A stretch of 63,699 nt of DNA, counting the filler, from Asterionella formosa (lineage: Eukaryota), in NCBI GenBank assembly GCA_002256025.1. It is 14 parts of 14 records of this genome, joined end to end, with 100 filler letters (N's around TTAATTAATTAA, not from the genome) between each part and the next. Parts side by side here need not be neighbours in the genome. Positions count along the whole stretch, not along the records: positions 22,942 to 45,764 come from NKIB01002618.1; 13 more parts are not named here. One strand, given 5' to 3'. This document shows, piece after piece, positions 1-63,699 of this stretch; position 1 is the stretch's first letter, and the number at the start of each line of letters is the position of its first letter. A program made the translations under genes and the position numbers. The notes under the pieces were generated by a model. That model made no database searches. It saw only the letters and a program-made list of their open reading frames with translations, and was not told the DNA's origin.

Positions 1-101
1 AACCCTAACCCTAACCCTAATCCTAATCCTAATCCTAACCCTAACCCTAACCCTAACCCTAACCCTAACCCTAACCCTAACCCTAACCCTAACCCTAACC
101 C
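1..101. repeat. Telomeric repeat (CCCTAA)n / (TTAGGG)n with three CCTAAT variant units
   Basis: About 17 tandem AACCCT hexamers at the contig start, C-rich strand at the 5' end as expected for a chromosome end; three units read AATCCT (19-36). Confidence 0.95.
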
Positions 102-1224
102 AAGGGTTAGCAGGGGTAGGAGCACGAGTAGGAACAGGGGTTGGAGAAGGGGTGGGAGCAGTGGTGAGAACAGGACTTCCTCCTTGAACAGCGGTAGGGG
201 TAAGGGTAGGAACAGGGGATGGATCAGTGGTAGGTGTAGAGGTTTGAGAAGGAGTGGGAACAGGAGTTGGAGTAGGGGTTGGAGCAGTGGTGGGAAAAGG
301 GATTGGAGCTTTCATGGGCCTCACAGAAGGTTTGGTGGGCCACACAGGAGCTTTGGTGGGCCTCACAGGACGTTTGGTTGGCCATACAGGAGCTTTGGTG
401 GGCCTCACAGAAGGTTTCATAGGCCACACTGGAGCTTTGGTGGGCCAAATCGATGGTTTTGTAGGCCACACAGGAGCTTTGGTGGGCCAAATAGGAGCAG
501 TGGTGGGAGCAAGTGTGGGAGTAGTGGTGGGAGTAGAGGTTGGAGCAGGGGTCGGAACAGTTGTGGGAGCAGAAGTAGGAGAAGCGCTGGGAGAAAGATT
601 CCCTCCTCCAACAGGGGAAGGGGTTTGGATCGGAGCAGGAGTGGTGTTAGGAGAAGTAGGCTGAACAGTTGGAGTAGTGGAGGGAGAAGAAGTAGGCTGA
701 ACGGTTGGAGTAGTGGTGGGAGAAGAAGTAGGCTGAACAGTTGGAGAAGAAGTAGGCTCAACAGTTGGATCAGTAGTGGTGGGAACAGGGGTAGGAGAAG
801 TGGTTGGAGCAGTGGTTGGAAAAGGGGTGGGAGTTTTAGTGGGCCAAACAGGAGCTTTGGTTGGCCACACAGGAGCTTTGGTGGGCCACACAGGACGTTT
901 GGTTGGCCATACAGGAGCTTTGGTGGGCCACACAGGAGCTTTGGTAGGCCCTGATGATGTCCATGCTAAAAATCTGGAATTTGTGACATGAAGCATCCTA
1001 AACATGTAATTAAGTCTCTCCTGTTTGTTTTTTTGCACGATGCTGAGATTCTCAATTTCTGCCATATTTCTGCCATCTGTCATCATTTTCTCATGGAAAC
1101 TTTGGGTAATGGGAATGTTCTTGTCATGCTGCTCTGGTTTGGTTTTCTTGAATGCGTGAACTACTGAATTTCTCAATCCCAATAGTGCAGCTATGATTAT
1201 AGTGAGAGATGGAAGGACTTTCAT
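1..1224 (-). CDS. Secreted Pro/Thr-rich (mucin-like) repeat protein, 3'-truncated by the telomere (no stop codon)
   Basis: Hand translation from ATG 1224: MKVLPSLTIIIAALLGLRNSVVHA (signal-peptide-like), then PTKAPVW heptad repeats and PT/PS-rich blocks. The frame is open for 408 codons to base 1 and ends ...PTPANPW-VRVRVR. It is missing from the ORF track because it has no stop. Confidence 0.8.
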   Translation of the reverse strand, partial: MKVLPSLTIIIAALLGLRNSVVHAFKKTKPEQHDKNIPITQSFHEKMMTDGRNMAEIENLSIVQKNKQERLNYMFRMLHVTNSRFLAWTSSGPTKAPVWPTKAPVWPTKRPVWPTKAPVWPTKAPVWPTKTPTPFPTTAPTTSPTPVPTTTDPTVEPTSSPTVQPTSSPTTTPTVQPTSSPSTTPTVQPTSPNTTPAPIQTPSPVGGGNLSPSASPTSAPTTVPTPAPTSTPTTTPTLAPTTAPIWPTKAPVWPTKPSIWPTKAPVWPMKPSVRPTKAPVWPTKRPVRPTKAPVWPTKPSVRPMKAPIPFPTTAPTPTPTPVPTPSQTSTPTTDPSPVPTLTPTAVQGGSPVLTTAPTPSPTPVPTRAPTPANPWVRVRVRVRVRVRVRVRVRVRVRIRIRIRVRVRV

Positions 1225-1499
1225 TGTGAAAAGGGGAGAATTACTGCTATTTTCATTATGAAAAATTAATAACCAGGAAAATAAAGGAAAGTGAGATTCA
1301 TGGCTCCGTAATGATTTCGACAGCATTGGTTTGCTGGTCTTAGATGCATGACATACCTAGATTGTCTGTGAATGTTACTGAAAGTCTTCCTCTCACCGTT
1401 CAGTGAATTTTTATGAGATGTGATGCAATTCAAATTCAAAAGACAACTAAGCATAGATACTTCGATACCATGTTCAATTGCTGTCCTTTTTCGCTTGTA

Positions 1500-2490
1500 C
1501 AGAGTTTCGCTTACTGTACCAGCATGAAAGAGGTCACCTATTCAATTCTTTACCATATGAAATCTACACTATGTTGATAAGCAACTAAGCCTGGACATGT
1601 CACCCCAGAGGGACTGTTGTACTATTATATACACTGTATATGATGTGAAGAGTCGCTTACGCACTGTATCAGCATGAAAAAGGTCACCTTTTCAATTCTT
1701 TACCATATGAAATCTACACTATCATGTTGATAAGCAACTAAGCCTGGACATGTCATCCCAGAAGGACTGTTGTACTATTATATACACTGTATATGATGTG
1801 AAGAGTCGCTTACTGTATCAGCATGAAAAAGGTCACCTATTCAATTCTTTACCAAAGGAACATACTTAGCGAGCCCCTTGGGCACAAGAATCTACACAAT
1901 GTTGATACCGTCTTCACCTCGCATATTTCGCGTGCACAGAGCTTCAGTGCAGCCTGGTATCAAGGTCACCCTTCAAGTGCGAACCTCGCTACTACGTACC
2001 TGATACCATGGTACCAGTACAACATGCTGCAGGCAACTATGTTCGGACATGTCACCCGGGTACCATAAAATGAAAAAGTTCTCATATTTAATTCTTTACC
2101 GAATGAGCCCCTCTGGAACAAGAAAACTACGCCATTTTGATACGGCCTTCTACGTACGTATTTCGCGTTTCATCTTCAGTACACCCTTGTATCAAGGTCA
2201 TCGTTCAAGTGCGAACCTCATTAGCGGTAATTCAGAGGGCACTTGGTACCAGGTGCAACGGTATGCAACCATCTGAAGGCAACTACCGTAAGCTTGGACA
2301 TGTATCATCCCAGAAGCACTGTTGCACTATCATATACACCCCATAGATGTTAATTACTGACATGTTGTGTCATCCCAGAAGCACTGTTGGCTATTATTTA
2401 CAGCGTACTATGAATGTTAAGAGTCACCTACTGCATCAGCACATTCACCTATTCGATTCTTTACCGGTATGAACATACTATGAGAACCCC
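1500..2490. repeat. Subtelomeric tandem repeat array (~150-bp units plus longer diverged units)
   Basis: Unit 'tcgcttactgta.cagcatgaaa.aggtcacct.ttcaattctttacca...gcaactaagcctggacatgtca.cccaga' recurs at ~1505, ~1652 and ~1805, with diverged copies at ~2065 and ~2360-2490. Confidence 0.85.
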
Positions 2491-2683
2491 CTGGAAGGTC
2501 CGGTAGTCAGCGTACATAGCGTGAAGGTTGCTCGTTTTCTGTTCATCGATTCACATACGAGAAAAGGTAGGGTTATAAACCCCAAAAATTGTCGAGCCCC
2601 TAAATTCTGCACCACTCTGTTATTCTTTAAATAGCTGTTTACCTAGATGTTAAGCCATTAGTCATTTTATTGTCGAAATGAAC

Positions 2684-2850
2684 CTCAAGTCAGCAGTCAG
2701 TAAGTTGAAGTTAACAGTCAGCGATTTCATATCATCCGTCACAAAAGAATTGAGTAGTCAGCGATTTTTTCAAATTTTCAGCAAATCAAGTCAGCCATCA
2801 GCGAAAGGAAGTCCGCAGTCAGAAGTCAGCAACTTAAAGTCAGCGTTTTT
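2684..2850 (+). repeat. Cluster of AGTCAG(C) motifs, possibly subterminal repeats of a DNA transposon
   Basis: About eight AGTCAG(C) copies in ~170 bp, all on one strand. Confidence 0.5.
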
Positions 2851-3369
2851 ACGATAGTACCAGTACACTGTAACTTTAATCTGATTTAGCCTACAATTTT
2901 GATAGCTATCTTTTTACTTCTTCTGCCAGTTGGTCCCAAAGCTAGGATTTGTTTAATGTTTGACTGTTTTTCTTGAAGTACCTTTTCTTAAAGTATCAAT
3001 TTCCCTTAATGTGTGATGTCATCGTTTAACCCAATTGCCATTACAGCCACATACCTACGACAATGTAGTTAATAATACAACATACCTGGTAAACATGTGT
3101 GAAGTAAGCAACAATGTATTGCCCATGGAACAAGCAACAATGTATTGCCCATGGAACATACAATATATCATACACCTTTTGATGGATTCATGTACAGGGG
3201 ACCCAAGGTAGGCAGCACTAGAATGTAATTATTTAGCTTAGGCTATGCTTTTTCTCTATTTGAAACACTACAGTGTATTCATTCTGAGTGGCTGGAGAGC
3301 GAATATTTGTTTATCATTTCTCATAACCATACTGCATCACTTGTCATATCAATACCAATCAAAGTTGAT

Positions 3370-5210
3370 ATGGAACACAACAACAACATTCACAATGACA
3401 AAGAGGATAGTCTATTTGGGTTAATACTAGAATTCGTTTTAGCATCGAGGAAGACATTGAAATGACTCATTGAATCGGTTGAGAGTACATGTCTGTTTCC
3501 TTCCAAATCTGATTATTTCGAGAAGGTTTACAAATCTCCAGAAAAAAGAGTTCATATCTTAATTGCATGATTGCCCCAATGACAGGGATGATCGAATTGG
3601 TACTTTTATTGAATCATATGAAGCTGAAAAAGATTCTGTCAACAATTCCATCAAGGAGAATCCCGAGGGCAGTTCCTAAATAGAGGAAAATGCATGTCAA
3701 TTGGGAGAAAGGAATAGCATCATGTGATGCCTACCTTCCAAGCCATACTTATAAGCCACAACAGGTCATTCAGAGTGAGAGTTTCTATCATTCTACAAAA
3801 GCTCCATTGCAAGTTTTATGGCAACTACACATGACTCACTATTATTTCAGCCAGAAAGTGATACTGGATGGACCTGTGGAACTGATTTAAATGAAACAGG
3901 AAAGTCAGGTGTCTCTTCCTCATTTCCAAACGTTCTTATTTCTGATACTTTGCATACGGAAAAAAGGCTTTGCAATTAGATGACCAGGATATATTTTTCC
4001 ATTCTATGAAGAAACATCTCAGTGACTTCAAATACATCAGGGCAAGGTGAAGAAGAAACAGAATTATCAGAAATTATTGGATTGGATAATGATGTTATGC
4101 ATTATCCTGAGTACCAAGATCAAAGTGGGTTCATTCCCAAAGAATCTATAAAAATTCCTAAACCTGTTCAATTTCAAATTCCCAAAAACATTTGCTAAAC
4201 ATGCATCCAATCAAATTAGAACTCATGTTATTCCTGAACGAAAGAGATCTACCACAAATGTACTACGATCATCTTATATAAATTGGCTATTCAAAGCACA
4301 GAGAATGAAAAATTGTCATGGAAAGAATCAAGCTCCTTCCTATCAAACTTTGAAAAGAAAATGGATGATTAATAATTTCCACAAAGGTACTACTTGGAAT
4401 ATTTATGTACATTTTGGAATCATTTTACAATTACTGGACTATCCCTGAAGAATGGACATGTTTTTTTAAAGAAAGAAAATCTCCAGATATTCCAGAGAAC
4501 ATCTCTGATCAGAAACGTAAACAACAGACATTGTTTTTCTTGATCAAGAGCAACCAAAGAAACGGGCAAAGACCAAAAAGGACACATGCACCAGTTACCA
4601 ATTATATATACACTGGCAAAAAACAAGACCTGACACTTGTACCAGAACCAGAAATGTATTTCAAAACTATACTTCGAACAAAGTGCTAGATATATCAATG
4701 GTCATTTGGAAAGGCGATATTCCATGACACTTTATTCATACCACAGAATACATCAACATGTATTGATATTTTAGAGGAAAGGGTTACGAGATTTATGTCA
4801 AATACTAAGATTGTTGTGATTGGCCCCCAACGCGAAATGATATCTCAAATCGGCTTACGAATGGCAAAATTTCATGGAATGAAACATTACCCTCATTTGA
4901 TTAGGAAGTTCGGATCTCCTCTTAGTTTCTTTGGTGGATATTTGGAGTCATTTTTGAAAGACAAATTGAAACGACCCAGTAAGCGTGTCAATGGACAATT
5001 ACATCGATTAAAGCATGACATTTTAACAAGGTCATATGAAACAAGGCAGTTTTCCTTGGCACAAAAAATTGTTTTAGCAAGTGATACAGTGCTTTGGTGC
5101 CAGTATGGAAAGATTTCGATAAACCAATTTCTTCAGGTGTTTGGGATTCTTGTGGAAGATATCCTGTATTGGTGCATAACAATTCCAATTGTTTTGTGCA
5201 TCCAGTGATG
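3370..5210 (+). mobile_element. Decayed Plavaka/CMC(EnSpm)-like transposase relic
   Basis: Broken ORFs. Fragment 4795-5208 has KFHGMKHYPHLIRKFGSPLSFFGGYLESFLKDKLKRPSKRVN, matching the KFH..H...I..FG.P...E...K.P..R.N C-terminal motif of Plavaka-type transposases. A homologous stretch lies at ~52380-52530. Confidence 0.55.
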
Positions 5211-5429
5211 ATGCAGTACTTACGGGCAAGGTGAAATACTTGATCATTATGCATGTTCATCCACATTTGCATCTTTTCCAGGATCACGGACGGACTTGAC
5301 ATATTCCATCATTTATAGCAAAAAGATAATGCACAAAATGGTTGTTTTCCTCCTCATCTGATCTTTTGCAACAAACAATTAGCAAATAGTTACTGTCATG
5401 ATGAAGTGAATGACAATCACCTTGGTATA

Positions 5430-6555
5430 TATGGCTACGGCTTGCTATTACCCTTTTCTGGGTTCTCATCCAAATCAAATATAACCTTCACATCAGTTGG
5501 ATGAAGTTCATGAATTATATGATGGATCATAGAGGTAATTGTTTCAAGGTCCCAATATGCAAGATCTTTAAAATCTGAAGATGATTTTTTGATACCTTGC
5601 TTTGACTCCATAAAATACAGAGGCGTACAGAGGCGTAATTGCATTTTTCTTCTGGGGTACGTGTGTACAAATCTTTCCACAATTTCAGTTGACCATGAGT
5701 TTTCGGCAAACTCAAGTAAAATGCAGTTTGCTTTGGCATAATAGCTCTACACATTTTACATGCTGACTCTTCACAAAAGTATCTAGCTGCCTTCGGGATT
5801 GTTCTCGATGATTTTACAGAGAAATTCTTTTTCTTCCATGTATGATTTGGCAAAAGATTCAGTTTTGTGCTTCAAACTTCGTTCCCGACTCAGTGCATCA
5901 ACTGCCTTAGCCAGCATCACATCTCTGTCTGCATTGACCTTCAATTCGAGGTCTTGATCTAGCTCGGATCTTTTTTGAATATCTTTTCTTTTTGAAATGC
6001 AATAGTTTCTCTGCTTTTATGATGTTCATGTTGATGTTCTGGACGGATAGTGAGATATGTTTCTTGGTTTTGCAACTTTTCAACCATTTCTACTTCTGAA
6101 GTGTTGTCTGCCACATTTCCGCCGATACTTTCATTCATCGCATGAATTTGTTCATCAAATGAATGAGAATCACTGAGTTCTTCTTCATTATCAGCGATGT
6201 CAGGAGAAGAAGCAAAATACGATAATAGATGGAACTGTAACTCTGTAGGAATAGATTCTTCATCCGTGAAGAAGAACTGTTTGGGTTTCCTTGCTCTTCG
6301 AAAGCAATCTTTCCTTCTTTTCAATCTCTGCCACTATTGTATTGGCATACTTGCTTCATTATTTTTTCTGGAGTGTTATGAATCTGTTCAAATTCATTTG
6401 ATCTTTGAGTGTATTCAAAGGTGCAAATCTTCGATTGATTTCATAAGTTTCTTCATCTTCTTTTCCGAAAACATAAAGTTGTGTAGTGTAAACAATGGAA
6501 GAAAGTCTCGTTTCTTGATTGACTGATCCTCTCCATGAAATCCCTTAAATGCCAT
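5430..6555 (-). pseudogene. Frameshifted relic ORF convergent with the transposase relic (unknown product)
   Basis: Chain of short same-strand ORFs (5959-6324, 5527-5853, 5435-5680) separated by frameshifts and stops. Confidence 0.35.
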
Positions 6556-6743
6556 TTGGAAAGTTTTCAAAGGGCCAGAAAACTATGATGTAAAACAGTG
6601 GAAGGGAAACGCGGAGCTTTTTGCAGCGCTTGTGGAAGTGCAACTGGTGTGAGGTAACCGAGTGTAGTAATTGTTGAACAGAGCACAGCAGTGTAATATG
6701 CATGTTCCGCCAGCGTAGTGTTTACACAATACATATGCCAGTA

Positions 6744-7860
6744 CATATAGCTATAACAAGGAGAAACGACACGACAATGAACGTGATGGCTGGTTGTGGA
6801 GGATACCGGTATGTGATATGCATCAATCCATATCACAAATCATATTATGGTGATGTACATATCATCGCATCTGTATACTTAGATCCTATCCACCATATAA
6901 TCTATCATATGAATGGCTTTACTGTATACATTAAAAGTCGAATATATATATATAATAAGTAACATACTTTATGATCAATTAATTTATTTTCTATGATGTA
7001 TTGATGACACTTGTGGACATATTTGGTTGTATTTTATTATCATTGCATTATTTTAACATTATCATATCTTGATTAAAAATATATCATAAACATATTAAGA
7101 AATCATCATAGTTCTATGATCAATGTATCTTAGCTATGTGATATATTTTTTTCAATATTAAGTTTCATACTTTGGTGATGTATGCATCGATGTAACCCTA
7201 TTGTGATATCACATTATCATCTTATTAATCATTCAATGTTGATTGGGAACTGTATTCTGCATTGTACTACAGAGTATGATATTATAACACGCACTTTATT
7301 AGCTAGTAAGTCACTGCTGTAATGTACACAAATCAACAGTGTATGTACACACACGCTAAGCAAGTTTGAGGCAATGGACAGTGGTTCCAACGAGCAAATG
7401 ACAATATGGATTCCAGTTTTTCCAGCGGTAAACCACAATGATGAAGAAAACTTGTCTGTCTATTGATGATGACACGGACACAGACTTTTCGGGGAGCAAA
7501 AAACATGAAGAGACCCACTTGTCGCTCTATTGATGGTAACAAAGATGCGGACAAGTTCAACAGTGAATACAAGAACAACATAACAATGAAAACAAGTCGA
7601 CAGTGTGTGTATGCACACGCCAAGCAGGTTTGAGGCAACGGACAGTTCCAACAAGCAAATGACGATATGGATAACATTTTTTTCTAATGGCAAACCACAA
7701 TGATAATGATGAAGGACATTCGTCCCTCAATTGTTGATGATACCGATACCGGGCGGGTTTTCCATGAGCAAACAACAATGAAGAGAGCCACTTGCTATCG
7801 CTCTCTTGATGGTATCAAAGATGCGTACAAGTTCAATAGTAAATACAAGTATAGCATGCC
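6744..7860 (+). repeat. Dispersed repeat family copy 1, with internal ~265-bp tandem unit
   Basis: Colinear similarity to 47808-48756 (e.g. 'acaatgaacgtgatggctggttgt.gaggatacc.gtatgtgatatgcatcaatccat'). Unit 'gtttgaggcaa.ggaca...caacgagcaaatgac' occurs at ~7363 and ~7627. Confidence 0.85.
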
Positions 7861-8819
7861 AAATGCAGAAACGAGCGACATGAAAAAGAATTTGCAATCA
7901 GAATAATTCTATAACTATAACTATGTGGTTAGTAGTCTGTTACATTTTCGTATTTCTTTCTATGCTGAATCCCAATTGTAGATGCAGTATCATGTGAGAG
8001 TTGAAAATGTCAACGAGAACAAGTAGAATGTGTTTGTTTACGAGTTGATTTGCCAGATTGTCATGCTAGGGGTCGACGAAACAGATAAACGGATTTACAA
8101 TGTGCGCTGTGTGCGGAACCATTATGACTTCGAATGATTTCTTCTCTGTAAACTCTTAATTGAATGATTATAAACATAGGTTCAGTGCACATGACAATTA
8201 CTCAAAGATACAATCATCACTTGACCAACAATTGAAGATGTTTTCGCAAACAATCATTCCACTTGTCATCACTAGTATTTTGTTGTTGTTGCAAAAATCA
8301 GAATGATGACAGATGGAGATTATGAGCCAATTTGCATTACTTTGGCTGGTACATTATCCTACCAAGAAATTCAAATACAGCAGGAATCTAATAGAAAAAA
8401 TACATACAATAAATAAATTTACATAGTCAAAGGGTTACTATTTAAATTACAAGGGCATTTATCAAAAATTTTTGATGATGTAACAAAAATTATGATCAGA
8501 TGATCACAATTCTATGATGCATCATGGGAATATCTGATAGTTTTTATTTCCAGACATTATCAACAAGCTTCCAGTGGAGTACAGCGATGTTGTTACATTC
8601 GTCGAGGGCTTGACAACAATCAGCCTCAACAACTTGAAAAGCAAAATCCGAGCATTCTACAAGCGAAAGCAGCACAAAGGAGATCGCTCAGCAATTCACT
8701 CAGAAATACAAAGGTATTTGCAAGAACTGCGGCAAACAAGGGCACAATGTGCAGATCGAAAACAAACACAAGCAGAACGAATGCAATCAGGACAAATGAA
8801 AAGTGATAAAGTCCTATAA

Positions 8820-9795
8820 TTACAATTGACGCATCTACCAATTCTGCCGCCTTTGCTTTTCTTCATTTGCTATATTGTCTCCGGGTTGTCATTCTACAAG
8901 ATGCAGTAACAATGATTTTGAATGGTCAAGGTAATTTGTTGTTCACATTGCATGTGTTTAATTGTGAAGAGTCCAAAGAAATTTTAAAGAATATGAGTCA
9001 TCATTTGGATTTGGTTCAGGATCCAGAGGATCTAAGATTTGACTCTATTTGACCTGGTGACAGAGATCGATTTACAATTTTTTTGAAATGAGAGCAATTT
9101 TTTCAAAGTTGAACGACAGAGTTGATGGCATAGCTTGACCACAACAGCACTTACAGTCCATTTTGAATCATCTGGCATCCTTTGACTTTTCATCCTCTGC
9201 ACAGTCCTCATCATTAATGCAAAGTAAAAGATCATTGAATGATGCAAGTGAATCAACATCTATTAGGGTGAAACTGGATTTGCGAGGTGTGATCTCTATA
9301 AGAATCATTTGAGCTGCTTGTCGATTTGGCAAGAATGGTTTGGTACACACTTCTTTGATCAAAAGAATAATATACAGTGTTTTCTAGGGTGGCATTTTCC
9401 AGCTTGAAGCAAAATTCAAAAAGATTGCATTTTAATCTCACTCAAGCAGAAAGTAAACGATTTTCAAGAATCAAGCCAGTTGTTGGATCATATTCCACAA
9501 ACCACGTTTGGAACCAGTGCTGAAGTGATTGAAGTAGCCAAAGTTGCCAAAGTTGATGATGCCTACAATTCTACATTAATTACAACCATTTTGTTTGGTG
9601 TGTGTGGTGACACTACATTAATTACAACCATTTTGTTTGGTGTGTGTGGTGACATCAAGGACAGTAAATTAATTTTATCGACTGCTCTAAGAAAGATGTT
9701 GTAATAGCAAGTATGCACGAGAAGAGAAGCAATCCTGGATGACCTTGCAGGAATGATTAATGACAATGGATGCAGCAATGAATTTTTTGTACTGT
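8820..9795 (+). mobile_element. Decayed Crypton-like (NDC10-II + GCR1_C) element, copy 1
   Basis: LRVVILQDAVTMI...LFTLHVF resembles the NDC10-II C-terminus. It is followed by a frameshifted LYKNHL..LSIWQEWFG...GGIFQLEAKF...ESKRFSRIK (GCR1_C-like). Region 9109-9793 is the reverse-complement homolog of 62307-63699 with internal deletions. A 42-bp tandem duplication lies at ~9571-9654. Confidence 0.6.
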
Positions 9796-10607
9796 TTGGC
9801 ATTGCAGCTGATGCAATGCCAGGTAATTTTCCGGCAGACTATACATCAAGTGAAAGCTTGTCTCGTTCTCCACCAGTGGTCAATTGACTGAACCTATCCA
9901 CTGAAAAACTTCATTTGCCAAGATTCCACTGCCAGAGAGAGCAGCTGATTAATGATACAAGGCATGAATTTGTGTAATTGCGGGGCTGCAGCGTCAGGTG
10001 GTAATAGCAGTTGAGCATGAGCATGAGCATGATCACAATGATGATGACTTCAGGAGCTGGAGGAATGGATTGGGACAATTGTTTTGCGATTTTAATGGGA
10101 GAGAGGATTACTACAATATTGGATTTAACTTGCTGGTACTGGTAGTACATGGTCCTGGTAAAACAAAAATGGTGAGCGACAATCTGGTTTATATTGATGT
10201 TCATCACTGTATAATAGTTTAAAGTGTTTCTGACTTGGTATATAATAACCAAGTTATTAAAACTGCTTTACTATAATATCCGTGGTTATTTGTCATCAAG
10301 TCTGCCTTGGTGGGCGTCAGACTTTGGACTCAAGTCCAGATGTAGTATAAATAACAACACATTTCTTACTACCAGTACTATAGGTTTAGTCAAAACATGT
10401 GCTTCATGAACATGCCCAGCCCTAGAAGGGCTGGGTGCTCCCTGGGGAAGACGCCATCCCCTGACCCTAACAGCAAGTAAGAGGAAAGAAACATTGTCAA
10501 CAACAGGCTTGACATGGAACTAGTGGACAAGCAATACTACTGATAAAAAAGTACCGGTATCTTGTAGAGTCCTTTGGAAGTAAACTCTGCAGATGCAACC
10601 ATAACAT

Positions 10608-13600
10608 TTAACAAGCAAAGTTTCGTTTCTTGGGCTCATCATCCATTAAGTCATCATAAGATGCTGAGGAATAATCTGAATATTCAGACCCGCTTTCCCA
10701 GCTTGAAACGGACTGCAGTGTACTGTGCTGAAGCTGCGATCGAGCTCCGAATTTTCGAAGATACGAACTAGTAGTTGACGAGGCACTGCTGGTGTTTGTA
10801 ACAATGGACTCTGTCTGTCGAACAGGGTAGGTATGCCTTGGAAATTCCTCCTCTCTAGCGGATGGGGTTCGAGTTGAAATTCTTGATTCCTTGATGTTCC
10901 TATCCCTCATGTAGGCGATGTACTTTGCAACAGCATCCCAATCATTCTCTGAAATGAACTTGTCCACAGCACTCTGGGACCACTCGTCTCCAAAGGGTTT
11001 GTCACAGGACTGGACTTGCCGTTGCAGTTTTTTGCTCATGACACGAAAGTCATCTGTCACTTCAGAAGCAGTTTGCCAGTCTTTCTTGCGAATAGCAATA
11101 TCCAGAGCCTTTCGTTGTGCCTTGTCAAATTTCTCCTTACGATTAAGGAATTCAACGTCAGACTGACTGAGTGCTGAAATGGAGTCACTTGCATGAGTTT
11201 CTGTTTCAGCTTCCTTGAGCACGTCAGCGTGATTGCTCTCACTTGAGCCAGAGGACGATTTTTGGTTACCATCATGGGATTTGGAAAACGAACTATGCTT
11301 GGCAGAGCGAGGAGGGGAATAAGATGAGTTTTCGTTAAAGCGTTCCTTCTTCAGACCAAGGCGGAATGAAGAAAATTCCTCCACGCGAAGTTCTCGGGTT
11401 CGCGTAGTAAAGGGGCTGACCCGTGGACTAAATCGAGAAATTTTTTTATCGGGGAGATAACTCTCCTCATCGCCGGACAAACTTGTCTCAGCCACTTTAT
11501 ACTCTTCGGCAATTGATTCAAAGACATGAGTCCCCAAAAGATTTCCAGCCTTAGCAGTTTTTTCTGTCTTTTCAGTCACATTGCTCTGAGACGTGCGAAG
11601 GCGAGCCAACTGCAACGGTGAAGGAGGTGCCATAGAAACACCCAAAAGTTTAGGGCGGCGAACAATAGGCATGACATTTTTAATCGCCTCCTCCTTGTCC
11701 TTATCTGTGGGCAGCTCGCTGCTGCAGAGGGATTCTGCCGTTTGAATGGGCTCATCGAATGGCTTGGAATTGACCATATCTCTCAGCTGATGCAATAGTT
11801 CGTCTTCACGTCCATTATACTGTTGCATCACCTTAGCAACACTGTCTCCATCCGGTGGAGCCATCTTGGTCAACAAATGCTTAATTTCAACCTTCTTGGT
11901 CCACACTGATTGAGGATAGTCCTTTTGTGCCATTTTGAGAATGCTTTCCTTCTTGTCTGGCTGAATCTCACCTCCTTCCATTTGACGTTGCTTCTCTGCC
12001 GACAAGTCTGCCTTATGCACCATTTCATCAAACTGTTGTTGCAAACAAGACGGTTGAATCTCCCTTGGAATGTTCTTCTTCTGGCGAATAACAACCTTGA
12101 AATCCTTTTTGGAAATGATTTCCAAGCTAGTAGGTTCTCCGTCCATCAAACAGGGAGGTTTAGACCACGTGGCCTTCCGTGTCAAACGATGGTAATAATA
12201 AGTACGTCCCGTGGTAGGGTCTGTTGCCTCCTTCCAGACAGGCTTGAGAGTGGGTGCAAGTGCAGGACGAGCAGCAACTGTCGGTGGCATAGCAGCATTA
12301 ACAGGTGTGATAATAGCTCCTGGAGGAATGGTTTTAGTAGTGACAGAGGTAGTTGATACTAATACTGGCATAGCAGCATTAACTTCCTCTGGTGACGCTG
12401 CTGCCAATGCTCCGTTGTCCTTGTAACTCATTCGGGATAAGCTGGCAAAGGGATTGCCCAAGGATGGCAGCGACATGAAAGTCGATGTGCTGACCTCCTC
12501 ATCGGGTTTCGCCACTTCAGTAGGAGGAACTGCTGCATTAGTCATAGCATTAACAGGTGTGGTAGTAACTGCTGGCGGAATGGTATTAGTAGTGACAAAG
12601 GTAGTAGCAACTACTGGCATAGTAGAATCAACTTCCTCTGGTGACGCAACCAACGTTCGGTTGTCCTTGTAACTCATTTGGGACAAGCTGGCAAAGGGAT
12701 TGCTCAACGACGACAGAGTCATAAAAGTCGATGGGTTGGCCTCCTCATTGGGTTTCGGCACTACCGCGTCACCACATATCGTCTCAGGGGGTTCGTCGAC
12801 ATTTACAGGAACGACAGCGGCTTCGGTTGGTGCAAATGTCTTGGCATTGACCCGTTTGGGTGTGAGTTCTTGTTCCGACACCAATTCTTCCCCCAATAAG
12901 TCTTCACCGTTCAAGAATTCGAAGGACACTTCATCGAGCTCACCCAGGGATTTCTTGTCAGACGGACGATCAACTTCTGATTGCACCATGCTGCGCTTGG
13001 TTGCCCACCATCGCTTCTTCTCGACTTGTTGCTGTAGCTGCATGGTTGCGTCTGGATCCAACACGAGCTCAAAGTTTTCATGCAAGGTCAAGGTCTTGTC
13101 CCTCACATGTGTGGTCGGTTTGGTTTCCAACGACTGAAAAAGACTGTCGTCGTCGTCGTCGTCACTGACATCCGGCGCCACGCCCCAATCGGGAAGCGGG
13201 ACCTTTGGGGGTTCAGGAGGCGACACAACTTGCTGGCATGCTTGGTCCATCATTCCCAACACATCTCCCAGCAAGGATTTGTAAATAGCATCCGTCGCCT
13301 CTTTGTAGTCTACCACAGGGTCTTTTTGCTCTGGGATCACCGTCGCAGCCACGGAGGTGTCAAGCAACGGAGCAATGGAGACTTTCAGGGCCGTCTTGTG
13401 TGCCATGGACATGGACAAATCAGAAACGGTCGTGTCAGTCCCGTCGTTACGAGGAGGCGAATTGGGAGGGGATCCTTTGGTAGTAATCACAGTCACACCA
13501 TTCATGGGAGAGTCTGGAGTCAATGGCGGCGTGGTTCCAACGACGAAGCGCCCAAAGCGTCGCTGCTGCACGTTGTACTCGTCGCTCTTGGGCAAGGACT

Positions 13601-13664
13601 TCTTCGGAGTCAAGAGTCGCTGCGAATCGCCTTTATAGTTCTTGCGAGCCGTGGTGTATCCCAT
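10608..13664 (-). CDS. Large WW-domain protein (~1018 aa), largely disordered
   Basis: 1056-codon ORF; first ATG at 13664 (MGYTTARK). WW domain PVWKEATDPTTGRTYYYHRLTRKATWSKPP; internal ~80-aa duplication. Confidence 0.85.
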   Translation of the reverse strand: MGYTTARKNYKGDSQRLLTPKKSLPKSDEYNVQQRRFGRFVVGTTPPLTPDSPMNGVTVITTKGSPPNSPPRNDGTDTTVSDLSMSMAHKTALKVSIAPLLDTSVAATVIPEQKDPVVDYKEATDAIYKSLLGDVLGMMDQACQQVVSPPEPPKVPLPDWGVAPDVSDDDDDDSLFQSLETKPTTHVRDKTLTLHENFELVLDPDATMQLQQQVEKKRWWATKRSMVQSEVDRPSDKKSLGELDEVSFEFLNGEDLLGEELVSEQELTPKRVNAKTFAPTEAAVVPVNVDEPPETICGDAVVPKPNEEANPSTFMTLSSLSNPFASLSQMSYKDNRTLVASPEEVDSTMPVVATTFVTTNTIPPAVTTTPVNAMTNAAVPPTEVAKPDEEVSTSTFMSLPSLGNPFASLSRMSYKDNGALAAASPEEVNAAMPVLVSTTSVTTKTIPPGAIITPVNAAMPPTVAARPALAPTLKPVWKEATDPTTGRTYYYHRLTRKATWSKPPCLMDGEPTSLEIISKKDFKVVIRQKKNIPREIQPSCLQQQFDEMVHKADLSAEKQRQMEGGEIQPDKKESILKMAQKDYPQSVWTKKVEIKHLLTKMAPPDGDSVAKVMQQYNGREDELLHQLRDMVNSKPFDEPIQTAESLCSSELPTDKDKEEAIKNVMPIVRRPKLLGVSMAPPSPLQLARLRTSQSNVTEKTEKTAKAGNLLGTHVFESIAEEYKVAETSLSGDEESYLPDKKISRFSPRVSPFTTRTRELRVEEFSSFRLGLKKERFNENSSYSPPRSAKHSSFSKSHDGNQKSSSGSSESNHADVLKEAETETHASDSISALSQSDVEFLNRKEKFDKAQRKALDIAIRKKDWQTASEVTDDFRVMSKKLQRQVQSCDKPFGDEWSQSAVDKFISENDWDAVAKYIAYMRDRNIKESRISTRTPSAREEEFPRHTYPVRQTESIVTNTSSASSTTSSYLRKFGARSQLQHSTLQSVSSWESGSEYSDYSSASYDDLMDDEPKKRNFAC

Positions 13665-15788
13665 ACTAAAGGTATCTATAGAAGGAAAGGAGGCAATCAA
13701 ACAAACGCAATGGCTAATAGAATTGAAATAAATCGACAACAGATAGGTAGTATTCTTGGCTGGAAAGGTACGGTGCACTTCCTGTGAGTGGATTCTTCGC
13801 TACATGAGCTGCGCGATGTTTCTACGTCGAGGAGGAGTTTTATAGAACCACAGACTATTACTTACTTGAATAGAGGGAAATTTTCGAACATTGCCTCAAT
13901 CTATATCTCTGTATAAAATCATTTCGTTTGCCAAATATTTTATCACTTGGAATAGCCAATGCACGCCTGCATTAGCATACGCCGGCTGGGAGTTCCGGCA
14001 AAAAAAATAAGTCAGAACCTTTTCATCATATGGAGCTTCGGCTGCATTCAAGGTCAGAGTACAGTATAGTCCACGTGCGAGCTGGTAAATAGCTATTTAG
14101 CTGAGATACCGTACTGCGATTTGTTCATACATTAAAAACGAGAGAGTAGCATGTCATCAGCCTCTGTCTTGACCACGACAAAAATAGTGATTATCTCCAC
14201 AAGGATTGAGAGCAACACTTTCTTATTTCGCACATCTATCAAGCAATACATAGACAGCACAATCATAAAAGAATTAGACTACGTATTCTATTGGCATAAA
14301 TATTGACAATGACGATTGAAGTTGGCTGCTGATGGCGTATTTTTCGTGTAATTTAGAAATGCACAATTTTTTACTGCTGGTACTGGTAGCAGTTGACTGT
14401 CTGCCATACTATATCCATAGGTTCAAGTTCCAGCCTCTTCATGAAGCCTCACCAGTATCCAGCTCCCACTGCACCCTTCTTACTGTTCCTGTAGTGAACA
14501 GTGTGTATCTGTTAGGGTTATTGTTATTAGTAGTTTAGCATGTTGCCTTTCATCTGAGATTTTGTGGTTTGATTCCCGCAATTTTTTGAGAAGCAATTGT
14601 TGGGTTCAACTCCCACACTCCTTACCATCCTGTGCAGCCTTGCCTGCTGGTGTGCAAGAAATAGTGGGTTGCCCCCCTCCCTACAAGCAGCTTGTGCCAC
14701 CTTTCTAGGCAGTCAGAGTTTTCCCAATGCTGTGGCTAAGATGATCAACTTTTGTGAAAGGCGGTTGGGGACTCATCTACTACGCCAAATAAAACTAGGG
14801 AAGCACAGGTCTTCTCAACAGATAGCACAATGAATACTTGCCTATAGAAATAGGGGAGTACAAATTTGCTATAAAACTTACTAACTTTTTTAAACAGTGT
14901 GTGTCTGCTTCCATTCCAGTTAGGAGTCATATGCTGTTGGAGTGTCTGAGATGATGACAAGTAGAAGTCCAGTTTCGACAACAGATCAGCATATGCATTT
15001 TCGCTAAATAAGCTGGGCGAAAAATTTGTTTTTAGTTAGTTTAAGTGTACTTTAAAATTCAATTGTGGAAAAAATGGGATAGGGAGATCCTTGTTTTACA
15101 ATGACTGCTGCTGAGTTTGAAGCCTTCAAGTTTTAACTTTTATTGCTGCTGATGCTTGGATGTCAGATTTCAGTTTGGAAGCAGCTATGATTTGGTAAGT
15201 TCTCCTTCCTCAACTCTGCTTTTGTTATTCATTTTCTTGTTGCATCTAACAGCTCGGTTTTGGTTGGTTACATTATTTGTTACTAATTTAATTCATTGCT
15301 GGTAGTCTCTTAAAAATGCCATCATGGTGCTATGCATGTTTGGGACAATTACTTGCTCCTGGTGTAGCAAAATTGAGTTGTCTCAAGGGCAGCACTATTT
15401 TTGTTTGTGCTCCCCCCCCTCATGACAGTTAAGCCGGAGCTCATAGAGGTGCATTTGCTTGGTATCCTCAAAAAGCGATTTATGTTCCTGCAGGTGTTCA
15501 ACCACCTTCACCTTGAGGATCATATCAACAATGCTTTTTTGCCTCATTGCAATCTACAGGATGTTAAGTCCTCTCTTGATCCAGATGGTGCTTCAAGTCT
15601 ACCTTCCAGCACCTCTTGAAAATCATCTTTCTACCCTCCCCCTTTTCAGTTTACCATGTTGCCAGTTCCATAACTTTCTTGGTGGTGCCAGATGTTATGA
15701 ACAACATCTTCTCCCTCTAGATAAGTGAGAGTCAAGCACAAATGTTAATATTGACAATCAATGTGGAATGCTACATTACTTAACATCA

Positions 15789-17126
15789 TTATCCCTTGGT
15801 TGGATCTGTATACTGCTTGTAGACCTTGTCAATTTTGGCCAAAATCTCATTATCCAACTTAATATCATAGCTTTCAATGTTTTCCTTCAGCTGTTGCAAA
15901 GTTGTTGCCCCAATGATAGTAGATGCCACATGTTCTCGATGATAACACCAGCTTAATGCCAGTTGTGTGGGTGTAAGACCAGCGCTCTTGGCGATGTTAC
16001 AATAGGCTGTTACGGCTGCTTCATTTTGACTTCCCAGGTACCGATCCATAAAACCAGGAAACATGAGTAGTCTTGCCTTTTTTGGTAGATTGTCTACATT
16101 TGAATATTTTCCAGACAGCACGCCTCCTGCCAGTGGTGAGTATGGTAAAAGACCAACATTGTGATGAAAGCACGATTCAGCTAATCCAGCTTCAAAGTCC
16201 TTGCGCACAACAAGGGAATACGAGTTTTGCACTGATATGATTCTGGGATACAAGTTTGGGTGTGATATTGACAATTCCACCATGCTGCAAACACCATATG
16301 GAGTTTCATTTGAAACCCCAACATTACGGACCTTTCCATTGTCAATCAGAACTTGCAGTGCCTCTAGTGTCTCTTCAAAGGGAATAGATGACTCTCCCAG
16401 CTTTGTGGAAGAAAAGTCTGGTTGTCCAAAGAGACCTCCTGTATAGCGGTCTAGTGTATGGTAATTATAGTGCGAGTGAGAATTTGACGAATGCATGGTG
16501 CAAAGATATTGAATTATATTTGATCATAATGAATCAGTTAAATCAATCACAGGACAAGTCAATGCAAAGGAACAATCACAGAGCAACTCACCTGGCCAAT
16601 GAAGTTGCAAAAGGTCAATGTATGTTGTTCCCAATCGTTCCAAGGACTTATCCACTGAGTACAAAATTTGCTCCTTGCTCAAATTAGGTGTTGTCCCTGG
16701 TTTCTCTCTGGGCAACCAGGTGAATCGATCAGACCGTCCCGAGACCTTGGTGGCTAAAATGACATCTTCTCGCTTCCGCCCTTTGAGGAAAATATTGACA
16801 GCCTTATCTGTGAGTCCCTGCGTGGTAGGTTTTGTGGGAACTGGATACATTTCCGCAGTATCTAGAAAGTTGATCCCGTAGTTGTCAAAGGCAAGATTAA
16901 GTTGTTCCACGCCTTCATCTATCGAGTTTTGTTCCCCAAACGTCATTGTTCCCATGCATACCTTCGAAACTTCCATGTCTCCGAGTTTGCAAAAGTCCAT
17001 TCCATTTTTGAGGGAAGGAACTGCTATATTTCTGACGATGGCTCTCGACATGGCCTGCCCTCTTGTCACGGTGCTGCGAGTGGGCGAGAGACGGGGAAGG
17101 GTGAGAGTCAGCGTATGAGAGACGAA
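15789..17126 (-). CDS. Aldo-keto reductase (Tas-like), spliced; 5' end uncertain
   Basis: Motifs CMGTMTFG, FLDTAEMY, ATK and QNSYSL, LLPYSPLAGG. GT-AG intron 16591-16451 restores LLQLHWP/DRY. A probable further acceptor lies at 17127, but the first exon was not resolved. Confidence 0.88.
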
Positions 17127-17758
17127 CTGTAAAAAGTAAGGGTACAGATATCAGAATTGATCCTTCACAAAGAGCCTGAAGCTTCGAAGTTTTGAGTTTC
17201 CATTAATGGCGGGGCCTCATGCCCGAGGAATTCAAGTATATACATTGCATACAACTAGGACTTACTACGATAGGATGACTATCAATGCCAGCTGAAATGT
17301 TGACGCCATTGCTTTTGAGCAATACTCGACTTGATATTCACTAATATGAACTTGTCAAAGTGGCTTGCCTGATGTATTGTAATCGTCGCAATCATGGTGA
17401 CCTATTCTGGTAGTATGTAAGGTAATAAATCGTGAACATAGATTTCATTCGACACTGTTTGATTCTATTCTAATTTTATTTTGAACTAATCATATGTACG
17501 TACGCATAATTTATCATTTTATGAATTTTATAAAATATGGTGTATTCAGAATATTCGTAAATGAAAATAAATGTATATTGTTGCTGCACCACCTAATTAT
17601 TTGAAGAATTCCGGTATATTAACGTTAATATGGTGTGAGTCACTATCTTCAGAGTGTCATCAAAATTGAGTCATCATCCAAAGTGACAAAGATGAAAGAA
17701 ATGGTCCAACCCTCTAGCAGCAACTACCGGTATATTGCACTGGCATACGGTTCTCGCT

Positions 17759-18592
17759 ATGTTCACCGCCATTACGATCAAATCGATATCTATTCTAGTT
17801 ATAGCAGCATGCTACTCCAGCGGGCTTCAGTTGCATTATCTTCATAAACATCATCAGAGCACAAGAAAATCAACGAGGAGTTTCCTGCTTAGCCGCAATG
17901 AATGCAGTCGACGACTGGCACTGTCTTGGATTGCAGGGGTATTGACCATGCCTCTGTCTCTACCGAGCAGCGCTGCATCTCTCCACGAGGCTGCAGCACA
18001 AGACAATCCTATAAAATCCAATAATAGACCTCGTGCACCGCTGGAGGCGCTGCTGCCGGCTACCCGGCAACGAATCCTTCTCGAGCAATGTCTCGACCTG
18101 TCCTCTCAACTGCTCAGAACATCATCAACACCAGCGTCAACATCAACAGCGGCGACAATATCGCAGCTCCAAGCTATACTACTCAGCCCTACTTCCTCAC
18201 AAGACAAACCAGATCATCATTTCGATAGTCACTTGTCGGGAATGGCCATCAGAACTGCTTGTAATTTCTATACGGCACAATTGAAGTTTGCCGATTCTTA
18301 TTTACTTACGGCGAACAAGAATGACAAATCAACAATGATACGACGAGATGGTGGAGTACCCACTGTCAAACAAGTTGTCATTGCGGATTTGGATTTAAGA
18401 GATTTGTATCGAAATGAACTTCAAACTCTTGTCGACGATGCACAAGCTGAATTGTATTTACAAGCGATGGACGCTGTAGAACTAAATACGCTTTTGACAA
18501 GAGCCAAACGAGCCAGTGATCATTGGTTTGGTTTGATTTCGGAACAAGATGTTAAGGAAGCACGGGATGCTGTGCTTGCAAACCTAAACTAG
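17759..18592 (+). CDS. Hypothetical plastid/thylakoid-lumen protein
   Basis: ATG 17759; hydrophobic signal, S/T/R-rich transit region, twin-arginine SRRLALSWIAG and a hydrophobic stretch ending SAA. Confidence 0.7.
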   Translation: MFTAITIKSISILVIAACYSSGLQLHYLHKHHQSTRKSTRSFLLSRNECSRRLALSWIAGVLTMPLSLPSSAASLHEAAAQDNPIKSNNRPRAPLEALLPATRQRILLEQCLDLSSQLLRTSSTPASTSTAATISQLQAILLSPTSSQDKPDHHFDSHLSGMAIRTACNFYTAQLKFADSYLLTANKNDKSTMIRRDGGVPTVKQVVIADLDLRDLYRNELQTLVDDAQAELYLQAMDAVELNTLLTRAKRASDHWFGLISEQDVKEARDAVLANLN

Positions 18593-18772
18593 GAGCTCTT
18601 TTAGTCTGTAACTACAAACACGGAAGAACCCATGAAGTACCAAACGGGTTTGATTTTATTAATTAACATAGAGAGCAATTTTTTGATTCAGCCGTATAAT
18701 TCCGTATGTAAATTTTAGGAATGTAGAAAAGTCCTCGTCATTACTTAATATAACAATCTCATCAACGCGAAA

Positions 18773-20860
18773 CTAGGACGAACAGCTGAAAAATGCCGTT
18801 CCAGCTTTTGTTAAATCATGTGGGCTTGCTCGACGGTAGTATAGATCTTGCTGGAGGGCGGTTCCTTCCTCGTAGGGTGCCTTCATCAATTCGTACAAAT
18901 CCTGAATAGTCTCAGTATTACCAGCCTCTGCATTCTTGTAGGCTTCTACCATCATCCATTCACGAAGGACATATTTGGGGTTGGCCATTCTCATACGCTC
19001 GGCAACATCATCCTGCTCAACAAGCATTTCACGCCAATCTTTTATCCATTCCAAATATTTAGCACGGTGCTCTGGTGTAAGAGGCTCATAAAAAGGACTC
19101 GTATCACCATCCGAAATCAATGTTTCCAACATTGCCTCATAATCGGTTGATTCGTAGTCTTCAAAATCTCTAGCGATGCAGGTTAACTGACGCCAAAACA
19201 GTGTCCAGTCTACTCGAGACTTTATCATCAATGGATCAAGAGATTGAAGCAAAGAATCTGCAACTTCCATGTCGATTTCAAATCCCATTTTATTTCGAAA
19301 GACTTGATCAGTCTTTGCATCAAACATATATTTGGCTTCGACTAGAAACTCATCCATCAATTTCAATTCGCCGCTTTTATTGTTTGTCGCAGCACAAATC
19401 ACCGGCACAACACTTTCGACCAATACTTTATAATTAGCGAATCCAGCAGTGGGCTGGTTCTTAAAGCCAAAGTGCTCTCCAGAGCCTGTCCATTTCGCAA
19501 AGAGTGGGAAGTATTCCTCCATGAACCCAAAAGGTCCATAGTCCATTGTATGCCCCCCAATCAAACAATTGTCAGCGTTGAAGTTTCCTTGGCAAAATCC
19601 TACACGGATCCATTCTGCTACCATGGTGGAGATGCGATCGGCCGATTGGTATAGCAAGACAGTGGCAGCCCCTGCAATATCCTTCGTCTTGATAAATGGA
19701 TCATATGCTCCGGTACGAAATTCACGAAATGCCACATGCCAAATCATATCTTCCAATTCCTTCCATTCATTGGTGGTTGTGTCATACCCAGAATTGGTCT
19801 CCTCTGTCTTAGAGTTAGTCAACTTCAGGTCACTCTTCTTGATCGCTCGTCGTGCAAATAAGTCGACATGTCCGATCCTGGAAAAGGATTTGCTGACTCG
19901 GCAAGTAATGGCACATGGTTCCATAATCATTAGATTTGGATCCAATTTTTCATTGCGAAGCTGCATGATGATTTCTCGCCTTTGTTCCTGAGTGTACTTG
20001 GACAGTCTCGAGTCGTCCATTGTTGGCACTTGTAAGGACGCGTTGGGAGAATACCATGGACGTGCAACTGTCTCAGACTGTGACACAACCAACGACAGGG
20101 CCCGGGTAGTGGAAACCCCAAGATGGTGCATGGCCTCCGAGGCAAGGAATTCCCGAATGCTGCTCCTCAAGACCGCTCGTCCATCTCCACCTCGACAGAA
20201 GGGCGTTGTGCCGGCTCCTTTCAATTGCAGTTCCAGCCCTTGGAATTCTCCAATGGAAATGGCCCGTCCATCTCCATATCCGTCTCCAGTGCCAAAGGGG
20301 CAGTTGGATGTGTACCGGTTCCCATTGATCGAGAGCGCATACGGCGTGGCCCACGAGTCTCCCAAGTGCAGATTGCCCGACACAAAGTTGGTAAAGTCAG
20401 TGGACATGACATCCTGTGGTGAAAGTTTCAATTGTTCGGCGACGTCTTCGCTGACTAGGATCAATTGTGGGTCCGGCAGTCCAGTGGGCTTGACGAGTAC
20501 ATAATGGCCATTGAACACTGGGCGCTTCTTGCGGTTGTCGTGCTCCGGACCACGCAGGCCCACCTGTTCGAGGGACCGTTTGAGGTTCGCCGGAGTCTCC
20601 TGCGAGAGCTGCGCAATCCAGGAGTTGTCGAATTGGATGCCCGCCAAGGCGCCTGCTTGGTCCATGCTGGTAGAGGTCGTGGAGGTGGTGATGGAAAAGG
20701 AAGAGGCGGAGCCAACGAGGAAAGTCGAAGCGGCCAATCTGAGGCGCATCACAGAGGGAGATTTAGAGCTTTGTCCAGCGGTTTTTAGGAGAGAATAGCG
20801 GCGTGGAGAAGTGGGGCCAACGAACAACGACGCGATGAGTCGACGAGAGGCACTCTGCAT
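18773..20860 (-). CDS. SELO: SelO/YdiU protein adenylyltransferase (Cys-type C-terminus)
   Basis: Motifs GDGRAI, ELQLKGAGTTPFCRGGDGRAVLRSSIREFLASEAM, GFCQGNFNADN, DYGPF, NPKYVLR; ends FSCSS-TAG. Confidence 0.93.
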   Translation of the reverse strand: MQSASRRLIASLFVGPTSPRRYSLLKTAGQSSKSPSVMRLRLAASTFLVGSASSFSITTSTTSTSMDQAGALAGIQFDNSWIAQLSQETPANLKRSLEQVGLRGPEHDNRKKRPVFNGHYVLVKPTGLPDPQLILVSEDVAEQLKLSPQDVMSTDFTNFVSGNLHLGDSWATPYALSINGNRYTSNCPFGTGDGYGDGRAISIGEFQGLELQLKGAGTTPFCRGGDGRAVLRSSIREFLASEAMHHLGVSTTRALSLVVSQSETVARPWYSPNASLQVPTMDDSRLSKYTQEQRREIIMQLRNEKLDPNLMIMEPCAITCRVSKSFSRIGHVDLFARRAIKKSDLKLTNSKTEETNSGYDTTTNEWKELEDMIWHVAFREFRTGAYDPFIKTKDIAGAATVLLYQSADRISTMVAEWIRVGFCQGNFNADNCLIGGHTMDYGPFGFMEEYFPLFAKWTGSGEHFGFKNQPTAGFANYKVLVESVVPVICAATNNKSGELKLMDEFLVEAKYMFDAKTDQVFRNKMGFEIDMEVADSLLQSLDPLMIKSRVDWTLFWRQLTCIARDFEDYESTDYEAMLETLISDGDTSPFYEPLTPEHRAKYLEWIKDWREMLVEQDDVAERMRMANPKYVLREWMMVEAYKNAEAGNTETIQDLYELMKAPYEEGTALQQDLYYRRASPHDLTKAGTAFFSCSS

Positions 20861-21529
20861 CAAGCAATCAGGTGGATGTCTGACAAAAGGCAACACACAC
20901 AACCAAAATGCTGTCTGTATACCGGTAGTCTACTTCTTTGATCTATGAATTTGTGAGAGACGAGTCATTCCTCAGAATTTTACGAACAACCGCCATGATG
21001 ATGACATACCGGTGCGTGTAGACTAATACGTACATCATATATTACGGTATATCGATACCCAATCATTCTACCGCTACATAGGTACGATCGCAACCTCACT
21101 TCTGCTCGCGTCAGCAATACTCCATATGATTACCTGCATATTTCTATTTGTACTGGTATTTTTTTCTGATGCCAGAGATCCATGGCTGATGAGGTACCAG
21201 AAAGGAGTATTAGGTATGGTACCAGGTACCCTGGTACGAGGTACGTAGCATGGTAAATATTTATAGCCAGCCATGCAGTCTTGCGAAGTCAAGAGCAGGC
21301 TGCAGGTCTTGAAACAGACCGGTACCTGGTACCTACCTTAGTTAATTGAGGATTGATTAGCGGTATGTACATGGTACCGTGGCTAACCATTTCGAGACAG
21401 CACTGTTCCGCGATTTTGAAGTGCATAGATGATATTCCAATAGGACTGGTAGCTGATACAACTGCTACATACATAAGCACAGAACCAGAGGCTAGTCCTG
21501 GGGTGATGGCTACTGTTTTGTTAAAGAAT

Positions 21530-21727
21530 TTATGTTCTTAGATAGTTCTACCATTAGACAAAGAAGACTTTAGAAATAAATGTTCATTTCTCTTTTGTTT
21601 CTATATTCTTATTGTGAGTTACTAAACTAGTTTAGGTTGTTGTTCAGTTTGAATAAACAAAACAAACTATTTGCTTTCCAAATCCTTTTGGCATTTCTAG
21701 GAAAATGCATTCATAGATAGACTCATA
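21530..21727 (+). repeat. Partial copy of a ~380-bp dispersed repeat
   Basis: 'gacaaagaagac...ttcatttctctt..gtttctatattcttattgtgagt.actaa.ctag' is shared with 40830-41205 (same strand) and 38905-39289 (opposite strand). Confidence 0.75.
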
Positions 21728-22841
21728 CAATGCCCTGCTGCTGCTTTGAAATACAGCTGACTAAAAATCACAAATTTTGTTGCAATGGACTTTTCTACAG
21801 CTGAGCACTCTATGGAGTTGCTTGGGCGCCATTGCCCTCCTCTTGATGACGCACTTGTAAAGCTTTCTGTCAATCAGTTGGCAAAGGACTGCAGCAAAGA
21901 TACCCATGTTCATGGAATCCTGACTCTTGTGAAGGAATCTCTCTCCACTCATTAGGAAGCTCTTGCTGTGGACATCTTCATGGCAAGAACAGACCTTGTG
22001 TTACAGCACTTGGATGCTTGGGAGACGATCTCCATTGATGGACCCTGAAGAACGAAAAAGTCGCCAAGAAGCTGCAAGATTCTGAAGCTGATTTCCTTTT
22101 CCTCTCGCAAGCACTCTTGGCATCAGCCAAGTTTTAATGTGGTTTGCGTTTTCGCCATGGTGATAACGCCTTTTTCCGTTCCTCAAAGGGACCCCGGATT
22201 CACGCGTCGCTCGACTACCGGTACCATGTACCTGGTACCAGGTCAAGGTTGTTACACTAGACTACGTACCGGTACAAGGTGTCAGAGTGTGTCTGTTGGG
22301 CTGTTGATGTCGACAGGTGTCCGAAGACTAGGTAGTCTGAGGAATGTCTAAACGGAAATAGACAGGATTTATATAGCAGAATAATCTGCAGACGAGCGGC
22401 GCGAGAAAGATCTTGACCGGTCATTCCAGGGCAGTACTGGAGCGCGCTAGAGTAGACGCCATATATTTTAACAACAAGGTAGTCCTTCTTATTTTCGCCT
22501 TTTCCGGTATATACAAATCACTGTGGTACTGGGCGCGCTCTGATAATAAAAAATTATTATATCATGTGTGTATTATCGGTATGTACATCCAAAGTATTAT
22601 TCTTCTCTTTTACCGGTACGTGTTTGATTTACCGGTACCTCGACACGACCGGTAAGAAAGTTCTGCCAGTACACTGGAACATACCGGTATATGTATGTTG
22701 AAATTGCGTCCCGAAGCACTCTATGCTTTCTTGTATCCTGTAAGGACACGTCAGGGACCAAATAGGCTGTAGATATAACAACGATGTCTCCGTGATCGAT
22801 TGTAATCGTTCCTAAGAGTTTTAATAGAATTATGGGTTTTT

Positions 22842-22941
22842 NNNNNNNNNNNNNNNNNNNNNNNNNNNNNNNNNNNNNNNNNNNNTTAATTAATTAANNN
22901 NNNNNNNNNNNNNNNNNNNNNNNNNNNNNNNNNNNNNNNNN
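22842..22941. other. Artificial contig linker N44-TTAATTAATTAA-N44 (first of 13)
   Basis: The same 100-nt linker starts at 45765, 47261, 48757, 50253, 51748, 53243, 54738, 56232, 57726, 59220, 60714 and 62207. It carries stops in all six frames. Confidence 0.97.
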
Positions 22942-23380
22942 ATACATTTATGTATAATTATTCTACCGGTAACTACATTTGAAAAGCATTGGTATTGACG
23001 ATGTACCGGTAGAGACAAAACTAAGTACAAAGGTATTTTCTGAATGATCCATCATCTATGATACTAACTCATTGTTAATAGAGTGCATGATAATACATAC
23101 TACCAGGTACCAGGTACTATTAATTACATGAGGGTCTGATGAAGATTGAAGACAATGCACACATACATGCCGGTAGACCTGTATGAACATGGATATGTGT
23201 GGAGGTACCTGGTACCAGGTACCAGGTTACCAGGTATCATACCTATCATGCCTGGTACCCTTTTTGCTTTCATTAACAAGGACGCCATTTCCCTCTCAGC
23301 AACATTCTTGTTGACGACCAAGTCATTGTCCCATTCAATCCATCCTATTTAACGCAAAAGGAACTACACATCGTACAAGG

Positions 23381-23656
23381 ATGTCTTTTATTTCCGAAGT
23401 CATGGCCCCCGGAGGCGGGATCAAGCTAATCCCTTTTGTCCGTGTCATTGTTGGTCTCTTGTTGGTTTGCACGATTGGCATCTTTATTGCCGGTGTGGCT
23501 CGGATTCACATGGCAATTTTGATCTTCCTGAGTTCTGGTTTATTATTCAGTCTTCAAATGTTTGAGACAGCTTACAATGAAGCTAATGGTGGAGGAAATT
23601 CGGGTGTCGTGAGCAGCGAAAGTGCGACGACTGGCAGTAGTACCAAGACGGATTAG
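23381..23656 (+). CDS. Small two-TM membrane protein, Pkr1-like (V-ATPase assembly factor family)
   Basis: 91 aa; SF..EV..PG, TM1, IH, TM2 ending L..SL..F and a polar tail, resembling the Pkr1 pattern. The family call is tentative. Confidence 0.65.
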   Translation: MSFISEVMAPGGGIKLIPFVRVIVGLLLVCTIGIFIAGVARIHMAILIFLSSGLLFSLQMFETAYNEANGGGNSGVVSSESATTGSSTKTD

Positions 23657-24657
23657 AGATTTGATGGGGCAAGACGAACGATATTTAGAGTTTCTGCATT
23701 CAGACGCAAGAATCAACCAAGCTTTCGTTTTGAATCTCTTCTGGGATGCATTATAACGTGAGAGTTCATTTTTCTAATGCAGTGGGCGAAAAGTAATTCG
23801 ATTTCACAATTTGCACTCTTTATTAAACTGCCTATCTACTACTCGTATGGACACACTCTTGCGCGTGTTTTTTATGTTTGATGATGGCAGGTCACATTGT
23901 TCATTAAACTATCATGAAACTGAATCCACGGTCGGGGATGGATTTTTTATCCAATATTTTTTTGTTTATGTTTGTTTTGGACAGCCATTTACTACTTGTC
24001 TACGTTCCACTTGTTTGCGTGGCAAAAATTGTAAGGATCCTCCTTGTAATACGATCCGCATGTATTTAGCCTCTTATTTTGGTTTGTTGACGGTGCGTTA
24101 TCAGTAGATAGCTTGGGCACACTCATCAACATGGAAAGTCAGCTGTATTACACATTGTCGTCTCGCTTCCATATGTACTATGATGCATGTCGCGATCCTG
24201 CATACGACGAAATGTTTGCAAATCTTGCATGTCATGACTGCATTTGAGTGGCATTGCTTTAGCTCACCGGTGATGGAAAATAAGTTGTAACAACTTGGTT
24301 CAAAGAATATCGCTTCTTGGGAACATTATCACAAGGGCCAGGGTGAGTTCTTTTCTGGCATCTACACGTTCTCGTTGGTGTAGTTGTAACCGTTCAAGTC
24401 GTAATCATTAGCATAATTTTGTTTTATGGTTGTTGTCTATATTCAGCATGTACCTGTGACATTCAAGAATAAACATGCAACTGTAAGAATTAATTGTTAA
24501 CGCTGCTGATCTAGTGTTGGTGCATTTATTTCCAAGATATTCGGCTTGTCCGGTTATCACTTCGTACAAATGATGCCGCATAAGTTGGTTCATCGTTTCT
24601 ACGACACGTGTAAAATGTAGTTGCAATGTAGAATTCATGGGTCATCGAACAATGTCA

Positions 24658-25574
24658 TCAAACCCCAACCATGTCACCAAGGAATGCGTCCAGGTCAGCA
24701 TCAACGACAAGCGGAAATTGATCTTCGTAGGAAGAGAACGCATCCATTAGAAAATCTCCAAGTTCCGTCTCCTCCAAGTCTTCTGAGTTGGATGACAGAT
24801 CACTTGCAGTCTCAAACGTCGTTGTCTCTGTTAACGAGGAACTAGCATCAGGAGCTAGCGGCTCAAAAGTATCATCATCATGGATTGACTTCACTGCTGG
24901 AAGGTAAAACATAGGAGGAACATGAGTTCCTTTAAGGGTGATCAAATAGACTCGGCTGGTCGAGAGATCATAGTCATGATGTTTTGATACTTTTGGTCCA
25001 CTAGTTCTTGATGGCTGTTCCTGTCAGAGAGAGAGAAACGAGAAGGCAAACGGTTGGAGACAGGAGAGAGGCAAGGAGATGAAACCTCCGACGGACAGGG
25101 GGAAACAAAAACACTGCGCGAATCCTTTCCCCGTACGAGAGTTTTTTCTTGTGAAATATTGCGAGGTACAAAGAGAGGAGTGCTGCTGTCCCCGCGTGAT
25201 TCCAACTCCATGATGCGGGCTAGAGCAGCCTGATACTTCGTGTTCAAAGCAGAAACTTCACTTTCGAGTTCCTCAATACGGTCGCGCGTTCGTTTGCGAG
25301 ACTCAGCAGCAGACTCGCGATTGCGAACACGACGAGCTTCCTTTCTCCAGGAGGTAAGTTCATCTCGGGTCATGGGCACGCCAGGATCGTAGCGAGCTTG
25401 CAGCTTGATCCCGGTCGGATGAGGCTTGGGGTCGGATGAAACTGCCTCAGGGACCTCGGCGTACTCCTCCTCCTCTGCGCATTGCCTCTTGACATCGCGA
25501 TGTAAACGATGCATGCGGCGCTTTCGGGCCAAGCCCGCTTGTTCGTCGGTAGCTGCTGCTGTGTCTACAGTCAT
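24658..25574 (-). CDS. bZIP transcription factor, HAC1/XBP1/bZIP60-like; unspliced 210 aa, predicted spliced 285 aa join(25574..24956,24896..24658)
   Basis: Basic region ARRVRNRESAAESRKRTR plus leucine zipper. A downstream acidic ORF in another frame is joined by removing 59 nt between two CAG|CNG hairpin loops. Confidence 0.88.
24897..24955 (-). other. Putative IRE1-type unconventional intron (59 nt)
   Basis: 5' hairpin GAC-[CAG|CCGA]-GUC and 3' hairpin CUUC-[CAG|CAGU]-GAAG; no GT at the 5' boundary. Confidence 0.75.
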
Positions 25575-26438
25575 GTTTGCAAACTTGTGTCATCGTTCAT
25601 GACCAAGCATGAGTCGAAAAGTGAATGAGATGGAAACAAAAGTCACCTTTTCAGACGCACATCAAAGGTAAAGAAAAAATGACCCTCGCTGGGTGCTACT
25701 GTGGCACCAATCGCAATAGAAAAAGGGGTAGAAAATCGAAGCTGGTAAGAACCCACAAAATTTGAGTACTATTGAAAATTGCAATGTGGCAATTTTTTGG
25801 CTCATGACCCGGAACTTGTCGCCAGCACAGCAGCCGCTTTATACGAGGAGCGCGGTACTAACGGCATGATATACCGGTATACATAGTATTTCATGATTCA
25901 TGCGGAGGAATGTGCTTCGATAGAAGAAATTCGACGAAAGACGCCCATGGTTGGCTCATGCTGGCTGGAGAACTGATCCATGACGCACCGTGACGACAAG
26001 AATCAGGTACCGGCAGTACGATACCGGTAGTCAAGTCTGGCCAACAAGCTCAGCCTTCAGCAAGTAGACAAAATTCTTGTCTATTTTTTTAATGCTATTT
26101 TGGGATGAAGTGTAATAACAGACTTTAGTTTACAAAACTAAATATCATAGCTAATATTAATTATTAAGCAAATCAGTAGAACAAACGTTTGATCCTAAAA
26201 TGCTACGTATTGCTCTGTCGGATGGCTACTTCATGGGTTTGTTCGCCAATGAAGGAGATGAGAAGCTATAGTACGTGGTGAGGGCAGATGCCGAGAAACA
26301 CCAATCCTAAAACAGTGGACCGACAAAAGATAAAAGTACTTGCCCTATTTTCCCTTGAATTAACGAAATTGTTTCTTAGTTCCCTGCACCTACCCGAAAT
26401 TGCAGGAAACCTGATATCTAGCACACTTCGGGCGGAAT

Positions 26439-27950
26439 TCAATGAGTAATAGGCGTTTCACTAGCAACAAATTCTTCCCAAGATTCAATAATATCTCTCC
26501 CCTCCGACGGATCTGATCGTCGCAAATTCAGGCATTCCCGTAACAAGTTCCCAGAGACATGAGGTGGAATTCTAGTGCAAGCCGTGCACCACCCTGACTT
26601 TGTGCAAATTTCTCTTCCTGTCTGAACCGACGGTACATGCAGCCCACAACGGACACATCGTTCATCCTTATGTGGGCTGCGAAATGGTCCAAAGCGAGAG
26701 TTATTTCGTGCGATTCCCCCTCCCAAAACTGATTGGGCAGCCAAGACGCCAATGCCTTTTTGAATATCCCATAAGTCGTCTGACTTGCCCCTGAGACAAA
26801 CTGGTAGCTCTCTGATGCGGTCAAGTCGAATTTGTTCTGGAAAATCAGTGTCCGAATTAAGCCGTAATCTATGGTCATCCTCGCGCTCCAACTGACGCCG
26901 CAAGTTGTGAAATCGATTCTTTATCCCATTGTCTGTCCTTCCTGGAATCATCTTACTCATTTGGGCCCAATGACTTCCACTTGAATTATAAAAGGCGAAA
27001 ATTGTGGCATCTTCCACGGTACTCCAGTCTGCCACCTTGAGTCTGGGGTTCAAGTGATTCACATAACGTTCACGGCATTGTTTTCCAGTTCGTTCAGGGA
27101 GCGATTGGGCAACAAGACTCCATTTCATTGGCATTTTCATCGTCTGCACCATTTGTAAGAGCAATTGGTCTTCTTCCTTGGTCCACACCTTTGGACCAGA
27201 CTTCCGTTTCAAAGCTGCGGCCACGCTGTTGTCGAATGGAGGTGAGGGAGACGAGTCAGTTCGGCCTTCGGGTGATGCAGCAGGAGGTGGGCCTGCTAGG
27301 TGAGCTGGCGGAGGATGTCGTATACTACCAGTCACGGCAGGAGGATATCCTGGATACGGTTCACCAGTTGATGCGTAAGGTTGACCTGCATAATGATATC
27401 CATAGTGATGTGGGTAAATTTGAGGCGGAGGAGCTCCAGTAGGATAAAATGATGGTTTAGTCGCAGGGTGAGGCAGCGCATGTGTCCATCGCTCTGAGTC
27501 TTGAAAGCGCACAGGCCGATCGGTAATAATTGGAGATGGTGCTCCTTCCGGCAACAACAACTCTCTCGCACGATTTCCTGTAGCTGGCCCGACACCCCCT
27601 TCGGAACCAATCTTGACCCATTCTGTATCCCCATCAGAGTAACGTAGCAAATGTTCTTCATTCCTATCATCGTATTTTTCGACGACTCCAGTGTACCAAC
27701 AGTTATCAACTGGCCAAAATACTTTAACCTTGTTTCCAATCATGCACTCGGGACAGAATCTTAGTTTCAGTTTGAGCAGGGGCAAGCTAGTGAGCAAAGC
27801 AGCGCGGTTGATTCAAATTAACGCACAGGCAGTCCTTTTCCTTAGACCTCACCTCGGCCTTACGCCAACAGGAACAACAATATCTGGATCATCGCAGGCC
27901 AAGAGGGGGAAGCCCGTCTTTTGACAGTTCAAGCAGTGCTCTGCTGTCAT
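26439..27950 (-). CDS. R2R3-Myb transcription factor with N-terminal Tudor-like domain; join(27950..27853,27759..26439)
   Basis: Myb repeats WTKEED...W..VAQSLPERTGKQCRERYVNHL and WSTVED...W..MSKMIPGRTDNGIKNRF. Tudor-like IGNKVKVFWP..NCWYTGVV..YD......LRYSDGDTEW. A 93-nt GT-AG intron gives MTAEHCLNC...VRPR/FCPEC. Confidence 0.88.
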
Positions 27951-29107
27951 GGTCAGCAGTGATATGTTGAGGTGTATCTTTCCAGCCGGCTCCGTTTGTC
28001 CACGATGGGAAAACGTTACGATCTTTCAAGAAATGCGCAGAGCAATTGTCTTCATTCCCTAGTTCCCAACAGGAACAAGACCAAATATCGATGTGCAGTA
28101 TGTATTCATTCACATGTATAATAAATGCATAAAATATCACAAATTCGATACAAAATTTTATAGTCACTGCTATGTAACATTATGGGAATAATATCATGTG
28201 GTACGCATGTGTGACACGTATGGTACCCTGGTAGCAGGCAGAAAATGGAAAATGAATATTATGTGATCTTTATATCGGAATATACGTATAAATGGTAATT
28301 ACGGTACTTTATCATCAGTTTAGTAAAGTCCATGTAGCTATGTTCGACGAATGATATATAGAGTAAGTTTCAATTTGTCTTTAGCACCTCCTACATATAC
28401 GTACGACAGGCAGAATATCGAAGTCTTCAACGATTCTCCGGGTTTCGCCAGAGTGAATGGAAACGAAAACTAGTACCTGGTACCAGGTACCAGGTACGGG
28501 GGTAAGTATGTGTGCATATAATAACCTCTTTTTACTCTATTGTACACATATATACAGTACCGTTATGTTTGCATACCACTGGGCTGATATACAGTACCAG
28601 GTACCAGTACCAGGTACCGTACGGTACTTGGTAGTTCGGAGTACAAATTTTTTTTAACTTGTGCGTTGTGTAGCTAGCGTGCATTACCATGTAGGTACCT
28701 GTTACCTGGTACAATGGGTAGTGGTCGTGTCGTAAAAATGCATGCAGTACTGGCCTTCCTATTCGCTCAGCACGTTATTGCATACCGTATACCGGAATAC
28801 ATTTGCCTTCTTATTTCCTTTCTTGTCTTCATGATAATTTTCGCGGCACAGTGATATTGTAACACAGTAACTGGAGAACTCGGAGCACCAGACAACTTGT
28901 ACAAGGTACCGTACTGGTACCTAATTCCGGTGGTAATGTGATAATTGATAAATTTCCACCCTACATATGTATGAATTGACAACAAAGTGTTCCTTTTCTT
29001 AAAGAACTCCACATAACGACCTCGTTTCTACACACTTCCTATAGCCTCGTTTCTACACACTCATCAGCAACTTGATTTGTTGTGCTAAAAATTAAAATCT
29101 TTTGTTA

Positions 29108-30250
29108 TTAGAAACCCTGAAAGACTGCATCGTAGTCCGGTAGCCCCATGTCCTGTGTCCATACTTTACCGTCCAGTTTCTCGTAAACATGATCTAATGC
29201 TATTGGTTCCTCTGCGATTACTTGTAATGCTTGAGTATCAACATTCACATTTTCTTGTAACATTTTGGTCCACTTGCCACTTTTGGGGAAGGGCCTGGCT
29301 GCCCCAGGTCCTTCGCCCTTTCGTACTTTGATATTCTTCCAAAACGCAAACATCAGTGTGACCCTTCTGTCACTACCTTGACCCTTTCCTGGAATGACTC
29401 CATGGAGGACTCGCCCATCAAAAGCAACCATCCTGGCTTGCTTTGGGTGCGAAAGCCAGCCCTTGCTGGCTAATTCAGTATCGGCAAGTTTTTGATTGGT
29501 TACTAAAGATGGCCCACCAGAGTCTCCTGTCAAATAGAGAATTGTTGAAATAATGGGATTCCTAACGCCACCACGACCTTCATTGTCACTATCAAAATGT
29601 AACTGATGTCCCGACGCGTGAGGGCGATTGTGTGCCCACATTTCCACACATGTTGTCGCTTTCAACATCTTAAAATCTTTTCTGAGATGATGATGAACTT
29701 TCTTCATCAGTTTTCCAATGAACCCATGGTTTTCGAAATCCTTTTGGAGAATCAAATAAGAAAAGTATGGCGATGGTGGTTCAACTTCGTATCCATGATC
29801 CACCCAATAGCTTGCAGATGGATCTGAAAACGTAGATTGCAAATGCTGTAGCTCTGTTTCTGATAGAAAATTGTCGTATATTCGACACGGGCAGTGGTCA
29901 TGGGCAATTCTTTGATAGCTTTTACTGGCTATAAGGGGGTAGTCGAGTACATGGCTCGCCAGTCGACATGAATACCCAAGACTGCTTAAACCTGCATGTG
30001 CTCTTTCAGCTCGTCCCGACTGGCATAGCAAAAGCGCCATTCTTTCGCCGGCGGACTGATAGTCTTCCTTAGACAAGGCTTGGACTCGTTTGCGCTTGCC
30101 CTCTTTTGTTTGGATCGTTTTGGTGGCCAGCAGCGCCTCGCGGTACATAGTCTCGACTGTTTCAAGGTTGCCGTTGTCGAGCCAGAGGGTACGTGCTTCC
30201 CGACAAATCTCTACTGCTGACTTGATTGAAGTGCTTAGTTTGTCGGACAT
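29108..30250 (-). CDS. 2-oxoglutarate/Fe(II)-dependent oxygenase-like protein
   Basis: HxD (LHFDSD), ILYL strand, distal H (LHGV) and R (RRVTL). Likely start at MSDKL (30250); the ORF is open to 30364. Confidence 0.8.
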   Translation of the reverse strand: MSDKLSTSIKSAVEICREARTLWLDNGNLETVETMYREALLATKTIQTKEGKRKRVQALSKEDYQSAGERMALLLCQSGRAERAHAGLSSLGYSCRLASHVLDYPLIASKSYQRIAHDHCPCRIYDNFLSETELQHLQSTFSDPSASYWVDHGYEVEPPSPYFSYLILQKDFENHGFIGKLMKKVHHHLRKDFKMLKATTCVEMWAHNRPHASGHQLHFDSDNEGRGGVRNPIISTILYLTGDSGGPSLVTNQKLADTELASKGWLSHPKQARMVAFDGRVLHGVIPGKGQGSDRRVTLMFAFWKNIKVRKGEGPGAARPFPKSGKWTKMLQENVNVDTQALQVIAEEPIALDHVYEKLDGKVWTQDMGLPDYDAVFQGF

Positions 30251-30593
30251 GATGTTCGAAATGCAGATCATTAGGTTTCCTCGGATCGATATTATATCAT
30301 CATGGGAATGTTGATGTGCAACTGGAATGATCGGGTAAGACGACCGGTCCAATAATAGCTGCATCGATTATCGGAACCCCCAGTGCCGAGCAGCTTATTT
30401 TAGGACGGATTGTGTGGACAACATGGAATTTTTCTACGTGAGGGTCAGTTTACTCGAAAATGTTATCTTACTTGTTGATAGGTAGTTATTTAGTCGAGAG
30501 TATAACATGCAATCATTAATTAAACTAGACCTACTAGCAACAAAAAAATTATTTGAAATCAATTTATCATACATATATTCATTGAGTACATCT

Positions 30594-30656
30594 TGGAGAA
30601 TAGGTAGTAGGTTAGCTCACCTTCCCAGGTGGCAGGCTCAATTCCTGTATTCTCCA
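30594..30656 (+). other. Degenerate tRNA-like sequence (pseudo-tRNA or SINE head)
   Basis: TGGAGAATA/TATTCTCCA closing stem, A-box-like TAGTAGGTTAGC, CACC/GGTG arm and CAGG-CTCAATT-CCTG T-arm-like hairpin; only 63 nt. Confidence 0.35.
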
Positions 30657-30829
30657 CTTGCTTCGTTTATGTAGTCCCTTGGGTTCCAGCTGGTGAGCCA
30701 GACAACAAGCAGGTCTAAGGCTCTCTGGAGAGGAGGGGGGGGGGGGGGGATTTTTTTATTTTTTTTTAACTTTTATTTATTTAATAAANNNNNNNNNNCG
30801 CCCCCCCCGCCCCCCCCCCCCCCCCCCCG

Positions 30830-30869
<40 letters not shown>

Positions 30870-31157
30870 ACCATGAAATTTACTTAATAACTTTTATTCA
30901 TTGAATACATCTACATGTTGCCAAATGCTGCTTTACATTGGCTGGCCACTCAAAACGTGCGGAAAAAAGAATAGCTCAATTCATTATCAAAATTATATAA
31001 AGAAAGAAACAACAGTCATTTCATACACTTTCTATGGTTGTTACATTTCCATTGACCAAAACACCGGATATTTGATGGTTCTGATGATCAAAACAAGCAT
31101 TCATTTGTGTCTTCCTTTGTATCATTGACACTTTCATGGTTGCACAATCCACAATCA

Positions 31158-31502
31158 AAGTCAAGTTGCAATTGTTCTACTTTTATATCCTACTTTGTAT
31201 GTATGTTGAGAATAGGTTGTTAGAAAAATGGTCCTCATGCATCTGCATTTTGCCTGAGGTGGCCATAAGAAAATTGAATAAGCCCAAAAATGTATTTGGA
31301 AATGTAGTTGCCAAATTTAAATTTACTAAATGTATTTTTATAATATATAGAGAAAGATCAAAATTGGCAGCTACATTTGAAAAAACCGATTTGTGCTTCA
31401 AAGCAAAATGCAGATGCATGAGGACCCACTTTTCTTCAAACCAACTATTCCCAACATGCATAAAAAGTAGGATATAACAGTTGAACAATAGTTACTTGCC
31501 TT
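31158..31502. mobile_element. MITE/foldback-like imperfect palindrome (~345 bp)
   Basis: 'ttatatcctacttt...ggtcctcatgcatctgcattttgc' (31183-31253) is mirrored at ~31402-31477. Inner arms 'aaatgtagttgccaaa' and 'attggcagctacattt' also pair. Confidence 0.75.
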
Positions 31503-32273
31503 CCATTCACATGGAGCACTTGTTATGTCCAGATAGGATTCAGATGCCAGGGCACTTACATCATGTTTTTTGGCCTTTAGACTGTAAATTTGTATGCTAA
31601 CCCCTTAGATGCTCTCCCAATTTTGAGAGTACAAGAAGTTGGTGGGTCTTGTTTAGGTACCTTGATTATGTAACTTTATCAAAAGTATAGAATTTCTGGT
31701 TAGCATTGCTTGGGAACCCTTCCTGTAACCACAAGATGCCTCCCTGAGTATACAGTAGTACCCTGGTACTCCAATTGTAGACTACTTGGCTGGCACACAT
31801 GGTACAATATTGTCATACTGGGGGTGCATAGGATGATTCCAACTAGCTAAAGAATGTGGAGCACATTGTTATCACACCATGATAACAATTCAAGGTTGTT
31901 GTGGTCAGAATCATTGTAGGAAATGTCAGATTGCTTATAATGAACCTTGCCTGATCATTGCAGTTGCTAATTTTGACTTTTTTGAGCTGGAAGGTCTGGG
32001 AAAACACGTTTTTACTTAGGAAAACATTACGCTAAATATCTCGATTACCAGACCTTCCTGCAGAAATAGAGTAAGTGAAAGGTTTACCTAGAAGCCACCA
32101 GCATATGTGCTTGTCATGGGCGCCACTTGTTTGGTCAACCTACTTGCGCCTCCCAAGCCTTGAACACAAGAATACTCGCAGGCAGTCTCCACCCTCGGTC
32201 ATGTATTACCTTCAGCAAGTATTTGAACATTTCACAGTTTGAGGGACTACTGAATGCTTAATCAGTCAATCAC

Positions 32274-33267
32274 CTACATCTCCAAATTTCGTCCTCGCTC
32301 CTTCCCACGAAGCTTGAGTGATGACAATGGGGCTGGAATGGCCCGAAAACTACTAGCAACACTGGCAATGGTAGTGGATGACCCCTTCTTCCAGCGAAGT
32401 GCCGATGCACTTGCAATTAGCATGACTGCTTGACTAGCACCATTCGGAATGGTTGCAACCAGCCTTGCCTTGCGTGGAATTTCTGATTGAGTCGCTTGCG
32501 AGATGGTACTAAATGAAATATCCATGATTCGATAGTCACCCTCTTGCCTGCTGGAAATTAGCTTGACATCAGTAGGTGGACCATAAAAAGAAAAACGTCC
32601 AGTGGGAGACAGCAGTTCATTCAGGAAAAAGCTATCCTTCAGGTTATTGATTGTGGCGCCGTTGACATCATTTGTGACTTGTAAAAAAGCAGCGTCACCG
32701 GTTCTAGAATCTCGACATTCCACGTCAAAGACACTTCCCTTTGCTTCATGTGTGAAACATAGGTTTGGGTTCAGTTGCTTGGTTTCAAAACTCGGTAATC
32801 TTACCCTACATAACCAAACGTATCAACTATTGAACGCAGACAACCAAAAAGATAGACTTACCTAAAGGCCATGGAGAAACATAGCTGGCCAGGACCGCCA
32901 TGATTGGCTCCTTCCCCACCCCCTTGACAACAATTTCAGCCAGCACATCTCCACTCTTTTCATTCCGACTCACATCGCTTCCTTGGCGCAAAATGACACC
33001 TGTTTCAGGTCTTGACTTGCCGGCTTGACCAGACACGCCCATTGGCTGCGAGACTGTGCCTGTTTTCATGAAGTTATTAATATCCATCCCTTCAGCGCGA
33101 ATATCTGTACGCTCTTCTTCAGCAAACGCAGGGACAGCTATGCCAATAGCGAACCATCCGAGGGCCCCTCGGCGTGAGAAGGTTCCCGTTTCCTTTGTTG
33201 AGGAAAGGGCTGACACGGGGTTCGCAATCAACAGTGCAGCAACGATGAGGCAACTTGGAAATATCAT
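32274..33267 (-). CDS. Putative thylakoid-lumen protein (possibly PsbP-like); join(33267..32862,32743..32274)
   Basis: Signal peptide ending VSA-L, twin-arginine FSRRGALGW...PAFA cleavage site. A 118-nt GT-AG intron joins SPWPL/AKGSVFDVECRD in frame. Confidence 0.75.
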
Positions 33268-33780
33268 ATTGGGGGTAGTATAGACCAGCGATAGAGGATA
33301 GATCAGCAATGCATTCAACAATCAAATCAACAAAGTAACAAGCAGCGTCTAACAAGGAAACGGTCAGTTGGCTTGAAAGCTGAGGAGGGGGCGAAAATGA
33401 ATCTCGGTGTCAGCTAAAATGATGATGTTCATTTGCACGGTCGATCATGACATACGTCCTGCCTATGCCACATACTTAGAACCGTCGTTTGGCTGGCTGG
33501 TATACAGCATTCTAAATGTACCGGTATGTTCCAGGTACCGTAGTGACTTTATGCATTCATGATACCATCAGGGGTATCGTAAAAATCGAGATACATTATT
33601 GCTCCAATGAGATTGTTTGTTCGAATTAGTGTATTATTTCATATGGGCGATCGTTTCACAAAGAATATTAATAGAGTCGTTTTCATCAACACACCGTTTT
33701 CTTCGCATACCGGTAACTATTAATCATCGGTATACAATTGCAATCCCAATCCAACAGCATCAACATCACAAAGCATCATC

Positions 33781-34713
33781 ATGGGAGAACGTAAAGTCTT
33801 AAACAAATACCTCCCACCGGACTTTGACCCGTCACTAGTCCCACGCACCAAGAAACCAAAAGATGGTTTGGTTTCGGTACGCATGATGCTTCCCTTCTCT
33901 ATTCAATGCACCAATTGCAACTCTTTTCTCTATCGAGGACGAAAGTTCAATTCAAAGAAGGAAAACGTGGAAGGTCCGGATGGAAAATACTTGGGAATTC
34001 AAAGGTTTAGATTTTACATAAAATGCACCGCCTGTTCCAGGCCAATCACCTTTTTGACAGATCCCAAGAATGCCGATTATGAAATGGAGAATGGCGCGAC
34101 AAGGAATTACGAGATGAAGAAAGACCAGACTGAAACGGAAGAGCAATTCGATAAAGACAAGGAGGATGAAGAAAAGGAGGCGCCCTTAAAGGCTTTGGAG
34201 AATAGAGTATTGGCTAGTCAGCTGGAGATGCAAGAAATGGATGCTCTGGAAGAAATAAAAGCAATGAATATGAGACATCTTCAACTTCTGGCAAAGAATA
34301 AGGAGGCAGGTTTCGGACAAGAAGCCAAAGCTGTGTTGGATGCAATCGCTTTGAAGGAGCAGCGACATGTAGACGAAGAATTAAATGAGTCAGGAATTTC
34401 TCAAGCAGATGAAGCGATCATCAAGAGTATTCAATTTGGCAAAAAGCCATCGGAAGATACGGTAAAAAGATTAAACGAAGATGATGAACGTATATCAGAG
34501 GAGCGAAGGCTCCAGCAAACAATGATGTTTGAGAAGCAACAACAAGCACTCACATCGAAGCCAGCCACAAAAGTAGTCATGCCCGTTCTCAAAGCCAAAC
34601 GAAAAAGACCAGTTGCTCAACTGGAACCTGGGAAGAAGTCAACATCAGAAGAAAAGAAGAAAGAGACTAGTGGTTTGAGCCTACTGGGTGAATATGGGTC
34701 TGATTCTGATTAG
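33781..34713 (+). CDS. YJU2: Splicing factor YJU2/CCDC94 (Cwc16 family)
   Basis: MGERKVLNKYLPPDFDP, VRMMLPFSIQC..C, KFNSKKE, YLGI..FRFYIKC..C, TDPKNADY..ENGATRN; C-terminal LLGEYGSDSD. Confidence 0.93.
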   Translation: MGERKVLNKYLPPDFDPSLVPRTKKPKDGLVSVRMMLPFSIQCTNCNSFLYRGRKFNSKKENVEGPDGKYLGIQRFRFYIKCTACSRPITFLTDPKNADYEMENGATRNYEMKKDQTETEEQFDKDKEDEEKEAPLKALENRVLASQLEMQEMDALEEIKAMNMRHLQLLAKNKEAGFGQEAKAVLDAIALKEQRHVDEELNESGISQADEAIIKSIQFGKKPSEDTVKRLNEDDERISEERRLQQTMMFEKQQQALTSKPATKVVMPVLKAKRKRPVAQLEPGKKSTSEEKKKETSGLSLLGEYGSDSD

Positions 34714-35409
34714 ATGCAGACAGTGCATTGATTGTGTATGTCGTCGGTAGTAGGATGCTTTTTCGAATTATTCCACCTTCCGATACTATCAAGGAACAGC
34801 TTCTTCTGATTTTTTCTTCAACCTTTTTTCTCCTTCTATATTCTCGGTCTGTCGGTCAAATGTTTCGAATGGCATGCAAAGAAAGCTCTTGTTTCGTTTT
34901 CTGTTGGTTGATCCCCAGTTATGCCACAGAATCAATATCTGCAACTCTACTTTCCTTGATCAAGGCCAATTCAGTAAAATCAATGGATGTCGCATTCGAT
35001 TAAACACAATATTGACTCATATGGATCAAATCATGAATCACCTATGCATATATCGTTTATATGTATTGAAATGGCTACTTTTTAAAATGTTTGAAATAAT
35101 GGGGCATACAACCTGCAACTATTAACAGTACTATGATTTAAATTTTCCGCCTTAAACTTCCAGCCAGTACCGCATAGATTCTCAATTGCCAGACAAAGAA
35201 ACCCCAGAAATTGGGACTGCTTCCTTCTGGCGAAACTTGTGATTATAACATCTTTTCATAAGATGTACCAAGACGTGTGCGCCGACGACGTTCGGATGTA
35301 AGTACGAGAAGGATATCGAATTGGACTGCAATCCGCATCGTCACAAACAGTATTAAAATCATTGGAATACTTACATGAAAGAAACTGTCTGTTAAGAACG
35401 TGGTATGAA

Positions 35410-37245
35410 CTAGGATCGCTTTACATTGATTGGTAATAATTGGGATGAAAGTCTGTATATGCCAATGTCGTGTCCAGATATGCTTGCCTCGAATGAACCT
35501 GTAAACCTACCTAAAAAATTTCGTTTCCAAAGATCTCGAACCAAAAAAGTGCTGTGATTACCAGCTTGGGTATTTCCCTCAAGCTCCAACAAAGATGCAA
35601 AGTATGAAGTGATGGCGACCCGGTTTGTTCCTCGGTTGACCAGCCCAAGTACATAATCTCCTCCAGATAACTTCCCGCCCCAAACTTCGATAGCGCCGTT
35701 GTCGGAACCAAGATTTCCGTCCGAGAGTACATGCGCAAGACAATGATGCCGAAAGGTTGGAATCTTATTTGTCAAGGTATATCCTTCGCCCTCCTCGGGC
35801 TGATGGTTGATAGAAGAAGTATATAGTGCATGTCGTAGTAGACCATCATGACTGGAGTAATACCACATTTGGGTTGGATCATAATTCTGACAATTGCGAA
35901 TCGAACATTCTCCATGATCATATGGTGTTACAAGTTCAATTCCACCTTGCCCGTATGCACTATCAGATACGTTCACGCTATCATGTCCATGTGCCGAACC
36001 ATATAGAGTATTGTTGCTTATTGCCAAGTTTAGTCCATTTGCGGCACTCCGAATAGCAGTCACAGTGCTAAATCCCTTATCAAATAACCAGTGCTGATTT
36101 TTTGAAGACAAGCAGGGCATAAGTACCACTTGGTCATTTAACACACTGAGGCATCGCCCAGTGGCCTCGTTCATTAATTGATATAGATCGTCTTGACCCA
36201 CTTCCATAGCATTCCATGTTCGTGTCTCTCTCAAATCGCTTTGCTGTCCTAGTCGATAATGCTTTAAATGGAGTCCCACTGGCGTGCTACAATCCTCCAC
36301 GCCAACCTTCCATGGAAGATGCGATCCATCAATCGTTATCTTTCGAGCCTGATATCCAAGAGGGTCTTGGTTGATCGAGATGATCTCGGTATTTCTGATA
36401 ATGTCAAGGATTGCAGGCTCAAGCGCCATAAGGTTCGATGACAAGAGTAGGGGAGCTTTCATGATGGCCCATAGTCCAAAATAAAGTCTGTTTTCACCTA
36501 GTGTCATACCTAATTCGCCTGGATTTTGCAGATTGATCAAATCGGGGTCATTCCAGCCTCCAGGGCCAGCAAGAGGTGCCCACTTGTCCGATAAATCAGC
36601 TCGATTCATGACAGCGGAATATGTACCTTCAATATCGCATCCAATCCGCCACATATTGCTTACTTGTATCGACTGAGAAGGATCAGGATTGATCGAGAAA
36701 GGCTCGATACTTAATAATATTCTTCTGCCGGTGCGATTTAATGCATGCGCCATGGCACCAAAACGAACGCTGCTGTCAATGGCGTAGGAGGCACAGTTGT
36801 CGCTCTTCAAAAAATCGACTCCCCATGATGCGTACGTTTCAGCATCTTTGAGCTCGTGATAGAGCTGTCCAGGTCCTTCTCCACAAGTGACGCCTGAGGC
36901 TGCCCCATAAATTCCAAATTTGAGATTTCTGTCGTGGAGTGTTTCAATGAAGGTTGGGAGACCACTGGGATATGCTATCTTGTTCCACAATAGCTCGCCC
37001 GTATCTGGGTCCCTCTCTTTTTCTTCCCACCCTTCGTCTGTGTTGATGTAAACGTAGCCCAAGTCGCGGAGGCCAGATGATACAAAGAAATCTGCCACAG
37101 CGCCAAGGCCAGTTTCATTTTGACAGCGAGGACCTGCCATGTAAGAATTGAACCCCATGGGCGGAGTTTTTGCTAGTCCGTTGTCAAGTGCTGACAAATC
37201 ATCTGCAATCACGCAAATCAAGATAAGTACAGCCTTCCACATCAT
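35410..37245 (-). CDS. Secreted GH27 alpha-galactosidase with inserted ricin-B-like region
   Basis: Signal peptide then LDNGLAKTPPMGFNS, DEGW, WGVDFLKSDNC, WRIGCD, GPGGWNDPD, AIMKAPLL and INQDPLG. TGRCL and QHW/QMW ricin-like motifs precede a C-terminal beta-sandwich (VWGGKLSGG..VLGLVNR). Confidence 0.92.
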   Translation of the reverse strand: MMWKAVLILICVIADDLSALDNGLAKTPPMGFNSYMAGPRCQNETGLGAVADFFVSSGLRDLGYVYINTDEGWEEKERDPDTGELLWNKIAYPSGLPTFIETLHDRNLKFGIYGAASGVTCGEGPGQLYHELKDAETYASWGVDFLKSDNCASYAIDSSVRFGAMAHALNRTGRRILLSIEPFSINPDPSQSIQVSNMWRIGCDIEGTYSAVMNRADLSDKWAPLAGPGGWNDPDLINLQNPGELGMTLGENRLYFGLWAIMKAPLLLSSNLMALEPAILDIIRNTEIISINQDPLGYQARKITIDGSHLPWKVGVEDCSTPVGLHLKHYRLGQQSDLRETRTWNAMEVGQDDLYQLMNEATGRCLSVLNDQVVLMPCLSSKNQHWLFDKGFSTVTAIRSAANGLNLAISNNTLYGSAHGHDSVNVSDSAYGQGGIELVTPYDHGECSIRNCQNYDPTQMWYYSSHDGLLRHALYTSSINHQPEEGEGYTLTNKIPTFRHHCLAHVLSDGNLGSDNGAIEVWGGKLSGGDYVLGLVNRGTNRVAITSYFASLLELEGNTQAGNHSTFLVRDLWKRNFLGRFTGSFEASISGHDIGIYRLSSQLLPINVKRS

Positions 37246-37881
37246 GGCAAGGAATGGTGAAGCGAAAGGGGGTGATTGTGACAAATCTAGGTTTTTCATA
37301 GATGTTACATAGTGTGGGACGGTATTTTTGCGTGTATCATCATTGTTCTTTGTGATTGGCAATAGATAAATACACGTACAGCTACCGGTACATGAATAAC
37401 ATAAATTCATTAATAAATTTCCTTTCCGAAAAGCAAATGTGTCAATATTTTATGTATTTATCTATATTAATGTTTAATTAAAAATACACAAATAATCATG
37501 TATGAGTATGTATACCGGTAGGTTAGAAAAGTGAGAAACCCATAAATTAAGTACATACATACATACCGGTAGTTGATATACAGCTTTTCTTCAATTTGGA
37601 CCTGCCCATATGTAAGTTTTTATTAATGTTTCAGCTTCCTGCATTGTAGTCTAGATATACTTCGAGTAGACTACAAGGGTACATGTAATAAACGAACTTA
37701 TACCAGGACATGGTCTGAATCAAATGTGTGAATTTATGCTTAATCGTAACTTGTTTGGCACTAAAGATGTCTGCTGCTTCTCATTCCTATGTATTTGGAC
37801 CCTTTATTGTCACAGAGTGTACTCAATAACCAACCAAAGTAGGGTATATGTTCCTCCATACAGCTTCATTCTAGCACAACC

Positions 37882-38475
37882 TTAAAGAGCAGCTAGAACC
37901 GATGGAGCCCAAGTATTCGAAGTCTCTTTCGCCGCAGAAAAGAAGTGTGTCACGACACCATCATCGGCAATCAGCGAGTATCGTTGACTGCGCTGCATCA
38001 CAGGCTTGTCCATCAGGAGGCCCAATTTTTGGGTCAACTCACCACTGGAATCACTCAAAAACATGATACCAGCTGCTGCTCCACCCGATGACTCACCCCA
38101 AGCTTGCATGACGTACGCATCATTGGTCGCGACGCAAATAGTAAGTTCCACGCCCTTGGCTTTGAGGTCGTCCTGTGCAGTGATGAACGAAGGAAGATGG
38201 CTCTTACTGCATCCAGGAGTGAAGGCGCCAGGAACGGCGAAAATAGCTACTTTCTTGCCCTTGATGAGATCCAAGAGCTTGACTGCCACGGGACTTCCAT
38301 AATCAATCTGGCCCTCCATCAAGGTGACATCGGGGAGGGTGTCACCTACCTTGACTTCGGTAATGGTAGACATGGACAGTGCAGTGGTGGAGAGAAAGGC
38401 AGCTTTAGGAGCTGGGCAAAAACTGTGCGCAGTGATGAGAATGGAGCAGAAGGTGATGAATGATTGAAGAAACAT
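37882..38475 (-). CDS. Type II peroxiredoxin (Prx5 family), plastid-targeted
   Basis: Motifs VPGAFTPGCSKSHLP, NDAYVMQAW, RSQRY; bipartite presequence MFLQSF...TAHS-FCPAP. Confidence 0.93.
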   Translation of the reverse strand: MFLQSFITFCSILITAHSFCPAPKAAFLSTTALSMSTITEVKVGDTLPDVTLMEGQIDYGSPVAVKLLDLIKGKKVAIFAVPGAFTPGCSKSHLPSFITAQDDLKAKGVELTICVATNDAYVMQAWGESSGGAAAGIMFLSDSSGELTQKLGLLMDKPVMQRSQRYSLIADDGVVTHFFSAAKETSNTWAPSVLAAL

Positions 38476-38904
38476 ATTCTGAACGATAGAAACAATAGAG
38501 TGTAAGTAGCAAATTTTTGTTTTCACGGTATGATTCTAAGATTCGATGCCAAGCAAGCTTACCGGTACCTGGTACTTCGAATAAATGCTTTCACAAGGAA
38601 GCAAGGCTAGCTAAGATAGGAGTTTCACCAATGATGGGTGGACGATTGATGGCTCGTGCTGGTCTACGTGATTAGGAGATATGGATACAACACAGTTTTC
38701 AATCGTCGATTTTTTTCTGTGTCATCCTCCACGTGAAAATCTTATGTACCGGTACCAGTTAGTAAGGATCTGTTGATCCGCCCATCGGTTGATACAATCA
38801 TGACGTAAGTGATGATGGGCATTGTATTGTTTTGCGCAGGCAGCGCGTTAGTAAATACACATCCAGGCCACGTACCGGTAGTTATGAATAGGAGTCAAAC
38901 GAGT

Positions 38905-41205
38905 CAAACGATTCGAATGAGTCAACTTTGATGTACCAAGCTCTCATCAACCACACATTTTACATTGTCACTCCGCCTATAATGAGTGGGACGATATAAG
39001 CTATTTCGGAAGACCGATAGTTTGAAAATGAATGATTATGGTTAAAAACCTATGATCAGTAAGTGTGAGATAGACATGGGTCTATCTATGATTGTATGTT
39101 TCTAGAAATGCAAACAGCAGCATTTGGAGAATAGTTCATTTGTTTGTCCAAACAGAACAACCTAAACTAGATTAGTAAACTCACAATAAGAATATAGAAA
39201 CGGAAAGAGAAACAAACGTCTCTATCTATAGTCTTCTTTGTCAAACAATTTAGATCTATCAAAAAGGTAATACTTTAACACATACATACCGGTAACGGTA
39301 TCCGAAATATCATTTACATATATATCATAGGATACTAGTAGTATGGAGTACAGCATATGTTTTGCTTTATGATTGGCTTTAACTGTTTGCTTTGACCGTT
39401 GTTGGCAAAGTGATTGCATTCTTAGTTACCTACTGGTACTTTTCACTCATGTTTGAATGCTCTGAACAGGTTCGGGACAGAGCTTAACCAAGATTAAGCA
39501 CATTGACAGATGCTTCAGGAGTGCATTTGAATGAGTAAACTCAGAAACTGTTGTGGCTGGATTGCAAGAAAACCAAACAGTCACCATCAAAGAAGCTGTG
39601 TGGATAAAGTGTTCTTAGGACTATTTGACTTAGAAGTTTTTTAGAGATTCTGCAGAATATGTGCTGGTAGGATGACCATTTTTGACCTTGAATATATCAA
39701 CAGTAAGGATAGTGATGATGATAGCAGTGATACAAGCAACAGAGATATAAGCAACAAGGATGAGAAAGTGTTGGTGTTAATGGAAATTGCCATGACTGTG
39801 AGCATGGAGAAAATAACGAAAATGAGGAAGTTGACTATCACAGTCATTATGTATCAAGTTATGTTTCTAATGTTGCTCAGTCATCCATTGAGTCAAACAT
39901 CCAAAAGTAAATCAAGTCAAGAATCCAATCTCAATACTCCCAAGATATAATAGCAAACCACTTTCACTTTCAGAGTTTGAAAACCATCTCTGGAAAAAAG
40001 TGTAAAAAGGAAACAATGAATCATTCATTTCAATTCTGACATGGTGAAATCGATGAAAAAACAGAAGAAGGATATTAAAACACAGAAATGAATGACACTA
40101 TTGGGAAATCGAGAAGTTATATGGATGAAACCAAAAGCAAGAAGAACTATAAACAATTTCAGCCAACTTCTTTGAAAAATATATGCACCCAGCTAAAGCA
40201 ATGGACCTCAAATGCTGTTGTTACAGAGCTGTCTTCACAGATGGCTGAGAGAATGAATTAAAACAGAAGGGAAAGTAATCAAAGATCCACTGTTGAGTAA
40301 AATATCAAATGTTCTTCATTTTCATATTAAATGCCTTTCAACAATATCTTGCATGAGCGGTCCCCTTTTGCTGTTTCAGTTGGAATCGATAAGCTTTATC
40401 TTCTTCAGATGGTGCTTGATCAGCATCTTCAGAAAAATCATTCATATCAATCCAGTCCTCTGGGATCAGATCATTGCATTATTCAAGCAGATTTTGATTT
40501 ATTGTGGCAACTTTGATGTACTGATGAATGCATCTTAGAAATTCCTTTTGGTTGGTGATTTGTTGATTAATATAAGGAAGTTACTAGGGAAGGAAATCAA
40601 CCTTTCAACATGCCAATTGTGTGCTCCGATTTCACACGAGAACCTTTTCAGCATCACTGAGAAACATACGGGTATACAGTTAACAGCTAGGAGTACCCAG
40701 TACCACGTAGTATTTTACTCTACTACTATAGAGTATTACTACACATGGTGTTGTAGAGTGGTCATTACTACTTTGCAACTTATTATTTGTAGTATCATGT
40801 AGTACTAGCTAGCTAATTTATGCGATTGTACATACATGTTAAGGTTTTACTTTCTCTAGATAAATCTGTCTTTTGACAAAGAAGACCGTAGTCAGAGACA
40901 TTCATTTCTCTTTCGTTGTTATATTCTTATTGTGAGTAACTAAGCTAGATGGTAGGTTTTTTGCTTCGAAAACTAATCAAATAAACAAATCCCTCTCCAA
41001 ATGTGGTTTGCATTTGTTAGATCATACATTCATAGATAGACCCATGTCTATTTCACATTCATTGCTCTAAGGTTCATAGCCATTGATCATTAGATTCAAA
41101 ATACCAGTCTTCCGAATAGTTTATATTGTCCGACTCATAATGCCTGAATAAAATCATGTAGTTGATGGAGCCTCCTGGTTCACCCAAAGTCAACAAATTC
41201 GACTG
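38905..41205. mobile_element. Diverged ~380-bp inverted repeat pair (38905-39289 / 40828-41205) around 1.5 kb of decayed coding-like DNA
   Basis: 'gacatgggtctatctatga' vs 'tcatagatagacccatgtc', 'ctcacaataagaatata' vs 'tatattcttattgtgag', and 'gtcttctttgtcaaa' vs 'tttgacaaagaagac'. Confidence 0.65.
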
Positions 41206-41795
41206 GGAGTCATATCTACTACTACTTCTGCTGGGACGAGCTCACTTTGACACATACATATATGTATTTATTATAGAATGATGATCTTGAAATAAATGAA
41301 ATGGACATACATATACAAATGTATTTTTTCAAATAGATACTCATGTTTGAATACCGGCTCTCGAGTAAGTCAGCATATATATATGTATACGAGCATATGA
41401 ATATACCGGTACCTGGTAGAATCTCTTTATCTGGTACCGGTACCAGGTATCAGGCTATATGTAAATTGTTTCTAGCCCTCCGGTCCCTGGTACCGGTAGG
41501 CTTGTTTTGCTTGATACAGGCATGAGTTGTGGTGCCAGGTACCAGGTAGACTACCTGGTACCTGGTAACACAATAAAAATCTATGACATGATTGTTGTGA
41601 CATCAACGTACAATGGAATGACACAATCTATAGCTACTTCAAATTTCCATTGTTGCAATCGGACAGGCAACGTTCTTGCCTTGCTTGTGGCAAAAAAATT
41701 GCTCTGGTACCTGTACATCCCTTACCATCATCAGATATTGAATGAAAACGGCGGTGGAGAATCATCAGAAACAGAATCTGGAATTATAAATAAGA

Positions 41796-43404
41796 ATGTC
41801 GCGACAACCGAGAGTGGTTATTGTCCTTGTCATCTTGACGACGCTTCTAGTATTGGCTCATAGCGAACCCCTTCGACGCACGGTACTACTGGATCTTCGA
41901 GGTGGCAAGGTAGCTGCAAAGAAAGCAGCTGCAGAGATATCTCATCTTCACGATGATCAACTTATGAGCCCCACCGTTGCTATCGCCAATGTGCTAGCCG
42001 ATCTCTGTCCCCATGGCATGCTGCCAATTGGTACGTACCGTTAGAACTGGTTTAAGCCCTTGAGAGCCGATTTCGTAACTTGAAAGTTTCTGAACCGATC
42101 ATTTCTACACTACTAATTTGGCAGCCTATGGCATGGCCGCCGCGGGTGGCACTGGACCAGTTATATCCACTCTCTGCCTTACTGTGTTTGGGTTCCTCAG
42201 TTGGTATTCACTCGTCAGCTTTGCCCGAGCTGCCGAAGTCGTCTTGGTTCAGGCCGGTGAAACAGCCGAAGCTGGGGAGTCGCTGTCGGCAGTTTGGTCA
42301 AGGACCCTGCCGAATGGCAAACTCACATCGTATATTCCTGATTTGGGGTGCTTTCTATTGACCGTTGGATGCTTATTGTTCTACTCAGCCTTTATTGGAG
42401 ACTTATTTGGGGCATTAATATCAGGTTTGAAAGGACTTCCAGAAATATTTCGTAAGCGTTGGACCATCTTGCTCGTCTTGCATGCAGTTCCGATTTTGCC
42501 ACTATGCCTCAAAAAAGATCTGTCGGCACTCAAATATTCCAGCATGACCGGTTTACTAGGCATTCTCTATACCATGTTTTTTGTTGGTAAGCGACTCACA
42601 GACCATAGCTATGCGCAAGGTGGTAAATTCTTTTCCATCATGCCCTTCAAGTATCAACCTGCCGCACAATTGGCCTTTCCATCAAAACCTAGCGCATTGG
42701 GTTATATTGCCGACCTGCCACCCTTGTATGCGGGCAAGGGTCTCTTGATCCTAATGAACATGTGCTGTGTCGCTTTTGCATGTCATTACAATGCAGTCAA
42801 GTATTACATGGAACTCAAAAATCGCAATGTGCCAGCCTTGAAAAAGGTCATGGCCTTGGGGATTGGTGGGACGGGGCTTGTTTTCTTTGTCATGATGATT
42901 TTGGGATATGGAACCTTCGGATCGCATTCTCAGGCGCTCCTGTTGAACAATTATCATCCAACCAACGATCTCATGGCTACTGTCGCTCGCGGTTTTACCG
43001 GCTTGGCCATTATCTCGGGATACCCTCTCATGTTCGCTGGACTCAAGGCGGCCTTGTTTTCACTCACCAAATTAGATGGGCCAGGTGTGGTCAATCGCGA
43101 CAAGAAGCAAAATACCTTGTCAGCAATTGTAGTTGCATGCATTTCTACTGCTGCATGCTTTGTTACAGAACACGAACTATCCACTGTGATTGGAATTGTT
43201 GGTAGCATTTTCGGATCTGTCGTCATTTACATATTTCCTGCCTTTGTAAACAATTCGCTATTGAAGATGAAGGACAAACAGGGAAACCCAGTCAGTGCGC
43301 CTTTCTTCAAGGGAGAATTAATCTTCAACAACTTGTTGGTACTATTCGGTGTTGTCTTTGCTGTTCTTGGAACATGGATTAGTCTACAAGGGGGTGAACA
43401 TTAA
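41796..43404 (+). CDS. Amino-acid transporter (AAAP/SLC38-like); join(41796..42030,42125..43404)
   Basis: Multi-TM protein with LPLCLKKDLSALKYSS, AFACHYNA and GYGTFG motifs; 94-nt GT-AG intron in frame; N-terminal signal peptide followed by LRGG. Confidence 0.9.
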
Positions 43405-43591
43405 GACAGTATTTAATACAGGGGTGTTGCTAGCTAATCCAGGAGCAGAAACTATTCCACGCAACCTCGAAACCTTACTTCGAGGTTCCTCGCTGATGTA
43501 AGCATATTTTCTGCTCCATTCCTTTCGTAATTAGAGAAACTTGAAAAAATTCTAGTTTACTCTGATGTATACTGGGTATACCTGCATGGTA

Positions 43592-45460
43592 CCCAGTTAT
43601 AAATGGCTTTGAGCCACATTATTATATTGTTTTCCAACAAATTCTAGATTTATGCTAAAATCGATCCCCTCTTTCACCCCTTGGCATGATATTAGTTAGT
43701 TCATTAAGCTACATGAGAATTAGATCATTTTAAAACTCTAACATACATTAAATGAGATCTCTTCAATTCAAAGTGACAAAATTGGTCGACGTGGCTCAAA
43801 GCCATTGATTAAAATTTCGTCATTCATGTAGTTATTTTTATAGATGACGGTTAGAAAATATTATATCGTTTGCATGTTTTTTGCAGTAGTTGCATCATTC
43901 TTAGACTGGTGGTGTTCCCATTATATCTTGTCAGTTCTGTCGAAGACTCCTCACATTTCTTTTGCAGTAGTCGTTGCATTGTTATTAGACTGGTACTAGT
44001 CTTCCCATCAGACCATGTCTTGTTGTGTAATAAGAGCAACCGAAGGTTGAGGAAGTAGTGCCATTGCAGTGGCAACTGGTACTGCAGAATCGCCGTGCAT
44101 CATGGTGTCATGGTATATGGTAAGTAGAAGTTGCTTTGTTATTGGTAATGGAAGATCGCATGCTCACTTGCACCTCGTTGCCATTGTTTTCGTTTGCTCC
44201 ACTGTCCTCTCTGCTGGCTGTTTGTTTTGCATTCTGATTGCATAACATTGTTTGCAAGCGCTGTGTGTGCGTCTATTCTCTTATTCTCTCGCTCTTTCTG
44301 CACTTGTTCCACGTGCCTCTTGCTTTTCAGCTGGTCATGGACCACTTCAAGAACCAACATGTACCTGCCTGCAGCGATATGAAGAGCGGCTGTGTCTCGT
44401 TTATTGTTTGAAATCGCCCTTAGTGCTGTTTTTCGTTGGTGGGCAACTTGGTCCAGATTTGTTCCATTTCTAGCATCCTCATAATTGCGATACTGTATTA
44501 CTAATCAATGAGGGTTTCAGTGATGCCTTGGCTCAAGTATAGTCCACCAGATGGGGTAATGGAAAAGGCAGGTTGATTATTGTTTGACATGGCTTTAGTG
44601 CTGCCCTTTGGACGCCCATAACAGGTTGCATAAGGTTGTCAGTTTCACAAACAATTCACACGTTTTCACAGGTAAGTCCATTTCATTATTTACTTCTTGT
44701 TCTTTTACTTCATTATTTCTCACCCTTGCATCACTTGCACCATCACAACTCATGAATGTATCAACTGGGATTTGGATATAAATACTTGAATTTGCAGTGA
44801 GAGTAGATATTGATGAGGCATGTTCTTGCCAATGACTTTGAATCATTTAGTGTCATAGTAGAAGGTAACTGTACTAGTGAATTAGTTGCCTTTTTCCCGC
44901 CTGATTTAGATTCTGCAAATGGTAATGGACCATCAGTCTTGTTTGCCAAGTCAGTGTAGCCGCCGATTGATGCAACAATATTCTATATTGCACCATGTAG
45001 TTGTTTGCCATTGCTATTTGCTTTTCAAGTTTCTCATTCGATAACGATGTAATTTAAAATTAGCGACACTACTGTCTTATCCAAAAAATTAGGTATCACC
45101 TTGTACTTTTTTGGATGGTTGAGGCTGTTTTCTTGCTGTAGGTTTCATCGTTGTTGATGAGATGACCGCGACTTGCTTGCTACATTTTGTTGTGTGTCAG
45201 AAGCAATTTCTGATGTGAATTACGGTCTCTGACATATAAATATGGAGCGATTTTTTGGCCTTCAAGAAATTTTGCATTTTTTAATATGAGTGACTAATTG
45301 ATTTATTAATTGCTATAGTACATTGTTCATGGCAGTGGTTATATGCAACATATTAAGCTTTGTTCACAAATGTATATGTATATTTCCAGTAGATGCCGGC
45401 TCAATGGCTGGTGTAATTTTTTTACATCATGTATTTACTTAAAAGCCATCTAATCATCAG
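43592..45460 (-). mobile_element. Internally deleted pogo/Tc1-mariner-like relic
   Basis: Fragments YGRPKGSTK (~44595-44620) and DLPLPITKQLLLTIYHDT (~44105-44160) resemble the N- and C-terminal parts of diatom pogo-like ORFs. A perfect 16-bp inverted pair lies at 43602-43617 / 43791-43806 next to TA|CCCAG. No DDE core was seen. Confidence 0.4.
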
Positions 45461-45989
45461 CCATGATATCATTGATTGGAAGAGTTTTATGTATATAAAT
45501 TATATTCATGTCACTTATACTGTTATACTATAATTACTTAAATTTGATTAGCCAAGAAGTCAAAGATTGACATACCAACAACATGTAGAATCTACGCAAT
45601 GTCAGACTCAGAGTAAACCACCTAAACCTTGCCTGCTTTTGCTCTATTCGGGCTTGCAATAGGCAACGTTCGTCTTTCTTTGATCTCATTGTCTGCTGCT
45701 TGTTATGCCAGTTGAAGTGGATCGGTGAGTACAACAGTGAAATACTGAATGTGGATTGTAGATTNNNNNNNNNNNNNNNNNNNNNNNNNNNNNNNNNNNN
45801 NNNNNNNNTTAATTAATTAANNNNNNNNNNNNNNNNNNNNNNNNNNNNNNNNNNNNNNNNNNNNTTCATGAACCTTTTCTCAAAACGACCGCCCTAGGTA
45901 TACAATGTACAAAATACGTACTGTGGAACCTGACTCTAAAACCTTTCTTCACCATCATCTCTCTTACCACCTCATACATACGAACGACA

Positions 45990-46570
45990 CACTACCTGGT
46001 AGACTACTGGTACCAGGTACCAGGTACCTGGTACTGGTATCATACATACCGGGACATGGCCCTTCGACACTCGACGCGAACAAGAAGCATATTTACCGGT
46101 ATTTGTCTACAGTGCATGCATACCAAGCAAGTTGCGGTCATTTTGCTTACCAGGTACCGGTAAACAAACAATTTCATCTGGGATAAAACTACATAGCTAC
46201 CGGTATGATAAATCTTTAGTTTCAGCAAAATTACCGCAACTTGCACAGGTACCAGGTACCTAGTACCGGTACCATCCAGTAGACTTAAGGGTACACTACG
46301 TACCTAGTACCTCGAACCTGGTACCTGGTACCAGTACTCCTACCCTCACTCTACCGGTATGTACATACAATTTACCAGGTACATGGTAGACTACTGGTAC
46401 CAGGTACCAGGTACCAGGTACCGTTATTAACTAAGATAGTCTACCGGTACCAGGTACCAGATACCAGGTACTACCGGTAACGGTGCTCAAATGTGCCTAC
46501 CGGTACGTACCGGTATGTACATGCATAATACATACCGGTACCTGGTCCTGGTACCAGGTACCAGGTACCT
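45990..46570. repeat. Dense TA-CCWGG-TA / TA-CCGG-TA array
   Basis: Dozens of TACCAGGTA, TACCTGGTA and TACCGGTA units. Similar clusters occur at ~21200, 22215, 23100, 28470, 41400, 50770-51260, 55100 and 56940-57390. Confidence 0.9.
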
Positions 46571-46844
46571 GATACTTACTACAGGTATACTGATACATTT
46601 TTGACGAAATTCTACCAAAGTAGTATTTTTCTGTAGGGCTCCGGTAGTGTTCTACTCTGGACAGGTCAATACTGTCCGGTTTTCCTCCCTTGCTTGACCG
46701 TGGTGAAAATATGGTATAGAGAAAGGCAAAAATTCTACCCAGTAGTACTGGGGGTAGAATTTTTCTTCACATTTTGGTACATAGAATATTCTACCAACGG
46801 ACCAATGGAACCCTGCAGTATGCCATGCTATTGTCCAAGAAAAT

Positions 46845-46870
46845 GTCTGTGTCTGTGTGTCTTGCTGTCT

Positions 46871-46904
<34 letters not shown>

Positions 46905-46922
46905 TGTGTGTGTTGTGTCTGT
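46845..46922. repeat. (TG)n microsatellite
   Basis: Interrupted TG run. Confidence 0.9.
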
Positions 46923-47620
46923 CAATTCCACGTGGTCAGCCAAATTGACAATTGCTTCCAACTAACAAGAAAACTAACTGCAAATATTTGATTCCTTGTC
47001 GCTCTGATGGCCAAGCTGCATCTGTGTTGAACGCAAATTCTAAGGACAAGAGGGATGCGCCAAGCTAGGTTCTCATTGATTGCATCCCTGTCAAAAGGCA
47101 GTTGTTTTCTTGTTTCCTTGGCCATTATCCTGAGACAGAGTGTATGGACCAATGCACTAACCCAAGAAACAGTGGGTTTTCTGCTAAGAACTGACAATCC
47201 AGCAAATGCTAAAGAAAGACTTAGACAATTCTGCAAGATGATGTGTATGCAGGAAAATCANNNNNNNNNNNNNNNNNNNNNNNNNNNNNNNNNNNNNNNN
47301 NNNNTTAATTAATTAANNNNNNNNNNNNNNNNNNNNNNNNNNNNNNNNNNNNNNNNNNNNGCCTATTTGTGACTTCCTGCGCAACACAACAAAACTTGCC
47401 ACAACGACGAATCAAACGGGTTTCGAATATGAGGAGTGGTTGGAACGAAGAGACTTGTCATAAACATGACACTTCTGTCCGACTCGGTCGATGGAGCAAA
47501 AGAAACGACACCAGCGTCCGGTTATTTGCAAATGGCTGTACTTGATTAAAAACAAATAACCATTTTGTTAGTAACTATTAATGAGTAAATAAAAATTCTT
47601 ACTTCCATCTTTCCCCATAG

Positions 47621-47822
47621 GAATCAAGCAAAAACGAAAGTAGTCCTGACAAGGAATACTGTGTCGTCGATCCGTCTCACAGTAGCCGAAAAGGAGCGTA
47701 TCTTTCTGGACGCGCTTCAGTCCTACGATGCCGCTGGAAGGCAAATGCTCAAGGATGACGAGTTTGACCTATTGAAGGAAGATTTGCAATGGAAGAACGG
47801 ATCTGAGCATATAAATAGCTAA
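47621..47822 (+). pseudogene. PGRL1: PGRL1 (PGR5-like 1) gene fragment, frameshifted and truncated
   Basis: After the acceptor ...ccccatag: DKEYCVVDP, a frameshift, then IRLTVAEKERIFLDALQSYDAAGRQMLKDDEFDLLKEDLQW, matching the PGRL1 E..FL.ALQS.Y..G...M...EFD.LKE.L.W repeat. It ends at the repeat boundary. Confidence 0.72.
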
Positions 47823-48756
47823 AACAAGGAAAGACGACACAACAATGAACGTGATGGCTGGTTGTTGAGGATACCCGTATGTGATATGCATCAATCCATC
47901 ATGTCACAAATCATATTATAGTGATGCACATATCAACGCATCCGTATACTTAGATCCTATCCACTGTATAATACTATCATATTAAGTGTTGACTTTAAGT
48001 GTATACATTAAACGACAAACACATATAATAATTAACATACTTTATGATTGCTTGATTTATTTTTTATGATGTCTTGGTAACACTTGCGTACATATTTTAT
48101 CGTATTTTATTGTCATGGTACTATTTTTACATAATCATATTTTGATCAAAATTATATCATAAACATTTGATAAAATCATCATAATTTTATGATCAATTTA
48201 TCATAGCTATGTGATGTACTTTATTCAATATTACGTGTCATACTTTGGTGATGTATGCATCGATGTAACCCTATCATGATATCACAGTATCATCTTATCA
48301 ATCATGATGAGATGATTGGGAAGCAAATGTATTCTGCGATGTGCTACAGGGTATATTATTATATCACGCAATTTAGTAGCGAAGTCACTCCGCCTGTAAT
48401 GTACTAAAGTCGACAGTGCACATACCGGTACTCAGACGCTAATCAGGTTTGAGGCAACGGACAGCGGTTCCAACGAGCGAATGATGATACCACGGGTACC
48501 AATTTTTCCAACGAAAGAACTTGTCTCTCTATTGATGAGGATGACACGGACACGGACACCGACATTTTCAGGAGCAAACAACAATGAAGAGACCCACTTC
48601 GTCTGCGTCGCTCTATTGATGGTAACAAAGATGCGGACAAGTTCAACAGTGAATACAAGAACAACATACCATTGAAAACCAGTCGACAGTGTCTGCACGC
48701 ACACGCCAAGCAAGTTTGAGGCAACGGACAATTTCAACAAGCAAATGACGATACAG
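47808..48756 (+). repeat. Dispersed repeat family copy 2
   Basis: Colinear with 6744-7670. Confidence 0.85.
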
Positions 48757-50352
48757 NNNNNNNNNNNNNNNNNNNNNNNNNNNNNNNNNNNNNNNNNNNN
48801 TTAATTAATTAANNNNNNNNNNNNNNNNNNNNNNNNNNNNNNNNNNNNNNNNNNNNACATGAAACCGTTAAAAGTAATCTTTTTTACGTGAAGAGTGGCA
48901 TTAATGCATGTGAAGTACCACATAATTAACACTCATACGTAGACGAAATTTCGAAAAGTGGCGTATTTCGCGGCTTAGATGTATGATCAAAGGTATAGGA
49001 TAAACGAATCAAAATTTATTGATTAAAGATCATAGTTTATACCGGAGAAGTTGCTCATGCATGCAACCCTAACCTCTCCCCCTGTATACAGTACAGAAGC
49101 GATAACCCCCAGGCTACCAAATTTTTATGTCTTGTAAGAATTATCGCAGCATGCATGCATACATGACTCCTACTGGTATATACAATTCGGAAATGATGAC
49201 CACCAGACTACCAATCCTATAGGTCCTGTAGAATTATCGCAACATGGCTGCATATCTAATGAATGGGCGGGAGGAGTCATCCATGCTACACCTGTATAGT
49301 ATGAAATATTGAAATGATCAAATATAGCTAGTCTACACAAGGAGCAGTGCATCATCTATGCCCTGTTATTTTAATTCCTATGAAATCTCTTGATCTGTTC
49401 TGCGCTTTTTCGCCACAATTGTTTTCATTGGCTGTTTCACTGGAGAGCATTCAAATTGAATGTGCTTCGAACGAAGCAATGATCAAAGTCCACTCCATTG
49501 CATAATGGTGAGTCTCACAACGAAGTATCAGTTAGTTGATTAAAATTGGACTGTCTTTTGTGCACCCTCATTGTGTTTGTACTTGACTTGGCAACTGTCA
49601 GCCAGAAGCAGCCATCATGGTATGCCACCATTTATTGTCTATACAAGTTTCGAATGTGTTCAGCTATGATAACTTTTGCTCCCCCCTCCTAAACGCTATC
49701 TCACCACCCTTGTCGTATTGAACATGATTTTGGGAGCAACCAAGGTATGTCATGCAATGTAATAAGTAATGTCAAATGAGAACATAAAATATTGTTTTGG
49801 GTTAGAAATAAAGTAAAAATAAGAATTTCAGTGGAAACATATGCATCAGACTATGTGTAGATAGATACAACAGAACCAAAACAACAGTGCCGAGCAATCA
49901 ACAATGACAGAAGTGATCAAAACAGATCATGGAAGCAACCAAATCGGAAATTCGAGAAATAGTATTGCTAAACCACTATGTCAGGTAATCCATTCCCTCG
50001 ACTATCAGAAACAGTGACGCTTTACCTCTACCTGGTACCATGTACTGGCACCGGTACATGGCACCGATACATGCACATGCAGAACAGGGTGCCATGCTGC
50101 ATGCTAGATACCACGCACAGCAAACGTGAAAACCGATCATAGGTATGATAGCCGAGCAAAAATCATACCAGCAGATTACGGTAGTACCAGGTACCATGCA
50201 CCGCCACAGTAAACCACATCATCACTCCATCAATGGAAAAATTGAAACTTGGNNNNNNNNNNNNNNNNNNNNNNNNNNNNNNNNNNNNNNNNNNNNTTAA
50301 TTAATTAANNNNNNNNNNNNNNNNNNNNNNNNNNNNNNNNNNNNNNNNNNNN

Positions 50353-50640
50353 TGAAACTCGGTGAAAATTTCTTGTTTCGCAAATCTTGCACGTGTACTG
50401 AAGTTCAAATTTTTCAGACACGACATTCGCAACAGGTTGAGCCGTCGCAATAGATGGAATACTGCTTCCGAAGCTAGAGTATCCGATGGGTGGAAGTTGC
50501 GGAATCCCTAGAACTTCTGAGTCGTCCTCCAACGACTCCTTCAACAAAGTCACCCTTGTCTTGACGCAGTATGGGACGACAAAGGCACTTACACCATTGC
50601 CGATCATCAAGCTTAGAACGAACAGAAATGAGTGATTCAT
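50353..50640 (-). CDS. DNL-type zinc-finger chaperone (Hep/Zim17-like), plastid-targeted, 3'-partial
   Basis: Signal peptide ending VSA-FVVP; KFELQYTCKICETRNFHRVS is the start of zf-DNL; cut by the contig end. Confidence 0.8.
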
Positions 50641-51959
50641 ATTTTACCAAGCTAGGAGAAGAAACCCAGCAATGCCAATGGTCGCAGTGCTGAAAGTCGT
50701 CAATGATATCTAGCAATCCAATGCACCGAGAATAATACGTTGCATGCAGAACAGAACAATTGTGAGATCATCGTACCAGGTACCATGACGTGATCATTAT
50801 TTGTCCAAAGTCGTTCTCCATGAGCCTCCCAATTTCGACACCACGAAGCAAAGAACACGTAAAACAGCGCCACAAGCCAAAGAAAAATAATCCATACCGG
50901 TACATAAAAATCAACGGGTACCCTACCTGGTACCAGCACCTACTGGTACCATGTACAGAGAGACATACGTACCCAGCTGTGCTTATTTGGCTGGTGGTCA
51001 GGAGGTATATACCAGTACATACGAGAAGTGCCAGTAGACTTCCAGGTACTCCAACCAGAGGAAGGTCAATCAATCGAGACATTTAGCTTTATCTTTTCGT
51101 AAGTAAAAAAGGTGTTCTACAGTACCGGACCTGGTACCAGGTACCAGGTACCTGGTAACGTATTCGAGTTGAAGCGTACAAGAACGGCGCCGTACCTGGT
51201 ACCTGGTACCATGTGTATACCGGTACCAGGTACCTTACTACCGGTATCTGCCGGTATACTGTAACATACGATGACAAGAAATGACTATATGTTCAAGCAT
51301 GTCCGTCGATGTATAAACAGTATGTAGACATAAATACTAACTAACTAGGCCAACTGCATTCATGGCAGTACAAACCGTCTTCTACAGCGCCTTCCGCACT
51401 GTGGTATGATGTGTTTGTCCTCCTCTCGTCCTTCACAATGCATGTCAAGGGAAATACAGTGTGTACCTGGTACACACACATTCTGCATACATACTGTACT
51501 ACGAAAAAAGGCTGCAACCATCCTCGGTTTCATGTACTAAAACGGAAAGGGTGCGTTTTCTTGTTTTGTTTCTAGTAGTACGGCGGTTGTGGTCTAAAAG
51601 AAAAAGTCGTTACCGGGGTTTCATCATCGTGTTCTGTCTCGTGAGTTCCTTTTGCTGCCTGATGGACTAACATCAGTTGATGCGCTGAACCTTGATAACG
51701 CTGGACGAGCCGCACACGCAAGGATATGAGGGAGTTTTATAACTATCNNNNNNNNNNNNNNNNNNNNNNNNNNNNNNNNNNNNNNNNNNNNTTAATTAAT
51801 TAANNNNNNNNNNNNNNNNNNNNNNNNNNNNNNNNNNNNNNNNNNNNAATTCATTCTGATACTGATAACATCGTTGGGTACAAGGTTTACATACACATAA
51901 GGTGATCTGTGTAAAGTCATAACCTTTGCTAAAACAATAATTGATCAAAGAGCAACAGC

Positions 51960-52335
51960 TATTGATCAATCAAAAAACATATCAATATATCAAAACATTT
52001 GGTTAGCAGATTAGTTTTGATAACTAATATATATGACTTCTATCTATGCTTAACCTGACAGGTGTAAGAAAATAAGATGACAAAAAAATTTGATTGACCA
52101 CACCAACACGGTCATTGATATATCAAAATTATCATCAACATAACAAAACATTTGATCAATATATCAACAATTTGGATTAACCGATTAGATTTGGTAACTA
52201 ATTTATACGAGTTCTTATACACGCATAACGTAACGTGTGTATGCTACTAACCTAACGTACAAATTTGATTGATAATACAGACACGGCTTGTGATATATCA
52301 AAATTATCATCAACATGTCAAAATATTTTAATAAA
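51960..52335. repeat. AT-rich ~175-bp tandem duplication
   Basis: 'aaatttgattga...acacgg...tgatatatcaaaattatcatcaacat' occurs at ~52085 and ~52261. Confidence 0.7.
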
Positions 52336-52379
52336 CAATCAGTTTTTTAACGTATGCTGAGTAAAACATTAGATCTAAT

Positions 52380-53202
52380 GGAAAATCTTTTCACAGACGA
52401 ATATATCATGTTGGAGAAGATGTGTATGACCATTGAATCGTTTACTTGGCCGTTTCCATTTCTCTTTCAAGAATGATTCCAGAAAACCACCAAAGAAATT
52501 GATGGGTGTTCCAAAGCATTTTTAAATTGAATCATATTTGATAAGAATATAATCACCGACTCAAAACATCATGCTTTCGGAGCATCTCCCTGCAAGAACT
52601 TAACTAAGATTCCTTTAAATTGATTATTTAATACATTCTGAAATTCTCTCGCTCAACTTTTTTATGCACATGCCACCAAATGTTGATTTGATGTAATCTA
52701 AACATGCCTTGTTGGTACGTTCAATGGTCTGATTAATTGGAAGTAGTGCATCAGAACCATTCCATATGAAATCGGCAAGCTCTGGGTCACTCTCCACTTC
52801 TTTGCCTAACTCCGGTTTCACTGTGTATAGCCGAGTTAGTCAACATTGGGCAAACCAATCCTGTTTGTGATTGGAAATGCCTTTCATACTACTTGGACCA
52901 GATAGGCAGGGCGGGATGTTTGATTCTCTTTTGGGACCAGAAAAAAGCACATTAGATTGATATTCTGTTTTACAGTACCTGCAATTCACAAATTATAACA
53001 TCAAACTTACATGTTCACAGCAAAACTTCTTGGTCTTGAAAATAAAACTCACAACCTTTTTGACAATTGATGGTTCAATTTCAATTTTAGCTAATCGAGA
53101 ACGACGTTCTGATATGGCTGCTGAAATTGAAGAGTCTTGATAACCTTGTATGGACAAGCGAGTTTTGAACCGAATTACGAGCTTTGTAGTGATTGAGTTC
53201 AT
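52380..53202 (-). mobile_element. Second Plavaka/CMC-like transposase relic
   Basis: FGTPINFFGGFLESFLKEKWKRPSKRFNGHTHLLQHDIF is homologous to ~4910-5025; multiple stops. Confidence 0.55.
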
Positions 53203-53342
53203 TGATCAATTGATAATATCCTTTGGCAAGTGCAAAATGTTTNNNNNNNNNNNNNNNNNNNNNNNNNNNNNNNNNNNNNNNNNNNNTTAATTAATTAANN
53301 NNNNNNNNNNNNNNNNNNNNNNNNNNNNNNNNNNNNNNNNNN

Positions 53343-53858
53343 CCTTTCCTTCTATTTCTATATTGTACTTGCTCGACTTATTGCTGTAGACTATTTGTAG
53401 CTGCTCCGAAACGGAGAAGGCCATTGCGGCACATCTCAATTTTGACTCACTACGGCGACATGCAAGGTTAAAATATGCAACAGCTGTTTCTGAACGAAAT
53501 AACGGATTCAATTCCTTATTGTCAGCTACTCAGCATCCTTTCCTTCTTTTTCTATATTGTACTTGCTAGAGTTATCGCTGTAGACTATTTGTAGCTGCTC
53601 CGAAACGGAGAAGGCCATTGCGGCACATCTCAATTTTGACTCACTACGGCGACATCCAAGGTTGAAATATGCAACAGCTGTTTCTTAACGAAATAACGGA
53701 TTCAATTCCTTATTGTGAGCTACTCAGCATCCTTTCCTTCTTTTTCTATATTGTTCTTGCTCGACTTATTGCTGCAGACTATTTGTAGCTGCTCCGAAAC
53801 GGAGAAGGCCATTGCGGCGCATCTCAATTTTGACTCACTAGCTACGGCGACATGCAAT
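53343..53858. repeat. 194-bp tandem repeat (~2.7 copies)
   Basis: The TA of the landmark 'gactcacTA' falls at 53451, 53645 and 53839. Confidence 0.92.
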
Positions 53859-54274
53859 GCTAAACGATGCTCAACGAGGACCAACAGTGCTTTATTTCCA
53901 ATCTGGCAGGCTATTGTAATCTCTACAATCAACAATGACTTAATTATGTGTCTACAACATCAACTACTACTACTACGTGTGCTGAATTCTACAGTGTGAA
54001 TCTTCATCTTGCATGTGTTATTCTTTGCCAGTTCAGATCAAAGTGATATGTCGGAGCGGAAAAAATAATAAGTGTATCGGAATTGGCGACTCTTTCGTTC
54101 ATTATATGGTGAAAGCAGCATAATATTGCGGCAGAGCAGCATAATTTCGCTTTTAAACTGTTGCGATGGCTAGTTGGTCAACATATATTGTCACGAACAC
54201 ACATAATTATTGGTGTGATCACATAATTATTCGATAAGTGAAATAAATTTTTGTTTAACCCGAATAAATTAGGG

Positions 54275-54351
54275 AAAAAGTAGCATAATATTTCAAAAAA
54301 GTAACATAATATTTTAGAAAAGTAACATAATATTTTAAAAAAGTAGCATAA
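54275..54351. repeat. 21-bp minisatellite (aaaagta[g/a]cataatattt...) x ~4
   Basis: Direct inspection. Confidence 0.8.
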
Positions 54352-54404
54352 ATACGTCACTTTACACATAAATTCGAAAAAGTGCCGTAAACGGCGTCTT
54401 AGAT

Positions 54405-54737
54405 GCCTTTTCTTCTCCAAGAATTTCATCATGGCTTTCGTCATCACTAGTGTGTTGATCTTCATAATCTTCATCTTGTGCATCTTCAAATGCTTCATTA
54501 TCATAATCCACTCCTGAAATCCAAGCACTATCATAAAAAAGTTGTCCTGTTCGATTTGATATCTTGAGACCATCTGGCATATTTTCCTGCCCAGCAAGGG
54601 TGTGTACTTGATTCACGATTGCTGGGGTAAGTGGTAGAGGAGTAACTGTTCGTCTCGTGATCAATGAATTTGTAGGTAGGTTTAATAATTCATGACCTCC
54701 TTGCACGTTGTCATTGTAGCGTAGATAAATGCAATCT
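54405..54737 (-). mobile_element. Ty1/Copia (CoDi-like) pol fragment, post-integrase region
   Basis: DCIYLRYNDNVQGGHELLNL.T...ITRR.VT.LP.T..IV..VH.LA....MP.GLKI.NRTG...YDSAWISGVD. Confidence 0.7.
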
Positions 54738-57700
54738 NNNNNNNNNNNNNNNNNNNNNNNNNNNNNNNNNNNNNNNNNNNNTTAATTAATTAANNNNNNN
54801 NNNNNNNNNNNNNNNNNNNNNNNNNNNNNNNNNNNNNTCTGGAAGGAAAAGCATATGTTTGTAGCCAGCCCGTAACCGTTGAATTGTCGTGATACTTTTT
54901 GATGATACAATTTTATTTTTATTTTTGTGGAGAATGGATTTTTTCGGTTTAAATCGAGTAGCCGATGCATGATACTTTTTCAAAAAATATGATACCAAAT
55001 CGAAAATGATAAGAACGACCCTTAGGAACCAGCGTCACCAAGCAAAAAGGCAAGGACTTGGCTGTGGTACATACGTGGTCTCTCACGATAGGGCCCCTGT
55101 TGTACCTGGTACCTGGTACCAGGTACCATACCATACCATGTACCTACCGGTAGGATACAGGACTTCGATCCAAATTATGGCTTGGTCCCCCCCCCCAAGT
55201 CCATCAGGTACACACCGGCCCATTGTACCAGTAGCTGGGTCTACATTTGTAAAATTAAGCACAACCCAATATTTGTTTTGAATACATAAAAGTAGAGTCG
55301 TCCTAGTTGATGTCGTTCATTTCCTCTTCATTAAATATATGAATGAACATAGTACCACTTGTTAATAATAAACCATCATGAATCTCTTGACAAATTCATG
55401 CCACATACACTGAGGAGCCACAGCCTCACACTTGATTGCTACACTCACCATGATGATAGCTCTGTTTGTCATTGTTTGATCTTCACCATCAACTCCTTGC
55501 TATAACTATGATCGACCAGCAAAGCCATCCTCATTGAGTCTCAGATGTTCTTGGTGACAGGTAGTACCATTCGTTCCATGTTCCATGAGCTTGTTAGAAA
55601 CTTGCAAATGATTTTCAGTGATGAAGGGGGAACGAATAGAAAGAAACACGACAAGTGGTAACAATACTAACAAGCAAGGCACTGAAGGTAATCCTTGCCC
55701 GTCAGCATAAATCCAATGCCCATGTCTGAACATGAAGAGGCGATTTGTCAGAATTGCCAAAAGCTTGCTGTGGTGAATTCTGTCTGCAAGTTTCAACCAA
55801 AAAATAAGGAAAGGAGAAAGATATCTACAGGTTTCAACGAAAAGTACAAGAAGGATTTGATCCATTTCGAAGAAATTTAAAATGATGCAATTGATAAGAG
55901 AGTCTTGGAATTGAGAGGATTGATTTTCGTAGTGACAAGAGAATGCCTTGCATCAATCAAGGATACAAGATTGATGTTATGGGGAATGTGCTGGGTCCTC
56001 CTTTATTGTTTGTTGAAACAGGAACATGTACCCAAGCAAATTCATTTCTGAAATTGAGTGGGCTCAACATATTTGATGTACCACTAAAATTTCTGTTTGT
56101 AATCATCTTTGGAGGAAGGAAAACAGAAAGGCAATTAAATCTTGAATGCATTGCATTTTGTTCTCAACTAATGGCCATACATACTTTGAAATAATTGTTG
56201 TGAAGTACACAAAGCAAGCAAGGTGGACCAANNNNNNNNNNNNNNNNNNNNNNNNNNNNNNNNNNNNNNNNNNNNTTAATTAATTAANNNNNNNNNNNNN
56301 NNNNNNNNNNNNNNNNNNNNNNNNNNNNNNNAGCACGACACTGACTTGTAAACCATGATGGTACTTCATTTTGATTTGGTTGTTGTTGGTCAATTGGCGA
56401 GAGGAAAATATACCAATGTGATGGATTATTGTTGGTTTTTCGTTTATTTGTGGCGTTTACAGTCAAAAAATATTTTAAAGTTCGGCAACGGGACCGGTCG
56501 TGAGAAGCCGACATGTTATTTCAAGGCATGACCCAGGTTAAATAGTGTGCTACCGGCAAACCCAGCCAAGGCATTCGCTCACAAGAATGGTCGACTCCGA
56601 GTGTTCAAACGTTGATAAGAACTGCAGAAGACAAAACCGGTATGTTGTGATAGAAAGCTGGTGGATAGGTACAAACTAAGCATGTTTCTTTTTTCCTAAA
56701 TGGACTGAATAGGCAGGAGGCCGTCGATTTATTTCACCCAATGATATTAGACGAAAAGTGAACTTAACTCCTCAAGCAAGCTTGCCGTATTTACGTTATG
56801 TTTTGTGGTGCCCAAAAAAGGGAACCACCTGATGATGTCGCTCACTGAGGGGGGACAGCCAGCATCTGCGGCATGTTTCATGTCCCATGTCTTGAGTATG
56901 TACAGCTGATGTCTACCAGGGATTAAAGACCAGCACCGACCTGGTACCAGGTAGCACTGCTGAACTACCGTATGTAAAGTACCAGGTACCCTGGTACCTA
57001 CAAAAGAAAAGGGACGGATGGTGGTACGTACCATGTTGTCGTTCATTTTTGCGACCTTTGAACAGGAGGTATATTTTAGGCGACTCGTCCATGCATTCTT
57101 TGGAGTGAATAATTTCCGCGGGAATGGAAACATGCATTGGTTTCAAGTTGCAGAGTACGTACCCAGCTCAGGACTACCTGGAACCAGGTACCTGGTACCA
57201 GGTAACCTTGGTACCAGATACCAGGTACCTGGTACCTGGTACCGATACATTGACAAGGGTGTTTCTTTTTTCCCGCATGAACGTCGTCATTTATGATGAT
57301 CTGAAAAGGACTACCTACCGGTAGTCTACCTGGTACCAACTCACTCGAATTGCCGGTACACGCATGTGGTCTTTTTTTCTATACCAGGTACAACTTCGTG
57401 ATCAATCGTCCTCTCGGTCTTGCACAATTACGACATAATGCCGTGATGATAACTAGCCCCGGTACTCTAGTGTACTGGGGTTTCGTACCTTCACAGTTTG
57501 CCTACCGATAATCATTTCAAATCAGGGGTTTATTTGATTTGGTTTTACATCCTGCCTTACCGCACATTAGGGCGAGATGCATTTTATCTTGATTGTAATG
57601 CATTGAAACTGTAGCCGAATATGCACATAGGCCATGACGATTCGCTCGTGTTCGCTGTCTAAAGCAGGGTCCCAGGTATCGTCCTGCAATTGCACCCGGT

Positions 57701-57825
57701 GTGTCCCCTGCGCGAGCTCGGAGTCNNNNNNNNNNNNNNNNNNNNNNNNNNNNNNNNNNNNNNNNNNNNTTAATTAATTAANNNNNNNNNNNNNNNNNNN
57801 NNNNNNNNNNNNNNNNNNNNNNNNN

Positions 57826-59219
57826 TTATATGAATGAGATGTGTATCGATAAAGAAGCATTTCACTTTGTTCAGTCATACAGCTTAAAGAAAGGCCTCAA
57901 GAAATTTGGCCAGAAAGGAAGAGACGCTGCTTATAAGGAAATGAAACAACTACATGATAGAGTTGTGTTTGAACCGATTAGGATTGAAGACCTAACCGAT
58001 ATTGGAAAACGACGTGCAATGGAAAGTCTAATTTTTTTGGTTGAAAAGAGAGACAAGAGCATTAAAGGCAGAGCATGTGCCAATGGCAGTTCGCAACGTG
58101 AATACATGGAAAGAGATGAAGCAGCTAGTCCAACTACCATGACTGAATCTGTTATGATAACAGCAACAATTGATGCGAAGCAAAATCGCGATGTTATGAC
58201 TGCAGATATACCCAATGCATTTGTGCAAGTGGATATCGATGAGAAAGAAAAAGGGGAGCGAATCATTATGAAGATTAGAGGTTTGCTTGTCAATATGTTG
58301 ACAGAACTCAGCCCCGAGACTTATGAAAAATATGTTGTTTATGAAGGGAACAACAAGGTCCTATATGTTAGGATGATCAAGGCATTATATGGCATGTTAC
58401 AGTCATCATTATTATATTACAAGAAATTTCGGAAGGATATTGAGTCAATTGGATTCAAGGTAAACCCATATGATCCATGTGTTGCAAATCGCATTGTTAA
58501 TGGCAAACAGCACACAGTTACTTGGCACGTAGACGATTTGAAATCAAGTCACGTGGACAGGAAAGTGAATGATCAATTTTTGGAATGGCTCAAACAGAAA
58601 TACGCTTCTGACGAAATTGGTGAAGTCAAGGTCATGCGTGGAAAGAAGCATGATTATTTGACTATGACGCTAGATTACTCTATTCCAGGAGTGTTAAGGG
58701 TGGACATGACCAAATATGTCAAATCAATGATTGATGATTTTCCAGTGAAACTTGAAGGTGTTGGAAAATTTCCTTGGACAGATAAATTGTTCACAGTTGA
58801 TACAAAATCAAAGAAGCTTGAATATGAAAAAGCAAAAATATTTCATACTTTTGTTATGAAAGGAATGTTCCTATGTAAGCGAGGAAGACAGGACATTCAA
58901 CCAGGAATTGCATTTCTGGCAACCCGAACTATCGAACCGAATGAAGGCGATTGGGCAAAATTAGTCAAGATCATGAATTTCTTGAAAGCAACTCAGAACG
59001 AGGTTGCATCTATGAGTGCTGATGACACTCAGAGCATTAAATGGTACGTTGATGCGGCGTTTGCAGTGCACAAAGATTTTAAAAGTCACACTGGAGCTAC
59101 AATGTCACTTGGAAACGGAATTATTTGTTCTATGTCCACGAAACAGAAAGTGAACACTAGAAGTTCGACTGAAGCAGAATTGGTTGGTGTCGATGACATC
59201 ATATCAAAGGTGTTGTGGA
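57826..59219 (+). mobile_element. Ty1/Copia (CoDi-like) reverse transcriptase-RNase H, open frame, partial
   Basis: Motifs KGRACANG, ADIPNAF, KALYG, NPYDPCV, WHVDD, WYVDAAFAVH.DFKSHTG and RSSTEAELVGVDD. Confidence 0.93.
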
Positions 59220-59578
59220 NNNNNNNNNNNNNNNNNNNNNNNNNNNNNNNNNNNNNNNNNNNNTTAATTAATTAANNNNNNNNNNNNNNNNNNNNNNNNN
59301 NNNNNNNNNNNNNNNNNNNGGGCTCATTCAACCGGATTTGATTTTCAAAGTGTCAGCACTCCTTGTTTGGATGGCTATCTGAATTGTCGACAAAGTGCCA
59401 TTCTTTGCTATTTTCTCGGGAGCATAGGGGCAAGTATCAACAAGTGCATTGCCAATATAGTTAATAATTGTATTAAATTCTGCTTGTAGCCTGCCTGCAC
59501 ATTCCCTCTGCCTCTGTGTTCTGGAATTCACTTTGTCTTGTTCTCCAATTGTTTGGTAGCATTGTGGTTCAGTTGCAT

Positions 59579-60713
59579 CTAATTTACTATATTCAGTTTC
59601 GTTGTAGATTCCTGGCAAAAGATATTTCGAATTGGCACTGGTGGTGGTTCCTCCTCAGTATCATCCACAAGCCAATGAGAAGAATTGCGCAACGAGTTGG
59701 AGATGCGGTAGCGAATACCATGTTGATTCTTCACCAACTCTTCCCCGATTGCCGAAATGCTCAGTCGCTGACGATTGCTACTTTCTTTCCTTGCTTGTTC
59801 CTTAAGCTGATATTTGAATGCTGATTCTTTCATTGGTGTTTCTAATTGCGATTCCAAAACCTTATGGTTAGGTTTTCTGAAAACGTTCGTCCTTGAAGCA
59901 TCGATAGTGAAAGTAGGTCTTTTTGTAGCAATGGATGATCTATGATGTTTCTGTTCTAGCTCCCCAATTTGAAGGGGCTCCTCCTTCCTAGATCTCATCT
60001 TTATTGATTCTCTCCTTGGACTTTTCCCTTGTTGTCGCTCCAAACGATGTTCCACCAAATTTTCGTCATAAAACAAGATTGCTGGTGGTGACTCCAAAGT
60101 GTGTTTCTGATCCCTGCTAGCAAACGTCGCTTTGTGTCGTGCTGCTGGATGCATGTCATCAAAAGTAATCCTCGCTTTCTCACCTGTTGACAGAGGATGA
60201 TAATGTCGTGGTGGTGGATGGTGATGGTAGTGGTCCTGCATGCTGACTACTCCATGAAGAGGTATTTTTTGTCCCCTTCGTTGCTGTTGTTTCTGTCCCA
60301 ATTTTTCCTTTTTTCTGTATAATGACTTTGAACGAGTCTCATCCGTATTACTTGCCTTATTGACAGTAGTCGCTGTTGTTGTAGCAACAACAACCGTTTC
60401 GTGTCGTTTCTCCTTTGGGGTATTTTCCAGTGTCTGTCGTCGTCGAGTACTCTTGTGTTTACGATGACGGCAAGGATTACGCTGTACGTTTGCTCCTTGT
60501 TCTTCTCCTGTAGCAGCGTTATCTGTATTACCATCAGCATAATCAGTTGTTTCATTATGAATGACTTCTCGACACTGTTGAACCACCAAAAGCCGTCGAG
60601 CCAAGATGGATGGTTCACTTTCCTGTTTCAATAGACGGAATCGTTCATCCGTCACTGCAAAGAGACGCCGAGCACTACTTTGTGATTGAAATGCAAAGAA
60701 AGATTCCTCGCTC
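59579..60713 (-). CDS. Hypothetical low-complexity basic protein, 5'-partial
   Basis: Frame open for more than 358 codons up to the contig end; no recognisable domain. Confidence 0.5.
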
Positions 60714-60988
60714 NNNNNNNNNNNNNNNNNNNNNNNNNNNNNNNNNNNNNNNNNNNNTTAATTAATTAANNNNNNNNNNNNNNNNNNNNNNNNNNNNNNN
60801 NNNNNNNNNNNNNTGTGCAGTCCAAAAAGGTCCAAAACGACCATAATAGTGCATATTTTGTATAATAATTTTAATTTATTAATTCCGAAAAATGCCTTCA
60901 AAACTAATGCGCACCTCTCCCTCCGTCCATCATATACCGGCAGACTACCGGTACCCTGGTGAAGTATCTAACTAGAAGTAGTAGTATT

Positions 60989-61154
60989 TGTTGAATATAT
61001 GAGCTTATTAATTAATCCTTATGTATAACTCATTTCCTGAACTGACATCAAAGTATAGAATGGGTGTTAGTCGAGTTCTCTCATTATTGAATTCCGATAT
61101 ATTTGACATAACCCCAACTCTATATATATCTGTATCGATGTGCAGGATTGCTCA
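60989..61154 (-). mobile_element. Putative short 3' LTR of the Gypsy element
   Basis: Purine tract GTGGGAGAG is immediately followed by TG (61154); a candidate end ...TTCAACA lies at 60989. Confidence 0.5.
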
Positions 61155-61180
61155 CTCTCCCACACTTGAGGGAAAACCTT

Positions 61181-62206
61181 TTACCTATGAAAAGGTTTGA
61201 TACGACGAATATTAATTCGTTCGGTAATATGCATAGTGCGTTGAAAAGTAACTGTACCATTGGCATGTACTTGAATAATAGTATAAGGACCTCGTCCACG
61301 ATCATCCAAAGTAGTAGGATTATCCAATAATATTAAAATCTCGTCACCCACTTTGTAATCATAAGATCGACGACGGAAATTTGCACGACGTAAACGTTCG
61401 TCAATTATCACTTGTCGACGTTGATGTATTAATTGTAAATCTGTAATCAAAGGAATATTTAATATCATATCACGTTGGAAAACCCATGCTCCTGGTGAAA
61501 TACGTAATATACTATGAATAGTAGCTCGAGCTGCATATGACGCAGCTGCAAAACATGTATCCACAATATTTTGGGCTTGAAATTCATTGATTGGAGGATG
61601 AGCCTTTAACATAACTCGTAGACTATTGCTGATAGATTGATGGAAACGTTCACAGATAGCATTTGCTTGTGGATTCTTTACTGTGGTAGTCACATCTTTG
61701 ATTCCATTCAATACTAACATGTGTAAGAAAGGAGCACCAGTAAATTCACCTCCATTGTCATGTATACAACGTTCTGGACGGGGATATCTGGCTAACCAAT
61801 CATTTTCAAATTTCATTGCAATATATTCTGATGTTTTATTGATGATACGTGAAATTTCTGCTAAATTGGTGACTGTGTCAATACAAGTTAGAGCACGAAA
61901 TTCAATCGTTTGAGCAGCCACTGTTATCTTCCATGGACCAATTAGATCTACTGCGACTTCTGACCATGGTAATAATAATGCATTCCTGGGTGGAAGTTCA
62001 CCAAAACCAGTACCAGGTAATTTTGTACGTTGACATGCTTCACATACTCTTACAATATGTTCCACTCTTGTTTTTAATATAGGGTGATAAAAATGTGTAG
62101 CAATTGTAGCATTTAATCTTGTCATACCCACATGAGCTAACATCTGATGATACCAATTAATAATAGGATCCAATAATGATGTAGGAATAGCAATACGCCA
62201 AGTATC
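61181..62206 (-). mobile_element. Ty3/Gypsy integrase (C-terminal pol), open frame, partial
   Basis: H-H-C-C zinc motif (YHQMLAH...CEAC), VDLIGPW, HDNGGEF, NPQANAICER and a GPY motif; integrase is the last pol domain. Confidence 0.92.
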
Positions 62207-62306
62207 NNNNNNNNNNNNNNNNNNNNNNNNNNNNNNNNNNNNNNNNNNNNTTAATTAATTAANNNNNNNNNNNNNNNNNNNNNNNNNNNNNNNNNNNNNN
62301 NNNNNN

Positions 62307-63699
62307 AGTACAAAAAAATCATTGCAGCATCCGTTTTCATTGACAATTCCTGCAAGGAAATCCAGGATCGCTTCTCTTCTCATGCATACTTGCTATTACA
62401 AAATCATTCTTATAGCAGTTGATTTGTTAATTTTCTCTCCCGAAATTACAAGGAGCAGAAAAACTATTTTTTGAGAGAAAAAGCACATCATCAAAGTTAG
62501 CATCAAATCATAAAGAAATCAAAAATAATGTAGATGACTGTAGAATGACTTGGCATGCAATGACTGTTAACAATAATGCAAATTTGATACTGAAGGATTT
62601 TTGAGTATTGAGACTACCAAAATGATTTAGTGAATGACTTTAAACGAAAATGCTATTTAAAGGTAGAAATGGCACAGTATGCATTCTTCAAAGCTCCTGA
62701 GTGGGATTCGGATTTCTTTCCATATTCTATTAGGTGTATAATAAAATATATCTCCTTTTAATTCATCTTAATTATCTTTATCCAATTCGACGTCTTTTAC
62801 TTTTGACAAGACAATTAGAACATATTGTTCCTTGCTCACCTGCAATTTGATAGCCTGATATGTGATTTTTTGTAAGAGATGATACATTGATGCAATTGAA
62901 TGACGATCTCACCACACACATCACACATACTGGTTGTCATCAATGTAGAATTGTATGCATCACCAACTTTCACAACTTTGGCTACTTCAATTGCTTCAGT
63001 AATGGTTCCAACTTTGGTTTGTGGAATATGATCCTTGTATGCAGGTTTAGCTGTCAATTCAAATTTAACTGTAGGTTTGATGACACTTTTTGCCTTCACT
63101 GCAGGCATCTCAGTAGCTGATGGTGAAGATGTCAAACTTTGATTAGAAATTTGCAATGCTAGAAAGTCGAAATTTGTTGTCAGATGCTGCTCAATGTTTG
63201 TTATGGTAATCATTTTCGAATTCAAGCTGGTTAAGGAATCATCTACAACTTGCAGAATAATTGTTGATGTTTTGTTTGTCTTCAAAATGAGGGCTTCAAT
63301 GCGCTTAACTTCTAGCTTGATTCTTGAAAATCTTTTGCTTTCTGCTTGAGTGAAATTGAAACGCCATTGGTTTGTGAATTTCGCTTCTAGCTGAAAAATG
63401 CCACCCTGGAAACACCCTAGATTATTATTGTGATCAAAGAAGTGTGTACCAAACCATTCATGCCAAATCGACAGGTGTCTCAAATGATTCTTATACAGTT
63501 CATACCTTGGACATCCATTTTCATTTTTCTTCATGTGAATGGCACTAACAGATGTTGACACACTTTGATCATTCAAAGATCTATTACTTTGTATTGATGA
63601 TGAGGACTATGCAGAGGATGAAAAACCGAAGGATGACAAATGATTCAAAAGAGACTGTAAGTGTTGTGGTAGAACTAAGCCATCAACTCTGTCGTTCAA
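62307..63699 (-). mobile_element. Crypton-like element copy 2 with GCR1_C-like ORF (62836-63576)
   Basis: PRYELYKNH....SIWHEWFG...GGIFQLEAKFTNQWR...ESKRFSRIK fits the GCR1_C pattern; homologous to 9109-9793. Confidence 0.62.

Follow-up and report, generated by a model that had tools for sequence, protein, structure and literature searches.

A chromosome end of Asterionella formosa probably healed by telomere addition at the 3' end of an orphan gene

Introduction

In the assembly of the freshwater alga Asterionella formosa (GCA_002256025.1), a coding frame without a stop codon runs directly into telomere repeats. How does a gene come to end in a telomere? A first-pass annotation, made from the sequence alone, had proposed that a chromosome break inside a surface-protein gene was healed when a telomere was added de novo. 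Here we analyze the locus within a window of 63,699 nucleotides, filler included, which is the whole stretch of DNA considered in this work. We describe the junction and the gene that it interrupts, compare both with longer copies of the locus from other samples, and weigh a healed truncation against the other explanations.

Results

A telomere tract adjoins an open reading frame without a spacer

The window opens with telomere repeats (Table 1). CCCTAA occupies its first bases on the plus strand, and the G-strand of the repeats runs 5' to 3' toward the physical end. Tandem Repeats Finder reported an AACCCT array at positions 1 to 101, with a period of 6, 16.8 copies, and 97% matches. The 12-mer TTAGGGTTAGGG, which corresponds to two TTAGGG units, matched the window 14 times with at most one mismatch; 13 of these matches lie inside positions 3 to 98 and one at 10459, and the expectation from shuffles was 0.15. 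The assembled telomere is only about 100 nt long. Three consecutive TTAGGA variant units, at about positions 19 to 36, lie distal to 11 perfect units, and in a newly made telomere they would reflect either misincorporation by telomerase or a low-coverage error at the assembly end. Interstitial telomere-like stretches of 10 nt were also seen far from the end, at 14511-14520 (GTTAGGGTTA) and 49065-49074 (AACCCTAACC).

Table 1. Features at the telomeric end of the window
Feature	Position	Strand	Description or basis
Terminal telomere tract	1..100	-	TTAGGG on minus, CCCTAA on plus; orientation of a left chromosome end
Junction base	101		Common to the telomere phase and the wild gene; microhomology of 1 nt, G on the sense strand
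Coding region, orphan and probably secreted Pro/Thr-rich repeat protein	101..1224	-	374 native codons and a 375th spanning the junction; stop-less
Native telomere-like octamer AGGGTTAG, inverted	103..110	+	2 nt from the addition site
Second 21-nt/42-nt repeat block, PTKAPVW-type heptads	305..507	-	9.7 copies; tandem repeat search and translation
First 21-nt repeat block, PTKAPVW-type heptads	830..950	-	5.8 copies; tandem repeat search and translation
Predicted signal peptide, residues 1-24	1153..1224	-	Cleavage after VHA; inspection of the translation
Probable 5' UTR	1225..1245	-	Lake RNA contig ends at 1245; X1 DNA contig goes on (1119-1531)

Read from the ATG at 1224 on the minus strand, the frame extends to base 1 over 408 codons with no stop, counting the assembled 100 nt of telomere, and upstream the same frame is open as far as 1356. 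Coding sequence reaches base 101 and the telomere begins at base 100; unique sequence thus abuts the repeats directly. The first-pass annotation had described the non-stop frame, the absence of a spacer, and a GTT-AGG reading of the repeats that yields Val-Arg, with Ile-Arg from variant units, and all three descriptions held when the frame was counted and translated. The tail reads W, (VR)11, (IR)3, (VR)2, V, and its VR/IR part makes up the last 33 residues. The annotation had also stressed that the frame avoids TAG. The open frame is real, but two of the three TTAGGG frames (TTA-GGG and GTT-AGG) contain no stop and only TAG-GGT is closed; an open frame through the telomere is therefore unremarkable, a 2-in-3 chance outcome. 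As to the TERRA-like polarity suggested for a transcript of the locus, the orientation is correct, since a sense transcript would carry UUAGGG.

The open reading frame is a gene for an orphan protein

Contigs of four sequencing runs were aligned to positions 102 to 3500. The runs that match the stretch bear labels such as 'algae metagenome' and freshwater or lake metagenome, which indicate a freshwater microalga. Run X1 is the best DNA match and is probably the source culture. X3 is DNA from a lake, and X10 is RNA from the same lake sample. The fourth run, X21, holds poly(A) RNA of the sample that also yielded X1, and none of its contigs fell on 102-3407; as a small, contig-only run, it has no bearing on the expression of the telomere-fused copy.

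Two observations show the ORF to be a real gene: shuffled versions almost never remain open as it does, and RNA contigs cover it. Over the 374 native codons the sense frame contains no stops, and the other five frames contain 5 to 36. When shuffled, the 282-codon repeat part remained open in 0 of 2,000 cases, and the nonrepetitive N-terminal part of 91 codons in 2 of 2,000. The in-phase antisense frame is open as well, from 1 to 954. Contigs of the lake metatranscriptome X10 span 102-1245, and one of them stops at 1245, 21 nt upstream of the ATG. This contig end, from a single RNA study, is a weak hint at the transcript start. It agrees with a start at the ATG at 1224 but not at the upstream ATG at 1326. 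Over 1356-2039, the X10 contigs gave no RNA depth.

By eye, the N-terminal sequence MKVLPSLTIIIAALLGLRNSVVHA resembles a signal peptide. It is followed by about 68 unique residues, the first heptad block, a Pro/Thr-rich stretch, the second heptad block, and a last Pro/Thr-rich stretch (window 103-304); residues 92-374 include 83 prolines and 70 threonines among 283 positions. No membrane anchor was seen in the protein. The product is an orphan protein, probably secreted or associated with the cell wall; it may lie at the cell surface and may be a mucin-like or extensin-like glycoprotein. Past base 509, one X10 contig whose alignment begins at 375 carries 16 further letters, which match both about 686-701 and 722-737. 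This points either to a lake variant of the gene with another repeat number or to a jump from one repeat to another in the de Bruijn graph.

Searches for relatives were negative throughout. The protein has no Pfam family; a match to FlgA_N (E 0.085) was below threshold and was rejected. For the N-terminal 100 amino acids, 37 candidates among proteins of 224-714 aa included no significant homolog, and no match was found among 1.84 billion representative proteins. The sense C-terminal residues 275-374, compared with proteins of 30-204 aa, gave 2,632 candidates and none that was significant, and an ESM Atlas search with the 374-aa protein returned no usable match. A second copy of the gene was not found within the 63.7-kb window. 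The 26-mer at window 110-135 had no exact match among JGI metagenome contigs. A protein-based scan of the same resource gave 263 pattern matches, a single one of which passed tblastn (L001, 50% identity, residues 155-202); we treated it as a low-complexity resemblance in the Pro/Thr-rich part and not as a relative.

Repeat-rich DNA separates the gene from the rest of the window

Between the gene and the first recognizable gene, at 10.6 kb, the DNA is AT-rich and repeat-rich and holds no recognizable ORFs; none of the seven ORFs of 106-172 aa in the subtelomeric stretch from 4.4 to 10.3 kb contained a Pfam family. A 153-nt tandem repeat (2.3 copies, 91% matches) occupies 1507-1854 at single-copy depth in X1, with related motifs to about 2400. 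From 2496 to 3500 and beyond, the summed depth rises to 16,700-170,000 in X1 (versus about 930-1,250) and to as much as 1,448 in X3 (versus about 18). This region is a high-copy dispersed or subtelomeric repeat that starts about 1.3 kb behind the gene. The genes farther into the window are ordinary eukaryotic genes with long exons, encoding SelO, Myb, Yju2, an alpha-galactosidase with a ricin domain, and an amino acid transporter. An Atlas search with the Yju2 protein yielded only clusters dominated by animals.

A run of 69 C (30789-30869, 94% matches) directly follows 10 N and is probably an assembly gap with a homopolymer artifact. The N in the window total 1,154; they include pairs of 44-N blocks 12 nt apart, found at 22842-22941 and at 45765-62306, where they recur every ~1,495 nt from 45765 on. 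These paired blocks look like masking and not like biology. At 57782-63606 lie retrotransposon remnants, some of the copia type (RVT_2) and some of the gypsy type (integrase zinc-finger).

Longer wild copies of the gene continue past the junction

Two lake contigs, one of DNA (X3 record 18) and one of RNA (X10 record 9), extend beyond the point at which the window turns into telomere. Each is 483 nt long, aligns to 102-393, and has 191 letters beyond base 102, where the window holds just 101 bases. Their single difference from the window is A>G at 167, and the lake form is thus about 99.7% identical to the window over 292 nt. A further copy was found through the in-phase antisense frame, as an 82-aa protein (P0002) encoded on a 1,869-nt contig of an ENA metagenome. 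Residues 44-81 of P0002 are identical at 37 of 38 positions to the antisense frame of the window from 103 onward, and the sole mismatch (E to G) corresponds to the same A>G at 167. Its residues 1-43 (MALITRKGFHRNTELLIIICTIIIVADNILCVVTRSTACPLLT) are non-telomeric, where the window reads NPNPNP, and nothing similar to them occurs at any other place in the window (best E 0.41).

The 191-nt extension of the lake contigs should not be perfect telomere, since a contig built with k=31 cannot cross 191 nt of a 6-nt repeat. Taken together, the antisense translation of P0002 and this behavior of de Bruijn contigs argue that the lake extension is non-telomeric. The wild form therefore runs past the junction with other sequence for at least 129-191 nt. 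The extension is also present in the RNA contig, and the RNA contigs seen are of the wild form, with G at 167 and the 191-nt extension. Going by P0002, the wild copy could read CCTT|GTAAG at the junction, which would be a splice donor; we judged this unlikely, since the RNA contig crosses the site and its two ends coincide with those of the DNA contig.

In X1, G at 167 accounts for 0 of a depth of 2,007.7; this run carries the window base only. Its summed depth is 1,624-2,292 over 102-329, against about 930-1,250 in the flanks, and the contig over the second heptad block (375-666) has a depth of 582.6, roughly half the 925-1,253 of the single-copy contigs beside it. These differences across the gene could reflect two haplotypes with different repeat numbers. 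In X3, cover on 786-1583 is absent, a contig hole that carries no evidential weight.

The junction at base resolution

The CCA at 100-102 in the window corresponds to residue 43 of P0002, a Thr (ACN), and the alignments of the X3 and X10 contigs begin at 102. It follows that the two forms share 101-102 and differ from 100 outward. The native sense sequence reads ...GCT AAC CCT TG; the next base is T in the wild copy (codon TGT, Cys), whereas the window reads on as G GTT AGG GTT AGG. The first bases added after the native ...CCCTTG are GGTTAGGG, and judged from the phase of the repeats, the match to the telomerase template at this site would be 1 nt (base 101). By analogy with healed ends in other organisms, the junction matches those made by telomerase.

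Close to this site lies the native octamer AGGGTTAG, which is telomere-like and inverted with respect to the new telomere. The wild copy has it too, as the residues RVS in P0002. Together with the new telomere it forms an inverted repeat of 7+7 nt (95-101 and 104-110). A fold-back (palindromic) artifact at the junction was ruled out, as the complementarity breaks off after 7 nt in either direction. Telomere-like octamers outside the tract occur at 11 start positions, in 7 sites, in 63.6 kb, and AGGGTTAG is the only one in the gene. In codon-shuffled versions of the gene, 0.36 such octamers were expected per 846 nt, and at least one was present in 1,089 of 5,000 shuffles. The chance of an octamer within 10 nt of a given site is about 1.2%, and directly beside it about 0.13%, both figures coming from a post hoc test. 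Because of its inverted orientation, AGGGTTAG cannot prime telomerase; that it serves as a binding site for proteins that recognize duplex TTAGGG is speculation.

How much of the gene was lost can be estimated from the wild extension. With the codons of P0002 reversed to the sense strand, the protein after ...PANP would continue with C/G/R/S, then twice with K/E/Q or a stop, then with G/R/W, and sense stops are possible at codons +2, +3, +8, +14, +28, +29, and +41. The Pro/Thr-rich coding pattern stops exactly at the junction. The residues of the P0002 extension (8 Ile, 5 Leu, and 5 Thr among them) suggest DNA richer in AT than 103-360, which has 56% G+C, within the wide bound of 23-63% G+C that the peptide alone allows. 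On balance, this pattern leans toward a natural stop within a few codons of the junction. With the stop that near, the loss would comprise the stop codon, the 3' UTR, and distal DNA, and almost no protein; otherwise, a short and different C-terminal part would have been lost. The deletion would measure at least 129-191 nt, and it may exceed 1.6 kb if the 1,869-nt ENA contig is mostly distal.

A healed truncation weighed against other origins

That near-identical wild copies continue with non-telomeric sequence supports a terminal deletion followed by telomere addition. We put the probability of a real healed truncation, in which a chromosome tip was lost and a telomere was added de novo at the end of the gene, at about 0.65. 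A junction of this kind could also stem from an artifact of assembly or reads, or from a rare subclonal healing event with most cells keeping the longer wild end. The contig mapping covered 102-3500, so the junction itself is known from the assembly; the tract is short, its three identical variant units are distal, and coverage may be low at the assembly end. The depth in X1, about twice that of the flanks over 102-329 and about half over 375-666, allows for more than one form. Against this, the repeat strand has the correct orientation for a chromosome end and the join falls at a G followed by the same bases as in telomerase-made junctions, a combination not expected of a random chimera, and X1 carries only the window base at 167. 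We consider an artifact or a subclonal event unlikely.

Improbable, in our view, is an origin of the window copy as a partial duplicate, truncated or placed at the chromosome end, with the lake contigs and P0002 derived from an intact paralog and no function lost. Duplicated genes are common in subtelomeres, and the X1 depth at 167 exceeds the ~1,000-1,250 of neighboring single-copy contigs. However, depths of these Logan contigs are sums over contigs on repetitive sequence and not copy numbers, the 63.7-kb window holds no second copy, and the paralog would have to be identical to the window at 167, where X1 lacks G. The end would in any case remain a healed truncation. Scarcely credible is an ORF that is no gene and lies open by chance, within low-complexity repeats of the subtelomere beside the telomere. 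Such a frame would fit the antisense frame open over 1 to 954 and the failure to find a Pfam family or homologs; it does not fit the rarity of open shuffles, the nonrepetitive N-terminal 91 codons with their signal-peptide-like start, or the RNA contigs that begin just upstream of the ATG.

The healed truncation also revises the earlier account of the break. The longer wild form supports healing by a telomere; the site, placed by the first-pass annotation inside a surface-protein gene, lies at the last codons, and the term surface goes beyond the secreted or wall-associated protein that the translation suggests.

A proposed history of the chromosome end

In a healed truncation, the break would have occurred distal to the gene in the sequenced strain, with loss of the tip of the chromosome arm. 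Resection would then have reached a 3' end at ...CCCTTG, whose G could pair with the telomerase template, and repeats would have been added. With all distal DNA, the gene would have lost its stop codon, 3' UTR, and poly(A) signal, at a cost to the protein of probably one or a few codons. The line with the shortened arm would have survived, and the lost DNA would have been dispensable in culture or retained on the homologue.

The copy left behind would be a non-stop gene without a poly(A) signal, its promoter about 1.2 kb from the telomere. If transcribed, it would yield a UUAGGG-tailed, TERRA-like RNA on which ribosomes would read Val-Arg to the RNA end. Non-stop decay and ribosome quality control degrade stop-less mRNAs and their nascent chains, and they would be expected to destroy this RNA and its product. 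More probably, then, the healed copy is predicted to be weakly expressed or silent, a fresh pseudogene. It is a long shot that the healed copy is transcribed into the message of an ATG-led protein, with a signal peptide and a poly(Val-Arg) tail that tracks telomere length, and that the inverted AGGGTTAG recruits capping factors and marks a preferred healing site.

Discussion

The locus offers a freshwater algal case of a chromosome end that would differ between a sequenced, cultured strain and wild populations through terminal loss and re-capping. It bears on how well genomes from culture collections represent natural ones. The wild gene appears in lake RNA contigs, and the strain may thus lack, or have only in impaired form, a gene that natural populations use. 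For annotation, it means that a stop-less gene model at the end of a contig is not necessarily an assembly truncation. Should the healed copy be expressed, the way cells handle non-stop messages and VR peptides encoded by telomeres could be followed in a simple natural setting. If the VR-tailed product proved true, telomere repeats would be translated canonically, and the gene would by itself report on telomere length, on transcription, and on non-stop decay.

Telomere healing inside genes is already known, and its mechanism is not new; particular to this locus are the position at the end of the coding sequence, the inverted octamer, and the ATG-led VR frame. Human 16p terminal truncations with healed ends are an established case. 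Healing hotspots are described for yeast. Usual non-stop mRNA substrates arise from premature polyadenylation or from mutation of the stop codon. The present gene resembles them in that its coding frame is stop-less to the end of the template, and differs in its putative cause, the loss of a chromosome end. Among the matches listed in a literature search on healing and non-stop decay, no paper treated a healed gene-telomere fusion as a non-stop message.

The closest parallels for the junction come from Plasmodium falciparum. In strain 3D7, 5 of the 28 ends are healed, and at 4 of these the repeats lie within truncated var genes; further cases appear in culture, and each of the 9 new healing events that were mapped starts with GGGTT, where the end shortly matches the template (PMC5550746). 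In the addition proposed here, too, the repeat is entered at its GGG portion, next to a short template match. The addition differs from that account in occurring in a freshwater alga with TTAGGG repeats and at the extreme 3' end of a coding region, where it may leave the protein almost whole (PMC5550746). An octamer lies beside the site here, whereas the same study reports no upstream motif (PMC5550746). Healing is seen in cultured lines in Plasmodium as well, and the junction here is known from the assembled sequence.

Chlamydomonas reinhardtii offers the nearest algal comparison. Two mutation-accumulation lines lost 94 and 163 kb and had their ends healed by telomere addition; as there, a cultured alga would here have lost a chromosome terminus that telomerase re-capped (PMC9977147). 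For Chlamydomonas subtelomeres, a further study proposes healing primed by telomere-like seeds, which share the phase and the orientation of the telomere, whereas the octamer here is inverted (PMC8287924).

The predicted tail has its counterpart in mammals, where TERRA (UUAGGG) gives rise to a valine-arginine dipeptide repeat protein through non-ATG translation (PMC9992779). A transcript of the present locus would likewise contain UUAGGG in the frame that gives poly(VR). In the mammalian system, translation of VR is repeat-associated and proceeds without an ATG, whereas in A. formosa ribosomes are predicted to enter the repeats from an ATG, behind a signal peptide (PMC9992779).

What the first reader, a model, noticed from the sequence alone, without database searches (positions are those of the whole stretch)
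24865..24990. Candidate IRE1-spliced HAC1/XBP1/bZIP60-like mRNA in a diatom: twin hairpins flanking a 59-nt non-spliceosomal intron
Seen in sequence (minus strand): just after the bZIP domain and before the stop lie two hairpins with 7-nt loops. The first is GAC-[CAG|CCGA]-GUC (loop 24958-24952, extended by UGAUC/GAUCA); the second is CUUC-[CAG|CAGU]-GAAG (loop 24899-24893). Flanking exon sequences can pair as a basal stem (GUAUCA-AAA-CAUCAUG with CAUGAUG-A-UGAUAC, plus UGACU/AGUCA). Cutting after the G of each CAG removes 24955-24897 (59 nt, 3n+2). This changes ...ISRPAESI* (210 aa) to ...ISRPAVKSIHDDDTFEP...ELGDFLMDAF...DLDAFLGDMVGV* (285 aa), adding an acidic/hydrophobic tail. The nearest GT (24951) and GC (24956) donors give stops with the adjacent AGs. 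Established: IRE1 cleaves CNG|CNG in 7-nt loops, and the XBP1 (26 nt), bZIP60 (23 nt) and HacA (20 nt) introns are all 3n+2 frameshifts. Inference: this is the unfolded-protein-response transcription factor of this lineage. I am not aware of a characterised diatom IRE1 substrate, but could not search the literature. Caveat: the 3' boundary (ttttaccttccag) also resembles a normal acceptor.
Basis: partly seen in the sequence, partly recalled or inferred. Interest (0 to 1): 0.95.

Follow-up and report, generated by a model that had tools for sequence, protein, structure and literature searches.

The report
Diatom bZIP mRNA with IRE1-type intron
A diatom transcription-factor gene carries a 59-base intron that is cut out at two small RNA hairpins instead of at normal splice signals, as in the stress-activated HAC1/XBP1/bZIP60 messages of yeast, animals and plants, and both the cut and uncut messages occur in nature.

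Summary
On the minus strand, a 210-aa bZIP ORF (25574-24945) ends just after GAC[CAG|CCGA]GUC. A second hairpin, CUUC[CAG|CAGU]GAAG, lies 59 nt downstream. A 24-bp exon-exon helix brackets both.

Removal of exactly these 59 nt occurs in RNA. One freshwater metatranscriptome holds spliced and unspliced paths side by side. The protein collection holds the exact predicted 285-aa product, on 15 short contigs counting its variants. No equivalent placement of the junction gives GT-AG, GC-AG or AT-AC.

Orthologues keep the 3' hairpin (52 of 53 contexts). The exon-exon helix covaries. Joining always opens a long acidic tail. A cultured Synedropsis has both isoforms.

Two corrections apply. Intron length modulo 3 varies among orthologues, so an in-frame stop, not a frameshift, is the general rule. 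Only 20 of 53 5' contexts have the canonical 7-nt loop.

IRE1 dependence, ER-stress induction and the presence of IRE1 or a ligase could not be tested. Nine literature searches found no diatom or stramenopile IRE1 substrate.

Verdict: a new member of a known kind, well supported.

The parts
24956..25574 (-). Exon 1 of the bZIP gene: ATG at 25574-25572, ending at G24956, the last base before the 5' cut
   Evidence: ORF and translation. It is identical to residues 1-206 of P0001.
25200..25352 (-). bZIP domain (residues 75-125)
   Evidence: Pfam PF00170 bZIP_1, E = 6.5e-09, 36.2 bits against a cut-off of 27.6. PF07716, E = 4.6e-07.
24975..25003 (-). Exon-1 strand of the long-range exon-exon helix (codons ..VDQKYQNIM..)
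   Evidence: Pairs with 24856-24882 in the MFE and the constrained folds. Duplex energy is -32.4 kcal/mol. Covariation in orthologues.
24966..24970 (-). UGAUC in exon 1, pairs with the intron GAUCA (24943-24939)
   Evidence: GAUC is present in both exon 1 and the 5' part of the intron in 46 of 56 distinct orthologue contexts.
24949..24961 (-). 5' splice-site hairpin GAC[CAG|CCGA]GUC: loop 24958-24952, cut between 24956 and 24955
   Evidence: Sequence. Constrained fold, closing pair probability 0.49. The junction is seen in RNA and in P0001.
24897..24955 (-). 59-nt non-spliceosomal intron; the junction can equally be placed from 4 bases upstream to 1 base downstream in mRNA sense (intron first base 24959 to 24954)
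   Evidence: read laying joint 'skips 59', from 24895 to 24955, with 5 letters fitting either side. No placement gives canonical ends.
24942..24944 (-). TGA stop of the unspliced 210-aa form, inside the intron
24916..24931 (-). Central intron hairpin AGGAAC-UCAU-GUUCCU
   Evidence: MFE and constrained fold. Orthologue introns also hold a central hairpin of variable sequence (my reading).
24889..24903 (-). 3' splice-site hairpin CUUC[CAG|CAGU]GAAG: loop 24899-24893, cut between 24897 and 24896
   Evidence: Sequence. Closing pair probability 0.41. The same hairpin occurs in 52 of 53 distinct orthologue contexts. It is the only helix RNAalifold predicts on A2.
24661..24896 (-). Exon 2 coding part: the CA completing the Ala codon plus 78 codons (VKSIHDDD...ELGDFLMDAF...DLDAFLGDMVGV), followed by the stop at 24660-24658
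   Evidence: Identical to residues 207-285 of P0001. The tail is acidic with a conserved ELGxFLxDxF motif.
24856..24882 (-). Exon-2 strand of the exon-exon helix
24577..25581 (-). Minimal extent of the mRNA (polyA-library contig, intron retained); one metatranscriptome contig spans 24304-26027
   Evidence: read-laying table 8, runs X5 and X1.

Best explanation
The gene at 25574-24658 (minus strand) encodes a diatom bZIP transcription factor. Its mRNA is activated by IRE1-type, non-spliceosomal cytoplasmic splicing, the same mechanism used by HAC1, XBP1, bZIP60 and Chlamydomonas bZIP1.

Shown here:
- The unspliced mRNA is a stable, polyadenylated species. It encodes a 210-aa protein with the bZIP domain but no C-terminal tail, because a stop lies 3 codons into the intron.
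- A fraction of the mRNA lacks exactly 59 nt. The cut points lie after the G at loop position 3 of two 7-nt hairpin loops (CAG|CCGA and CAG|CAGU).
- The joined mRNA encodes 285 aa with an acidic, hydrophobic tail.
- A 24-bp helix between the two exons, plus a UGAUC/GAUCA helix, holds the two hairpins at one junction.
- The 3' hairpin, the exon-exon helix and the open tail frame are kept across diatoms.

Inferred:
- The ER-membrane kinase/RNase IRE1 makes both cuts when unfolded proteins accumulate.
- An RtcB- or Trl1-type RNA ligase joins the exons.
- The tail is a transcriptional activation domain.
- The spliced protein switches on ER-chaperone and related genes.
For: RNA evidence in the window's species:
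- Run X6 holds an unspliced path (24871-24984, k-mer depth 66.2) and a path joining 24895 to 24955 (depth 41.8), between shared flanks. Runs X1, X5 (polyA) and X7 hold the intron-containing form.
- P0001 (285 aa, 100% identical) is the exact predicted product.
- Its 90% cluster holds 285/286-aa forms on 6+7+1+1 contigs, all 1670 nt or shorter. It holds 210/211-aa forms on 6+6+5+1 contigs of up to 37559 nt. So the joined form is seen only on transcript-sized contigs.
- P0123 (spliced) and P0124 (unspliced) share the same amino-acid variants.

Not spliceosomal:
- 0 of 68 sequences (67 loci and the window) allow GT-AG, GC-AG or AT-AC at any equivalent placement of the junction.
- None of the 48 canonical donor/acceptor combinations near the site in the window gives the observed 285-aa product.

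Match to the IRE1 motif:
- Both loops in the window fit CNG|(C/A)NGN in a 7-nt loop, the S. cerevisiae Ire1 specificity (PMC8104961, passages read).
- The 3' loops C(A/C)GCAG resemble the CUGCAG-plus-stem-loop consensus of IRE1alpha (PMC2952871, abstract read).

Conservation (80 metagenome or metatranscriptome loci):
- A 3' 7-nt loop closed by at least 4 bp occurs in 52 of 53 distinct contexts.
- Joining extends the ORF in 72 of 72 sequences where both sites were located. Of these, 65 reach a stop after 61-199 codons and 7 run off the contig.
- The junction frame is the longest open frame of exon 2 in 68 of 69 sequences. Median lengths are 117 codons against 12 and 8 in the other frames.
- The unspliced ORF stops 1-8 codons after the cut.

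Exon-exon helix:
- 83.3% of cells are paired, against 34-53% when the partner is slid.
- 11 of 17 pairs carry double changes.
- The covariation score is 0.268 against at most 0.094 when slid, and 0 of 500 shuffles reach it.
- Cognate exon1/exon2 duplexes average -18.6 kcal/mol against -11.7 for non-cognate pairs (n = 60), and 0 of 5000 permutations do as well.

Other diatoms:
- Synedropsis sp. CCMP1620 (a culture, MMETSP1176) has both P0135 (294 aa..IIRPTAAKITG..) and P0136 (227 aa, ends ..IIRPTA).
- Tryblionella/Nitzschia MMETSP0744 has the long form P0105.
- L065 and L066 are spliced contigs.
- 13 of the 15 held proteins with 40 or more residues after the RP motif carry the x-A-(A/V)-K junction.

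Tail:
- 63 tails are 20.4% acidic and 4.3% basic.
- A conserved acidic-hydrophobic motif occurs in 61 of 65.
Against: - No test of IRE1 dependence or ER-stress induction was possible.
- No genome is held, so the presence of IRE1 (KEN domain) and of RtcB/Trl1 in this organism is unverified. None is in the window among the 14 of its 16 ORFs of 220 aa or more that were scanned.
- The single read-level joint has only 25 and 30 letters on its two sides. This is below the tool's 31-letter rule for counting a record as bridging. That length is what a k=31 unitig bubble would give, but the explanation is mine.
- In three of four runs only the unspliced form was assembled. Contigs drop rare variants, so this is uninformative on absence.
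- Only 20 of 53 orthologue 5' contexts have a canonical 7-nt loop. The largest class is UUG|CUUG (23 of 53), which would not fit a stringent yeast-type Ire1.
- RNAalifold on the gappy alignment A2 predicted only the 3' hairpin, not the long-range helix.
- The 3' stem is nearly invariant, so it offers no covariation.
- The bZIP domain matches only generic bZIPs in the PDB, and no Rfam family matched. Orthology to HAC1/XBP1/bZIP60 is therefore not shown.
- The twin motif alone can arise by chance.
Confidence: 0.85

Rival explanations
1. Ordinary nuclear alternative splicing (intron retention) by the spliceosome using non-canonical splice sites. The hairpins would be incidental.
For: - The 3' boundary (uuuuaccuuccag) resembles a polypyrimidine tract plus acceptor.
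- Many orthologue introns hold CCACUAA upstream of the 3' site, which resembles a branch point (my reading).
- In the IIRPIACV group, a GU (the GUC stem) to AG (end of GAAG) intron would also stay in frame. The genome-derived model P0216 has ..RPIAC|ILPG.. there, and P0223 has another non-AAK junction (..RPIA|SKIPPG..).
Against: - 0 of 68 sequences can place the observed junction at GT-AG, GC-AG or AT-AC.
- In the window no canonical pair reproduces the observed 285-aa product.
- All 13 long forms from transcriptome, metatranscriptome or run-assembly sources (JGI, MMETSP/EukProt, MERC, Logan) carry the G|C-type junction x-A-(A/V)-K. The only two deviating proteins are NCBI genome or MAG predictions.
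- The cut points sit at the same loop position of two hairpins.
- A covarying exon-exon helix brackets the intron.
Confidence: 0.05
2. Cleavage by another structure-specific endonuclease (for example the tRNA-splicing endonuclease or an unknown RNase) followed by RNA ligation, not by IRE1.
For: - IRE1 was not found or tested here.
- Most orthologue 5' sites are not canonical IRE1 loops.
- The four-way junction with exon-exon pairing loosely recalls tRNA-type splicing substrates.
Against: - The cuts lie in hairpin loops, not in the 3-nt bulges of a bulge-helix-bulge motif.
- Both window loops, and 52 of 53 3' loops, fit CNG|CNGN (PMC8104961 passages).
- Promiscuous Ire1 enzymes accept G|C in loops of 3, 7 and 9 nt (PMC8104961 passages), which covers the odd 5' sites.
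- The gene class (a bZIP that gains an acidic tail) is the class that IRE1 acts on in fungi, animals, plants and Chlamydomonas (abstracts; PMC13545648 passage).
Confidence: 0.07
3. The short form is a genomic 59-bp deletion allele or an assembly artefact, not an RNA-processing product.
For: - The evidence in the window's species comes from assembled contigs of mixed natural populations.
- The joint in X6 is a short unitig.
- The tool gave no information on whether DNA runs hold the joined form.
Against: - The joined form is found only on contigs of 1670 nt or less. The unjoined form sits on contigs of up to 37559 nt in this species, and up to 373641 nt in relatives.
- The same two-isoform pattern recurs in a unialgal culture (Synedropsis CCMP1620) and in at least four other lineages, with different intron lengths but the same junction rule.
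- An independent deletion at the same two loop positions in each lineage is not credible.
Confidence: 0.03

Closest known systems
XBP1 mRNA (metazoa), spliced by IRE1alpha
   Same: - It is a bZIP mRNA.
- A short intron is excised at two stem-loops with G|C cuts (26-nt intron: PMC4490496 abstract; CUGCAG plus stem-loop: PMC2952871 abstract).
- Splicing changes the C-terminus to an activating one.
- Both mRNA forms coexist.
- In the window the change is a 3n+2 frameshift, as for XBP1.
   Different: - The intron is 59 nt here and 59-170 nt in orthologues.
- In orthologues the length modulo 3 varies, and an in-frame stop in the intron does the truncating.
- The unspliced ORF ends 1-8 codons after the cut, so there is no long XBP1u-type C-terminal region.
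- There is no detectable sequence relationship beyond the generic bZIP.
HAC1 mRNA (S. cerevisiae), spliced by Ire1 and joined by tRNA ligase
   Same: - The 7-nt loops fit CNG|(C/A)NGN (PMC8104961 passages).
- The stop of the unspliced form lies in the intron.
- The spliced form gains a new activating tail.
- Heterokont bZIPs were reported to cluster with fungal HAC1, metazoan ATF6/OASIS and plant proto-B bZIPs, without bootstrap support (PMC4736632 passages).
   Different: - The intron is much shorter than that of HAC1 (252 nt, recalled, not from a call).
- Intron-5'UTR pairing that blocks translation in yeast was not examined here.
- The exon-exon helix is 24 bp in the window.
bZIP60 mRNA (plants) and bZIP1 mRNA (Chlamydomonas), spliced by IRE1
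   Same: - Twin loops, each with three conserved bases (PMC4891664 passages).
- A 23-nt intron in Arabidopsis (PMC12781897 abstract).
- CrbZIP1 is activated by CrIRE1-mediated unconventional splicing in a photosynthetic microalga (PMC13545648 passage).
   Different: - Unspliced bZIP60 encodes a transmembrane anchor that is lost on splicing (recalled). The diatom unspliced product simply lacks the tail.
- The lineage is different (stramenopile, red-alga-derived plastid host).
Hxl1 of Cryptococcus neoformans
   Same: An IRE1-dependent UPR bZIP described as a novel bZIP without clear HAC1/XBP1 orthology (PMC3154848 abstract). This is a precedent for lineage-specific IRE1 substrates recognisable by RNA features rather than protein similarity.
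   Different: It is fungal, and its details were not read here.
S. pombe Ire1 cleavage sites (RIDD, BIP1 mRNA)
   Same: UG|C or G|C cuts occur in loops of 3, 7 or 9 nt (PMC8104961 passages). This resembles the non-canonical 5' sites of many diatom orthologues: UUG|CUUG, CAG|CUUG, AUG|CAUG, and a 3-nt UG|C loop in L080.
   Different: In S. pombe those cuts lead to decay or truncation, not to exon ligation. In diatoms the cut is paired with a strictly canonical 3' site and the exons are joined.

Membership tests
IRE1-spliced bZIP mRNAs (HAC1/XBP1/bZIP60/CrbZIP1 class) | The mRNA encodes a bZIP transcription factor | tested here: met
   PF00170, E = 6.5e-09, above the gathering score, residues 75-125.
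IRE1-spliced bZIP mRNAs (HAC1/XBP1/bZIP60/CrbZIP1 class) | The intron lacks spliceosomal boundaries | tested here: met
   The joint skipping 59 nt has ends that are non-canonical at all 6 equivalent placements. The count is 0 of 68 sequences (67 loci and the window).
IRE1-spliced bZIP mRNAs (HAC1/XBP1/bZIP60/CrbZIP1 class) | Both cuts fall after G3 of 7-nt hairpin loops of consensus CNG|(C/A)NGN | tested here: met
   - Window: CAG|CCGA closed by GAC/GUC, and CAG|CAGU closed by CUUC/GAAG.
- Orthologues: 3' site in 52 of 53 contexts, 5' site in only 20 of 53.
IRE1-spliced bZIP mRNAs (HAC1/XBP1/bZIP60/CrbZIP1 class) | Spliced and unspliced mRNAs coexist, and splicing replaces the C-terminus with an activating tail | tested here: met
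   Both forms are present in X6, in the P0001 cluster and in the Synedropsis culture. The tail is acidic with a conserved motif. Activation activity itself was not tested.
IRE1-spliced bZIP mRNAs (HAC1/XBP1/bZIP60/CrbZIP1 class) | Splicing depends on IRE1 RNase and is induced by ER stress | not testable with these tools
   No experiment or stress-series data could be laid.
IRE1-spliced bZIP mRNAs (HAC1/XBP1/bZIP60/CrbZIP1 class) | The organism encodes IRE1 (kinase plus KEN domain) and an RtcB- or Trl1-type ligase | not testable with these tools
   No genome is held. Neither gene is among the 14 scanned of the window's 16 ORFs of 220 aa or more. The only literature hint is a kelp transcript annotated ERN1/IRE1 (PMC6742357 passage).
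HAC1 / XBP1 / bZIP60 protein orthology | Specific sequence similarity of the bZIP protein to one of these factors | tested here: inconclusive
   A profile of 59 orthologues hits only Jun, CREB, Fos and GCN4 bZIP segments in the PDB, with E of 2.6e-4 or weaker. PMC4736632 reports an unsupported cluster of heterokont bZIPs with HAC1/ATF6/proto-B.
Curated RNA family for this intron class (Rfam) | Match to an Rfam covariance model | tested here: not met
   cmscan of 24600-25300 at E up to 10 gave three unrelated weak hits. I did not verify whether Rfam 15 holds a HAC1/XBP1 intron model.

The most novel reading that the evidence does not exclude
Diatoms use an asymmetric variant of IRE1 splicing.
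- The 3' site is a rigidly conserved canonical hairpin.
- In most lineages the 5' site has drifted to bare G|C in loops of 3 to about 11 nt (UUG|CUUG, CAG|CUUG, AUG|CAUG).
- The 5' site would be presented to the enzyme by the covarying exon-exon helix and the GAUC helices acting as a ruler.
- This implies a diatom IRE1 with relaxed, S. pombe-like specificity that nevertheless performs precise splicing.

If IRE1-dependent, this would be the first IRE1 substrate found in my searches for the stramenopile/SAR part of the eukaryote tree. The spliced:unspliced ratio could then be read directly from metatranscriptomes as an in-situ gauge of ER stress in natural diatom populations.
Probability: 0.3. 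Interest if true: 0.8.

Novelty: new member of a known kind. Interest (0 to 1): 0.75.

Why it matters
IRE1-driven splicing of a bZIP mRNA is the oldest branch of the unfolded-protein response. Its substrate is not conserved in sequence, so it has had to be found lineage by lineage: HAC1, XBP1, bZIP60, Hxl1, CrbZIP1.

Nine full-text searches found no paper describing such a substrate in diatoms or any stramenopile. Subscription journals and bioRxiv supplements were not searchable.

What the locus offers:
- A concrete gene, junction and RNA structure for diatoms, major marine and freshwater primary producers.
- Evidence that both isoforms are visible in cultures and in the field.
- A testable question about the diatom UPR (RT-PCR across one junction).
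- A splicing reporter design.
- A possible read-out of ER stress from existing metatranscriptomes.

It also flags an annotation problem:
- Two genome-derived models use other junctions than the transcripts show (P0216 fits a GU...AG intron by my reading; P0223 is unexplained).
- Exon 2 is called as a separate 84-94-aa ORF.

Tried and rejected
- Whole-genome search for the IRE1 KEN domain: no genome is held for the window, and metagenome loci are not searchable as genomes.
- Pfam scan of 14 of the window's 16 ORFs of 220 aa or more (one search lists 16; the two left out are 1-954 + and 13038-13787 +): no IRE1 or ligase. Neighbours are Myb, SelO, Yju2, melibiase, an amino-acid transporter and copia-like RT/integrase.
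- Rfam at E up to 10: nothing relevant.
- RNAalifold on the 31-sequence alignment A2: only the 3' hairpin was predicted. The long-range helix had to be tested with a named structure.
- RNAalifold on 24 group-B sequences: it predicted the GCAC/GUGC exon-exon pairs and a pairing of the 5' site GCUUGC with intron GCAAGU. All are invariant, so uninformative. It did not predict the CUUC/GAAG hairpin.
- Protein search with the tail alone (P0001 residues 196-285): only P0001 itself. The tail is too divergent for word-based search.
- PDB profile search: generic bZIPs only.
- Earlier findings of this scan: none.
- Runs X1, X5 and X7 show only the intron-containing contig. Contigs drop rare variants, so this says nothing on absence of splicing.
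- Chance test of the bare twin motif: not significant on its own.
- Canonical splice alternatives in the window were enumerated and none fits the observed product.
- Papers opened without useful content: PMC9902392 and PMC8297711 (passages). PMC1171393 is not held.

Rows dropped:
- Structure and junction counts: L007, L057, L061 and L078 were left out because my script mis-assigned the 5' cut. L001 was also left out of all of these except the 0-of-68 junction count, because it is near-identical to the window.
- Not handled by the script:
  - L003, L032 and L033 have no in-frame GC codon. L032/L033 have CAG|UAGU.
  - L035, L037 and L038 have the 3' variant CUUC[CUGCCGC]GGAG.
  - L080 has CUUC[CAGCCGC]GAAG.
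  - L065 and L066 are already spliced.
  - These were read by eye.
- fold_alignment used 24 of the 31 group-B sequences.
Full report
**What is in the sequence**

- On the minus strand an ORF runs from ATG 25574 to TGA 24944-24942 (210 aa...QKYQNIMTMISRPAESI*). It has a bZIP domain at residues 75-125 (PF00170, E = 6.5e-09).
- The last codons form GAC[CAGCCGA]GUC (24961-24949).
- Fifty-nine bases downstream lies CUUC[CAGCAGU]GAAG (24903-24889).
- Beyond it a second frame stays open to 24661.
- RNAfold of 131 nt gives -32.6 kcal/mol (z = -3.86, 0 of 200 shuffles as good). The basal helix is made of the two exon flanks.
- On 155 nt the MFE is -46.0 kcal/mol. The conformer with both 7-nt loops enforced is -44.9, with closing-pair probabilities of 0.49 and 0.41.
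- The picture is a four-way junction made of:
  - a 24-bp exon-exon helix (25003-24975 with 24882-24856);
  - UGAUC/GAUCA plus GAC/GUC carrying the 5' loop;
  - a central intron hairpin (24931-24916);
  - the 3' hairpin.

**Is the motif more than chance?**

Not by itself.
- The window holds 19 CNGCNGN loops closed by at least 3 bp, against 12.5 in first-order Markov simulations.
- It holds two pairs within 15-300 nt, against 0.36 expected. At least one pair arose in 30% of simulations.

The case rests on what follows.

**RNA evidence**

- The look-up of sequencing runs found the stretch in 20 runs, 19 of them RNA libraries, mostly lake and freshwater metatranscriptomes.
- Of the four runs laid, X1, X5 (polyA, contig 24577-25581) and X7 carry the intron.
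- X6 carries two paths between shared flanks. One is a 114-nt unitig, 24871-24984, depth 66.2. The other is a 55-nt unitig joining 24895 to 24955 ('skips 59', five letters fitting either side), depth 41.8.
- The joint has 25 and 30 letters on its sides, below the tool's 31-letter rule. The length is what a k=31 bubble would give, but I count it as modest evidence.
- Independent and stronger: the protein collection holds P0001, 285 aa and 100% identical, reading ...MISRPAVKSIHDDD...GDMVGV. This is exactly the product of cutting after G24956 and G24897.
- Its cluster has 285/286-aa members on 6+7+1+1 contigs, none longer than 1670 nt. It has 210/211-aa members on 6+6+5+1 contigs of up to 37559 nt.
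- Spliced P0123 and unspliced P0124 share the same variants.
- The joined form therefore appears only on transcript-sized contigs.

**Not a spliceosomal intron**

- The junction can be slid over six positions. None gives GT-AG, GC-AG or AT-AC, in the window or in any of 68 sequences (67 loci and the window).
- Of 48 canonical donor/acceptor combinations around the site, 16 would open the tail frame. They give 252-290 aa, and none gives the observed 285-aa junction.

**Relatives**

- A search with the 210-aa protein found 659 relatives. All named ones are diatoms: Synedropsis, Cyclophora, Cylindrotheca and Nitzschia/Tryblionella, and later Nitzschia inconspicua and Bacillariaceae MAGs.
- Most end 0-10 residues after a conserved KYQHIMxMISRPxA. 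A minority continue with an acidic tail.
- One scan of metagenome contigs gave 80 loci.
- The 3' hairpin sequence C.GCAG.GAAG is found in 75 of 81 sequences, counting the window. Four more have variants, and two contigs (L065, L066) are already spliced.
- In 53 distinct site contexts, the 3' loop C(A/C)G|CAG(C/U) is closed by at least 4 bp in 52.
- Joining at the in-frame G of the Ala codon after ..RPx extends the ORF in 72 of 72 sequences where both sites were located (65 to a stop after 61-199 codons; 7 run off the contig).
- That frame is the longest of exon 2 in 68 of 69 sequences (median 117 against 12 and 8 codons).
- The tails are 20.4% acidic and 4.3% basic. They carry ELGxFLxDxF or EMDALL...LLPDxCLE motifs (61 of 65).
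- Synedropsis sp. CCMP1620, a culture, has both isoforms (P0135 and P0136).
- Thirteen of 15 long proteins show the x-A-(A/V)-K junction. The two exceptions are NCBI genome or MAG gene models with other junctions (P0216 ..RPIAC|ILPG.., which fits a GU...AG intron by my reading; P0223 ..RPIA|SKIPPG.., which I could not explain).

**Structure conservation**

On alignment A2 (31 sequences), the named structure (exon-exon helix plus 3' hairpin) gave these results:
- 83.3% of cells are paired, against 34-53% for slid partners.
- 11 of 17 pairs have changes on both sides.
- The covariation score is 0.268 against at most 0.094, and 0 of 500 shuffles reach it.

Other results:
- Cognate exon1/exon2 duplexes are more stable than non-cognate ones: -18.6 against -11.7 kcal/mol for n = 60, and -23.8 against -13.6 in group A. 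No permutation of 5000 does as well.
- RNAalifold on the gappy alignment predicted only the 3' hairpin.
- GAC...GUC flanks the 5' cut in 51 of 56 contexts. GAUC occurs in exon 1 and the intron in 46 of 56.

- Intron length is 59-170 nt. Length modulo 3 is 0, 1 and 2 in 20, 25 and 27 of the 72 sequences. So the general device is an in-frame stop 1-8 codons into the intron, as in HAC1, not a frameshift. The window happens to be 3n+2.
- Only 20 of 53 5' contexts have a canonical 7-nt loop. The rest are UUG|CUUG (23), CAG|CUUG, AUG|CAUG and others, in larger or smaller loops.
- L066 proves that UUG|C is used.
- This fits the relaxed G|C specificity and loop-size tolerance described for S. pombe-type Ire1, against CNG|(C/A)NGN in 7-nt loops for S. 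cerevisiae Ire1 (PMC8104961, passages).

**Mechanism and status**

- Shown: the two isoforms, the non-canonical junction at equivalent loop positions, the conserved architecture, and the tail.
- Inferred: IRE1 as nuclease, an RtcB/Trl1-type ligase, ER stress as trigger, and the tail as activation domain.
- IRE1 could not be looked for.

**Literature**

- Nine searches found no diatom or stramenopile IRE1 substrate.
- The nearest items are a report that heterokont bZIPs cluster with HAC1/ATF6/proto-B (PMC4736632, passages) and CrIRE1-CrbZIP1 in Chlamydomonas (PMC13545648, passage).
- Supplements and subscription journals were not seen.

**Verdict**

This is a new member of the IRE1-spliced bZIP class, in a lineage where my searches found none described. 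My confidence in the mechanism is about 0.85.

Noticed in passing
L022, L025, L039-L079 (group with ..HIIDNTIIRPIACV; e.g. L067:680-876): In this large marine group the 5' splice site is the invariant CCUAUUG|CUUGCGUC, not a 7-nt loop. RNAalifold pairs GCUUGC with an intron GCAAGU, which sits in a long central intron hairpin. Several introns also hold an internal CUGCAGC.
   Followed up: partly
P0216, P0223 (NCBI Bacillariaceae MAG and Nitzschia inconspicua genome models); P0121, P0137 (84-94 aa): Genome-derived gene models bridge the intron with other junctions (..RPIAC|ILPG.., ..RPIA|SKIPPG..) than transcripts show (..RPIA|AKI..). Gene callers on unspliced contigs call exon 2 as a separate small ORF that starts inside the intron. 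This is a systematic annotation error for this gene family.
   Followed up: partly
window 56866-56910, + strand: A second pair of CNGCNGN loops closed by at least 3 bp, 37 nt apart, lies upstream of a copia-like reverse transcriptase ORF. It is probably chance (0.36 pairs expected per window).
   Followed up: no
window 25463 and 25555: Runs X1 and X6 carry a CTC insertion behind 25463, giving one extra Glu (compare the 286-aa P0132). The X6 contig diverges from the window upstream of 25555 (a 30-nt loose end), so that strain has a different 5' end or start region.
   Followed up: no
window 24304-26027: One metatranscriptome contig (X1, 1727 nt) covers about 450 nt upstream of the ATG and about 350 nt past the stop. 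If it is one transcript, the leader is long and contains several upstream AUGs. Translational control was not examined.
   Followed up: no
window 57782-62254: There are copia-type retroelement remnants (RVT_2 on the + strand; integrase zinc-binding domain on the - strand). Other neighbours are a Myb gene at 26442-27812 (-), SelO at 18776-20929 (-), Yju2 at 33724-34710 (+), alpha-galactosidase with a ricin lectin domain at 35413-37449 (-) and an amino-acid transporter at 42094-43401 (+).
   Followed up: no
orthologue introns (alignment A2, columns about 260-285; e.g. L031, L026, L005): Conserved short motifs lie inside otherwise unalignable introns: GAUCACCUAA after the 5' hairpin and CCACUAAUA before the 3' hairpin. 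Their role is unknown. The second resembles a branch-point sequence.
   Followed up: no
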